This document shows positions 1-50,012 of a DNA stretch of 50,012 bases, in pieces. The stretch spans positions 1 to 50,012 of the IMG/VR virus record IMGVR_UViG_3300032239_001852; one strand, written 5' to 3'. Positions within the stretch are counted from its first letter, which is position 1, and every line of letters starts with the position of its first letter. The notes below the pieces were generated by a model. The model was not told the origin of the DNA. It searched no databases and worked only from the letters and a program-made list of their open reading frames with translations. The position numbers were made by a program, and so were the translations under genes. The stretch comes from a virus. Taxonomy: Duplodnaviria > Caudoviricetes.

Positions 1-237
1 ATTACGCATCGCTATTGTGAAGGCGGTATGGGGTTTGCTGGTGAGGTCGAGTACGCAGACGGCGTAGAGGCTGACCGCAAGGAGTACGACGGCGACACCG
101 ATAAGTTATCGGATGACGCGTGGTTCAAGGGCGAAGACGGCAAGCCAGAATACGGCGAGCGCGACTATGATAGCGTTCCAATGACCGCCTTTGAGTCGTT
201 CTGTGATGAACACTTCGGCGGCGTAGTAGGAGGTTGA
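1..237 (+). CDS. 5'-truncated hypothetical protein, possibly the C-terminus of a YubB/DUF1281-like ferredoxin-fold protein
   Basis: Frame is open from base 1 (ITHRYCEGGMGFAGEVEYADG); resembles the Y.EpGmgF.G motif of that family. Confidence 0.4.
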   Translation: MTHRYCEGGMGFAGEVEYADGVEADRKEYDGDTDKLSDDAWFKGEDGKPEYGERDYDSVPMTAFESFCDEHFGGVVGG

Positions 238-239
238 GT

Positions 240-590
240 ATGTATCAGGCGTACATTGACGGAAACACGATTGACGAGATTGTCGCGGCAGGCGAGGATT
301 TTGTTTACTCCGACATCTATCCGCAAGTGAGCGGAGTGATTGGCAGGGAGAAGCTCTATGAGGCCTTAGCCGGAGCGAGCGAAGGCTTTGCCCAAGAGGA
401 GCTAACCATCATCCTCAACGGCTTGCCATTCGTCAGCCACGAACGCCACGACAATGTGGTGCTTGGGTGGATTGAGGGGATGCGCGGCTGTAATGTTGCT
501 ATCTTGTCATCGGATACCGACGCAAAAGATTACCTATCGGACATTCGCAATAGCGCAAAGGCCAGCGGTATTCTTTGGGGGGCTGAATAA
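240..590 (+). CDS. hypothetical protein
   Basis: ATG at 240 preceded by GTAGTAGGAGG RBS. Confidence 0.7.
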   Translation: MYQAYIDGNTIDEIVAAGEDFVYSDIYPQVSGVIGREKLYEALAGASEGFAQEELTIILNGLPFVSHERHDNVVLGWIEGMRGCNVAILSSDTDAKDYLSDIRNSAKASGILWGAE

Positions 591-647
591 TGTTAGGAGA
601 AAAACTGTGGTCGCTGTTCGTGCTTGTAGCAATAGGGAAGGCGTTGT

Positions 648-893
648 TTAGTTTAGCTTCTCTGGCTCCCACGACTCCGGAAGATCGTCGGGATCAGGAG
701 AAGTGAACCCATCAGGGGTGTTGACCCAGCGGATACTAAACTCAACGGAGCGGTCGCTAGTGGTCAGCTCAGCGTGTTCGGAGATCATCTTGAGAGCCTG
801 GTGAGGCGTTAGGGCAACATCATAAAAGCCTTCGGCGGAAGTGATGTGCCAAGTATCTGGCTCACCAGGGCGATAGACAACGAAGTAGTCCAT
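648..893 (-). CDS. hypothetical protein (start uncertain, 893 or 941)
   Basis: Most plausible ORF filling the gap; acidic, protein-like composition. Confidence 0.4.
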   Translation of the reverse strand: MDYFVVYRPGEPDTWHITSAEGFYDVALTPHQALKMISEHAELTTSDRSVEFSIRWVNTPDGFTSPDPDDLPESWEPEKLN

Positions 894-1008
894 GCGTAGA
901 TTGTCCACCCTTCGCACACGACAAGGGAAGAAGAAGGCCATCTGCGGTGGTATACTTCAGCAGCGAGCCGAGCGCATCTCGGTAGCGTATCAACAGGAGT
1001 AAGCAAGT

Positions 1009-1467
1009 ATGAACGAGCGCAATCAACTCATCTATGCCGACTATTTCGGCGGGATGTCCCTTCAGGATGTCGCAAGTAAGTATGGCGTCACGCGCCAGAG
1101 GATTCAGCAGATTGTCTCAAAGACAGGGCCGAAGCGTCCGCGTCTTTCTGGCGGATCAAAGCTTCGCAAGTTTAGCTATGAGGCTATTGCTTCATACTAT
1201 AAGCTGAACACGCCAACACTAGTCGAGGCAGCCAAGAACTTTGGATGTTCAGTCAGCACCATTACTCACGCGCTCGCAGAGCAGGGAGTAGATGGTCAGC
1301 GCAAGATTCGTTTTACTGACGAGTCCATCACGGACATCGTGAGCCGGTATCAGGCCGGAGAGAAGCTGCGGCTGATTGGCGAGACTTATCAGACAAGCGC
1401 GCAGTACATCAACACCATCCTCCGGCGTTCCGGCGCGACGGCTCGTCGTAGGCTCAAGAATGTTTAG
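1009..1467 (+). CDS. multi-HTH DNA-binding protein (N-terminal sigma70 region-4-like HTH)
   Basis: GMSLQDVASKYGVTRQRIQQIV plus two further HTH-like segments (TLVEAAKNFGCSVSTI; KLRLIGETYQTSAQYI); AGGAG RBS. Confidence 0.75.
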   Translation: MNERNQLIYADYFGGMSLQDVASKYGVTRQRIQQIVSKTGPKRPRLSGGSKLRKFSYEAIASYYKLNTPTLVEAAKNFGCSVSTITHALAEQGVDGQRKIRFTDESITDIVSRYQAGEKLRLIGETYQTSAQYINTILRRSGATARRRLKNV

Positions 1468-1714
1468 TGAAGACGACTTCAGGACATACGCAAAACTGAG
1501 GAAGGCCGAGGATCGGCACTTCAGGTATGGCCGGTCGATTCGTCGCTACATCAGGGAGAACCGCGACCTGATGGAAATGTCAGGATGGATTGAGTGGGCG
1601 TATGACGAGTCCCGCAAGCCATTCGTTTATGGCAGTCCTTTACCCGCGTGGACACCCGAGCAGTGGCGTGAGATGGCAGCTGAGTGGGAAGGCCGCAAGG
1701 TAAAGAAAACTTAA
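1460..1714 (+). CDS. hypothetical protein
   Basis: ATG overlaps the 3' end of the upstream gene. Confidence 0.6.
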   Translation: MFSEDDFRTYAKLRKAEDRHFRYGRSIRRYIRENRDLMEMSGWIEWAYDESRKPFVYGSPLPAWTPEQWREMAAEWEGRKVKKT

Positions 1715-1727
1715 CCGAGATGGGGCA

Positions 1728-1757
1728 TTGACTTCTCCGGCGGGCTGGGTTTATACT
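1728..1757 (+). promoter_or_regulatory. sigma70-type promoter
   Basis: TTGACT-N18-TATACT. Confidence 0.75.
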
Positions 1758-1804
1758 CATCCCGCCGGAAGTTTTTTCGGTAGGAAGTAGTAGTAGGAGG
1801 AAGT

Positions 1805-2248
1805 ATGGGATACGACATTTACTCAATGCGAGAGGACAGGGAGAAGTCGCTAGCGTTTGCTAAGAAGGCAACGCCGTGGGTGTTTGGCGACAACGACGAA
1901 GCTCCCGACTATTGGCGCAACACGGCCTATTACCGAATGAACATTGGTGGTATGGGAATCCTACGCAAGATCAACGAGCTTCTGGGCGTGGCCTTTCTCA
2001 ATGAGGCCTTGTGGGATAACTCCGGTACGGTCATCCGAGATTGGGAGTGTGGTGATGCTGCGGAGATTATTGCCAAGAAGGATGACCTTGAGATTCGCGC
2101 GGCGGTGATTGAGGCTATGAAGGAGTACGACGGAGCGCAGTTCCTTATCGACAAAGATGGTGAGGTTCAGGGGTGGATTGAGGAAGTTCGCCATTGGCAG
2201 GAATACCTTCGCATTTGCTCCGAGTTGAAGGGTTGCGAAGTTCTATGA
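1805..2248 (+). CDS. hypothetical protein
   Basis: GTAGTAGGAGG RBS and own promoter. Confidence 0.8.
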   Translation: MGYDIYSMREDREKSLAFAKKATPWVFGDNDEAPDYWRNTAYYRMNIGGMGILRKINELLGVAFLNEALWDNSGTVIRDWECGDAAEIIAKKDDLEIRAAVIEAMKEYDGAQFLIDKDGEVQGWIEEVRHWQEYLRICSELKGCEVL

Positions 2249-2321
2249 TTGTTGTATTCTGGCTTCTGGTCGGACTTCTGACCATTTGGGTAATGCGGCT
2301 TACAGGCCGATAGGAGGTTGT

Positions 2322-2591
2322 ATGGAGGACTTGGTTATCATCTATCACCACGACCCATCGCACGGATGGCTCGAAGTGAAGCGCGAGCTTGTAGAGATGC
2401 TCGGCATTCAGGGGCTTATTAGCTCGTATTCCTATCAGAAGGACGACCGCCTGTTTTTGGAGGAGGATGCCGACGCATCGCTGCTCATCCGCTCTCTTGG
2501 GGAGTTGAACATCAAGTATACGCTCATTGACCGGCACACCCGCACCGACCATTGGATTCGCGCACTTGACCGCTATAACGCATTAGATTAG
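2322..2591 (+). CDS. hypothetical phage protein (DPxHGWLxV...LEED motif)
   Basis: AGGAGG RBS; motif HHDPSHGWLEV...SYSY...FLEEDADA. Confidence 0.7.
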   Translation: MEDLVIIYHHDPSHGWLEVKRELVEMLGIQGLISSYSYQKDDRLFLEEDADASLLIRSLGELNIKYTLIDRHTRTDHWIRALDRYNALD

Positions 2592-2638
2592 TATTGCTTC
2601 GCGGCACTTGCCGTGAGGAAGTAGGAAGGAGTAGGACA

Positions 2639-3142
2639 ATGGGATACTACATTTCAGGAAACGGGAACCTCAGAATCAAGGCCGAGAATCTTGGCAAGGC
2701 GTATGAAGCGTTGATGGCACTCAACGACGCACCGGACAGCGCGAAGCGCGGCGGGTCATACAGCGGTGGCAAGCAGCACTCATCGTGGTTCTCGTGGATG
2801 CCAGCCGACCTTCGTGAACTCGTAGATACGAAGGCCGTGTTTGAGCAGCTGGGATTTGAGTTGGAGCAGGACAATGGCGACCTGCTAATCCGTTGCTACG
2901 AAAACAAGTCTGGTCAGGAGGAAGTGTTCTTTGCCGCCGCTGCGCCGTTCATTGAGGATGGCGAGTATGAGTGGACAGGCGAGGATGGCGCGTTCTGGGA
3001 GTGGACTTTTGTTGATGGCAAGATGTATCAGCGCGATGGGATTCGTGAGTATGGCGAGGAGCGCGAGATTAGCGTGCCGGAGCTTCATCGTCAGCACATT
3101 GAGATGGTAGAGCGCATTGAGGCTTCGTTCGCCAAGAAGTAA
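2639..3142 (+). CDS. hypothetical protein
   Basis: GTAGGAAGGAGTAGGACA RBS before ATG 2639. Confidence 0.75.
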   Translation: MGYYISGNGNLRIKAENLGKAYEALMALNDAPDSAKRGGSYSGGKQHSSWFSWMPADLRELVDTKAVFEQLGFELEQDNGDLLIRCYENKSGQEEVFFAAAAPFIEDGEYEWTGEDGAFWEWTFVDGKMYQRDGIREYGEEREISVPELHRQHIEMVERIEASFAKK

Positions 3143-3145
3143 AGC

Positions 3146-3174
3146 TTGACCCGGCTGCGTCTATCGTTTAGTGT
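3146..3174 (+). promoter_or_regulatory. sigma70-type promoter
   Basis: TTGACC-N17-TAGTGT. Confidence 0.6.
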
Positions 3175-3218
3175 TAGGCGTAGCCGGGTTCGGCTATCTA
3201 GTAGGAGAGGAGAGGACA

Positions 3219-3434
3219 ATGAGCAACGAGCATTTGGTAGCTACCGCATCGTGCGACTTCTGCGATAAGCCGATGGCGTACTGGGCGGATAACAACTGGT
3301 CAGGAGTGGCATCGCGCTATTGCGAGGCCTGTGAGGAGAAGCGTGCCGAGAAGTTCGGCTGCGCGATGATGATTGCCGAGGGCGCAACGTGCGAGGATGG
3401 CATCTGCGGCTGCGGCGGAGAGGGGACTTACTGA
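3219..3434 (+). CDS. small Cys-rich (zinc-finger-like) protein
   Basis: CDFC...CEAC plus further Cys; GAGGACA RBS. Confidence 0.65.
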   Translation: MSNEHLVATASCDFCDKPMAYWADNNWSGVASRYCEACEEKRAEKFGCAMMIAEGATCEDGICGCGGEGTY

Positions 3435-3778
3435 TGAGAAAGTATATTGATTTCTGGGATAACCTAGACGACCTTTTGATGACGATGTTCCGCGACACCG
3501 AGGCCTATGTGTATGGGCCAGAGAAGATCGGCCGGTGGTGCTGTAATACCTGTACTGCGGCAGAGCTTAGTCTGATGGCTGATGCGGACAACATTAGCGA
3601 TCCGGTGTATTTCTTCTATCACGACCAGAACCGCGATACCGACTCAGATGAGTGCCATCTGGGATGGTCGGGAGGGCAGCGCGCACTTGACCTCATCAAG
3701 CAGTATTGCGACTACTACGCGTTGGTGGTAGACTTGCCTGAGAACGAGGACACAAAGATTCTCGTCAAAGCTAACTAG
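3434..3778 (+). CDS. hypothetical protein (CCxxC...FYHDQ, DUF6891-like)
   Basis: TGATG coupling to the upstream gene; WCCNTC...YFFYHDQ...HLGW. Confidence 0.55.
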   Translation: MRKYIDFWDNLDDLLMTMFRDTEAYVYGPEKIGRWCCNTCTAAELSLMADADNISDPVYFFYHDQNRDTDSDECHLGWSGGQRALDLIKQYCDYYALVVDLPENEDTKILVKAN

Positions 3779-3786
3779 GAGGACTT

Positions 3787-4302
3787 ATGGCAAAGAGGAA
3801 GCCTAATAGCATTGCCGAAACAGGTATGTGGAACGCATACGAGTATTCGGTGAAGCGCGCCAGACTTACAAACAAGTCAGCAGTCATTACAAGCCCACGC
3901 GACCTTGCGGCTCTGTTCCGCGAGTTTGCAGACGCGGAGATGAGTGAGGCCTTGTTTGTCGTGGCGTTCGGTGGTCGCAACAACCTGCTCGGTATCCATC
4001 GGCTCTATTCGGGAACGGCGACCGGTACTTCGGTTTCGGTTGGCGAGATTCTCCGCTCTGGTCTGATGATGGGCTGTGTGGGGTTGGCGTTGGTTCACAA
4101 TCACCCTTCGGGCGATTCGGCGGCCTCTGATGAGGACATCAAGCTTACGGCTGACGTTGCGAAGGCCGCATCGCTGCTCGACCTCACCTTCATTGACCAT
4201 CTGGTTGTGGGGTCTAGTGGTGCGTTCACTAGTATTCGCTCAGAAAAGCCAGTTATCTTTTCCGATGATGATCGCCTGAAAGTGATGGGCGGCTCAAACT
4301 AA
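3787..4302 (+). CDS. radC: RadC-like JAB/MPN domain protein
   Basis: E...LVHNHPSGDSAASDEDIKLT...FIDHLVVG is the canonical RadC JAB motif. Confidence 0.9.
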   Translation: MAKRKPNSIAETGMWNAYEYSVKRARLTNKSAVITSPRDLAALFREFADAEMSEALFVVAFGGRNNLLGIHRLYSGTATGTSVSVGEILRSGLMMGCVGLALVHNHPSGDSAASDEDIKLTADVAKAASLLDLTFIDHLVVGSSGAFTSIRSEKPVIFSDDDRLKVMGGSN

Positions 4303-4306
4303 CTAC

Positions 4307-4382
4307 GACTCGTAGGGGGGTGTCCTCCCTCCCGCGAGTCCTATCCCCCCGGCAAGTGTCCTCTTGCCGGGGGATTACTTTT
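4307..4382 (+). terminator. tandem hairpins / intrinsic terminator, both loops TGTCCT
   Basis: GACTCGTAGGGGGG-TGTCCT-CCCTCCCGCGAGTC, then CCCCCGGCAAG-TGTCCT-CTTGCCGGGGG followed by a T-rich tail. Confidence 0.75.
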
Positions 4383-4542
4383 GTAGCTCCGTCTTATTAC
4401 CCAGGCCGTATACGCGCGCGGAGCTTTCCCCCATACCCCCTCTACTCCGGCTATCAACCGGACTGCAAATAGTTAAGATTCCTTACATAAACCTTATCCG
4501 CAACTTACTTGACCGCATGACACTTCTGTAAGAAACTTCTTG

Positions 4543-4978
4543 TGTCGGGAGCAATCCTAGGAAAAGCTACCGACTAGGTGAGAGTGTTGGGAACGAAGCA
4601 CGCAGCCGAAAAATGCGAAGTGGTTCAGGCGAGTGATGGCCTCTAATCGCTGCTGTAAATGCGGGAGAGGAAGCTTGGGAAGCGGAAGCCGGGGCTCTGG
4701 CCAATACCGGTGGAAGCAACCAACCTACCGGAATCTCTGGGGGCGACGGCTCTCAGGGGTTCCGGGACATAATGAATCCGTTCCGGGTATAGGCCGGATA
4801 GTTGGCAGATAGACGAACTGCCCGCGACGATAAAGATACTGGGCATTTGGACTAACCATCAGGGTGGCCGGTATCAGCAATCAGGCGAGAGCCGAAGGTT
4901 GCCTCGGTGAAAGGGGATAAGCGTCAGTAGCGCGATAGCTGGGGGGTCGGCCGGATGTGGTGTCCGGTCGGCTCCCCG
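4543..4978 (+). ncRNA. putative large structured non-coding RNA, family unknown
   Basis: No credible ORF; upstream TTGACC-N17-GAAACT; many stems with G-U pairs and GNRA loops; ends in a GC hairpin. Confidence 0.6.
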
Positions 4979-4984
4979 TCATAC

Positions 4985-5014
4985 TTGACGGAGTGAATCC
5001 GTTGGGTGTAGTGT
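4985..5014 (+). promoter_or_regulatory. sigma70-type promoter
   Basis: TTGACG-N18-TAGTGT. Confidence 0.65.
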
Positions 5015-5057
5015 TCGTTGTGCCGGTGATTGCCGGTGTAGTGGAAGGAGAGGACAG

Positions 5058-5240
5058 ATGGAACAGATTGAGGTTCCGGTTTGTGAGAACGCCGAAAGGT
5101 GGGCTGACCTACCTCACGAAGGTGTGAAGTCGCGCAGCTTCGCAACTGGTTGGAACGGATTTGAGTATGCGTATGAGGACTTTGTTGTGATGTGCGACGA
5201 GTGCTGGGAGGCGGCGTGCGATACCCGATGGCCTCAATGA
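5058..5240 (+). CDS. small acidic Cys-containing protein
   Basis: GGAGAGGACAG RBS; CDEC motif. Confidence 0.65.
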   Translation: MEQIEVPVCENAERWADLPHEGVKSRSFATGWNGFEYAYEDFVVMCDECWEAACDTRWPQ

Positions 5241-5389
5241 GCCGGAACGCCTGTTCTTGGTGCGGTACTGAGGTAGAAGATGAGCTTCAGCACGAGTCGG
5301 CTCTTTGCGCGGAGTGTTTTGCTGACGCGCAGGTTTCATCCTTAGAGGAGATTGGCGTACAGGAGGGACGAGATAATGGGACGATTTGA
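5237..5389 (+). CDS. small zinc-finger-like protein (50 aa)
   Basis: ATGA overlap; CSWC...CAEC. Confidence 0.6.
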   Translation: MSRNACSWCGTEVEDELQHESALCAECFADAQVSSLEEIGVQEGRDNGTI

Positions 5390-5630
5390 TTGGCCTTACG
5401 ACGAACTTGATGTGCTGGCATTTGCTCGTGCGATGGTTCACGGCGGGTATGCGGAGTATGCGGAAACTAATGACCGGTGCGATTTGTTGCTTGACCTTAT
5501 TGAGCGGCCGTATAAGTGGCGCACGGAGCTTGACGCGTGGGTGGCAGCCGGTCGTCCTGATGTCTTTGATCCTACTGACGAAGCCGAGGTCGAGGTGTTT
5601 GATACGGCGTGTGATTTGACTTCGGCCTAG
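5376..5630 (+). CDS. hypothetical acidic protein
   Basis: AGGAGG RBS upstream of ATG 5376. Confidence 0.65.
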   Translation: MGRFDWPYDELDVLAFARAMVHGGYAEYAETNDRCDLLLDLIERPYKWRTELDAWVAAGRPDVFDPTDEAEVEVFDTACDLTSA

Positions 5631-5645
5631 CGTTGGGTGTAATCT
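5616..5645 (+). promoter_or_regulatory. sigma70-type promoter
   Basis: TTGACT-N18-TAATCT. Confidence 0.7.
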
Positions 5646-5690
5646 GGCATAGCCGGTAGTTGCCGGTGTAGTAGGAAGGAGTAAACGATA

Positions 5691-5927
5691 ATGAGAGATG
5701 TGAACGAGGTCTTGTCGGTTCCGTTCAGCAAGTTCTATGTCGCGGTAGCTCGCAAGGTTGAGGCCACCTGTGGCCTGACCCCTGATGACCTGCCTGATGT
5801 TGATTTCCGTGGGTTCTACCCTGGCGAGCGCGCGACTTTTGGCGACTACCGGCACGCGATTGCCGAGTGCGCGCTGTCGGTGTTGGAGTCGGCAGGGTAT
5901 CCATTGGGCGATGAGGACTACGAATAA
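5691..5927 (+). CDS. hypothetical protein
   Basis: GTAGTAGGAAGGAG RBS. Confidence 0.7.
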   Translation: MRDVNEVLSVPFSKFYVAVARKVEATCGLTPDDLPDVDFRGFYPGERATFGDYRHAIAECALSVLESAGYPLGDEDYE

Positions 5928-6100
5928 TGCGTAGCCTTATTACGAAGGCCGAGTACCTGCGTGAGTCTGAGGCGTGGTTTGCCGCGCAGCGTCGCAATGA
6001 TCGGGTGAAGCTTATCGTTGCGCTGCTAGGACTTGCGGCACTGGTAGCAATAGTGCTAGGGTGGCCTTGCGCGGATGCCGTATGTGCTCCGGCAGGATGA
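5927..6100 (+). CDS. small single-pass membrane protein (57 aa, not in ORF track)
   Basis: TAATG coupling; hydrophobic stretch LIVALLGLAALVAIVLGW; fills the gap exactly. Confidence 0.6.
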   Translation: MRSLITKAEYLRESEAWFAAQRRNDRVKLIVALLGLAALVAIVLGWPCADAVCAPAG

Positions 6101-6112
6101 GATAGGAGAAAG

Positions 6113-6397
6113 ATGATGGGACTAGACGGAACTGAACTCTACGAGCTGAACGAAGCCGGATACCTTCGTATTGACCTCACGGACGATTCGTGGGTGGCCT
6201 TGATGAGCGCGGATGGCGTGAACTTTGGCGGTACGCTGTGGCAGCGCGCCAATGACGGCTACGACTATTCCGCCGGTTGTACGGCGGGGTATCCGGTGCT
6301 CGGTCGCTATGAGGACGCCGACACCATCGCGCGCCGATTGGCTGACTTTATCCTTATGGAGAACGGTGAGGAAGGCCGATTTATCCGCTCCGAATAA
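6113..6397 (+). CDS. hypothetical acidic protein
   Basis: AGGAG RBS; followed by terminator. Confidence 0.7.
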   Translation: MMGLDGTELYELNEAGYLRIDLTDDSWVALMSADGVNFGGTLWQRANDGYDYSAGCTAGYPVLGRYEDADTIARRLADFILMENGEEGRFIRSE

Positions 6398-6427
6398 TAC
6401 GCCGGTGATCCTTTCCACCGGACTACG

Positions 6428-6460
6428 CCCCCAGCTGCTCATCCCAGCTGGGGGTTTTTT
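6428..6460 (+). terminator. intrinsic terminator
   Basis: CCCCCAGCTG-loop-CAGCTGGGGG-TTTTTT. Confidence 0.85.
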
Positions 6461-6545
6461 CATGCGCTCTATCACGGGCGCGACTCCCCCCATACCCCCC
6501 AGCTCGCCGGTTGTGTACCGGTAGCCGCAGCTCAATGTGCGGGAT

Positions 6546-6575
6546 TTGACGCGGCCTAGCGGTTGGTTGTAATCT
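6546..6575 (+). promoter_or_regulatory. sigma70-type promoter
   Basis: TTGACG-N18-TAATCT. Confidence 0.75.
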
Positions 6576-6618
6576 CTCTGTGTCGGGGCTTCCCGATGAG
6601 TAAGGAAGGAGAGCGCAG

Positions 6619-7017
6619 ATGTTCGCATTTGTCGTAAAGGTAGACGAGTCCGGCTCGTGGATTGAGCGGATTGCTTGGGACAACGAGGAAGGCCTCGGCG
6701 AGATGTACCGCACGATTCGGTGCAACCTTGTGGAGATTGCCGGCACCGGCGAGCTTGCTGGCGTTCCGGTGATTCTCTGGGTTGATGAGGAAGGCCTGTA
6801 TCACGAACCAGTACTAATGAACTTGGCGGCGTGCGACTTGCTTGCAGAAGCGAGCAATAGCGCGCCGGCGTATCTGGTCGGTGGCGGTCTTGTTGGTCGG
6901 GCGATACTACTGGTCAATCTTGGGAGCGATCACCGCAGCTTTACGGCTGATGAAGCCGACAAGATTTCCGGCGTTCTCGCTGCCGGCGGGTACACACTCC
7001 GCGAGTCGGTGGCCTGA
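6619..7017 (+). CDS. DUF3846-like protein
   Basis: LVE...ILWVDEEGL...MNLAA...LVGRAILL pattern. Confidence 0.6.
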   Translation: MFAFVVKVDESGSWIERIAWDNEEGLGEMYRTIRCNLVEIAGTGELAGVPVILWVDEEGLYHEPVLMNLAACDLLAEASNSAPAYLVGGGLVGRAILLVNLGSDHRSFTADEADKISGVLAAGGYTLRESVA

Positions 7018-7018
7018 T

Positions 7019-7048
7019 TTGACGCGCTCCGGTGGTCGGGTGTAGTAT
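7019..7048 (+). promoter_or_regulatory. sigma70-type promoter
   Basis: TTGACG-N18-TAGTAT. Confidence 0.7.
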
Positions 7049-7091
7049 CTGATCACCGGAGCTTTCCGGCGTAGTAGGAAGGAAGGAACCT

Positions 7092-7547
7092 ATGAACACA
7101 CAGCAAGCACTAGCAGCAGCGGCGAAGGCCGCCGGTAAGATCACCACCCTAACGGCGTGGAGCGATTGGACAACGCCGCGAACGCTGGAGCGTCGTGAGG
7201 AGAGCGCAGCTGGGCGGCAAGCCGAGCACCGCGCGATTGGTCGCGTGAAGGTGTCCGGTGAAGCTCGCTATGATGAGAGGGGGCGCGTATCGTTCCTGTT
7301 CACAGCGTCCGGTACGCTTGACCGAACGCAAGAGGCAACCGGAATCGTTCTCAATAAGAAGGGCGAGCCGACACTCTCCCTGATTATCGGAGCACCTACC
7401 GAGTACGGATACACTACGGCCTGTCCCAACGCGGGGAAGCTCGGTACTGCTTGCGAGAAGCGGAAGCCGTTCCACGCGCACCGTGGCGTGAACCTGACGC
7501 GCCTCGTGTCGTGGGTCATTGCGGGTGAGGAACAAGTCGAGGGCTAG
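7092..7547 (+). CDS. unknown Cys/His protein, paralog A of a triplicated family
   Basis: Shares long blocks (KKGEP, APTEYGY, ACPNAGK, PFHxHR, NLTRL) with 9438-9905 and 12613-13095. Confidence 0.9.
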   Translation: MNTQQALAAAAKAAGKITTLTAWSDWTTPRTLERREESAAGRQAEHRAIGRVKVSGEARYDERGRVSFLFTASGTLDRTQEATGIVLNKKGEPTLSLIIGAPTEYGYTTACPNAGKLGTACEKRKPFHAHRGVNLTRLVSWVIAGEEQVEG

Positions 7548-7564
7548 CAGCTCGCGTTATCGCC

Positions 7565-7610
7565 GAGGCCGTCGCTCCCATCTGTGCGGGAGTGGCGGCC
7601 TCTTTTTTTT
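7565..7610 (+). terminator. intrinsic terminator, loop ATCTGTGC
   Basis: 15-bp stem followed by T8. Confidence 0.9.
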
Positions 7611-7827
7611 GCCGGACAAGTTCGCCTGTCCAGCTTGGTTTTTTCCGGCTCTTATTAGCAGCTCGCATTTCCCCCCATACCCCCTGTTTTTTTCAGGCTC
7701 TTATTATTGGACTAACTATTCCCCCATACCCCCTGCTTTTTTCACGCCTCTATACAGGGGCGCGCGCACCCCCACACCCCCCTCCTACCGGCGGCATCCC
7801 TACCGGTTGCGCCCTCCGCAACGCCAT

Positions 7828-7855
7828 TTGACTTCTGCCGTGGGAAGCGTAAGAT
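7828..7855 (+). promoter_or_regulatory. sigma70-type promoter
   Basis: TTGACT-N16-TAAGAT. Confidence 0.6.
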
Positions 7856-7905
7856 GGCCTCAGCCGATCTGATGAATCGGCACAGGCACAGGAAGGAAGA
7901 GGACA

Positions 7906-8364
7906 ATGGAAGACCTAACAACTCCGGCGACCAAGTGGGTTCAGAAGTATCTCGGGAATCAGTCGCAGGGTGTCTGCCCGGCTTGCCGCCAGACGCTACC
8001 GGCTGACGCGGCCTATCGCGTCTATGTCCGCTACGGCGACGGCGATGACCTTACCGCCTATGTGCCAACCTACGGAACGGCTCTGGCTGTTCTGATCGGT
8101 TGGGCTGATGATGAGGTCGGTCAATCTTTCTGGTCGTACTTCGAGGCTGACTCGTGGAAGACCATCACCATTGCTCAGGCGGCGATCTTCTCCGGCGATC
8201 CGCTCGCGTTCGCCAACTTCGTAGACGCGACCGGTGGCGAGTCGTCGCCTATCGCGGCTGAGGTGTTTGAGGCCATTGAGTCTACGCTTCTGGATACGCC
8301 GCTCGTCGGTGCTGTCTGGATTGACTCGCTCCATAATCCGGTGATGCCGAGCGACTACCGCTAG
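7906..8364 (+). CDS. hypothetical protein (CxxC near N-terminus)
   Basis: Own promoter, GAGGACA RBS and terminator. Confidence 0.8.
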   Translation: MEDLTTPATKWVQKYLGNQSQGVCPACRQTLPADAAYRVYVRYGDGDDLTAYVPTYGTALAVLIGWADDEVGQSFWSYFEADSWKTITIAQAAIFSGDPLAFANFVDATGGESSPIAAEVFEAIESTLLDTPLVGAVWIDSLHNPVMPSDYR

Positions 8365-8383
8365 ACTTCTCCGGATTTTCTAC

Positions 8384-8425
8384 GAGGCCACTCCCCATCT
8401 GTGCGGGGGGTGGCCTCTTCTCTTT
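8384..8425 (+). terminator. intrinsic terminator, loop ATCTGTGC
   Basis: GAGGCCACTCCCC-ATCTGTGC-GGGGGGTGGCCTC followed by a T-rich tail. Confidence 0.8.
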
Positions 8426-8612
8426 GTAGAGCTTTACACGGGCAACAGCTCCACACGGGCAACGTTTTTTCTGGGTGCTATTGCTCGCGCGATCATTTCC
8501 CCCATACCCCCTGCCCCATTTTTTCAGGCCACCTATTACTGCCGGCTATTTCCCCCATACCCCCTTGACCAGAGGCCACCCCTAGGGGGGGTGTACCGGC
8601 ATCGCGTCCTAT

Positions 8613-8641
8613 TTGACGTTGCCCAAGTGTCGATGTACTCT
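8613..8641 (+). promoter_or_regulatory. sigma70-type promoter with a 17-bp operator-like motif in the spacer
   Basis: TTGACG-N17-TACTCT; GTTGCCCAAGTGTCGAT at 8618-8634. Confidence 0.65.
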
Positions 8642-8691
8642 CTCGGTGTTGGGGTTGTAGGCACAGACCCGCCCTGACGGAAGGAGTCCCT

Positions 8692-9177
8692 ATGAACGGG
8701 GAGAAGAACCAGCACCGGATAATCGAGGTGCGGGCAGCAATCGCAGCGGTCAATGATTCGCTGACCGGTGAGGAGTTTGGCGAGGCCGCCCAGATCAACA
8801 CCGAGAACGGCGGAGGCCATCGCCTTGTCGTTGCGCCGGCGGCATTCTGGAACGATCACGCCTACCGCGACTGCGACAGCGACTCGGTCGAGGTGCGGTC
8901 ATCGGCTACCGATTGGAGCAACGATGACGGTTCCTATGTCGTCTTGGTGATGAGCGACGAGTTCTTGATGGAGTTGGTCTCGGACGCTGCCCACTACTCA
9001 AACGGCTGGGGTGAGGACTACGAGCCCCTGATGGAGTCGGCACGCCGTACCATCGTCGCGCTCTGGGAGCAGTTCCCGGCGATGATGAAGGATGATGCCG
9101 ACCTGCGGACGAGCCGCGACAACCTGCGCTGGTCGCTTGGCATTGAGCGCAACGATGTGGCGGTGATCACGGGCTAG
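8692..9177 (+). CDS. hypothetical acidic protein
   Basis: GAAGGAG RBS; own promoter and terminator. Confidence 0.8.
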   Translation: MNGEKNQHRIIEVRAAIAAVNDSLTGEEFGEAAQINTENGGGHRLVVAPAAFWNDHAYRDCDSDSVEVRSSATDWSNDDGSYVVLVMSDEFLMELVSDAAHYSNGWGEDYEPLMESARRTIVALWEQFPAMMKDDADLRTSRDNLRWSLGIERNDVAVITG

Positions 9178-9202
9178 CCAATAATCGACACTCGGGCAAC
9201 GA

Positions 9203-9230
9203 GAGGCCGCTCCTTCGGGGGCGGCCTTTC
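9203..9230 (+). terminator. intrinsic terminator (cUUCGg loop)
   Basis: AGGCCGCTCC-TTCG-GGGGCGGCCT followed by a T-rich tail. Confidence 0.75.
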
Positions 9231-9359
9231 TGTTGTCCGTTGATACCGGCGGCCAGTTTTTTTCACGCCCCTATACACGAGCCGGCCAGCCCCCCATACC
9301 CCCTTGGTTTCGGTTCCGAGTCGGCCAGTCGAGAGCCGGTCAATGGCTAGCGCCTCGGT

Positions 9360-9389
9360 TTGACTCGTGGCCGCGTGTGGGTGTAGACT
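9360..9389 (+). promoter_or_regulatory. sigma70-type promoter
   Basis: TTGACT-N18-TAGACT. Confidence 0.75.
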
Positions 9390-9437
9390 GGCAGCAGCCG
9401 GTCTGATGAACCGGCAAGCACAGAGAGGAGAACCGTT

Positions 9438-9905
9438 ATGGACTACACGGAAGCCCTAGCAGCAACGGCCAAGAGTAAAGGCCTCGTCGTCGTACTGACG
9501 GCGTGGAGCGCACCGACCAAGCCGAAGGAGTTCGAGGATCGGGCAACGGCCGCAGCCGGCCGGCAGGCCGACCATCGCGCCCTAGGCCGAGTCAAGGCGA
9601 CCGGCGAGGCCTTCACCGATGAGCAGGGGCGCATTACCTTCCAGTTCAAGGTGGCCGGCCAAGTGAACCGCGACGTTCACCCTGCCGGTGTGTACCTGAC
9701 CAAGAAGGGCGAGCCTTGCGTGGACATTGTGGTATCTGCGCCGACGGAGTACGGCTACAAGACGGCCTGCCCCAATGCCGGCAAAGCGGGAACCGCGTGC
9801 GTCAAGCGCCGGCCGTTCCATTGCCACCGCACCATCAACCTCACCCGGCTCGTGTCGTGGCTGATTGCCGGAGAGGAGCAGGTCAGCCGGCAGCAGGGCT
9901 GCTAG
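9438..9905 (+). CDS. unknown Cys/His protein, paralog B
   Basis: Clear similarity to paralogs A and C; GAGGAG RBS. Confidence 0.9.
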   Translation: MDYTEALAATAKSKGLVVVLTAWSAPTKPKEFEDRATAAAGRQADHRALGRVKATGEAFTDEQGRITFQFKVAGQVNRDVHPAGVYLTKKGEPCVDIVVSAPTEYGYKTACPNAGKAGTACVKRRPFHCHRTINLTRLVSWLIAGEEQVSRQQGC

Positions 9906-9927
9906 TCGTCGCCGGCCTCGGCCGGTC

Positions 9928-9964
9928 GCCCCGTCGTCGGTGTCGTGCCGGCGGCGGGGCTTCT
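9928..9964 (+). terminator. intrinsic terminator
   Basis: GCCCCGTCGTCGG-loop-CCGGCGGCGGGGC-TTCT. Confidence 0.65.
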
Positions 9965-10199
9965 CATTGCCCGTGTGTCGATTTTTTCCCGTACCTATTA
10001 GGCCTGCCGGATTCCCCCCATACCCCCCACGTTTTTTTCAGGCCGGTATTAGGCCGCCGTCATTCCCCCCCATACCCCCTTTCATTCATTAGTTCATTCT
10101 TCATTCCTCTATACATACGCAGCTACACGCGTGAATGGCCTATGTCGATGAGCGGTCAGCACCCGTGATTGGCCTATCCTCATGGCACGGGCAACGTAT

Positions 10200-10227
10200 T
10201 TGACTTGGCCTATGGGTGTGGGATACT
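10200..10227 (+). promoter_or_regulatory. sigma70-type promoter
   Basis: TTGACT-N16-GATACT. Confidence 0.5.
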
Positions 10228-10276
10228 TGACTCCTCGGCGGCCTTGCTTCGCTGAGTAGCACAGAGGAGGTTCCGA

Positions 10277-10657
10277 ATGTTTCGGTTCCTAGTGTTCGTA
10301 CCAAAGCCCGACACCGGTGGCGGTCAGCGGGTCAATCTGGCGAGCGGGTGGTCGTATGACGAAACCGAGGCCGAGGCCTTCGGTGATGTGATGCCCACGG
10401 TTCGAGGGATGATTCAGGCAATCGGCGCGGCGCTTGAGATTGACTCGGTTCGTGAGTTCGGCACCGAGTCCGACTCCGAAGAAGCCGCTCCTGCTTGGGC
10501 TGTTGAGGTGATGACCGAAGCCGGTGTTGATGGCCTGAACGGATCGTGGGTTGAGCTGGACGGCAAGCCGTTGGCACTCGTCGTAGCCGTAGGTCATTCG
10601 CTCACGCTCGGCGAGGACGAGATGGCGCGCGCGCTGTATCAGGCATCGCACGAGTAG
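10277..10657 (+). CDS. hypothetical acidic protein
   Basis: GCACAGAGGAGG leader/RBS; own terminator. Confidence 0.8.
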   Translation: MFRFLVFVPKPDTGGGQRVNLASGWSYDETEAEAFGDVMPTVRGMIQAIGAALEIDSVREFGTESDSEEAAPAWAVEVMTEAGVDGLNGSWVELDGKPLALVVAVGHSLTLGEDEMARALYQASHE

Positions 10658-10680
10658 CCGCTCCGGCTGGGGGCAACTGA

Positions 10681-10717
10681 GGCCACCCTCACCCTTCGGG
10701 GTGGGGGTGGTTTCTTT
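10681..10717 (+). terminator. intrinsic terminator (CCCTCACCC-TTCG-GGGTGGGG family)
   Basis: UUCG hairpin with T-rich tail; near-identical copies at 11378 and 12251. Confidence 0.8.
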
Positions 10718-10947
10718 ATGCGCGCTCATTGACCGAGTCTCGAGTTTCCCCCATACCCCCGCACATGAAGCGGGCATCGTTTTTTCCACGGGCTATTACT
10801 GGACTAACATTCCCCCCCATACCCCCTTCTATTCATTCGGTTATCTATTAGGCATACCTATTACGCGCAGCTCTACACGCATCATTCCTGGTGCGCGGGC
10901 AGCGATGTCGAGACTTGGGCAACGCGCTGGGGCTCTGATGGCTGGAC

Positions 10948-10977
10948 TTGCATTGACCCCGACCGGCCGCGTACAAT
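10948..10977 (+). promoter_or_regulatory. sigma70-type promoter
   Basis: TTGCAT-N18-TACAAT. Confidence 0.65.
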
Positions 10978-11020
10978 GGCAAAGCCAGCAGTTGCTGGTG
11001 GCACAGCTAGGAGGACAGTC

Positions 11021-11353
11021 ATGGCAGAGAAGATGTTCCGGGTGGAGATCGTCAAGGACGGGGAGACCATCCGCCGCTGGTTCCGTCAGCATCACCACGC
11101 CGAGGAGTACCTCATCGAGTTCGCGGTCGTCGAGTTTGGTGGCGTTCGGCCGGCATCGGGCAACGACGCCCGTGAGGTCATCCTCGACAGCGACAGCGTG
11201 GCATGGTGCTCGTTGGATGAAGTCGAAGCTCAGGAGGTTGGGGCTTGCCCCTCTTGCGACATCCAGGGCGGCTGGGACGGCGGCTACTGCGAGCCGTGCG
11301 GCTACCAGTTCGGCAGCCTGACGGACGACGACGGCGAGCCGCTCGTTCGCTAA
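11021..11353 (+). CDS. hypothetical protein with C-terminal zinc ribbon
   Basis: AGGAGGACA RBS; CPSC...CEPCG. Confidence 0.8.
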   Translation: MAEKMFRVEIVKDGETIRRWFRQHHHAEEYLIEFAVVEFGGVRPASGNDAREVILDSDSVAWCSLDEVEAQEVGACPSCDIQGGWDGGYCEPCGYQFGSLTDDDGEPLVR

Positions 11354-11377
11354 CGCTGACCGCACCCGGCCAGCATC

Positions 11378-11409
11378 GAAGCCCTCACCCTTCGGGGTGG
11401 GGGCTTCTT
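11378..11409 (+). terminator. intrinsic terminator
   Basis: GAAGCCCTCACCC-TTCG-GGGTGGGGGCTTC-TT. Confidence 0.8.
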
Positions 11410-11721
11410 GTTGCCCGCTGATCGATTTTTTCATGACCCTATTGTGGGCTCGACTCTTCCCCCCATACCCCCGCTGTTGCCCTGTACCGGCCGCGCGGAT
11501 GTTTGTTCATGCCGCTATGTCGAGACTCGGTCAATCCCCCCATACCCCCGCGATGCGAGCTCGCAGGTTTTTTCTGTGGGCTATTACTCCAAACATATTC
11601 CCCCCCATACCCCTTCTATTCTTTGTTCATCTATATATCCTTCCCTACGCATTCGTACCAGGCTTCACCGGTGAACAGGCAGCATCTATCGGCGGTCGGC
11701 GTTGCGCCTGGTGAGCCGCAG

Positions 11722-11750
11722 TTGCATTGTTGCCCGTGTGCCGGTAATCT
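11722..11750 (+). promoter_or_regulatory. sigma70-type promoter with operator-like motif in the spacer
   Basis: TTGCAT-N17-TAATCT; GTTGCCCGTGTGCCGGT at 11729-11745. Confidence 0.65.
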
Positions 11751-11801
11751 CTACCTAGTACGGCGGCCATGTTCCGTCGTCAAGCACAGAGGAGGTCAGA
11801 G

Positions 11802-12227
11802 ATGACCGCAGCAACAGAGGCCAAGTGGCGCATGACCGGCGAGTGGGCAACTGCCGCCAACATCACGGGTACGGCGTGGCGTTCGGCCGACGGCTTCACC
11901 TTCGACGAGGTGAACGAGGAAGGCCTGGTTTACCGCTACTCGATGATCGTGATCGCCGCCGATGGCGTCCACGCTTCGGAGGTTCGGGCGAAGGCGTGCT
12001 ACGGCCTCGTCAATGCGTTCGCCGTCAATCACAGCGTAGACGAGTGGAACGATCAGGTGCTCGCCGGCCTTCGGGCAGCGGCTCGGCTCGGCATCACGGG
12101 GGAAGTCGATCTCTGCGTGAAGCATCAGTTGCTGGACTGCGACGAGATGTATCACGCCGCAGCGGTTCTCTTGGAGAATGAGGACGAGGACAACTGCGAC
12201 TCTTGCGACAAGGCCGCGACGATCTAG
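11802..12227 (+). CDS. hypothetical protein (CxxH...CxxC)
   Basis: GCACAGAGGAGG leader/RBS. Confidence 0.8.
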   Translation: MTAATEAKWRMTGEWATAANITGTAWRSADGFTFDEVNEEGLVYRYSMIVIAADGVHASEVRAKACYGLVNAFAVNHSVDEWNDQVLAGLRAAARLGITGEVDLCVKHQLLDCDEMYHAAAVLLENEDEDNCDSCDKAATI

Positions 12228-12250
12228 CCCCATACCGGCGAACGGGCAGC

Positions 12251-12280
12251 AAGGCCTCACCCTTCGGGGTGGGGCTTTGT
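12251..12280 (+). terminator. intrinsic terminator
   Basis: AAGGCCTCACCC-TTCG-GGGTGGGGCTTT. Confidence 0.75.
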
Positions 12281-12612
12281 TGTTGTTGGGGCTGCTACTG
12301 CTCGGCCTCAGTTTCCCCCATACCCCCGCTCTGTCGATGCTTGGGCAACGCGCACCCGGTGAACGGGCATCATTTTTTTAGGCTGCTATTAGTCTTCTAT
12401 TGTTCCCCCCCATACCCCCGTCGTTGTTGTTGCAGCTTCATTCGTTATGGTTGTTGGGCGTAGGCGAGGCGATACCGGCGAACGGGCATCATCGCTGGGG
12501 TGGCGTTGCGCCTGATGCGTCGTGGTTGCGTTGGGGCGTGCGATCTGCGAGAATCTGGTTGTCGGGGAACACAGACGGAGCCGCTTGGTTCCGCTCCGAC
12601 AGGGAGAACACA

Positions 12613-13095
12613 ATGGCAGGGATGACCTACGCAGCGGGACTCGCCGCAGCCGCCAAGAGTGGCGGCAAGATCGTCAAGGTCGAGGCGTGGAGCGCGCCGA
12701 CCAGCGTTCAGGAGAAGGCACGCCGCGAGGCGAACGCCGCCGCCAACTTCGCCGACCATCGCGCGCTCGGTCGAGTCAAGATCACAGGCGAAGCGTTCAG
12801 CACGCCGAAGGGCGAGGTGTTCCACTTCTCCGTGGTCGGTCAGGTGAATCGTGATGTCCACGCCACGGGTGTGTATCTCACCAAGAAGGGCGAGCCCGTG
12901 GTCGATCTCGTCGTGATGGCTCCGACCGAGTACGGCTACACGGTCGCTTGTCCGAACGCAGGGAAGGCGGGGTCAGCGTGCGAGAAGCGACGACCCTTCC
13001 ACTCCCACCGAACGGTGAACCTCACCCGCTTGACGGCGTGGATCATCGGCGGCGAGTCGCAGCCTCTCGGCGAAGGCTCCCCGCTCGGCTGCTAG
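12613..13095 (+). CDS. unknown Cys/His protein, paralog C
   Basis: AGGGAG RBS before ATG 12613; aligns from its N-terminus with paralogs A and B. Confidence 0.9.
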   Translation: MAGMTYAAGLAAAAKSGGKIVKVEAWSAPTSVQEKARREANAAANFADHRALGRVKITGEAFSTPKGEVFHFSVVGQVNRDVHATGVYLTKKGEPVVDLVVMAPTEYGYTVACPNAGKAGSACEKRRPFHSHRTVNLTRLTAWIIGGESQPLGEGSPLGC

Positions 13096-13110
13096 GCGGT
13101 CGGTTGCAAC

Positions 13111-13142
13111 GAAGCCTCGTCCCTTCGGGGGCGGGGCTTCTT
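13111..13142 (+). terminator. intrinsic terminator
   Basis: GAAGCCTCGTCCC-TTCG-GGGGCGGGGCTTC-TT. Confidence 0.75.
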
Positions 13143-13279
13143 GCTTTCGTAGCTACTTTTTTTCGCGCCTTATTATGTTGTTTGTTATCCCCCCCATACC
13201 CCCGCGCATGGTTGACCGCGCGCCGGGCGGCGGCCCGTCGAAGGGCGGTCAGCGGCTCGGTTGGGCTAGGTGGTCGCGT

Positions 13280-13308
13280 TTGACTTGGTCGCATGGGTGT
13301 CGTAATCT
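13280..13308 (+). promoter_or_regulatory. sigma70-type promoter
   Basis: TTGACT-N17-TAATCT. Confidence 0.8.
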
Positions 13309-13358
13309 TCAAGTGTCGGAGGTAGGCACAGACCCGAACCGACAGAAGGAGCAAACAG

Positions 13359-13586
13359 ATGAGCAAGGTAGCGCAGGTGCTAATGATCGCGGTGGTCGCG
13401 GTGTCGGCTCTTGGACTCGGCGCAGCCTTCGGCTATGCCGGCGGTATCGGCTTGGTGGTCGGCGAGTTCGCGTTCTGGGTCAGCCCAGGGATGGCAATCA
13501 TCGGCGGCTTCGCAGGTTTCGGACTCTTCGTGGCGGCGTGGATCGTTGGCGATGAGGTCGGGATGCGACTGAACCGCGCCGACTAG
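13359..13586 (+). CDS. small membrane protein (about 2 TM segments)
   Basis: Gly-rich hydrophobic sequence; AAGGAG RBS. Confidence 0.75.
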   Translation: MSKVAQVLMIAVVAVSALGLGAAFGYAGGIGLVVGEFAFWVSPGMAIIGGFAGFGLFVAAWIVGDEVGMRLNRAD

Positions 13587-13601
13587 TAGACCCAAACAAT
13601 C

Positions 13602-13632
13602 AGCCCCGCCCCCACGGGGGGTGGGGCTTTTT
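13602..13632 (+). terminator. intrinsic terminator ending the early arm
   Basis: AGCCCCGCCCC-loop-GGGGTGGGGCT-TTTT. Confidence 0.8.
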
Positions 13633-13843
13633 GTTGCCCGATGATAGCTGCTGCCCGTATGCCGGCTGCCCGCCGTTGGCCGTAGATCGACATAGCCCGC
13701 CCCAACCCCTCGCCCAGACCCGATCAGCCCCGCCCGTGCGCGTTCACTGGGAGCAAATCAACATTTCACCAGATCCCCTCAACCCCTCTCCCCACAACAA
13801 CAGCTGGGGGCAACAAGAGAAGCCTGGATTTTTTTAAAATACC

Positions 13844-13919
13844 TGGTGGGGATGCCTGGGCTCGAACCAGGAACCGCCGAGATATAAGCTCTTTGCTCTA
13901 ACCATTGAGCTACATCCCC
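13844..13919 (-). tRNA. tRNA-Ile (UAU), with a weak anticodon stem
   Basis: Cloverleaf GGGGATG...CATCCCC-ACCA; loop CTTATAT; T-loop TTCGAGC. Confidence 0.75.
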
Positions 13920-13924
13920 GAAGA

Positions 13925-13999
13925 TGGAGAGCCGAGTGGGGATCGAACCCACGACCTAGGGCTTAAAAGACCCCTACTCTACCGCTGAGCTACCGGCCC
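13925..13999 (-). tRNA. tRNA-Lys (UUU)
   Basis: Cloverleaf; loop CTTTTAA; encoded CCA. Confidence 0.9.
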
Positions 14000-14002
14000 G
14001 TA

Positions 14003-14077
14003 TGGCTCCGGAGGTAGGGCTCGAACCTACGACCAGGCGATTAACAGTCGCCCGCTCTACCACTGAGCTACTCCGGA
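14003..14077 (-). tRNA. tRNA-Asn (GUU)
   Basis: Cloverleaf TCCGGAG...CTCCGGA-GCCA; GGCGA-CTGTTAA-TCGCC. Confidence 0.95.
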
Positions 14078-14463
14078 ATGCGTCCATTATAGTACTTGCA
14101 CGTCCGACACTCACGTTCACCATTGGGATATCGGTACGTATTCTCTGGCGTATATTCGTGTCCATGAATGCAGTGGGTTTTTCGCTCCTGAGCAGCAAGG
14201 CCACGCTGGACGTTGACTTTTCGCGTGACTGCCTCTAGATGTTCTGGACTGACACACTTTCGAACGCGACAGAGGTGATCGATGTCCAACCCCTTCGGTG
14301 GCTCGCCCTTGAAATAGCGGTAGCTCCACCGGTGTGAATTGATTTTTTTGCCCTGATCCTTGAATGCACCATACCCACTCCGGTCAAAGGCTCCGGTCCA
14401 CTCCCAGCAGCCGTTGGCCTGGTTGATTTCGACGTAGTGCATGAACCGTGAGACAGACTTCAT
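14068..14463 (-). CDS. HNH homing endonuclease (HNH_3 type with C-terminal Zn domain)
   Basis: CWEWTG...GYG...HRWSY...DHLCRVRKCVSPEHL...KTHCIHGH...CRTC. Confidence 0.9.
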   Translation of the reverse strand: MKSVSRFMHYVEINQANGCWEWTGAFDRSGYGAFKDQGKKINSHRWSYRYFKGEPPKGLDIDHLCRVRKCVSPEHLEAVTRKVNVQRGLAAQERKTHCIHGHEYTPENTYRYPNGERECRTCKYYNGRIPE

Positions 14464-14591
14464 CGGGAGAGTATAGGGGTGCCGGACAGTTCTTGCAACG
14501 TTTTGGTTTAGGGCAGCGAGAACAGGGCTTTTTAGGGCTGCTAGAAGGGTGATTTGCGCCACGGAGAGCGGACTTTTCCCCCATCCTTGTG

Positions 14592-14897
14592 TCAGAGCCC
14601 AAATCGTCGCATAAGCTCCTCTGCAGCGACGAGTCCGTTGAGCTGCTTTGGCGCCGCATCCGCACGCTCGTAGTAGAGGATAAAGGGGATGCTCTTGATG
14701 TCGTAGGATTGAACAAGCTCTGCATGCTTGTCAACGTTGATCTTGACGATGTTGAGTGCCGGACGCAGCACCTTGAGTCGCTCAAGCTCTTTGCTGATGG
14801 CCTTGCACGGCTGGCACCAATCTGCGTAAAAGTCCAGGACCGTCGGCCCCTTCTTGAGTTCAGCGGCGATGTTCAGGGTATGGGTTGCCTTTGGCAT
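14592..14897 (-). CDS. trxA: thioredoxin
   Basis: DFYADWCQPCK...KINVD...IKSIP; AAGGAG RBS before ATG 14897. Confidence 0.9.
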   Translation of the reverse strand: MPKATHTLNIAAELKKGPTVLDFYADWCQPCKAISKELERLKVLRPALNIVKINVDKHAELVQSYDIKSIPFILYYERADAAPKQLNGLVAAEELMRRFGL

Positions 14898-15034
14898 GTT
14901 GGTGCTCCTTACAGATGGGACAGCAAAGGGGCTGGATTTCTCCAACCCCTCTGTGTGGTGGATAGTACCTAGTACAGCCCCTACCAAAATTTAAAAAATT
15001 TTAGCTACGCTGCGCGAGGACCCCGAATAGTACG

Positions 15035-15256
15035 TTAGTTGGCCTTGCTTCGTCCAGACCCTGATGTACCAATCTTGTGTGAGGAGTTTTCCACCGGTTC
15101 GGTCATTCGATTCGCTATTTTGGCCATAACGTCGAGCAACCCAGATAGTTCAACCATGACCGAGTGAGTAAGTGTGTTTTTTTCCTTACCCTCTGGCATG
15201 GATAACGCACGTTTAACATCGGCTGAGATCTTTTGTAGATCAAACTCTTTTGGCAT
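15035..15256 (-). CDS. hypothetical protein
   Basis: Translationally coupled to ssb. Confidence 0.6.
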   Translation of the reverse strand: MPKEFDLQKISADVKRALSMPEGKEKNTLTHSVMVELSGLLDVMAKIANRMTEPVENSSHKIGTSGSGRSKAN

Positions 15257-15639
15257 TAGAATGGAAGCTCCTCAAGTGACTCTTGCATGGTTGCACGTGA
15301 GGACTCTCCCTCATCCTTGCCCTTGCCTGAACGCTTGAGGACCTGGATGAATTTTGCGGTGATGGCAATTTCCGTGTGTTCGACCTCATTCTTGTCGGTC
15401 CACGATGAAATTTCCGGCGTTCCTTCAATCCAAATCAAATCGCCCTTCTGGACGATCTTGTCAGCAAGCTCTGCCCGGCCATCCCAACAGGCGATTGGAT
15501 ACCACGTCGACTTCTCCTCGCCGTTAGCATCCTTTGAGCCGTGGACTGCAACGTTGAAGTTCGCCACCTGGCGGCCCTTCTGTGTTGCGCGAATCTGCGG
15601 CTTTGCACCGACATAACCAATCAACTGAACCTTAATCAT
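15256..15639 (-). CDS. ssb: single-stranded DNA-binding protein
   Basis: VQLIGYVG...VANFNVA...TWY...KGDLIWIEG; acidic tail ending ELPF. Confidence 0.92.
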   Translation of the reverse strand: MIKVQLIGYVGAKPQIRATQKGRQVANFNVAVHGSKDANGEEKSTWYPIACWDGRAELADKIVQKGDLIWIEGTPEISSWTDKNEVEHTEIAITAKFIQVLKRSGKGKDEGESSRATMQESLEELPF

Positions 15640-16006
15640 CGTTTGCTACCTCCGTAATACTAAGGACGACTTTCTCGTCGTCACACTTCTTATTCAGCTC
15701 CCACACCCTTGGCAGGAACCGAGCATCATTAACTCCCAACCCGGCCGCTACGGCATCGAGTGTGAGCTTCAAAATGTTGTCCGCATCAATCGTACGCTTT
15801 ACGTAGATCCACACATCAACGATGAGCATTGTATCACGCTCACATGACCAGCTTTGCTGCTTTGCCACTTCGCCGGTGATGATTGTCGTGAGTTTTTTCC
15901 ACGCTTTTGCTTCCCGTGTCATGTAGATGTACGATTTTCGCGCGCGGTAGGCGGAGTTCCAGCTGGGTGGACGCCCTAACAGCGTAATCACCAGCGGTTC
16001 GTGCAT
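15632..16006 (-). CDS. rusA: RusA-like Holliday junction resolvase
   Basis: PPSWN...DADNILKLTLDA...NDARF. Confidence 0.85.
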   Translation of the reverse strand: MHEPLVITLLGRPPSWNSAYRARKSYIYMTREAKAWKKLTTIITGEVAKQQSWSCERDTMLIVDVWIYVKRTIDADNILKLTLDAVAAGLGVNDARFLPRVWELNKKCDDEKVVLSITEVANDD

Positions 16007-16680
16007 TACCGATTCATCTTTGGGCGCAAATCAGAGCCGCCGAACTTGACAACGGTGCACATTTCGGTCAAACGAGAGACCGTTGCGCCGTACCCAAGGT
16101 CATTTAGCTCATCGAGCGTGCGATTGGACGTGACTACTGTAGGTAGCATCGCCGAATACCGGCTCTCAACAATTACATAGAGCCGTTCGGTCGCCCAATC
16201 CGTCGCGCGCTCCTTGCCAAAGTCGTCCAAAACGACGACAGAGGCTCGGTTGCAGATGAATTGGAAGTCCGTTTGCACGGAATCGTCCGAAAACTTAAAG
16301 CTGGACCGCACTGCATCCAAAAAGAGCGGCACATTGATGAATCGCGCGTTCAATAACCCGTTTTCCACCTTGTGCCGGAGTGCAGCAACGGTCAAATGGG
16401 TCTTTCCGACACCCGGAGTGCCAACAAAGAAGAATCCCCGGTCTGTAAGCGGTGCTTCGGCCCACTCTTTTGCTACTTTTACGGCCGTTTTTGCCTCTGG
16501 CAGCTCTTTAAGCGAACTAAACGACGCATGCATGTACCTTTTTGACACTCCAGCCTTTTCCAGTCGGTCATTGGCGACGTTTGGGGCCGGCGGTTCGTCC
16601 TGACGACGCTTTACGGCGCCCTCTGGCGTCATGATGTACGCAAAGTCAAGGTTTGGGTCAATCTTGGATAATCCCATCAT
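16006..16680 (-). CDS. DnaC/IstB-like AAA+ ATPase (helicase loader)
   Basis: GTPGVGKT Walker A; VVVLDDFGKE Walker B; R...LPTVVTSN; SRL..MC. Confidence 0.9.
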   Translation of the reverse strand: MMGLSKIDPNLDFAYIMTPEGAVKRRQDEPPAPNVANDRLEKAGVSKRYMHASFSSLKELPEAKTAVKVAKEWAEAPLTDRGFFFVGTPGVGKTHLTVAALRHKVENGLLNARFINVPLFLDAVRSSFKFSDDSVQTDFQFICNRASVVVLDDFGKERATDWATERLYVIVESRYSAMLPTVVTSNRTLDELNDLGYGATVSRLTEMCTVVKFGGSDLRPKMNR

Positions 16681-16966
16681 AATTCTCCTTCTTCCTACCG
16701 GCCACTGGGGCCTTCCATCGCGGACTATCCGCGAGTTTTTTTACATATGCCAAAGGATCGCCTTCGAGATCACGGATTGCCGCTTCGCATATTGCCGACA
16801 TGAGCCCTGGGATGCTGCCCGGGAACGATTGCATCAACTTAAAGATCCTACCGTACTCTGAGCGCTTCAGCTTCTTACCGGTCATCGCTTCGTAAAAGTC
16901 GCCCATGCGACCCTGCTTGTTTGGCGCTGATTCGATCTCCTTACGCCACCAGGCGAGATCGTTCAC
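16658..16966 (-). CDS. hypothetical protein, possibly replication-associated (start GTG 16966 inferred)
   Basis: GTGA overlap with the upstream nuclease; lies directly upstream of the DnaC-like gene. Confidence 0.55.
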   Translation of the reverse strand: MNDLAWWRKEIESAPNKQGRMGDFYEAMTGKKLKRSEYGRIFKLMQSFPGSIPGLMSAICEAAIRDLEGDPLAYVKKLADSPRWKAPVAGRKKENYDGIIQD

Positions 16967-17823
16967 TCGCCGTAGATCTTCGTCAGCGACGACTGGCGGA
17001 TGGATGGCAGCACCGTAAGCATGCCACGTGCCGTCTCCGGCAGGGGCTGTGGATGAGATTCCCATTTGTCACACAACTTCCTAAATTCACACGTCGCATG
17101 TGCGAACGCGGTTGGGTTTGGATAGATTGCGCCTTTCTCCCTGGCATCGAGCATCGCCCGGACTGTGATGTACAGCCGGTCGATATCGTCTGTCGTACGA
17201 GTTGTGGTCCGGCGCTCTACGTTTGGACCTTTTGAGTGTTTGCTGACAATATTAAACGTCACCTTGGGGTCATGGTCGTAGTTCTGTCGAACAACAGAGA
17301 CGTAGGCAGTTGCCTGCACGTCTCCATGCTCGCGTCCCTCTTCCCACTTCCGAGCTGCAGTCTTGTGCTCGACCACATCGTTTGTAGTCGTCACCATATC
17401 AAGAACGGACTTCAGCTTAATTGGAAGAGTTCCAAGGCGGCTATGCTTAATATCAGCCATGAAAGATCGCTCGACAGCTTTCGCCGTCCAGTCGTCGCCT
17501 TCAAAGATTGCAGCCTTCAGCATGTCTTCGCCAAGGGCGCTCTGGCTAATGGGGTCCTTGTCGGACTCATCGGCCCAGTTAACCTTGGCAGACTCATCGG
17601 CGAATGTTGCCTTGTAGAGCCTTAGCGGCATAGTCAGATCGCCGTCTTTCTTTCCGCCGTTTAGTGGCTCATACCAATTTGCAAGGCCGGCGTGCACCGC
17701 AGTTCCAAGCGCGAAGAACGAGCTTGTTTTTTCAGTCCACAGGCCATTCTCGTAGCGGTACCACCACCTTAGAGGGCAGGCCTGAAACTCGCGGATCTCG
17801 CTAACGCTAACGTGCTCGCGCAT
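16963..17823 (-). CDS. PD-(D/E)XK (RecB/Cas4-like) exonuclease
   Basis: SVSEIREFQACP...GTAVH...LDMV...VVEHKT...QATAY...CEFRKLC. Confidence 0.85.
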   Translation of the reverse strand: MREHVSVSEIREFQACPLRWWYRYENGLWTEKTSSFFALGTAVHAGLANWYEPLNGGKKDGDLTMPLRLYKATFADESAKVNWADESDKDPISQSALGEDMLKAAIFEGDDWTAKAVERSFMADIKHSRLGTLPIKLKSVLDMVTTTNDVVEHKTAARKWEEGREHGDVQATAYVSVVRQNYDHDPKVTFNIVSKHSKGPNVERRTTTRTTDDIDRLYITVRAMLDAREKGAIYPNPTAFAHATCEFRKLCDKWESHPQPLPETARGMLTVLPSIRQSSLTKIYGE

Positions 17824-18467
17824 TAGGCGCTGAGCTCAGTCTTGCGTGTTGTGTAGTACTGGCCCAGCCAACGCTTCTGCTCAGAATCGAGCGCAGACGC
17901 AGCAATCTCTTGGGCAACCTTCGTTAGGTCTCCAGAGCTTGCGCATGCATTAATTGCATCGCGCCATTCAATAAGTGCTGGGTTGTCGCCAAAGCTGTCT
18001 TGCGCAGCGCGCAGAATGGCTTCATCATCAGACTTTGACTTGTCGCGCTCTTGCGCCACTGGAGCAGGCTTCACTGTCGTACCACCCTTGGAGCGGATCT
18101 CATCGCTTGATGCAACTTTCTTAGAGGGTAGGCCCGCCATGACGAGCGCTCGGCCAACGGCTGAAGTCTCGCAGTTTTCTAGCTCTGATCCACGCGTATA
18201 TGGCGTGCTCCCTGGGATCGCCATGGAGGAGTGACCAACACCAGCTGGTCGCTCTTCAAAACCGTATGGTCGTGTCTTCGTGTCCTGCTCATCGGTTGTA
18301 TCGCCACGAAATGCCAAAGCCTTTACCGTAACGCGGCTATCGGTGTGCGAAACAATGCTCGTTTCAATTCGGGCGTTTGGATACGCTTCGTACCAAGCGC
18401 GAAGACGCTCCGCTACATCAATATAATCCTCTGCAAACTTCTTCTTAGGGGCCGTATCGTATGCCAT
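17823..18467 (-). CDS. putative single-strand annealing recombinase
   Basis: DYIDVAERL...ENCETSAVGRAL; adjacent to the exonuclease. Confidence 0.65.
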   Translation of the reverse strand: MAYDTAPKKKFAEDYIDVAERLRAWYEAYPNARIETSIVSHTDSRVTVKALAFRGDTTDEQDTKTRPYGFEERPAGVGHSSMAIPGSTPYTRGSELENCETSAVGRALVMAGLPSKKVASSDEIRSKGGTTVKPAPVAQERDKSKSDDEAILRAAQDSFGDNPALIEWRDAINACASSGDLTKVAQEIAASALDSEQKRWLGQYYTTRKTELSA

Positions 18468-18475
18468 TTCCAACC

Positions 18476-18724
18476 TCACTTCTCCGAGCTAAACAGCTCG
18501 ACTTCACTAAGACCAAGATACTCCGACAGCCGTCGTTGCATCTCTGCCGTCATCGGCGCATGTCCATATTGGACCTGGTTCAGATAACCGTAGGATACAC
18601 CAAGATGCTTAGCAACGAATCGTCGCTTCACCCCAGAGTCCCTGATGAGCTTCCATACCCGTTCGTGTTGCTGACGCTGCTGCTTTCGCAGTTCAACATG
18701 GGCGTCACCACTTTGCTTACTCAT
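18476..18724 (-). CDS. XRE-type HTH regulator
   Basis: FVAKHLGVSYGYLNQV...LSEYLGLSEVELF. Confidence 0.75.
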   Translation of the reverse strand: MSKQSGDAHVELRKQQRQQHERVWKLIRDSGVKRRFVAKHLGVSYGYLNQVQYGHAPMTAEMQRRLSEYLGLSEVELFSSEK

Positions 18725-18995
18725 CTACTTTTACCGCCCAGTCATATGGCACGCCGGTATCGACCCAATGGTCAACGCCAATTTGTACGCCCTCGGCAAT
18801 CTGCCACCAGATCTCTGGCTCAACGCCGGCAAACTGACCCTCGCGCAGGCGAGCAGATGTGCTATGGAAAACCCATGCCGCAATCTGTGATCGATGGATC
18901 TGATCGCCAAATGTTGAGTCAAACTCCTTGAGCGTTTCCTCAACGGCGCCAATACCAATCTTTAGATTCTCGATGCTTGCAATTTCGCTACTCAC
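18717..18995 (-). CDS. hypothetical protein
   Basis: Overlaps both neighbours; AAGGAGG RBS. Confidence 0.6.
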   Translation of the reverse strand: MSSEIASIENLKIGIGAVEETLKEFDSTFGDQIHRSQIAAWVFHSTSARLREGQFAGVEPEIWWQIAEGVQIGVDHWVDTGVPYDWAVKVDE

Positions 18996-19243
18996 ACACC
19001 CTCCTTGTTGGATGATACTCCTGTAGTATCGCCTGGATTGCCCAGGTCGTCAAGTGTTCCGCCACTCCCACGTGTGAGCTGTTTCATGCACTCAACATGA
19101 ATGCCCATGCCAGCTGCAAAACTTTTAATTTCGCCAAGCGGAATAAAGTGTCCACGCTTTACTTTCGCAAGTTTTCGATTTGGACAAAGGTGGTACGAGC
19201 AACCCCGATCACCCGGGTACTGAAGTGCTGGATTTCGCATCAA
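18992..19243 (-). CDS. hypothetical protein
   Basis: Operon packing. Confidence 0.5.
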   Translation of the reverse strand: MMRNPALQYPGDRGCSYHLCPNRKLAKVKRGHFIPLGEIKSFAAGMGIHVECMKQLTRGSGGTLDDLGNPGDTTGVSSNKEGV

Positions 19244-19517
19244 GGTACTCCCTTAGCTTTGGTCGCCATGTCTTTGACGACTCGGTCTTTACCCTGTGGT
19301 GATACCCACAGATCAAGACAAGATTATCCATAGTGCTAGGGCCGCGACGCCCAAGCCCTGCATTATCTACGTGGTCAAGCTCCCAAACGATAGTGGTGCC
19401 CGAACCAAACTGACTACCACATGCTTCGCCCATGCCAACTTTAGCGCCCACACAAGTATGGTCGCGCCTCATGATTGCGTAGCGGATTTCCGGGGTTACC
19501 GGGTCTTTATGCGGCAT
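19209..19517 (-). CDS. small HNH endonuclease
   Basis: RDHTC...ELDHV...GPSTMDNLVLICGYHHRVKT. Confidence 0.8.
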   Translation of the reverse strand: MPHKDPVTPEIRYAIMRRDHTCVGAKVGMGEACGSQFGSGTTIVWELDHVDNAGLGRRGPSTMDNLVLICGYHHRVKTESSKTWRPKLREYLDAKSSTSVPG

Positions 19518-19534
19518 ACCAGGAGTGTATCACA

Positions 19535-20665
19535 TCAGATTTCGCCGTGCAACCGCATGTTTTCTACAATTCGTAGGCCAATCCACTCTGCAACCAGACT
19601 AGCTACCCCATTGCCGCAAGCATCAGCCCTGGTAGATTCATTATTGCGGTCTAGCAATGGGTGCTCAATGCAAGCGCCGCTTCGCAGAAGGTGTTGGCCA
19701 AATACTCCAGAAGAAGAAAAGGCAGTTAGGGTGGAGAACCTTCCGTCCTCAGCCCAACGCTCAAAAAACCCATCTCGCTGGTTTCGTTCAGATTTGCGAT
19801 ACAGGCGGAGGTCCCCACCCTCTGAGTTTGGAAGCTCTACGAGCTGGTGTGCTTGGCGTGCAGACGTCGGAATCCTGGGACGAGCGTGTGCCCGTCCGGC
19901 CAGCCCATGAGGCGTTCCATTTCCAGCGTAGTCAACCTTCGCAAAATCAAACGCTGCTGGTCGATGGTGTCCTGGATTGCTTGGTGCAGGTCCGGCGTAA
20001 AGCCGTTCTTGATCCCAGGTCCGGTCTTCACGACCGAACGCCCAAGGTAATTCATTGCTTCCTCCCGTGTCAAGAAGAACCTCGCCGGCACGAGCGGTTC
20101 CACGATGTCCAAGAAGGAAGACTCGACGGCGCGGTTGCGGCACTGGGCGCCTTCGCCCATGCAGTTCACAGCTTCCGGCGCTCGACGCATCAATAGTTCG
20201 CCACGCCACGCCATACCCGAGTTCATCCATTTCCTGGAGGAGTCGCCCCATGTCGCGTCCGGAGCTGGAGGTAAAAAGGCCGGGGACGTTTTCAAGGAGG
20301 ACCCATTCTGGCCCAAAGGTTTCAACAAGGTTGAGGAACGAGAACGCAAGGGACGAGCGCTCACCATCAAACCCCTTTCGCTTTCCTGCGCTGCTCAAAT
20401 CTTGGCAGGGAAACCCAGCCGACCAGAGCCTAGCAGATTGCCATGCATCACCTGTCTTTTCCATGCTGATTGAGGTGATGTCTCCAAGGTTGGGGATTTC
20501 CGGCCATTGTCGACCAAGTATCGCAGATTGATACGCTGCGTTTTCGCAAAATGCAACGGTGTGCCAACCAGCTGCTTCTAGGCCTAAGTCAATACCGCCG
20601 ACTCCACTGAATGTGGAAAAGTGGCTAAGGGCGCTTGCGCTTGGCTTTGGGCTTTTTTGCTTCAT
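19535..20665 (-). CDS. DNA (cytosine-5) methyltransferase, alpha polypeptide (motifs I-VIII and X)
   Basis: FSGVGG (I), GFPCQD (IV), LENVPG (VI), PQPRRRVF (VIII), CGNGV (X); motif IX is not in this frame. Confidence 0.9.
   Translation of the reverse strand: MKQKSPKPSASALSHFSTFSGVGGIDLGLEAAGWHTVAFCENAAYQSAILGRQWPEIPNLGDITSISMEKTGDAWQSARLWSAGFPCQDLSSAGKRKGFDGERSSLAFSFLNLVETFGPEWVLLENVPGLFTSSSGRDMGRLLQEMDELGYGVAWRTIDASSAGSCELHGRRRPVPQPRRRVFLLGHRGTARAGEVLLDTGGSNELPWAFGREDRTWDQERLYAGPAPSNPGHHRPAAFDFAKVDYAGNGTPHGLAGRAHARPRIPTSARQAHQLVELPNSEGGDLRLYRKSERNQRDGFFERWAEDGRFSTLTAFSSSGVFGQHLLRSGACIEHPLLDRNNESTRADACGNGVASLVAEWIGLRIVENMRLHGEI
19837..20367 (-). CDS. nested alternative-frame methyltransferase beta polypeptide carrying motif IX
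   Basis: LRRLTTLEMERLMGWPDGHT matches motif IX; ORF lies wholly inside the alpha gene. Confidence 0.75.
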   Translation of the reverse strand: MVSARPLRSRSSTLLKPLGQNGSSLKTSPAFLPPAPDATWGDSSRKWMNSGMAWRGELLMRRAPEAVNCMGEGAQCRNRAVESSFLDIVEPLVPARFFLTREEAMNYLGRSVVKTGPGIKNGFTPDLHQAIQDTIDQQRLILRRLTTLEMERLMGWPDGHTLVPGFRRLHAKHTSS

Positions 20666-20770
20666 CGCTGGCCATGGTATCAGACGCAGACGGTTTTTTC
20701 GGTGGCGTTGCGCGCAAGACGCGGCAAGGAATGCAGAAGCATGGCTGGATATGATAGAGCTTATCTGCCA

Positions 20771-22945
20771 TTATGCCTTTTCGACTGCCTCAACCTGACG
20801 CATTACCTTGCTGGACCAGGACTGTCCGGGATTTCCGCCCCAAAGGGCCCAGGCAATTCGTCCGGCTGAAGGATAACCAGTCTCCCCCGGGTTAAATCCT
20901 TCTCCTTGCTTGTCCACTTCGTGCCGAGCAAGGAACGCACGCATCTTTCGAACCCGCGCAATAGTCATCTTGTTATCAATAAGCATATGGGCGGTTGCCT
21001 GACCAGGCCCAATGCCGCCACGGCCAAACTCTTCTCGCCATTTAAGGCCACGCGCAGCCTCGGTCTTTACAGCTGAAGGAACATTTAGGTTAATACCAGA
21101 ATAATCTGCTGCAGCATAATTCTTTGCAACATCTTCTGGGCCGTGAACATTTTGTGCGCCAGCTGCCTTATAGGCATCGCGGACTTCCCCATCGTTCTCA
21201 ATTGCCTCAACAACGGCACCATTCTCTTTAATAATCTTGGCAATCTTGTTTCGCTTGAACTGAAGCCCTGCTCCCACAGGGAAGTCAGATAGGTAAAGCT
21301 CGTCATACGGCACATCATTTTCCTCAAGCCAAGCTCGAGTTTCTTCGAGGCGCTTGATAGATCGTGCGCTAACAATAAATATTCGGTGGTTATCTGACTT
21401 TCGCTGAAGGTAGTTGACTACCGCCTCATTTGCCTTGTTGCTTCCATCATGGGTTGTAAGAGTTCCATCAATGTCACACACAATGATTGGATCTCCGGAA
21501 GCTTTGGCAGTCTGCGACTGCGGGGCATTTGGTGGCGTGTTGTCTGGCGTCATATCGGAGCCCTGGGGCGGGGTTGGAACGCCCTGGGGATTATTTGCCG
21601 TTGGTGGCGTATTCCCATCTGGTGATGGCTGGGCGCCGCTAGAAACAAGATTGTCCAAATACTTCATGTAGACATCCATTGGCATGTAGCCCTGAGGGGT
21701 TGGAACCCAGATTTGTTCGCCCTGCTCGCCAACTCCGTCTTGACCGCGCTCTCGAAGTGCGTCGTTGAGGCGGAGCCAAGGAAGTCCGGCGAGCGCCTGC
21801 TTGTAATAGGCAGACATCTCGCCCTGGCTCTGGCGGCCCATGTCCGTGTAGGCAAATCGAAGGTTTTCATCGTAGCGCCAAACAATTTCTCGGGTGATGT
21901 ACTCGGCTACCAGGTCCAGGAGCGGCGCAATGCCAACGTCCTGAGTAAAGGCGGCACCTGTCTCCGAGCTGCTTCGGTTGACGTCCATTCCGATACCGAT
22001 GTCCTGTGGCTGAACGCCAAACACGGCACAAATCTTTCGAGCAAGGTAGACCTGCCACTCCATGAACTGCATGTCGCGGTTAGACGAGGCCAGTGGCATC
22101 CATTGCATTCCCTTGCCGCCGCCCGTGATGGCAATTTGGCTGCGCCCAGCGATCTCGGCATCCCAATATGCTCGGAATGCATCAACCTGATCTGGGCGAA
22201 CTCCTTCGCCAAGGTGCAATACGCCTGGAGGTGCTGCAGCCATGACTGCTTTTGCATTGTATGCGGCCGCAGCTAGATCGGACTCAATTGTGTCCGCAAG
22301 CACTTCAAGTGGGGACAATCCAAGGGGTGTATAAGTTACTGGGTTAGAGATAATTACAATTAGCTCATGGTTAAGGAAGGTGTTAACTTGACGGCCCGAT
22401 TCATCCATTTCGTAATATCGAGGTGCCGTAATGTCATCGCCATTCCAGCTCGCATCAAAAACAATTCGGGCAGCATCTTTAGAATGAAGGCCTGCAACTG
22501 GATTACTTTTTATCCCAATTTTCCCGCCACGTGTGACTTCAACCTCAAGGCATCCCTGGTCAAGGACAAGAATGTCTTCAATCACTGGCTCAATAAGCGA
22601 GCGCCAAGATTCCATTTTTGAGTTTGGCTGGCGCAACAATTGTTTAATCTGGGCGACTTTTGCTGAATTGACGGGGCTATCAGAGTCCAAAGCAACAATA
22701 TCCCATTTTGCTCGGCTAACTTGAGTGCGGCGAAGGTTAATTGCTGCGCGAATCCACGGATTTGTTCGAGACCATCGGCGCAACTGCCCGCTGCTTCGCT
22801 TTTGAACGTGGGCAACGCCCGCAACCCCACGCGCATAAGGCGAAGAATCGGTATCCGGGACCGTAGTAATGCCCTTCTGTGACGAGCCAAAGCTAATGCC
22901 GACGTTGTTAAGGATTCGATTGAAAATAGAACGATTTTCGGCCAT
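20771..22945 (-). CDS. portal protein with C-terminal HAD-like domain and a further extension
   Basis: LLRQPN...GLSPLE...DMQFMEW...ICAVFGVQP...LNDALRERG portal motifs; IIVCDIDGTL/IVSAR HAD motifs. Confidence 0.88.
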   Translation of the reverse strand: MAENRSIFNRILNNVGISFGSSQKGITTVPDTDSSPYARGVAGVAHVQKRSSGQLRRWSRTNPWIRAAINLRRTQVSRAKWDIVALDSDSPVNSAKVAQIKQLLRQPNSKMESWRSLIEPVIEDILVLDQGCLEVEVTRGGKIGIKSNPVAGLHSKDAARIVFDASWNGDDITAPRYYEMDESGRQVNTFLNHELIVIISNPVTYTPLGLSPLEVLADTIESDLAAAAYNAKAVMAAAPPGVLHLGEGVRPDQVDAFRAYWDAEIAGRSQIAITGGGKGMQWMPLASSNRDMQFMEWQVYLARKICAVFGVQPQDIGIGMDVNRSSSETGAAFTQDVGIAPLLDLVAEYITREIVWRYDENLRFAYTDMGRQSQGEMSAYYKQALAGLPWLRLNDALRERGQDGVGEQGEQIWVPTPQGYMPMDVYMKYLDNLVSSGAQPSPDGNTPPTANNPQGVPTPPQGSDMTPDNTPPNAPQSQTAKASGDPIIVCDIDGTLTTHDGSNKANEAVVNYLQRKSDNHRIFIVSARSIKRLEETRAWLEENDVPYDELYLSDFPVGAGLQFKRNKIAKIIKENGAVVEAIENDGEVRDAYKAAGAQNVHGPEDVAKNYAAADYSGINLNVPSAVKTEAARGLKWREEFGRGGIGPGQATAHMLIDNKMTIARVRKMRAFLARHEVDKQGEGFNPGETGYPSAGRIAWALWGGNPGQSWSSKVMRQVEAVEKA

Positions 22946-22946
22946 A

Positions 22947-23168
22947 TTACCTTCCGTTTTTGCTTCGCCGAATTGCCGACCAGAAGATGTCGTCGGTCAT
23001 GCGTCGGTTTATAATGTCCTGCATCTCTGCTCTTGTGCAAGAGACGACCCGTCTACCACCACGGTATCCCTCTGTGTATGGTAGCAGATATTTTGCCCAG
23101 TATATCGGCACTACATGCCGAGCATCTGTAAAATCGACCTCAATTGTCCCTTCGATTCCAGGAATCAC
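22947..23168 (-). CDS. hypothetical protein
   Basis: Operon packing upstream of the portal. Confidence 0.6.
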   Translation of the reverse strand: MIPGIEGTIEVDFTDARHVVPIYWAKYLLPYTEGYRGGRRVVSCTRAEMQDIINRRMTDDIFWSAIRRSKNGR

Positions 23169-23590
23169 AGCTCATGATCCTCTCCCAGGCCATCGACTTC
23201 GTCTAGCTGCTTAAATGCTTCATTATTGTCAAGATCGTGCTTGCGCTGCTGTGGGACGCTGCGACGCGATATTTTTAGGTCGATATAGCACCACTTACAG
23301 ACAGAATAACGTTTTTGCCCCTTAGCGCGAGGGACCATTGGCTCTGGCGCGAGGCCTATTACCCAATGATGCGGCCCAGACATAATGCCGCAAGCAGCGC
23401 ACTTTGGGTGTGAACGTTTATTTTTTTGATACTCCTCAAGAACTGGCGCAATTGTTTTTTGGAGACGAATCAAAGCAGATGCGAGCTCGCGCACCTCTCG
23501 GCCCCGCTCCCGGATCTCTGCGCAAAGGACGCAAGCCTCCGGGTTGTCGTTGCTATTCTCCCACTGATGTTTATCGTATTCAATATCCAT
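23165..23590 (-). CDS. hypothetical Cys-rich protein
   Basis: CVLC, CAAC and CKWC pairs. Confidence 0.6.
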   Translation of the reverse strand: MDIEYDKHQWENSNDNPEACVLCAEIRERGREVRELASALIRLQKTIAPVLEEYQKNKRSHPKCAACGIMSGPHHWVIGLAPEPMVPRAKGQKRYSVCKWCYIDLKISRRSVPQQRKHDLDNNEAFKQLDEVDGLGEDHEL

Positions 23591-23807
23591 GCAGCGATAA
23601 TATCAAACCGTCAAGCTGACAGAAGGCAACATTGACGTAGAATATCCACGTATTGTCCGCAGCTTTGCTTTCGTGGTTAATATCTGTTAATCATCTACCA
23701 CAACAGGGTCAATTTATCAGCACTATATAGGCGTCGTAAAGATTATCATGTAGTTGACTGATTGTCGCGGTGGCCACAAGATGGCAGCTGATCACATGGA
23801 GGTGTCT

Positions 23808-26303
23808 GTGGATTTCAAGGTTTATACAAATGCGCTAAAGGCGTACGAGGCCCCAAACGGCGACCTCATCGTTACCGGTACAACCTCCTCGACGATCCGT
23901 GACCTTCACGGCGACGAGATGACTCTTAACGCCATTTCTTCTATGGCAGAGACAGCCCGGCAGAATATGACAATTTTCCTTAACCACAATTATAATGTTC
24001 CTGAGGACTTGTTTGGTTCAGTGACTGATGCCCGTATTGTCAAGCGTTTCGATGCCGAAACAAATGCTGAGGTGTATGATCTTGACATTGATGTATTGGT
24101 GTGCAAAGAGGACGAAAATCCAGAGGCTATGCGTGCTTATAAAGCAATTAAACGTGGCGTAAAACTTGGTCTTTCTATTGGCGCTCGAGTTGATCGCGTT
24201 TCTAAGCGAAAAGACGCAAAAACCGGCGAAGATAGCTACGTCATCGACTCTGTAAAGCTTATGGAGGCTTCGGTTGTTGGCATTCCTGCCAACCAGCGTT
24301 CGTATCTCCAGAACGCAATCAAGAGTCTTAAGGCTGCAGAAAACGCTGGCGAAATTATCCTTGAAGAAAAAGCCGATGGCCTATCTATTGGTGATTTTGT
24401 TTCTTGGGGCTCAAGCGGTGGCACCGCTCGAGGTGAAATTACCCGAGTAGTGCGAAAGGGAACGATTAACGTGCCTGACTCTAATTTTACAATCACTGGG
24501 ACACCGGAAGACCCGGCCGCTTTAATTAGGGTTTACCGCAAGAATAGCGAGGGCTGGGGCGCTACGGACACACTAGTTGGCCATAAGTTCTCTACGCTGA
24601 CAAAAGTGCAACCGCTTAAAGCTGGCGTGGACCTTATTGATTTTTCCAAGGCTGTTGAGGTTGAGGGCCAACCTTCTGCTGATAAGGCCGCCCTTATTGC
24701 TTGCCTGCAGCAGTACCACGCAGATAACATTGCGTTCTATCTTGAGGCCCATGGGGCGCATTGGAATGTAGTCGGTGAAGATTTCACTGAGTATCATGAA
24801 CTTTTTGAAGAGATCTATGAGGACGCACAGGAAGCGATTGATCCAATTGCTGAGTTGCTGCGCAAATTGAATGCCCCATCGCTGGCAGATATCCGTGAAG
24901 TAGCAGCCAAGGCTACCGGAGAAACTGTGGCTGACGACAACGACCCAGAAAGCCTTGCTGAGGCAGTTTACGCCGCCAATGAGGCGTTGCTTGATCAAAT
25001 TGTTGCTTGCATTAATGAAGCAACAAAGATCAATCAACAGGGAGTTCTTAATTTCTTGGCAGAGCGCCAGGATATGCATCAGAAGTGGTCATGGCAGCTT
25101 CGCGCATCCCTTGCGCCTGAAGAGGCTGAGCCAGAACCGGCTGAAACCCCTGAGGTTCCGGGCGATATGCCAGACATGCAAGACGCCATGAAGGCAGCTG
25201 CCAATTGGTCATGCTGCGGCTCTAAGTCGCTGCCAATCGCAGAGACCTCCCAATCATGGGACGGCGCTGCCGCCAAGGCTCGAATCTTTGCCTGGGCGGG
25301 CTTTGATGGCGCGAACCCATCACCAGAGAAGGCCTCACACGCCTTCCTTATTCATGATACGGCAAACAGCGACCTCAAGGGTGCCTACAAGCTTCCATTC
25401 GCTGATGTTGTTGACGGTGAACTGAAGGCTATTCCTTCAGGGATTCGTGCGGCCGCCAGCCGGCTGCCAAATACCGATGCTCCTGCTGACGTTCTGAAGA
25501 GCGCCCGTGGGATTATCGATGCTTATGAGCGCAAGATGAATCCGGAGAAGTCCGCTGAGTCTGTGCTCGCTGAAGGAGACATTACCGTGGATACTGAAAA
25601 GGCTACGCGGGTCACCGTCACCGTCACGCAGAGCGATGACAAGGAGACGAGGAAGCCCTCTGACGAAAACCAGGCCCCTGAGCCCGATAGCACCGAGGCC
25701 CCGGCCGCCGTTGCTAAGTCTGAAACTGAGCCCACAGCGGAACCAGCTGTTGAGGGGCCAGCCGTTGAGCCGACCGTCGAGGAGCCTGTTGCTGAGGAGG
25801 CCGTTAGCCCGGCTGTCCAAGCATTGCAGGACCTTGGGGCCGTCCTTGTTCGCGCCAGCGCCGATGAGCGCGCGCGAATCATTTCTAAGGTTGCTGAGCT
25901 CGTCTCTGATGGCGAGCCTGTAGCTGAGGTTGTGGCTGAAGAGCCGCAGCCCGAAGTTGCGCCTGAGGTTGCAGAGGAGCCCGTTGTGGCCCCTGTGGAG
26001 CCTGAGGCCGAGGTTGCTGTCGAGGCTTCGGCTATCGATGAGGTGACCGCTATCGCTAAGTCTGCACTGGATGCAGCCTTTGCGGCTCAGCAGGAGGTCG
26101 CAGCCGTCAAGGCTCAGCTGACCGAACTACTTAGCCAGAAGGCCACGGTCGAGGCTGACCTCGCTAAGGCACTTGATGTCGTCGGGCGACTGATGGATCT
26201 TCCATCTGGCCGCAAGTCGTATTCTGCTGCTGCAAACAATTCCGGGACGAATGCCCCTTGGCTTTCGCCCGTCATCCAGCGCATGCTGGACAACCAGGAG
26301 TAA
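23808..26303 (+). CDS. HK97-type prohead protease / scaffold multidomain fusion containing a Dps-like domain
   Basis: GGAGG RBS and GTG 23808; RDLHGD...NHNY...GLSIG...EASVVGIPAN protease motifs; HWNVVG..F..YHELFEE Dps motif; acidic Pro/Glu/Ala tail. Confidence 0.85.
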   Translation: MDFKVYTNALKAYEAPNGDLIVTGTTSSTIRDLHGDEMTLNAISSMAETARQNMTIFLNHNYNVPEDLFGSVTDARIVKRFDAETNAEVYDLDIDVLVCKEDENPEAMRAYKAIKRGVKLGLSIGARVDRVSKRKDAKTGEDSYVIDSVKLMEASVVGIPANQRSYLQNAIKSLKAAENAGEIILEEKADGLSIGDFVSWGSSGGTARGEITRVVRKGTINVPDSNFTITGTPEDPAALIRVYRKNSEGWGATDTLVGHKFSTLTKVQPLKAGVDLIDFSKAVEVEGQPSADKAALIACLQQYHADNIAFYLEAHGAHWNVVGEDFTEYHELFEEIYEDAQEAIDPIAELLRKLNAPSLADIREVAAKATGETVADDNDPESLAEAVYAANEALLDQIVACINEATKINQQGVLNFLAERQDMHQKWSWQLRASLAPEEAEPEPAETPEVPGDMPDMQDAMKAAANWSCCGSKSLPIAETSQSWDGAAAKARIFAWAGFDGANPSPEKASHAFLIHDTANSDLKGAYKLPFADVVDGELKAIPSGIRAAASRLPNTDAPADVLKSARGIIDAYERKMNPEKSAESVLAEGDITVDTEKATRVTVTVTQSDDKETRKPSDENQAPEPDSTEAPAAVAKSETEPTAEPAVEGPAVEPTVEEPVAEEAVSPAVQALQDLGAVLVRASADERARIISKVAELVSDGEPVAEVVAEEPQPEVAPEVAEEPVVAPVEPEAEVAVEASAIDEVTAIAKSALDAAFAAQQEVAAVKAQLTELLSQKATVEADLAKALDVVGRLMDLPSGRKSYSAAANNSGTNAPWLSPVIQRMLDNQE

Positions 26304-26308
26304 AAATC

Positions 26309-27538
26309 ATGAGTGAAATTAACGAGAAACTGCAGGAAGTGCAGAAGGGTCTTGATACCCTTGGCACCGCTCCTCACCTCGTCGGCCGAGTTGCTGACGA
26401 GAACATCGACGTCGCCGAGGCCTATGCGACTCAGCGCGAGCTTCGCAAGAAGTTCACGAAGATGAACCGCAGCGAGCTTGGCGAGATGCTTGACATCCAG
26501 GCTACCCGTGAGACGGGCAAGCAGGCTTCGTCCGACGTTCTTAACCGCCTTGCGGTTGCGAACCCGAACATTGCCAAGCTTCTTGATGCCAGCGGTGGCG
26601 CAGCGCTTATCCGCCAGGATCTTGAGCCAATTCTTTACGCTCTTTTCGTAAAGAAGTTCCCAATGTTTGACCGTCTTCGCAAGGAGCCAGCAAACGGCCT
26701 TGTGCACGCGTTCAATCAGCAGTCGGCCTATGGCGATGCAGTCTTCCAGACGGAGACGGGCACCGTTACGGACGATGTCAATACGTACGCACGACAGACG
26801 ACCAACGTGGCCGTTCTGGCGACCCGCCGTGGTATCACCCTGAAGTCGCAGTTTGCGATTACCCAGGGCGGCGCTCCGGGGCAGCAGGGCCTTTCAACCG
26901 AGCTTGAGGGTGGCGTCACTGCCATCGCCCACAAGCTTCAGAAGACCCTTTTCCAGGGTAATGCCAACACCACTTCTGGTGCAGGCGCTACCACCGAGCT
27001 TGGCGCCTATGATGCGAACGGTTTTGACGGTCTCCGCAAGCTCCTCGGAGCTGCGGCCGGTACTGCCCAGATCGCAAACAAGGGAACAGCTTCCTACCTA
27101 AGCGTTATCAACAACAACGTTGCTGATATCCTTAGCGCCGGTGGCAATCCTTCGGCAATTGCATTGAACCCAACCGACTACGCTGGTTTGGTTAATGAAG
27201 TCACGAACCTAGTTCGCTATACCGGCGCAAGCCGAGCGGGCGAGCAGATGGGTCTTGGTCTTGGTTCCGTTGTCACGGCTGCCGGCGAGCTTCCGCTCCT
27301 GGCCGTCCCTGGCGACGCAATCGGAACGTACACCTACAGCTCGACGGCTTACCGCGACCTTTATGTCGTGGACGAGTCGGTCTGGTCGATGCCGTACCTT
27401 GGTTCGGATTCGATCACCACGCTTGAGATTCCAGTTGGTGTGAACGGTTCGCTTTCACGCCTGTACATCATGTACTGCATGTTTGGTCTTTCGAATAAGG
27501 CCCCGCAGTTCAATGGTAAGGTCCGCGTTTCGATCTAA
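26309..27538 (+). CDS. major capsid protein
   Basis: Follows the protease; ~409 aa; ALIRQDLEP...LFQGNA...FDGLRK; followed by a strong terminator. Confidence 0.85.
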   Translation: MSEINEKLQEVQKGLDTLGTAPHLVGRVADENIDVAEAYATQRELRKKFTKMNRSELGEMLDIQATRETGKQASSDVLNRLAVANPNIAKLLDASGGAALIRQDLEPILYALFVKKFPMFDRLRKEPANGLVHAFNQQSAYGDAVFQTETGTVTDDVNTYARQTTNVAVLATRRGITLKSQFAITQGGAPGQQGLSTELEGGVTAIAHKLQKTLFQGNANTTSGAGATTELGAYDANGFDGLRKLLGAAAGTAQIANKGTASYLSVINNNVADILSAGGNPSAIALNPTDYAGLVNEVTNLVRYTGASRAGEQMGLGLGSVVTAAGELPLLAVPGDAIGTYTYSSTAYRDLYVVDESVWSMPYLGSDSITTLEIPVGVNGSLSRLYIMYCMFGLSNKAPQFNGKVRVSI

Positions 27539-27562
27539 TCGGCGCAGGTCTTTGAAATGCCT

Positions 27563-27594
27563 GGGGGGCGGGGTGAGTGACCCCGCCCCCTTTG
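27563..27594 (+). terminator. intrinsic terminator after the capsid gene
   Basis: GGGGGCGGGG-loop-CCCCGCCCCC-TTT. Confidence 0.75.
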
Positions 27595-27609
27595 CATTAG
27601 AGGTTACTT

Positions 27610-27840
27610 ATGGCAAAACAACGTAAAAACAGGAAAATTAGCTTTGACGAGGTTATGGCCAGAAAAGCTATTGCTTTCGCTATTGCCAAAGACCCGTCAT
27701 ACTTAGTAGAAATTGAATGGACCGGCGGCACTCGGATTATGTTCTCAGATGGCTCATCTGCACAGTTCCGTGGCAATCGGTCGAAGATTCCGCTACGCCT
27801 CCTTCAAGAGGCACAGCATCATGGATGCAAGCGCATCTAG
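27610..27840 (+). CDS. hypothetical protein
   Basis: GAGG RBS; head module position. Confidence 0.6.
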   Translation: MAKQRKNRKISFDEVMARKAIAFAIAKDPSYLVEIEWTGGTRIMFSDGSSAQFRGNRSKIPLRLLQEAQHHGCKRI

Positions 27841-27853
27841 CAAGGAGAAAAAA

Positions 27854-28168
27854 ATGGTAGATATCAATAGCGTTCTTGGCATTAATCCGACCCCAGAAGC
27901 CGAGCCAGAGGCTGAGCCTGTGGTTATTGCTGAAAACCCAGTCGAAGAGCCTGTGGTTGTCCCTACAGCTGCTCCAGTGGCAGCTGCAGCTCAAGTCCGA
28001 GCCGTAGGCGAAGACTTTGAAGCCCTTCCAGGTATCTGGAATATTGCCCTAAGCATCACGCATTCGTTTACTCTTCCAGACGGCACCTGGGTTCGCCCAG
28101 TTCAGCTTGGCGGCGAGACCCGCGCAGCAGTACCTGCCGAGTGGGTTGAGCACGTTCGTTCGCTGTAA
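27854..28168 (+). CDS. hypothetical protein
   Basis: AAGGAG RBS before ATG 27854. Confidence 0.65.
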   Translation: MVDINSVLGINPTPEAEPEAEPVVIAENPVEEPVVVPTAAPVAAAAQVRAVGEDFEALPGIWNIALSITHSFTLPDGTWVRPVQLGGETRAAVPAEWVEHVRSL

Positions 28169-28188
28169 TTAAATAAAGGCGGTAGACA

Positions 28189-29121
28189 ATGGCCAGTCTT
28201 GTAACGCTCTCGGTACCAGGCATTATCTCAGACATCAGCACGTACAACCGTATTCAGGTTGGCCGGGCAATCAATGAGGCAGATGCTACGGCACAGTCCG
28301 GCACCTGGGAGATTCTCGGGTACGTCCCCCTTGTGGCCAACGTGTCGTCGTATTCTTATTACGACGCGACGGGAGATGCTACTAACTATTACTCTTACCG
28401 CCTAAACAACTCTGGATCTGGGGCAAATGGCGCATGGAGCCTTAGCATTGTTGGCAGGGTTGAAGGCTATCTTACGGTTTCAGAGTTTCGAGAATATGAG
28501 CTTGGAGATCTCTCTCTGCCAGATGGAACAAATGTAAGTGATCAAAAAATTCGCTCAGTTGTCAAAATGGCAAGCTCAATGATCGACTCCTATGTTGGTT
28601 ACTCATTTGATCACCGTCGATCTGTTGAAAGACATAAGTGGGACCAGGCAACTCGCCGAATTTACCCACGCCACAAGGGCATTGTCAGCGTTGAGGCGGT
28701 AAGAATTTACGTTAGCGCGTTGCAATCTGCCGCCTTCACCGTTAACGACATTTTTATTAATGATGACCGAGGCTACGTTGAGATCACAAGCCTTGCGAAT
28801 GTAACCTATTCTCTTTTCCCAGCAATTGTTGCGCTGGGGATGATTGAGCCTGTTGCAGAGATTACCTATACGCATGGGAACGTTCAGATTCCACAAGATA
28901 TTAAAGATGCAGCTGCACTCATAGTTGTAGATCTACTTGCCAAGGATAACGTAGCAAAACAAGGACTTCAAGGGATTAGTCGCCTCCGGGTGGGCGAAAT
29001 GGAAATCTATGCAGACCAGTCTGGCTCGGGCGGGAGCCGAATAAAGCGAGACCCACTTGCCTCTATCCCGCTTGCCGCAACGCTTATGCTTGACGCCTAT
29101 ATCCGGACAGCAATACGATGA
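28189..29121 (+). CDS. head-tail adaptor/connector
   Basis: YLTVSEF...ASSMIDSYVG...ITYTHG...IPQDIKDAA; synteny. Confidence 0.7.
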   Translation: MASLVTLSVPGIISDISTYNRIQVGRAINEADATAQSGTWEILGYVPLVANVSSYSYYDATGDATNYYSYRLNNSGSGANGAWSLSIVGRVEGYLTVSEFREYELGDLSLPDGTNVSDQKIRSVVKMASSMIDSYVGYSFDHRRSVERHKWDQATRRIYPRHKGIVSVEAVRIYVSALQSAAFTVNDIFINDDRGYVEITSLANVTYSLFPAIVALGMIEPVAEITYTHGNVQIPQDIKDAAALIVVDLLAKDNVAKQGLQGISRLRVGEMEIYADQSGSGGSRIKRDPLASIPLAATLMLDAYIRTAIR

Positions 29122-29447
29122 GCCTTCCGGGATTTGTTAGCACAATTTCACTTCTTAGAAAAGGACTGCAATCACAAGATGCAATGGGTTCGCCTATAAT
29201 CACTGAGACTTTAATATGGACTAAAAAAGGTCATTATCAACAATTTTATGGAAATGAACAACCTAACCCAGCTGGTCGAACAACAAAAAACATGTTTAAA
29301 TTTTGGTTGCCATATCTTTCTGGTGATGACCGGCCGCAAGTCAACGATACGCTCATGACAAACGGCAGTGAATATACCGTCGCGTCAATTAATGAAGAGT
29401 CTATGCAACATCATTTGCTAGTTGAGGCTTGGATTGTTGAAAGGTAG
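29118..29447 (+). CDS. putative head-closure protein
   Basis: Size, synteny, ..DTL....YTV..I pattern. Confidence 0.55.
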   Translation: MSLPGFVSTISLLRKGLQSQDAMGSPIITETLIWTKKGHYQQFYGNEQPNPAGRTTKNMFKFWLPYLSGDDRPQVNDTLMTNGSEYTVASINEESMQHHLLVEAWIVER

Positions 29448-29449
29448 CC

Positions 29450-30145
29450 ATGGGTGCCGCAAGAGTTAACATCAATGTCACTTCGGCAACAAAAATACTC
29501 AAAGCCGTTGGCCAAGCCATGCAGTATTCCGCAGATTCCTCATCTCAAGCCTTTACGCAGGCTGCATTGCCCCTTGTAGAGGCCGCCGTCTACGCTGATG
29601 GAGATGGCCTGGCGGCGATGGCAGCAGAACTAGCGCCGGTTGATACCGGAGCCCTTGTTGCGGGATTGAGCTCTCCAAATTCAAATGAGGGGTTTGCAAA
29701 AAATAGACAGTCTCAATCTGTGTTTTCTGTTCATGCAAGCGGAGGTGGTAACGTAGCGGTCATTGGCGTTGAATATGGTACCGATCCAACGCAAAAAGGA
29801 AACTCATATGGTGATAGTACCGGAACTGATTTCCTAAGCGAGCCTACGGCAAAGTTTATGCCCAAGCTTCAGGGGATTGCCGATGCGCTCGCGGCCTCCA
29901 TGGCGATCAATATCGCAGAAGCAATTCAAGCTGTTGCTGAGGGGGCTTCTGCATACGGCAAGGTAAAACAAAAACTTTCTCCGCAATCAATTCAGCGCCT
30001 TGCGAAGAAGTTTGGCACTGAGGCCGTTGGAACCCAGTCTGGGCGAGGGTTTGGCTATAAGAAGCTAAGCGGCCTGAGCAGATCCCAATACCTTAAGATC
30101 ATGCGTCAGCGCCGCTATAAGCTCCGTCAGGCCGGCCTCGCTTAG
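29450..30145 (+). CDS. HK97 gp10-like tail completion protein
   Basis: LAPVDTGAL...VEYGT motif. Confidence 0.6.
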   Translation: MGAARVNINVTSATKILKAVGQAMQYSADSSSQAFTQAALPLVEAAVYADGDGLAAMAAELAPVDTGALVAGLSSPNSNEGFAKNRQSQSVFSVHASGGGNVAVIGVEYGTDPTQKGNSYGDSTGTDFLSEPTAKFMPKLQGIADALAASMAINIAEAIQAVAEGASAYGKVKQKLSPQSIQRLAKKFGTEAVGTQSGRGFGYKKLSGLSRSQYLKIMRQRRYKLRQAGLA

Positions 30146-31422
30146 TCGAGGCGCACCAAATACTCTGCCGTAACCCCAGATTCGTGCTGGAACAGCAACC
30201 ATTGGCACGGCTCACCAGCAGAAGCAAGCTGCTCCTGCGCATACGTATTGGAGCTTTCGGTTGAGCCACCGCTCCAGTGCGTAATTCCGTTTAGGTACAT
30301 ACGAGTTGGGGTATGGAAGTGTCCTGCAACGCTATAATCAAACCGCGCTACAGTCATGTTCCATCCCTGAAGCTTCTTGCCGAAGCCATACCAGGGGAAT
30401 CCTGCGAAGCCGCCGGAGACCTGATCGCCATGGAATAGAAACCATGTCTTGCCCTTGACTTCGTCAGTAGCAAACCACGCGCGCTCGCCCTTGGCAAGCG
30501 TTTCAACCCACTCCACGTTTCCCTGCTCTTTCACAAGCATTGAAGCAATCCTGTACATCATTGCATCGGCATTTGATTCGGGGTGGAATGTACCCTTCCT
30601 GCCAAGCCGGCCATGATTACCAATAACACCAACGACTCGAACTTTCTCAAAATCCCCGCTAAGCTTACGAATAAGCCCCGCAAGAATTTCTCCCCCGTGG
30701 AACACTTGGTTATACAAAGAGGCATCCACAAGGTGCGCCTGGCCCGGGAAAATATCTTCTCCCTCAATCAAGTCGCCAAGCAAATACACCCGCAGTTCTT
30801 TTACCGGATGTGCCTTGCGCTGAATATCAACAAGACGCTGTACTTTCTCGGCAAGTTTCTCAATGCGTTCTGCGCACACTTCTGAGCTATACGTAGGGGT
30901 GATTTTTCCAAGCTGCCAATCGGAAAGAATGAGAATTGCAGTTTCGTCGTCAGTCTTGCGATTATCTGACTTTGGCGGCTTTACTGGCGCAAGGTGCATC
31001 GTTGTGGCTGCCTCTCGGGCCGCTTGATACACCGCTTCAATCAATTCGCTACGATCTCGCTCTTTGTCGTCAAGCTTCTTCAGCGCCTTGCGATGGGCTG
31101 ACTTTAGCCGCTCAATTTCGCCAACTGCCTCGTAGGAAGCAATTTCTTTTTCGGCAACTTCATGAACCACATCAATCTCCTGTTTACCGATTGAGGCAAT
31201 TACTGAGCCGAGCGTATTCGGAATGATTTCCCGAGAGCGGCCATTAAATTTTCGACGGTCAATAAACGACTTTTCTCCTCGGAGAAGCCGACCCTTCATT
31301 AGCCGGTGTGCCGTAGCAGTACGGTACGGGTAAAGGCTGAGGAATTCGTCGGTCTCAAGGCGAATAGCGTCCTGCTTCTCAGAAGCCGTCCAGGGGTGAA
31401 TAACCTTGTACGGTTGAGTCAT
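30142..31422 (-). CDS. calcineurin-like metallophosphoesterase
   Basis: LSDWQLG, LGDLIEG, GNHGR, FHGD and GHFH motifs. Confidence 0.85.
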   Translation of the reverse strand: MTQPYKVIHPWTASEKQDAIRLETDEFLSLYPYRTATAHRLMKGRLLRGEKSFIDRRKFNGRSREIIPNTLGSVIASIGKQEIDVVHEVAEKEIASYEAVGEIERLKSAHRKALKKLDDKERDRSELIEAVYQAAREAATTMHLAPVKPPKSDNRKTDDETAILILSDWQLGKITPTYSSEVCAERIEKLAEKVQRLVDIQRKAHPVKELRVYLLGDLIEGEDIFPGQAHLVDASLYNQVFHGGEILAGLIRKLSGDFEKVRVVGVIGNHGRLGRKGTFHPESNADAMMYRIASMLVKEQGNVEWVETLAKGERAWFATDEVKGKTWFLFHGDQVSGGFAGFPWYGFGKKLQGWNMTVARFDYSVAGHFHTPTRMYLNGITHWSGGSTESSNTYAQEQLASAGEPCQWLLFQHESGVTAEYLVRLD

Positions 31423-31433
31423 CAGGCCTCCAA

Positions 31434-31583
31434 CTACTTCTTGCGAGAAGCAGGCTTTGCCGCAACCCGAGCTACGGGCTTGGCTGGAGCCTTTGCGGCT
31501 CCCTTATTTACCTTGGTAGCCTTTGCTACCTTGCTCTTGCCGCCTTTGCGAAAGAGCTTTGAGAACACATCTTTAAAACCCAT
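31434..31583 (-). CDS. small Lys/Ala-rich basic protein (49 aa, not in ORF track)
   Basis: GAAGGAG RBS; MGFKDVFSKLFRKGGKSKVAKATKVNKGAAKAPASPVARVAAKPASRKK. Confidence 0.6.
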   Translation of the reverse strand: MGFKDVFSKLFRKGGKSKVAKATKVNKGAAKAPAKPVARVAAKPASRKK

Positions 31584-31713
31584 GTTTTACTCCTTCTGGC
31601 CCACTGGCCAACATGAGCATATCACAATCAAGCACCGAATGCGGGATACGCTGTGGAAAATGTAGATATTTTGAACATAGACCCACCCAATGTCAACCAT
31701 TAAAATGGTGAGC

Positions 31714-32112
31714 ATGGTAGGAATATACGAAGCATTTTTCTCCGCGTTGGGCTCCGACACGCAGCTGCAAACGCTGCTTGGCGGGACTGCCACGGACAAA
31801 AAAGTGTATCCAGTGTTTCACCAGGGAAAGAGCAACCCGCCTTCTATCCGTGTCGCCATCTATTCCGGGGGCAGCGATGTTGCCCTGAACGTTGACCGAC
31901 CGGTTGTAGACGTGCTGGTTACCAGCAAAACCAGTGCCGCAGAGATGAACACTATTGGCAACCGAGTAGATGTGGTGCTTAATAGGAAACGCCTCTCCGG
32001 GCCGAATGGAATAGTGCTGCATCTTTCGCATAAAGTGGCAGAACGGGACTATTACGACGACCCGAGTCTGGAGTACCGGCGAGTGATCCGGTACAGCGTC
32101 ATCAAAACATAG
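31714..32112 (+). CDS. putative tail terminator protein (start uncertain, 31690-31714)
   Basis: Immediately upstream of the tail tube genes; L..D..LQ.LLG..VYP pattern. Confidence 0.6.
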   Translation: MVGIYEAFFSALGSDTQLQTLLGGTATDKKVYPVFHQGKSNPPSIRVAIYSGGSDVALNVDRPVVDVLVTSKTSAAEMNTIGNRVDVVLNRKRLSGPNGIVLHLSHKVAERDYYDDPSLEYRRVIRYSVIKT

Positions 32113-32122
32113 GAGAAACACA

Positions 32123-32806
32123 ATGCTTACACTTGGATCTGGTGTAGTCAAGGTGGCGTTCTGGAAGTCCGGGGCAGTCATCGGTCAGACATCAAACTAC
32201 TTTAATAGCACGGTTGGTTATGGCAATACCAATGAGCTTGTAACCGTTGGTGAAGTCGGTGGGGACGTAGAGTTCGACATCAACTTCCAGGAGCGCGAGT
32301 TCTATGGTCAGGCAAACTTCCCTATTGCTAAGGCATTCTTCGGCGGCAAGGCCGAAATCCGCGCCCGTGGCGTTGAGATTAACTGGGACAACGTGAAGAA
32401 CCTCTTCCACGTTTCGCTTGGTGAGTCGAAGACCACAAATGGCACGGACCTTACCCTTGACGCTACGGCGTATGGTTATGCTCATGACAACTTTAGCGGT
32501 GGGCAGTACTCGGTCAACTTTGACCCAGACGGCGGCCGACCAAACAACACCATTAGCAACGTGACGGCCCTCATGGGCTTGCCACGACCGCTGTATGTCA
32601 AGTTTGAGCATGTTCGCTCGGACGATCCTTCCAAGTCGGTGATCATTCACCTTCCGAAGGCATACAGCATGCAGCTGACAATGCCGTTCACCCGTGAAGA
32701 TATTGCCCGTCAGGACATTAACTTCTCGGCCATTGTGGACCGCGATTGCAAGGTTACATCTGGCTCGACAAGCGCGACCCCATCGGTCGTCGTCATCGAG
32801 GCGTAA
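32123..32806 (+). CDS. major tail (tube) protein, paralog 1
   Basis: Synteny; beta-rich; GEVGGDVEF; AGGAG RBS. Confidence 0.7.
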   Translation: MLTLGSGVVKVAFWKSGAVIGQTSNYFNSTVGYGNTNELVTVGEVGGDVEFDINFQEREFYGQANFPIAKAFFGGKAEIRARGVEINWDNVKNLFHVSLGESKTTNGTDLTLDATAYGYAHDNFSGGQYSVNFDPDGGRPNNTISNVTALMGLPRPLYVKFEHVRSDDPSKSVIIHLPKAYSMQLTMPFTREDIARQDINFSAIVDRDCKVTSGSTSATPSVVVIEA

Positions 32807-32829
32807 TAGTAGATTAGGGGGTCACGGAT

Positions 32830-33693
32830 ATGTTTACTCTCGGAAGCGGTCGTCTAAAGCTTGGAACATGGCTCAACGGCGGCCTATACACACAAGTGTC
32901 CGGCGTCTCTGTGACCCCCTCTACTGTCAGCGGTTCAGTTCCGGCTGGGACGTACTACGTACGTGTCGCCGGAAAGAACGCCGCTGGCGTCGCCAGCCCT
33001 TCGGCGACGTACATCGCCGTCCTAAGCGCCACTGGAAAGCTTGACGTTTCCTGGACGGCCCTTACGGGTGCAACTGCTGGGTATGATGTCTATGTTGGCA
33101 CAGTAAATAATTATGATTGGAAGCAGGGATCAGTTTCTGCGGGAACCACAACTCTTAGCGTTACGGCCCTTGCTGACCCAGCAGGCGCTGATCTTGCGCA
33201 ATATAAAGGCCTGCAGGACATTGGGGAAATTGGTGGAGACGTAGAGTTTGACATCACTTTCCAGGAACGTGAATTTTACGGCCAGTACAACTTCCCTATT
33301 TCTAAAGCCCATTTTGGTGGAAAGTCAACCATTCGTGTTCGTGGCCTTGAAATGGACCCCATGCGATTCCAGCGCTTGTTTAGCGTTACCGCAACAAACA
33401 ACGCAAGCTCCACGGTATACCCAGGAACATTGAATTTCCGCGAGAGCATTAACTTTGGCACTGCAGCTGTAAACCCGTTGGACCTTTCAATGCTTCGTAA
33501 CCGACCGGTTCGTGCTGAATTTACACACACCCGCTCGGACGATCCCTCGCATACGGTGGCCATTACGGCCTACAAAGCGTGCATTTACCAGCACAACATT
33601 CCGTTCACACGCGAGGACATCATCAAGGTTGATCTTGAGTTCAACCTGCAGTATGATTCCAGCACGGCGCAGATTGTGTCGATTGCAGCCTAA
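32830..33693 (+). CDS. major tail (tube) protein, paralog 2, with inserted Ig/FN3-like domain
   Basis: Shares GGDVEFDIxFQEREFYGQxNFPI, RSDDPS and PFTREDI with paralog 1. Confidence 0.7.
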   Translation: MFTLGSGRLKLGTWLNGGLYTQVSGVSVTPSTVSGSVPAGTYYVRVAGKNAAGVASPSATYIAVLSATGKLDVSWTALTGATAGYDVYVGTVNNYDWKQGSVSAGTTTLSVTALADPAGADLAQYKGLQDIGEIGGDVEFDITFQEREFYGQYNFPISKAHFGGKSTIRVRGLEMDPMRFQRLFSVTATNNASSTVYPGTLNFRESINFGTAAVNPLDLSMLRNRPVRAEFTHTRSDDPSHTVAITAYKACIYQHNIPFTREDIIKVDLEFNLQYDSSTAQIVSIAA

Positions 33694-33740
33694 TCGCTGC
33701 TAGCTGGCAAACTCCCCATCGCGGGGAATAAGGAGTTCAC

Positions 33741-34034
33741 ATGGCAGACCTTAACCAGGTTCGCGCTAAGCGCGTGCTTACCCTTAATGACCTCGCTGAC
33801 ATCGAGGAGAAGTTTGGCGGCCTTGACAAGGTTGACCTTACGAAGTTTACTGTACTCCGCTACATCTTGTGGCTTGTACTCCGCAAAGATGACAAGACAT
33901 ACGATGAGCGCGCGGTTGGCGAAAAGTTTTCTCTTGACACCATGCGCGACGAAATTGATAAGGTTCTTCGCTCTAGCGGCCTGATCGGCAACGATGAGGA
34001 AGGTATTACCGAGGGAAAAGCTCCGGAGGCGTAA
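33741..34034 (+). CDS. tail assembly chaperone (G-like)
   Basis: Between tail tube and tape measure; ends in a slippery site. Confidence 0.75.
   Translation: MADLNQVRAKRVLTLNDLADIEEKFGGLDKVDLTKFTVLRYILWLVLRKDDKTYDERAVGEKFSLDTMRDEIDKVLRSSGLIGNDEEGITEGKAPEA
34013..34019 (+). other. programmed -1 ribosomal frameshift site G GGA AAA
   Basis: X XXY YYZ heptamer in the correct phase; the -1 frame is open into 34064-34303. Confidence 0.85.
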
Positions 34035-34303
34035 GCTGGTCTGACATTGACTGGGGAAGCATTATGGCATCGTATGCCGATGCATTTGGATATACCCCGG
34101 CCGAATTCATGGAGCTTACTCTTCCTCAATTGAACGCATTCGCCAAGCATGCTGAGCAACGCGACGCAGAAATGAAAGGCGAATCTTCAAGCTCATCCCC
34201 ATCAAAAAACCGAGCAAAGTTTGTCGAAGCAAAAGATGGCAACAAAAATATCGGGTCCCTAGAGCAAATGATCCAAGTGTTTGGGAAACCCGGAGCAAAG
34301 TGA
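34013..34303 (+). CDS. tail assembly chaperone frameshift extension (GT-like)
   Basis: -1 frame; FGYTPAEFMELTLPQL resembles T-segment sequences. Confidence 0.75.
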   Translation, partial: GKSSGGVSWSDIDWGSIMASYADAFGYTPAEFMELTLPQLNAFAKHAEQRDAEMKGESSSSSPSKNRAKFVEAKDGNKNIGSLEQMIQVFGKPGAK

Positions 34304-34316
34304 GTGGGGGTGGCAC

Positions 34317-37300
34317 GTGGCAGATGAGCAGCAGGGCGGAAATGTCGCACGAGTTGGGCTATCGCTCGACTCTACGGCTTTCCGTTCTGGCGTCCAGCGA
34401 ACCCTTGCCGACATTGAGAGCCTCCTTTCCGGACTCCGCAAACTCGGCTCAGCGGGGTCAAGCATTGGTGCAAGTCTCCTTGGTCCAGGTGGCCAATCAG
34501 CCCCACTCCAGATTGCTCGAGACATCCAGAGAACGACTATCCCTGCGCTTCGCGGGATGGAGCGTCAGGTACAGCTAGTTAATTCAGCCCTTATAAAACA
34601 AAATCAGTTACAGGCAAGTTCAATAGCTGCATTTACCGCAGCAAGCAAGCAGCGTAGCGCTATGATTCGGGAAGAAACGTTGGCAAACCTTAGGCAGCTT
34701 GATGCAGCAGAAGCTGCGCGCAAAGCTGCGGATCAAGCCCGCCTTGCAGCGTCACGGACTGATGCTGCAATTTCCCGAGAGAGGGCCGCGCGCAAGGCAG
34801 AACGAGAAGCTTACTTACAAGACGCTATCGCCTATAAGGATAGACGCAGCTATCACATGCCATCTGGGTCTGCATACCCCCAGAGCGCTCGTATCAATAA
34901 TCGTAAGGAAGGATTCTTTGGGGCCGAGCCAGGCCTGCGCTCCTTTGAGCACCCAAGTGGCGCCGGAAAGATCGAAGCTCGGTATATTGCCGCAGCCCTA
35001 GAGGAAATTCTCTCTTCCAACCAGCCGAATTATCCAGCTGCCATGCAGCCGCGCAACCGTGGTAGTTCAATGTCTGACCGTCAGATCCAAGGCATGATTA
35101 AGAACTTTGACCCGTCTTTAATCCTGCGAGACTTTCCGCATCTTGAGGAAGGCACCCCAGTAACCGTCGCGTTGCCTGATGGCCGGATGGCCGTAATCTC
35201 TGGAAACGGTCGCGTCATGGCCATGCGCGGAGCTACATTGTCCGCAGATGGCATATCGGCTGCTCAAAAAGCTCTAATACAAGAAACTCGTAATAAATTC
35301 TTTAAGGAGCAGGCAGACTTTATTAAATCAAACCCGCAGCTATTTGGCGGCGACAGCGCTGAAATGGGCAGGCAGATGGCCGCCATAGGAAAGGCGGGTA
35401 AGACCCCGGTACTGATTCGTCAGATTGCCGGCAGCTACGAAGGGCTTGGCGGAGATCTTGGCGTCGGACGAATGGCGCTCCAGCTAAACAACCGAACCGG
35501 CATGAACGCCTCTGAGGAGGCACTCGCTGTTGCGCGGCTTCTTGGGCGCACACCAAATCTTGGCCACGGCAGCGCTGCCTCATTGCTCTCTGGCAACGGA
35601 GATGCGATTGCTGCGTTCAAGGAAGAGGTTGCCAGCATTATCGGAAAGAAAAAATTTGAGAAGTCCTATCTCACCGGATCTGGCGCAGAATCACCAGAGC
35701 TTGCAAAGCTTCTTGAGCGAACACTTTTTGCTCGCGCCTACGGAAGTGATCCCGACACCCAACGACTCATCGCATCAGTATTTGAAAGCAAGAGTGGTAA
35801 AGGGTTGTTTAAATCAGGAATGGCTGCGTCATTACGCGAGTCCGTTGGCGCGCAACTAGGTGTCCGCGCCAAGATTGAAGCCGGATCGATTGGGCCAGAA
35901 CTTGATCCATTGCATGGAACGCTTGGTCGAGCCGTGTCGATTCTTGGCGATGTTGAGCGCGTTTATGGTCAAAATGGCATGGGGGCGTCACACGGAAATT
36001 CCGAAATGGCCCTGCAGCAGATCCAAGGAGCCCTTGGCCAGCAGGCATTCGCAGAGCTAAAGCCAGATGATCGTTCAATTAAACTGGCGCAAGGTATGCT
36101 TGTCAGCGGAGAAAAGAACTTTCACGCATTTATGCACGCTGTTTCCCAGTATGCATCAAGAGTTCGAGACGAGATGCGCCCGACGATGTTCCCAGACCCA
36201 ACAGAGATTTCTGGCAACTTTAATCAAATGATTGCAGCCGGCATAGATGCTGCGACAAAGTACCAGCAAAATATTGTTGCTGCCCTTGCAGATATTAGGA
36301 AAACAAAACCTGGTGCAAAAGCAGTTCCCGCGAGGCGGTTGGCTCAGATTCTCGATGAAGCAGTTTCTAGTACATTGAACCAAATTGCTGAGCAGCAGGC
36401 CGCGCAACTAGCTGCTGCTGCTGCTGCTAAGCCAGCACCTGCGCCTACAAATGGTTCCCCATTTAGCAAGGACGATGCACTACTGCGCGCGCGAGGAGAG
36501 GACCTTCGAACATTTGGCGCATCTCCCCGCGCCATTGGGACAGCGCCAAATTACATGTATGAAAACCAACCTGCCGACATTCAAAGGGCTCAAAATGAAA
36601 ACCTGATGACGGGTCTGTTTAATTACATGCGGTTAAAGGAACAACTAACTCAAGCATCTGCAGCACTAAAATCAGGCGGGAATATGCTTGCAACATCCAT
36701 GCCACATTATTATAGGGATGCCTTTAATAAAGGCGCGACTCCAGCGCAATTGATTTCAGAAATGGCGGAATCAATGGGCAAAATAGAAAAATACATAACT
36801 TACCTGCAAGAACTTGCTGGGTCTCGCGGACTGCTGCACAAGCTCGACGGGCAGATCAAAAAGGGGGCGGAGAAAATACCCCCATATCTTGGCGACGGCG
36901 TGTTTGATCCAAACACATTAGCCTTCAACGTTCCAGATAAGCTTAAATACACCAAAGCGATTGCAGGTAAAGGGGTTAATCAAAATACTGCCGATCAGCT
37001 AATGGCGGCCATAACCCCCATGCTTGAGCAATATTTCTACGCCCCAACTCCTTCTGGAGACCTACTTGCAAAATTGGGAATTCCAAACGATGCTGGAATT
37101 AAGCAAATGCAACAAGCGCTTGGGAAAAGCGGCAGAATGCCTGGCGCAGGCCTTCTTGCATCTGTCTTCCGGGGGGATTACGTTCGCCATTCTGGAAGCA
37201 TGGCAGCTGGCTCTGTTTCGGCAGTCGATCTTGGTTCGAAAGCTGGCCCAATGGGAAACTCGCAAGCATCAATTTTGAGCATCAATGCCCTTGTTGCTGG

Positions 37301-40300
37301 GTCGGTTTCCTCAATACTTGATACCCTTGTGCATGAAATCAGTCATACAACCATGCGCGCTAAGTATGGAGATGCTGCCGGCCGTATGCCGGAGGCCGAT
37401 CCGCGCTTCGTTCAAATCCAAGCACAAATGCATGCGCTCGAGGGCAGCCTTATGCCACAAATGGTTCGCCTTGTTCTGGCGGATCAGGCTCAACAACCTG
37501 CCGTGATGAGCCCAAAGGTTCGATCTTATGCTCAAAAGGCAGGAGGATTGGCCACATCTGGGCAATTAGACCAGCTTTATATTGAACAATTCTCAAAGCA
37601 GCTTGGGCCAGAAGGCGCAATAAAAGCCCTGGAATTTGTCACAGCGATTGTTAAATCTTCAGAACTTGTTGCACAAGCGTTTGGCCAGGGAACTGTATCT
37701 AGTGCAACCACTGCGATGAACAAGGTTATTGCAAACTGGGCAGAGCTCACTGCTGCAGTTTCAACAAGGCCAACATATGCCCTGGAGGCCGCCGGCGTGC
37801 TTCATGGTGGATTTAACAAGCTTATGAGCGCCCCAGGGACGCAAAATCCACTAATGATGCAGGGTGGCTTGGTAAAGGTGTTTGAGGATGCCTTGGCGCG
37901 CATGGCTGGCGGTCGACTACTTGCGCCCGCAAATGCACTAATGCCAACTCTTCCAAAAGACATGCGGGACTTTATTTCCACGGCACCAACTGACGTGCTC
38001 TCTCGCGTGCTTGGCGCATCAGGAAAAAACATCACAAACTTGAAGGCAATGGACGATGGGGACGCCGCAAAAGTCCGAGCCGCCTTGCTTGGCCTTGTCA
38101 CTGACTTTGAGAAGGCCTCTGCCGCTGCAAAGAACTTTGCAACCTCTGCCGAAATAGCCCGATCACAGATTAGTGGCGGCCAGTCGCGTGCCCATGCGCC
38201 ACCAAGCGTTTCAAATGTATTGCCGCCATCCTCAAGGGCGCCGCAATTGCCACCAGTCACACGCGTCTACGGAACCCCAATATCTCTGGGGCCAGGCGGT
38301 GGGGCTGGTGGTTTTGTTGGTGGTGGAGATGCGCTGCAGCCAGGTGGCGGATCAATGGTGCCGCCAATTGGTGGAGGTAGTACTGGCGGCAATGGCGGGG
38401 GCAATAACGCGCGAAGGCCGGGAAGCGGTGGAAGTGGTGGCGGATACACGATTGGCGGCGGCGCATTTGACGATTTCCGCAGCTGGTGGGCGGCTAATGG
38501 TGAGCAGGTCTCGCAGTTCCTTAAATTTACTGCTAATAATGGCATTCCAAGGTACGGCGGTTTGGGGACTCCAGTTCAAGAAACTATGGGGGCTAATGGC
38601 GGGTTTAATCCAATATATTCCGCCGAACAGCTGAGCCAACAGAGGCAAACACAACGACTAAACAAAATCAACGCCGGTTATCAAGCAACCATTGGCAGCA
38701 TTATGCCGCAATATCAGAGCGCATATTCCTCTTACCAAGCCGGACAATTTTCCGAAGATACAAGAAAATCTAATGCAAAAACCGCATTTGTTGAGCAGCA
38801 GCTAAACGCTCAAGCCGCAGCATCTGCACAAAGCAGGTTGAATATGATTGTCAGAGATGGACATATCCAATTTGGTCAGCTTGCCAAGGCCGTAACTGCC
38901 ACTGGCAACGGCATGGTTTTCTCCACGCTCAACACATTGAAGTTTGCCACCGCGCTTGCATTCGGTCGGCAAATTACTATGACAATTATCCAGGTATTTG
39001 ATCATTTGCGTGGTGGCGTAATTGAATTCAACGCTCAAATTGAGGCCGCTTCGGTAGGGTTTACGACGCTGTTCAAAAACTCTGGAATGACCATGGAAGA
39101 GGCCAAAGCTAAAACCAATGAAACTATCCAAGCGCTTATTAAATTCGCAAACGTAACAAACTTCCGCTTTGGCGAACTAGAAACTGCCGCCCTCCGCATG
39201 AAGGCATTCGGCTTTGAAATCGATACTGCTGCCGCAAAGGCCAAGGGGCAAATGCCAATTTTGGAAATGATGCAGAATGCATTTAATCCAGATGCGCCAA
39301 TCAAATTTAGCGGAGCTATCGTCAACATCGGAGACGCCGTTGCCGCTCTTGGTGCCGAGGATGACAAGCTTCGCCGCGTAACGTATGCACTTGGACAGAT
39401 GAACTCGGCGGGACGCGTCTATCAAAATGACATGATGCAGCTGTCTAACGCCGGAATCGCAGGGTATGACATTCTTTCTAAGGCAATTTTGAAGCAATTG
39501 CAATCCGACCCTGCGCTTAAAAAAGCTAACGCCGTTCTTTACAATAAGTTGCTAGACCCAACGACTGCCGTGGATGCAGTGCGTCAGTTGGCAAAAGTAG
39601 GCAAAATTGGTGGGCCACAGGCCGTACAGGCCATTTTGCAAGGCCTTAAAGAGCGCTACGGCGGCGGAATGGAAGCATTTGCTAAAACATTTAAGGGGGC
39701 AATGACCACCATTGCCGATACGTCCCAGTTCCTTATTGCTACGGCATTTAAGCCATTCTTCGAGATGGTGCGAGATCAAACCTATCAACTCTCTCTTACC
39801 TTGCAAACACCTGCGGCCACTGCTCAAGCTCAAAAAATTGGCGTGGCAATTAAGCAAGTTACTGATGGAATAAAGGGTGGACTGCCCGGCGTAGTCAAAG
39901 TCTTGGAAACATTCGGAGGCGCGTTTGCCAACGTCATTTCTGGATTTAGCGAAAACCTGCAAAAGCCCGGAAGCACCGTTCTTGGGTTTTTTGATTCCTT
40001 TGCCCATGGCCTTGGGATTGTTGGTGACATTCTATCAAATCAAGTGATTGGTAAACTTGTTGCTACCGGTGTAGCAATGAAAGTGCTTGCTAGCGCTATG
40101 GCAGCAAATCCTCTAATGGCAACCATTATTGGCGGAACTGCACTTGTTGGTTTCCTTGGGAATGCTGCAGACACAAACGCATTTGGCCTGAAAGATACCA
40201 TCAATAATTTTACCACTTCAGTTCAGGCTGCGCTTGCCAATACATCTGCATCGTTGGTTCCGACATTGACTTCGGGCATGGCCGCAAGCCTGCAAACAAT

Positions 40301-43300
40301 TGGAGCCATACTTCTTTCCGCAGTAAAAACTGTTATGCCTACCATTCAAACAATTATTGAAAAGATTTCCTTGCTTGGCGGAACGTTCGAAAGCCTCGCA
40401 CCGATCATTGGAACATTCTTTGGCATCTGGCTTGGTAAGCGCATTTTGATTGATGGAATTGCCGCAGCAATGCTTAAGTTGGCCACGGCAACAAAAGCTG
40501 TTGGAACAAGCATGAGCAATGCCCGGACGGCTGGGTCAATGGCGTCAATGTTTGGAACCACAGCACGCTATTCTGAGCAGGTGCAAGGGTTACATACAGA
40601 AAAGGGGAAAATACTTATAGGTCCGGACAACAAGGTTCTTCGCTCCCCGACAGGCGAGGTATTGAGAGATGCAGATACTCTCCAGTTAATGCCATTTGGC
40701 AGTGGCAAAGGTTTTGCTGGGGGCCCATCCATGACTGCGGCCATGATAGCAAAAGCACAAGCCGATGCTCGTATTGCAACCGCTAACGGAACTCCAACTA
40801 TTTTCGACCCAACGTTGTTCAGGGGGCAAGAAAATATGCCAGTTTCCGCAAAGGAAGCCCCTGGGCTGATGCAATTTATTAAGGGACAAGGTCCGTACGC
40901 AGGAGCCCCAGAGAGGGATCAGTTTGCTGCAAAGGTTGGCCCGGAAGAAGCAAAGAGGCTTAGTGGAGAGTTTGCGGCAGTCAGGGAAACTGCTCGGGGA
41001 TTTGGTTCGGCCCTCAAAGAGACATTTACCAGCGTACAAGGGTTTAAAACAGGGATCAGCTCCGCAGCGTCCTCCGTTGTAAACAATATGGGACAACTGA
41101 GTGGGGCAAGCATTGGGGTTGGCATTGGCTTGACTGCACTTGGAACCATGTTGAACAACGATGTGCTTACGTCAATAGGTGGATTCGTCACACAAATTGG
41201 ACTATTGATGATGGGACTAAACGCGGCGATGGGCGCCCTTATGCTTCTTGGAGCCTCTTCAGGTGTTGCTCTTGCAATTAGCGCACTAGCTGTTGGCTTT
41301 ATTGGACTTTTTGCTGCCGCAGATTCCGCAACAAAAGCCCTGCGCAAATTGGCCGAAGATAGTCCATACGGAAAACAAGTTGCCAGCGATGAGGCATACG
41401 TAAAGGCATTTACTGAAGCCCATCCTGAGCTTGCAAAAACGATTATCAAAGAAAATCCATCCACCCCGGCAGACATGAATACGCCAGATGCAAAAGCTGG
41501 AATGCTTTCATTTGCAAAAATGGCTTTGTTGGAATCTAAAACCAGGACTCAAAATGACATTAACAAAATGAGCGAGCAGGATATCCTTGATTCCTATAAT
41601 TTGTATAAGCATGGATCTTATGGTGGCGAGGGATATGACTATCTAAAAACAGATGCAAATATTCGAACAACTTCGCCTGCTGCATTACAAGCCATGCGAG
41701 ACTACGATATTAAAGAAGCACAAAAAAACTATAACCTTGTCTACGGACCTGGCTCCAAAGATGTGTCAAAAAACCCAGAGCTTAAGAAGGCACAAGACCT
41801 AGAAATTGTTCACTTGGCATCTCTTGGGACTGCCGTAGATGATATAGCAAAAAAGATTTTTGGCGTCGTTACTAAAGATACACATCTGCGTGTTACTGAC
41901 GCAATTGCCGGAGTTTCAGGAACTCCTGCAGCAGAAACAGCCTTAAAACTACTTAAAGCTTCTGTGGATACGAGCGGCCAAGTCGCCAAGGACGCTGCTG
42001 ACGCCCTAACTAAGGCCTCTGAAGCGTTCCAAACGCCACTCAATCGATTGCTGGCTAGGGCTAAAGAATTATTAAAACTCGTCTTCGAAGATGAAAAGAA
42101 ACAGCTTGAAACAGAACGGTCTAAGGCCCTTGATAACATTACTGTTCTTTCCAACGGCGAAACTATTCGTCTTGGAACCCTAAAAGAGCAGTACGCAACG
42201 CTTGTCGAACAGCGACAAGAAATGGAAAAACTTAAAGCCCTTGAAAAAGATCGTCAAGCCGCCGCAGAAGCGGCTGCGGCAATGTTTGATGCAAATGTTG
42301 ACCCGCTTCAACGTGCCGTTGCTGCACGCGAAGCAGCTCGAACACTTTATGACAACCAAGGTCAAAACAAAATTGACAATATGCAGGCGGCTATCACCGC
42401 CGGAGAAGCCAGTGTACCGTACAAAAACACCGTTGATTTTTATGATCTGAAGCTTAAGCAGCTTGAAACTAATCAGTCTGATCGAGAGCGCCGGCTTGAC
42501 GAACGAATCCAAGACTTGCAAAAAAAGATTGACGAAGGAAAGATTACCCTTGCGGCAGCAAAAGCAGAGCTTAACTCTGCCTTCTCAGACGCAGGGATTG
42601 ATGTTGCCGTACTAAGAGACCGAAGTGGCGATATTGGGAAGCAATTTGGGCAAGGTTTCTATGATGGCCTTATCAAAAACCTTGACGCAACATTCGCAAA
42701 CTTAGGGGCATACATTCTTGCTGCTGCTAAAAAACTTAAAGCAGACAAGGACCTTATTGCCGCGCAAGATTTGCTTGCTTCAGCGACAGAGCCAAAACAA
42801 AAATACGTTAAAAGCGAAGTTGTCAAGGAATCCCTGAAGCCAAAACTAGCTCGGTATCAGCAACTCCTAGAACAAATAAATCTTAAGCAAAAGTTAATTG
42901 CGAATGATCCAACCAAAACGCAAGAGATGAAGGCCCTTGATTACGCTGGTGCAATCCTGCGGCAAGAGATAACAGCAATGTCAGCAACAATTAAAGACTT
43001 GGCACTTCGACCTTTCCAGGCTGAGGAAATGTTGACCGCCGCTTCAACACAGTTTGATTCTTTTATGAAATCAATTATGGAAGCCTTAACCGGAGTTTCC
43101 GTAGGCCCTGTTCCTGCTAAGGCTGCTGGTGGACCTATCTTTAATAACGGTTCTTACATGGTTGGAGAGCGTGGCCCAGAGCTTCTAAAGGTCGGAAAAA
43201 ATGGCCAGATGACAATTGTCCCTAACCACATGCTCCCTACGTACCTCAAGTCTTCAGCCGGCGCCCTTGGCGCTGGTCGTTATGGTATTGGTAACTATGC

Positions 43301-43967
43301 CTTTGGCACTGGATCGGGTGATTCTGGTGTGCATAACCTCAATAATATGTCACATTTGCAAAAAACCGCACTTCGCCTTGGCAGGAATGGACAAATTGCT
43401 GGAGACTGGAAGGCTGCTCTTGGGATGCTTTTGATGCGCGCCGGGGCACCATTGGGGGCCCTTGCGGGCAAAGCGGGGGGTCTACTTGAGCGATACGTAG
43501 AGTGGGGCACAAAAGAAGGAGGATGGGCAGATAAACTTGCTGGATCATGGGAAAATATTGGGGGACCAGGTTATGAGCCAAGTAAGTTTGTACAAAACGC
43601 GTCAAAACTTGGTTTCTTACAAACTTGGGGCCTGCAAGCATTAGAGGACAACCCATTTAGTAATTATTTGTCAACAAATTTCTTAAAAAGCATGGGAATT
43701 GCTGGGGCAACTATTGGCGGCACCTATGCAGAAGGGCAAGCGTTAAAGTCTGCCCCTGGATTCCTTATGGACCTCCTTACTGGTGGCCCACGATCTATGA
43801 CCTCACCGAACGTGCATGCACACCCATCTCGGTCATCAATTAGTGGTACAGTAAACATTCACAATCCGCAGCTAAACTCTGCCGCCGACATTGACCGGCT
43901 GGCCGAGAAAGTTGCAGCAGCCCAGACCCGATCACTTCGGGCCATGGGATACGCACGGCCGAGGTAA
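34317..43967 (+). CDS. very large tape measure protein with N-terminal cargo domains (start GTG 34317 inferred)
   Basis: Tape measure domain at ~39030-39720 (FANVTNF...GDAVAALG...YALGQMNSAGRV..DMMQLSNAGI); C-terminal AAGGP...VGERGPEL; synteny. Confidence 0.9.
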   Translation: MADEQQGGNVARVGLSLDSTAFRSGVQRTLADIESLLSGLRKLGSAGSSIGASLLGPGGQSAPLQIARDIQRTTIPALRGMERQVQLVNSALIKQNQLQASSIAAFTAASKQRSAMIREETLANLRQLDAAEAARKAADQARLAASRTDAAISRERAARKAEREAYLQDAIAYKDRRSYHMPSGSAYPQSARINNRKEGFFGAEPGLRSFEHPSGAGKIEARYIAAALEEILSSNQPNYPAAMQPRNRGSSMSDRQIQGMIKNFDPSLILRDFPHLEEGTPVTVALPDGRMAVISGNGRVMAMRGATLSADGISAAQKALIQETRNKFFKEQADFIKSNPQLFGGDSAEMGRQMAAIGKAGKTPVLIRQIAGSYEGLGGDLGVGRMALQLNNRTGMNASEEALAVARLLGRTPNLGHGSAASLLSGNGDAIAAFKEEVASIIGKKKFEKSYLTGSGAESPELAKLLERTLFARAYGSDPDTQRLIASVFESKSGKGLFKSGMAASLRESVGAQLGVRAKIEAGSIGPELDPLHGTLGRAVSILGDVERVYGQNGMGASHGNSEMALQQIQGALGQQAFAELKPDDRSIKLAQGMLVSGEKNFHAFMHAVSQYASRVRDEMRPTMFPDPTEISGNFNQMIAAGIDAATKYQQNIVAALADIRKTKPGAKAVPARRLAQILDEAVSSTLNQIAEQQAAQLAAAAAAKPAPAPTNGSPFSKDDALLRARGEDLRTFGASPRAIGTAPNYMYENQPADIQRAQNENLMTGLFNYMRLKEQLTQASAALKSGGNMLATSMPHYYRDAFNKGATPAQLISEMAESMGKIEKYITYLQELAGSRGLLHKLDGQIKKGAEKIPPYLGDGVFDPNTLAFNVPDKLKYTKAIAGKGVNQNTADQLMAAITPMLEQYFYAPTPSGDLLAKLGIPNDAGIKQMQQALGKSGRMPGAGLLASVFRGDYVRHSGSMAAGSVSAVDLGSKAGPMGNSQASILSINALVAGSVSSILDTLVHEISHTTMRAKYGDAAGRMPEADPRFVQIQAQMHALEGSLMPQMVRLVLADQAQQPAVMSPKVRSYAQKAGGLATSGQLDQLYIEQFSKQLGPEGAIKALEFVTAIVKSSELVAQAFGQGTVSSATTAMNKVIANWAELTAAVSTRPTYALEAAGVLHGGFNKLMSAPGTQNPLMMQGGLVKVFEDALARMAGGRLLAPANALMPTLPKDMRDFISTAPTDVLSRVLGASGKNITNLKAMDDGDAAKVRAALLGLVTDFEKASAAAKNFATSAEIARSQISGGQSRAHAPPSVSNVLPPSSRAPQLPPVTRVYGTPISLGPGGGAGGFVGGGDALQPGGGSMVPPIGGGSTGGNGGGNNARRPGSGGSGGGYTIGGGAFDDFRSWWAANGEQVSQFLKFTANNGIPRYGGLGTPVQETMGANGGFNPIYSAEQLSQQRQTQRLNKINAGYQATIGSIMPQYQSAYSSYQAGQFSEDTRKSNAKTAFVEQQLNAQAAASAQSRLNMIVRDGHIQFGQLAKAVTATGNGMVFSTLNTLKFATALAFGRQITMTIIQVFDHLRGGVIEFNAQIEAASVGFTTLFKNSGMTMEEAKAKTNETIQALIKFANVTNFRFGELETAALRMKAFGFEIDTAAAKAKGQMPILEMMQNAFNPDAPIKFSGAIVNIGDAVAALGAEDDKLRRVTYALGQMNSAGRVYQNDMMQLSNAGIAGYDILSKAILKQLQSDPALKKANAVLYNKLLDPTTAVDAVRQLAKVGKIGGPQAVQAILQGLKERYGGGMEAFAKTFKGAMTTIADTSQFLIATAFKPFFEMVRDQTYQLSLTLQTPAATAQAQKIGVAIKQVTDGIKGGLPGVVKVLETFGGAFANVISGFSENLQKPGSTVLGFFDSFAHGLGIVGDILSNQVIGKLVATGVAMKVLASAMAANPLMATIIGGTALVGFLGNAADTNAFGLKDTINNFTTSVQAALANTSASLVPTLTSGMAASLQTIGAILLSAVKTVMPTIQTIIEKISLLGGTFESLAPIIGTFFGIWLGKRILIDGIAAAMLKLATATKAVGTSMSNARTAGSMASMFGTTARYSEQVQGLHTEKGKILIGPDNKVLRSPTGEVLRDADTLQLMPFGSGKGFAGGPSMTAAMIAKAQADARIATANGTPTIFDPTLFRGQENMPVSAKEAPGLMQFIKGQGPYAGAPERDQFAAKVGPEEAKRLSGEFAAVRETARGFGSALKETFTSVQGFKTGISSAASSVVNNMGQLSGASIGVGIGLTALGTMLNNDVLTSIGGFVTQIGLLMMGLNAAMGALMLLGASSGVALAISALAVGFIGLFAAADSATKALRKLAEDSPYGKQVASDEAYVKAFTEAHPELAKTIIKENPSTPADMNTPDAKAGMLSFAKMALLESKTRTQNDINKMSEQDILDSYNLYKHGSYGGEGYDYLKTDANIRTTSPAALQAMRDYDIKEAQKNYNLVYGPGSKDVSKNPELKKAQDLEIVHLASLGTAVDDIAKKIFGVVTKDTHLRVTDAIAGVSGTPAAETALKLLKASVDTSGQVAKDAADALTKASEAFQTPLNRLLARAKELLKLVFEDEKKQLETERSKALDNITVLSNGETIRLGTLKEQYATLVEQRQEMEKLKALEKDRQAAAEAAAAMFDANVDPLQRAVAAREAARTLYDNQGQNKIDNMQAAITAGEASVPYKNTVDFYDLKLKQLETNQSDRERRLDERIQDLQKKIDEGKITLAAAKAELNSAFSDAGIDVAVLRDRSGDIGKQFGQGFYDGLIKNLDATFANLGAYILAAAKKLKADKDLIAAQDLLASATEPKQKYVKSEVVKESLKPKLARYQQLLEQINLKQKLIANDPTKTQEMKALDYAGAILRQEITAMSATIKDLALRPFQAEEMLTAASTQFDSFMKSIMEALTGVSVGPVPAKAAGGPIFNNGSYMVGERGPELLKVGKNGQMTIVPNHMLPTYLKSSAGALGAGRYGIGNYAFGTGSGDSGVHNLNNMSHLQKTALRLGRNGQIAGDWKAALGMLLMRAGAPLGALAGKAGGLLERYVEWGTKEGGWADKLAGSWENIGGPGYEPSKFVQNASKLGFLQTWGLQALEDNPFSNYLSTNFLKSMGIAGATIGGTYAEGQALKSAPGFLMDLLTGGPRSMTSPNVHAHPSRSSISGTVNIHNPQLNSAADIDRLAEKVAAAQTRSLRAMGYARPR

Positions 43968-43970
43968 TAG

Positions 43971-46900
43971 ATGGCTAGCTATACCGGAACTATCACGGTA
44001 AAAATCAAGGCACGCTTGCTGGGCCACACGCCTATTGGCGATGGCTTCTTGGACATTACGCCGCGTATTGCCTTTAGCGACGGCCAGTCAGGAGCATTTA
44101 GCTTCAATGAAAGCACTGACGGCTCCCTTTCGTCTCTTGAATTTTCTATTCTTACCATGTTCCCCAACTCAACAACTAATTGGTCATCTTACGCGGGAGC
44201 AGATGTCGACGCCAAAGCGCAGGCCGCCCTGAATGACCAAACATACGCATTTGAGGTGCCTAACCGGACCGAGGTCCAAGTCTATGAAGCTGGGGTCCTC
44301 ATCTTTGGTGGAGTGGTTACTGAAGTGTCCCGAGAAAGCACCGGCGGCAACCAGGGCACAGGTAGTGCAATTCTTTCTCGCGTAAAGTGCTCGGATTACA
44401 CTGCACTTCTTGACGAAGTAGTGATAAATCAGTACAAAGCTCCGTACGACACACTTGACTACCAGCTTATTTGTGGTGGGTACGCGACCGACAAAGATAA
44501 GAATGGTTTAAAGATTACTAAAATTTCCAACGGAGACAACGGGTCTGGCAAGCGTCGCATTACGGTGTCACTAAATGATTCCCACGATTTGCTCGTTGGC
44601 CAGCAAGTCATTATTGATCAAACGACAAACTACAATTCTACTTGGACCGTGTACTCAATTGATTCTGTAGTTAGCTACACGGCCGACAATACCGCGCTTA
44701 CGTATTCTAGCGGGGTTGCAGATGAAACGTCTGGCCGCAGCACCCCATACACCGCTTCTATATTTAGCGATGTTCGCACATCTGATCCATACTCTGGTGC
44801 AACGTACAACCTTGGAATTGACTATACAACGTATGTTGAACAAAATACTAATGACAAGAAGTTTAGCCCAATTTCGTATCTTCCTGACGGTAAATTTCCA
44901 TCGCAGCTTGGGGCCAAAGTGTGGATTCCCCTTTCTAGCCCAAAAAGCGAGACCGGTCGAACTACGTTTGATCCAAGGGCCATGGATGCCAGAAAAGATT
45001 TGCGCCTTGCCCGTATAGACAGCGACATCGTTGAGCGGTATGCGGTGCGTGCAATTAGCTCGTATGACTCTACTTCTGATTTTTTTGACGTTACGACTAT
45101 TGGAACCCATGCATTATCTAATGGACAAACCGTCGCGTTAGGAAACATCAATTACAATAATACTGGCACTTACTCATCAGGATTTAGGGTTACTACGGCT
45201 GGGCCAAGCACTGTTAGGGTCTATTCACCTGTTGATCCTGGAATTCAACTGAAATATAGCGATACTATCTCCGGCGTTTTTACCGATGGAGCTTATGCCA
45301 CATATACTGCAACAAATACCTTTTCTGCGGGCGATCCAGTTGGCATTTATGGGATTACAGAATCTGGCTCTTCGGGGACTCTTAATGTCCAGTATTCAAT
45401 AATTGAAGAGGCAACCCCAACAGGTTTTAAAATTAAAAACTCATCTAGCAACACGTGGGTTTCTGGCGGTGTTGCATATACCTCATATATTGAAGTGGTG
45501 TCTACTCCGTCTGTTCAGGCAGACGCTCAACGCTTTGGCATCGTAGCTGCCAAGCGCGAAAATGGTGTCACAACTATTTGGCACAACGGCCCGGCATCAT
45601 GGTTTGACACCAATGATGTTGTCTACATTTCCGGCTCTGCTGCATACGATGGCAAATTTATTATTACAGATAAGGGCAATGGTGCTGCGAGCTCCTCTGC
45701 GCCGTTTCACGTATCCGGCGGTTATCGGCAAGCCAACAATTGCGAAATCATTGTTGCAAACCAATCTACTCCTTGGGCACCGGCGCTTACTAGCACTAAC
45801 AAGGCTTCGCACCCATTCAAGGTTGGAGATAGCATTACACTTTCCGTGGACGCAAGTGCAGCTCGGCTGGATGGGCTCAATGGTTCTGGTATCACTATTA
45901 CGCAAGTCAATGGCGCTAATATCTCGTTTACAAAATCCGGGGGCAATCTTGCTTTTGAATCCTTGAGTAAAACGCAACGCGGGACCTCAACGGTATATCT
46001 GAGTACTGCCGGATACTCATACATTAAGTTTGCGGATGGACGACCCGATGATGGTCATGGTGCCCAAAACATAGGACAAAGCGCGACTGTAACTACGTAT
46101 AATTACTCGTGGACTGCAAGCCCTGGGGCTGGTCGGTCAGCGGCAACGCCAGGAACATCGTTTACCACCATGCCAAACGATTCTTTGTCGTATATTGGCG
46201 GTCGGCAAGCTGTTTCATTTACCTCCTCCCTATACCAAGGGCTATCAACCAAAAAGGTTGCAGATGTCGCAAAAGTGGCCGTAGTCTCAAACGTAGGCAC
46301 GATTACTACAAAACATGCGCACGGCATACAAGCTGGCGAAGGAATTACGGTGTCTTTAGTTACAAATACCAGCCTTAATGGAGGGTATAACGTTACGGCC
46401 ACCACTGCCACCACGCTGACATTTAACATTACTGCTTCTGATATGTCCTCTGTGGATACTGGAACAGTTAAGTCTGATGGAATTGGCTTTGCTTCTTTTG
46501 GTAGCAACATGAGTTCAATCTTTTTGATTAGGCCTTCATCGCTTCCTTCTGCGGGCAATTTTGCAACCATTTGGCATGGCGGATCAAAACTTGCAACACA
46601 TCGTCGGGAAATCCGCCTAAGTTCAACTGGAGAAATACACTTTCGTGTTCTCGCTTCAACAAGCTATGCAAGCGGAATTTTTGTTGCTGCCGGAGAAACT
46701 GCCATTATTTACGTGTCTTATAATCGATCTACTGGTGCTTTGGTTATTCAAAAAAATGATACAACCCCCTACTCAACGACAGCCACCACAACAGATACTA
46801 GAGCGAACCCAAACTTTACCATCGGCTATGGATATAGCTCCTCAGGAGCAGCAGAATCATTTTATAATGGCCTTATTGGCGACATTATCAATTTTGATCG

Positions 46901-49013
46901 TGTGTTGACTGCTTCTGAACAATCTCAAATAATTGCTTGGTTTGCGCACTGGTACACGCGAGCAGATTTGCTTGATAAAGACAACACCTACCGGTCTTTA
47001 TCAAATCTACCGGGGAAGTCGTCTGCAAGCAAGCTAAAAGAGCCATTTAACGGAATGACGCTTCGCCAGGCAATGGATTATCTTAGCAAGAAAACTAATA
47101 CCCAGTACTGGGTGGATGCAAATAAACGATTACACTATAAGCTACGAGAAATAAAAAACTTTGTGTCTAATTCTGTGTTTGAGGATGCTTTTGGAAATGC
47201 AGGAACAACGGGTTGGGCCACGAGCGGATTTACACTTACCGACCGAACTGGTGGGCCATATGGCTATGGATATGCCCTTACCGCCACATCTTCAACTTTG
47301 CAGCAAGCGACTTCTAAAAAGTTTGACGTATCAACTGGCGATGTTCTATGGGCATCCGCGATGATCAAGACGGGAAACGCCTCTACGGCAAAGCTAAATA
47401 TTCGTTTATATAAAAACGACAATACTTACAGCGACCACTTCATGGGCGGAGCTGTCAGCACGGTTAATCAATGGCAATATATGTGGGGTGTGGTGAAAGT
47501 TCCTGGGGAAGGCTTTGTTTCGGCAGCAATTATGTTTGAACATGGCGCCGCAACCTCCTATACGAGTTACTGGGCGAATCCCCTAATTGCTAAAATTACT
47601 GGTGAATTTGGTTTTGCGGACTACGGCATTGCCCCAAGCTCAACTGTTGAATACATGTATGATTCCTCTCTCAATGCCATCATCCCGCTAAAGCCTTTTG
47701 AATCTCCTAACAATATCTCACAGTCGGGCAGCGTTACGAATCGCGTGCATGTTTATGCAAAAGCCATCTTGCAAGACTCAAGCGGCGATGTTTCCCAATC
47801 CAATACGATTACTGGCCAGGTGGTTCGCTATACGTTTGACTACGTTCAAGGAGTTTGGCAGACGCACGGCAAAGTTATTGAATCTAGCACCGTAAATAAT
47901 ACTGTAGAAACCCAGGAAGATGCAGCCTTTGTTGCCGCAGCTCAATTCTCACAGTCGGGAAAAAATCTCCAATCCTTTCAGTTTTCCCACCCAACTCATG
48001 CATCAGACGGTCGCCTTACCGTAGGTAGCATTGTTCCTTTCCTTTGGTCGCAAGTTGGCATAGCCGAGCCTATGGTGGTGAAGTCACAGAGCACAGAGGT
48101 GCTCGGCGGGGAGATCTATTATAGCGTGACCCTTGGCAGCGAGCCGGCATTTACCACTGATGCTGTAATCCTTGTGCAGCGAAATGAAATTACACAAAGC
48201 CTTGGGCCGGGTCAGTTGCAATTCTCGAAGCCAAGTCAAATTTTAAACCTTACTGCAAATACGATTGACCTTGATGGAAAACCAACAACTGCTGACCTCA
48301 ACATTGCGTTGCGCTGGTTTTTTGATCGAAATGACCCGAGGAACAAACTTTTTACAAACTTTGAAGTGCAACGCCGCCGTGAAGAACTCCAGCAAACCGT
48401 GGTAAAAACGGCGGGACTTGCCAAGTCTGGCACTGTCATCAGTCGAACTGCGGCCGCGCCGGGAGCAGTTTCCACTGTCACAGTCACGTTTGCTGGCGCA
48501 CCGGCAATCCGTAACGATATATTTATCACTATTAAGGGATGGTCAATTAAAGGCGAAAAAGCTGGATCGCTTAATGGCACGTGGGAAATTCAGTCCGTTG
48601 CGACAAACGGTTCAAATAATACTGAAGTAACATTCCAAATTTATGCTGGAACTAAAGCTATCACGGCCATTAGCAAGACTAAGGCCACTGCCATAAAAAC
48701 CGTGCCAAACATTCAATTTTCATGGTATGAGACCGTTAAGACTGTTAACACTGGTTGGGGCGATTTGTTAACATCAAATAATCAAGCTGTTGTAAATAAC
48801 AACTACACTGACAGCGACACATCTCCCAGGTATCATTACCAATATCGCGTAAGGGCTATTACCAAAGATTCCGATGGAGGAATTCGGCGCGGCGACTGGA
48901 CATACTTGCCCGGCAATTATGTAAATACCACGGATAAAAGCGCGTGGCTTTATGTTACGCGAGATTTGGCAGTTGCAAACTCGCCCGCAGTTAGTTCGGA
49001 GGATAGTCCATAA
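43971..49013 (+). CDS. large tail tip / minor tail protein (repeated small beta modules, LamG-like, CBM-like, FN3-like C-terminus)
   Basis: Follows the tape measure; H.L..G..V.I....NG...V repeats; FYNGLIGDIINFDRVLTASE; YQYRVRA. Confidence 0.75.
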   Translation: MASYTGTITVKIKARLLGHTPIGDGFLDITPRIAFSDGQSGAFSFNESTDGSLSSLEFSILTMFPNSTTNWSSYAGADVDAKAQAALNDQTYAFEVPNRTEVQVYEAGVLIFGGVVTEVSRESTGGNQGTGSAILSRVKCSDYTALLDEVVINQYKAPYDTLDYQLICGGYATDKDKNGLKITKISNGDNGSGKRRITVSLNDSHDLLVGQQVIIDQTTNYNSTWTVYSIDSVVSYTADNTALTYSSGVADETSGRSTPYTASIFSDVRTSDPYSGATYNLGIDYTTYVEQNTNDKKFSPISYLPDGKFPSQLGAKVWIPLSSPKSETGRTTFDPRAMDARKDLRLARIDSDIVERYAVRAISSYDSTSDFFDVTTIGTHALSNGQTVALGNINYNNTGTYSSGFRVTTAGPSTVRVYSPVDPGIQLKYSDTISGVFTDGAYATYTATNTFSAGDPVGIYGITESGSSGTLNVQYSIIEEATPTGFKIKNSSSNTWVSGGVAYTSYIEVVSTPSVQADAQRFGIVAAKRENGVTTIWHNGPASWFDTNDVVYISGSAAYDGKFIITDKGNGAASSSAPFHVSGGYRQANNCEIIVANQSTPWAPALTSTNKASHPFKVGDSITLSVDASAARLDGLNGSGITITQVNGANISFTKSGGNLAFESLSKTQRGTSTVYLSTAGYSYIKFADGRPDDGHGAQNIGQSATVTTYNYSWTASPGAGRSAATPGTSFTTMPNDSLSYIGGRQAVSFTSSLYQGLSTKKVADVAKVAVVSNVGTITTKHAHGIQAGEGITVSLVTNTSLNGGYNVTATTATTLTFNITASDMSSVDTGTVKSDGIGFASFGSNMSSIFLIRPSSLPSAGNFATIWHGGSKLATHRREIRLSSTGEIHFRVLASTSYASGIFVAAGETAIIYVSYNRSTGALVIQKNDTTPYSTTATTTDTRANPNFTIGYGYSSSGAAESFYNGLIGDIINFDRVLTASEQSQIIAWFAHWYTRADLLDKDNTYRSLSNLPGKSSASKLKEPFNGMTLRQAMDYLSKKTNTQYWVDANKRLHYKLREIKNFVSNSVFEDAFGNAGTTGWATSGFTLTDRTGGPYGYGYALTATSSTLQQATSKKFDVSTGDVLWASAMIKTGNASTAKLNIRLYKNDNTYSDHFMGGAVSTVNQWQYMWGVVKVPGEGFVSAAIMFEHGAATSYTSYWANPLIAKITGEFGFADYGIAPSSTVEYMYDSSLNAIIPLKPFESPNNISQSGSVTNRVHVYAKAILQDSSGDVSQSNTITGQVVRYTFDYVQGVWQTHGKVIESSTVNNTVETQEDAAFVAAAQFSQSGKNLQSFQFSHPTHASDGRLTVGSIVPFLWSQVGIAEPMVVKSQSTEVLGGEIYYSVTLGSEPAFTTDAVILVQRNEITQSLGPGQLQFSKPSQILNLTANTIDLDGKPTTADLNIALRWFFDRNDPRNKLFTNFEVQRRREELQQTVVKTAGLAKSGTVISRTAAAPGAVSTVTVTFAGAPAIRNDIFITIKGWSIKGEKAGSLNGTWEIQSVATNGSNNTEVTFQIYAGTKAITAISKTKATAIKTVPNIQFSWYETVKTVNTGWGDLLTSNNQAVVNNNYTDSDTSPRYHYQYRVRAITKDSDGGIRRGDWTYLPGNYVNTTDKSAWLYVTRDLAVANSPAVSSEDSP

Positions 49014-50012
49014 ATGCCAATTGAGCGCATTATTTCTCCCGTTACGGTTACCCCCGAGGGCAGCTCGTTCTCTGCTCTTGAGGTGGGCGGAGATGGCTTT
49101 GATCTTGTTAACGCCGCTGAAGAGCGAGACTCAACGGGCCAGGTGTATCCGGCCGGAAGTCAATCGGTCATTAGCGTTCGGCACGATACAGGAAGCACAA
49201 TCAACGCCAGCTACATCAAAACGGGCGTCATTGACGCAAACCTTATGCGCGCTGGACTTATCCAAACCGTCCCTTCCTGGAACACCAAGTGGTACGGCGC
49301 CCCAGAAGACCACGCAGCAGTGCAGATGGGCTTTACCGGCGGGTCAATTGCGGCGACAGCAGTCTCAACCGGCAGCGGCACTGTTAGCCTTACCCTCCCT
49401 GCTGGCCATGGCCTAACAACCGGCGACTACATTCGGGTATCCGGCCTGTACTTCACCACCGGAGTCCTTCTTGGTAGCGTTGGGCTCAACCTTCCGACTA
49501 ATGGCCCGCTTAACTACGCCTCAGCCACTGTCTCATCAAACACACTGACCTACAGCAAGGCCGATATTACCAGCGGCCTGACTGCTTCTACTGCGTCAAC
49601 TGTTTATGTGGGCAAAGCCTTGGCTATTTCTTCCATTTCTCGCGTTTTTGATGATCCAGATAATCCAGCAGAGCTAAGTACAGTCACTGTTACTACCAGT
49701 GCCGCCCACGGATTTTCTGTTGGCGATTACATTGAGCTCACAGGAACAATTCAGACTATCGATGGTGTTGCGTACGTCACCACCGTACCAACTAGTACCA
49801 CCTTTACATTCAAACAACGGTTTGGCGACAACCTTGAGTACGACGGAACTTCTACTGGTATCTCCCTTCCAACCCTTGGCGCACCAGCTGCAATCAAGGT
49901 GCTTAAGTCCTACACACAGAATGCCGATGGATCGATTCACATTACCTCCGGCACAGTTGATGCGGGCCTAATTGTTGGCACCATTAGCGCCAATGACATC
50001 ACGGTTGGGTCC
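49014..50012 (+). CDS. tail fibre / minor tail protein, 3'-truncated (not in ORF track)
   Basis: ATG directly after the upstream TAA; open to the window end; HGLTTGDYIRV and HGFSVGDYIEL repeats. Confidence 0.75.
   Translation, partial: MPIERIISPVTVTPEGSSFSALEVGGDGFDLVNAAEERDSTGQVYPAGSQSVISVRHDTGSTINASYIKTGVIDANLMRAGLIQTVPSWNTKWYGAPEDHAAVQMGFTGGSIAATAVSTGSGTVSLTLPAGHGLTTGDYIRVSGLYFTTGVLLGSVGLNLPTNGPLNYASATVSSNTLTYSKADITSGLTASTASTVYVGKALAISSISRVFDDPDNPAELSTVTVTTSAAHGFSVGDYIELTGTIQTIDGVAYVTTVPTSTTFTFKQRFGDNLEYDGTSTGISLPTLGAPAAIKVLKSYTQNADGSIHITSGTVDAGLIVGTISANDITVGS

What the first reader, a model, noticed from the sequence alone, without database searches (positions are those of the whole stretch)
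6455..13203. Tripartite fixed-spacing element T6-7 - N8 - TAT - N~16 - CCCCCATACCCCC
Seen: in 14 of 18 copies the C-box is preceded by a TAT (mostly TATTA) starting 22-25 nt before the central ATA. A T6-7 run ends 7-9 nt before that. T-runs start at 6455, 7639, 7687, 7737, 8465, 8519, 9257, 9982, 10032, 10780, 11426, 11568, 12373 and 13157. The linkers differ in sequence but keep their length. All copies are intergenic, share one orientation and can be tandem (~50-bp period at 7639-7782). I saw none beyond 13.3 kb. On the minus strand it reads GGGGGTATGGGGG-N~15-TAATAG-N7-GAAAAAA, which resembles upstream-box/-10/+1 geometry. Inference, as alternatives: an antisense promoter for a phage sigma factor or activator that shuts off early cassettes; a phased binding or recombination site; a priming or DNA-entry signal; a G-quadruplex former when tandem.
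Basis: partly seen in the sequence, partly recalled or inferred. Interest (0 to 1): 0.82.

Follow-up and report, generated by a model that had tools for sequence, protein, structure and literature searches.

The report
Three-part spacer motif between phage cassettes
A phage places the same 46-base three-part DNA motif between the stop signal of one small gene and the start signal of the next, 14 times in full, and a phage protein with three predicted DNA-gripping modules likely binds it, likely to keep transcription of one gene from running into the next.

Summary
In detail: 18 C-boxes, 14 with T6-7 and TAT at fixed spacing, all on the coding strand and all between a hairpin terminator and a sigma70-type promoter of single-gene cassettes in a tailed phage. 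Spacing holds in 37 of 50 copies from six contigs, while linkers differ. Relatives fill the same slots with other forms: (TCATCAT)n plus (CCCC-NTA)n, or (GTTATGN)n arrays, with a 7-bp period. An antisense promoter and a G-quadruplex are not supported for this form. Best reading, inferred and not shown: an oriented binding site for the phage's three-HTH protein (1009-1467), acting as a stoperator-like roadblock that insulates each cassette. Support: a 3- or 2-HTH gene heads the early region in 8 of 9 related records, and the window's allele tracks this element form. Against: no binding data, and a distance test over 11 genomes does not single the protein out. The motif also serves as a crossover point for cassette loss. 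The scan had already noted these cassette arrays in relatives carrying the second form (e1-5890526, e1-6035418); the fixed-spacing form, the third form and the candidate reader are added here. Host unknown.

The parts
1009..1467 (+). Three-HTH protein (152 aa), candidate reader
   Evidence: Pfam Sigma70_r4/HTH; model of three separate three-helix domains with basic linkers; co-occurrence tests
4409..4440 (+). Partial element (TAT at -24 and C-box, no T6) between terminator 4346-4373 and promoter -35 at 4509
6455..6499 (+). Full element; terminator 6427-6455, promoter -35 at 6546
7639..7781 (+). Three tandem full elements (7639-7684, 7687-7733, 7737-7781); terminator 7565-7602, -35 at 7828; two copies in relatives
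8465..8564 (+). Two tandem full elements (8465-8511, 8519-8564); terminator 8384-8417, -35 at 8613
9257..9303 (+). Full element; hairpin at about 9202-9230, -35 at 9360
9982..10079 (+). Two tandem full elements (9982-10027, 10032-10079); terminator 9928-9960, -35 at 10200
10748..10826 (+). Lone C-box (10748-10760) plus full element (10780-10826); terminator 10689-10710, -35 at 10948
11426..11614 (+). Full element 11426-11472, C-box 11537-11549 without T-run, full element 11568-11614; terminator 11389-11403, -35 at 11722
12315..12419 (+). Lone C-box (12315-12327) plus full element (12373-12419); hairpin at about 12254-12280, -35 at 12526
13157..13203 (+). Full element; terminator 13111-13140, -35 at 13280
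13602..13628 (+). Last cassette terminator, with no element behind it
7092..7547 (+). Paralog A1, predicted Sm-like/WYL barrel (rival reader)
9438..9905 (+). Paralog A2 (the modelled copy)
12613..13095 (+). Paralog A3

Best explanation
The element is an oriented, fixed-spacing motif that sits between the terminator of one single-gene cassette and the promoter of the next; it is likely a double-stranded binding site for the phage's three-HTH protein (1009-1467), and the bound protein would act as a roadblock that keeps transcription of one cassette from running into the next promoter. Shown: the position, orientation, spacing, confinement to the early region, lineage-specific forms, and cassette loss with a junction inside the motif. 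Use as a crossover point for cassette loss is read as a by-product.
For: Box spacing stays within 30-33 nt from T-run end to central A in all 37 full copies (of 50), while paralogous linkers are 50% identical; this suggests a rigid protein footprint. The distance to the next -35 is free, 53-131 nt, so the motif is not part of that promoter. It lies in 10 of the 11 spacers that hold both a terminator and a promoter. It is absent at the 4 promoters that follow a stop codon without a terminator (1728, 3146, 5616, 7019) and after the last terminator. In complete relative G004, 16 of 18 motif clusters lie in the cassette region, all in the coding orientation, and one lies just above the three-HTH gene's promoter. 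The model shows three separate HTH domains (pLDDT 81, pTM 0.40). Its best Foldseek rows are Mos1 and Tc3 bipartite DNA-binding domains and the CRISPR-repeat binder Cbp2 (E 0.09-0.15, weak). A three-HTH gene is found in 6 of 9 related records and a two-HTH protein with a GRP linker in the early region of 2 more. The three-HTH protein and its neighbour 1460-1714 are 97-98% identical to the one other same-form contig that holds them, but at most 66% and 56% identical to second-form genomes, the sharpest contrast of 15 genes. In 4 of 4 further runs, contigs that bridge same-form elements occur beside 90-95% identical DNA over the three-HTH gene.
Against: No binding, transcript or termination data. 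The rank correlation of gene distance with element distance over 11 genomes is 0.32 for the three-HTH gene, seventh of 15 (range 0.06-0.42). The predicted recognition helices are nearly the same in first-form and second-form phages. Only one same-form contig links the gene to the elements; the read-run evidence is on unlinked contigs from runs chosen for sharing the region. No tandem-HTH gene was found in G006 (best E 0.024), which has only 3 array clusters. The window has no element above its own three-HTH gene. VIA Z values are at most 7.8 and generic for HTH domains. A 46-bp site is longer than the roughly 25 bp that Cbp1/Cbp2 cover (PMC3597662, passages). Most slots already have a strong hairpin terminator, so the need for a second block is unexplained. 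Divergence between forms covers the whole spacer, not the motif alone, and in two of three slots tested the motif is no more diverged than its flanks or its same-form orthologues.
Confidence: 0.42

Rival explanations
1. The element is bound by the same or another phage DNA-binding protein but works on the downstream promoter, as an upstream activating or shut-off site acting by looping or wrapping.
For: Every copy has a promoter 53-131 nt downstream and none follows the last terminator. In the window the ten distances cluster in helical phase (R 0.65 at 10.5 bp; p 0.012, or 0.026 if the three shortest are fixed).
Against: The phasing is not repeated in the relative L016 (R 0.37) or in the pooled distinct distances (R 0.35). 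Orthologous distances shift by 13 or 23 nt. Five promoters in the same region have no element.
Confidence: 0.2
2. The element is mainly a recombination joint that lets cassettes be lost, gained and reordered, as PeSLs do in T4-type phages.
For: Cassette order is permuted among 13 genomes or contigs. A contig of run X2 joins 10055 to 10829 through a hybrid C-box, removing cassette 10277-10657. Tandem copy number varies, 3 versus 2. The moving unit runs from -35 to terminator.
Against: Homologous crossover gains nothing from fixed-length linkers that are only 50% alike. Junctions also fall elsewhere: a contig of run X20 joins the 7828 promoter leader to a 9438-like gene, and gene bodies are replaced inside conserved flanks. 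No integrase or site-specific recombinase was found in G004.
Confidence: 0.15
3. The element acts as single-stranded RNA on read-through transcripts, as a Rho-loading tract or as a site for the phage's Sm-like paralogs (7092, 9438, 12613), whose ring could read the 7-nt period.
For: The coding strand is 39% C and 15% G and folds no better than shuffles (z -0.7 to +0.6 in 4 of 4 single copies). The paralog model matches Sm-like, Hfq, WYL and YaeO/Rof folds (best Z 6.0).
Against: The linkers are 31% G. The third form is G-rich on the coding strand. Family A was not found in G009, G010 or G006, of which G009 and G010 have arrays (records 65% and 53% complete). Z under 8 gives only the fold class. 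Rho loading would not need fixed spacing (own knowledge).
Confidence: 0.1
4. The element marks programmed single-strand nicks, or a DNA-entry, packaging or priming signal, in virion DNA.
For: All copies are on one strand and clustered in one part of the genome, as the nick sites of phage tf are (PMC3517423, passages). The phage encodes an HNH nuclease.
Against: The strict tie to terminator-promoter spacers is not needed for nicking. Contig depth in run X1 falls smoothly (21, 16, 12) with no two-fold plateau over the region (contigs only, weak). In G004 the terminase genes lie about 22 kb from the window's left-end homologue.
Confidence: 0.06
5. The element is an antisense promoter for a phage sigma factor or activator, or a G-quadruplex former.
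For: Fixed spacing resembles box/-10/+1 geometry. Second-form relatives have 6-17 canonical four-tract motifs on the template strand.
Against: TAnnnT in -10 position in 1 of 14 copies; no sigma factor in the window or G004; 0 canonical quadruplex motifs in the window region and 0-3 per strand in third-form genomes at loops up to 7.
Confidence: 0.07

Closest known systems
Stoperators of Cluster A mycobacteriophages (L5, TipsytheTRex; PMC9283540, passages seen)
   Same: Many asymmetric sites, intergenic, oriented with transcription; read by a monomer with linked HTH-type domains (reader only inferred here).
   Different: 46-bp three-part site instead of 13 bp; confined to the cassette region; candidate reader has three HTHs and matched no such repressor in the structure searches; no integrase found in the complete relative.
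Cbp1/Cbp2 CRISPR-repeat binding proteins (PMC10883916, PMC3597662; passages seen)
   Same: Three-HTH and two-HTH versions with basic linkers that lie 5' to 3' along an asymmetric repeat and shape transcription of an array; Cbp2 (2LVS) is among the best, though weak, fold matches.
   Different: Archaeal host proteins on CRISPR arrays with repeats of about 25 bp; here a phage gene array. The fold match is generic and homology is not shown.
PeSL cassettes of T4-type phages (PMC2839356 parts 2-3 of 6; PMC4122927 part 1 of 3)
   Same: Terminator, sigma70 promoter and SD flank single unknown genes that are gained, lost and shuffled.
   Different: PeSLs have an AT-rich stretch above -35 and no separate fixed-spacing motif in the parts read; this phage is not T4-like; the motif form is lineage-specific.
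17-bp repeats of Cluster O mycobacteriophages (PMC4351075, passages seen)
   Same: Repeated presumed protein sites of unknown function that also serve as crossover points for gene loss.
   Different: Those are palindromic, unoriented and partly inside genes.

Membership tests
Stoperator | Asymmetric site oriented with transcription, many copies, intergenic | tested here: met
   18 of 18 on the coding strand between genes
Stoperator | Bound by the immunity repressor of a temperate phage | tested here: inconclusive
   No integrase among window proteins or the G004-only ORFs scanned; binding untested; an XRE-like HTH exists at 18476-18724
Stoperator | Sites spread across the genome | tested here: not met
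   None beyond 13.2 kb in the window; 16 of 18 clusters within 9 kb in G004
Stoperator | Orientation-dependent block of elongation | not testable with these tools
   Needs a reporter or in vitro transcription
Cbp1/Cbp2 system | Two or three HTH domains joined by basic linkers | tested here: met
Cbp1/Cbp2 system | Homology to Cbp proteins | tested here: inconclusive
   Foldseek E 0.15, VIA Z 6.2 at rmsd 12.7 over 87 residues, tied with many HTH proteins; 2LVS is not among the 36 sequences matched by the profile search
Cbp1/Cbp2 system | Target is a CRISPR repeat array | tested here: not met
   Copies flank protein-coding cassettes; no Rfam CRISPR repeat match in 1-15000
PeSL | Intergenic terminator hairpin, sigma70 promoter and SD around single unknown genes | tested here: met
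PeSL | Gene gain, loss and reordering at these spacers | tested here: met
PeSL | T4-type phage with an AT-rich stretch above -35 | tested here: not met
   DnaC-like loader, RusA, SSB and a phrog_752/SU10-type capsid; no T4-type polymerase found; spacers are GC-rich
PeSL | Cassette mini-circles during infection | not testable with these tools
   Needs inverse PCR on infected cells
Antisense sigma70 promoter | TAnnnT -10 hexamer 4-9 nt before the start | tested here: not met
   1 of 14
Intramolecular G-quadruplex | Four tracts of 3 or more G with loops up to 7-12 nt | tested here: not met
   0 in window 4.3-13.7 kb on either strand; met in second-form relatives
Rho utilisation site | C-rich, G-poor, unstructured RNA | tested here: inconclusive
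   39% C, 15% G, no fold above shuffles, but linkers 31% G and a single copy is only 46 nt
Programmed nick site (T5, tf) | Nicks in one strand of virion DNA | not testable with these tools
   Only contigs available

The most novel reading that the evidence does not exclude
A family of freshwater phages partitions a shufflable array of single-gene cassettes with 7-bp-period repeat sites read by its own two- or three-HTH protein: a phage counterpart of archaeal Cbp1/Cbp2 repeat chromatin. Site and reader diverge together, so that phages which swap genes in one host each control only cassettes set in their own spacers.
Probability: 0.2. Interest if true: 0.75.

Novelty: new variant of a known kind. 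Interest (0 to 1): 0.5.

Why it matters
It names a concrete, small, testable protein-DNA pair for how a phage keeps a mix-and-match array of unknown early genes separately expressed. If right, it extends stoperator-type and Cbp1-type logic to a widespread uncultured phage family and offers a 46-bp polar insulator with natural specificity variants. If wrong, the motif still marks the joints of a fast-evolving cassette array.

Tried and rejected
No match in the GenBank phage collection by blastn of the region or tblastn of the capsid protein. Host not found: no relative of the SSB in GTDB genomes; the Atlas gives only generic viral SSB clusters; a guess at Limnocylindria, from recall, gave 2 listed papers with no evident link to this phage (listing only). 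The full pattern in GTDB genomes gives 20 single scattered matches and no array, so a copied host array is not supported. No RNA holder listed among 21 runs. Helical phasing to the promoter: weak and not repeated. Extra terminators at the T-runs: apart from 6455, the T-run is separated from any hairpin or follows a C-box. A plus-strand promoter for an alternative sigma factor (C-box as a sigma32-like -10, recalled consensus) was considered and dropped because no sigma factor was found and other forms lack the spacing. Stop codons in all frames on the minus strand and primase triplets were considered and not tested. Foldseek gave nothing for paralog A at E<=0.001, nor did the Atlas; Pfam gave only E>=0.018. 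Literature searches that found no description of this element or family: (listings only; the library lacks most subscription papers). No supplements were opened; those of PMC2839356 and PMC4122927 may hold PeSL alignments that bear on the comparison. The single-match loci were not examined.
Full report
Setting. The window is a whole 50,012-base virus record. It encodes portal, prohead protease, major capsid and tail proteins, an SSB/RusA/DnaC-like loader/exonuclease block and three tRNAs: a tailed phage. Its closest relatives are IMG/VR records of 78-91 kb, one with direct terminal repeats at 85.7 kb. No GenBank phage matches and the host is unknown. From about 4.3 to 13.6 kb the + strand carries single-gene cassettes: a TTGAC/TTGCG-N16-18-TAnnnT promoter, a leader hairpin, an AGGAGG-type SD, a gene of 60-160 codons and a GC-rich hairpin terminator.

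Observation. Confirmed to the base. There are 18 C-boxes on +, and 14 carry T6-7 and TAT. Over the window and five related contigs (two of which overlap almost identically), 37 of 50 copies are full. In these the T-run ends 7-9 nt before TAT (27 at 8), TAT starts 22-25 nt before the central A, and the T-run ends 30-33 nt before it. Linkers of different window copies are 50% identical on average, 72% at most. The distance from the last C-box to the next -35 is free, 53-131 nt. The motif lies in 10 of 11 spacers that have both a terminator and a promoter (the exception is 4985). It lies in none of the 4 spacers where a promoter follows a stop codon directly, and not behind the last terminator.

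Relatives. The strict pattern hits 6 viral contigs, 5 of them relatives of the window and 1 unrelated single match. Other close relatives, some with paralog A 95-97% identical, fill the same slots with a second form: (TCATCAT/TCATTAT)n followed by (CCCC-NTA)n tracts. More distant relatives (exonuclease 54-66% identical) carry a third form, (GTTATGN)n or (GTTAGGG)n arrays often followed by inverted CATAAC/CCTAAC arms, starting at a terminator or directly at a stop codon and lying above a promoter (the output was cut). The second and third forms have a 7-bp period. Each genome is uniform in form: 17 C5ATAC4 in each first-form sequence against 0-3 in 12 second-form ones. In the complete record G004, 16 of 18 clusters lie within 5.9-14.6 kb, all in coding orientation. 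Homology blocks between the window and second-form genomes mostly run from -35 through the gene to the terminator and break in the spacer. A slot-by-slot alignment tempers this. At 4433 the motif (53-75%) and the linker behind it (35-65%) are less conserved than the flanks (78-91%). At 6455 the motif is as conserved as its flanks (71-79%), and at 7639 copy-number change hides any signal. The forms are thus related variants that share a CCCC-NTA-CCCC core and a TTAT/TCAT/CTAT part.

Antisense promoter: 1 of 14 copies has TAnnnT in place. No sigma factor turned up in the 53 window proteins or in 59 ORFs from the part of G004 that the window lacks; only region-4-like HTHs did. G-quadruplex: none in the window region, 6-17 on the template strand of four second-form genomes, 0-3 per strand in four third-form ones at loops up to 7, so it is not the common denominator. 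Single copies fold no better than shuffles.

Candidate reader. Gene 1009-1467 is predicted to fold as three separate HTH domains on basic linkers. The linker reads KRPR here and RRGRRP or RRGRKP in third-form homologues, resembling AT-hook or homeodomain arms that bind AT-rich minor grooves (own knowledge). Foldseek's best rows are Mos1, Tc3 and Cbp2, all at E 0.09-0.15, and VIA gives only generic HTH matches. In six frames of nine related records a three-HTH gene is found in six. G007 and G008 lack it but encode a 98-99 aa two-HTH protein with a GRP linker in the early region, in G007 with an array beginning at its stop codon (103 of the 129 ORFs were scanned). G006 has neither and has only three array clusters. 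Among 15 early genes, this gene and its neighbour show the sharpest split: 2-3% distance to the other first-form contig, at least 34-44% to second-form genomes. Five more genes also group the two first-form sequences and eight do not, and the rank test over 11 genomes puts the three-HTH gene seventh. Four of four further runs hold contigs that bridge first-form elements and contigs 90-95% identical over the three-HTH gene at similar depth; these are unlinked, the piece table was cut, and shared ancestry alone could give the same. The recognition helices hardly differ between the first and second forms, which fits a shared core site but not a switch in specificity.

Mechanism. Shown: an oriented, rigidly spaced motif tied to terminator-promoter junctions of a cassette array, under lineage-specific change. 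Inferred: one three-HTH monomer lies along the three boxes, as the three HTHs of Cbp1 lie 5' to 3' along a CRISPR repeat (PMC10883916, passages), and blocks polymerase that escapes the terminator, as proposed for oriented stoperators (PMC9283540, passages). I prefer a block over activation for three reasons: the site does not overlap the promoter, its distance to the promoter is free, and it appears where the phage already invests in a terminator, while in the third form it can stand at a stop codon in place of one.

Shuffling. Cassette order differs among 13 genomes or contigs. One contig of run X2 lacks cassette 10277-10657 with the junction inside a hybrid element, and tandem copy number varies. 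Junctions also fall in promoter leaders and at gene edges, so the motif is one of several shared stretches used, as for PeSLs (PMC2839356, parts 2-3 of 6; PMC4122927, part 1 of 3) and Cluster O repeats (PMC4351075, passages). Note e1-5890526 reached the PeSL comparison on another genome.

Other reader. The three paralogs fold as an Sm-like barrel with invariant Cys and His residues; the best matches are YaeO/Rof, GerQ, WYL domains and Hfq at Z 5.5-6.0, which gives the fold class only. They could bind the element as RNA, but the family was not found in two array-bearing, incomplete records.

Verdict. A real element and a new variant of known kinds. It works most plausibly like a stoperator or Cbp1 site inside a PeSL-like array, and it fails a defining test for each of those families. 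Five literature searches found no description of it. Confidence that it is a site for a phage DNA-binding protein is about 0.6; for the specific roadblock model, 0.42. Interest 0.5.

Noticed in passing
window 7092-7547, 9438-9905, 12613-13095: Three paralogous early proteins with a predicted Sm-like/WYL/Hfq barrel and invariant Cys-Cys-His-His; top fold match is the Rho inhibitor YaeO/Rof (Z 6.0, tied with other Sm-like folds). Possible phage RNA- or ssDNA-binding family with no Pfam entry.
   Followed up: partly
   Followed up: partly
L122 (G007) 400-13800, L128 (G008), L094: Third-form phages replace the -35 box by their own fixed boxes (CCTTAKCGGTGGGATCG; CTCCATAGTAGGTTT; TTCGGTGGATT) above TGGCATWGT: lineage-specific promoters that imply a phage activator.
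   Followed up: no
L129 16294-19300, L130 600-4000 (G009); L225; L212: Arrays of GTTAGGG, which contain the vertebrate telomere hexamer (recalled), between early genes.
   Followed up: partly
window, leaders before 7906, 8692, 9438, 10277, 11021, 11802, 12613, 13359: A GCACAG/ACACAG word and a leader hairpin precede the SD of most cassettes; one swap junction falls there.
   Followed up: no
window 13760-13840: Conserved C-rich stretch and T7A4 run at the strand switch between cassettes and tRNAs, nearly the same in G004; candidate origin or terminator zone.
   Followed up: no
window 1-20000, run X1: Contig depth falls smoothly from 21 to 12 left to right, as a headful packaging series or a replication gradient from the left would give (contigs only).
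   Followed up: no
window 20771-22945, 23754-26303, 34281-43967: Portal fused to a phosphatase/kinase-like domain, prohead protease fused to ferritin-like and Tudor domains, and a 3228-aa protein with a ddrB-like ParB domain.
   Followed up: no
window 13844-13919: tRNA with anticodon TAT (Ile), an unusual anticodon in bacteria by my recall.
   Followed up: no
window 1460-1714: 84-aa protein of no known family that splits first- from second-form genomes even more sharply than the three-HTH gene; found only in these two groups.
   Followed up: partly
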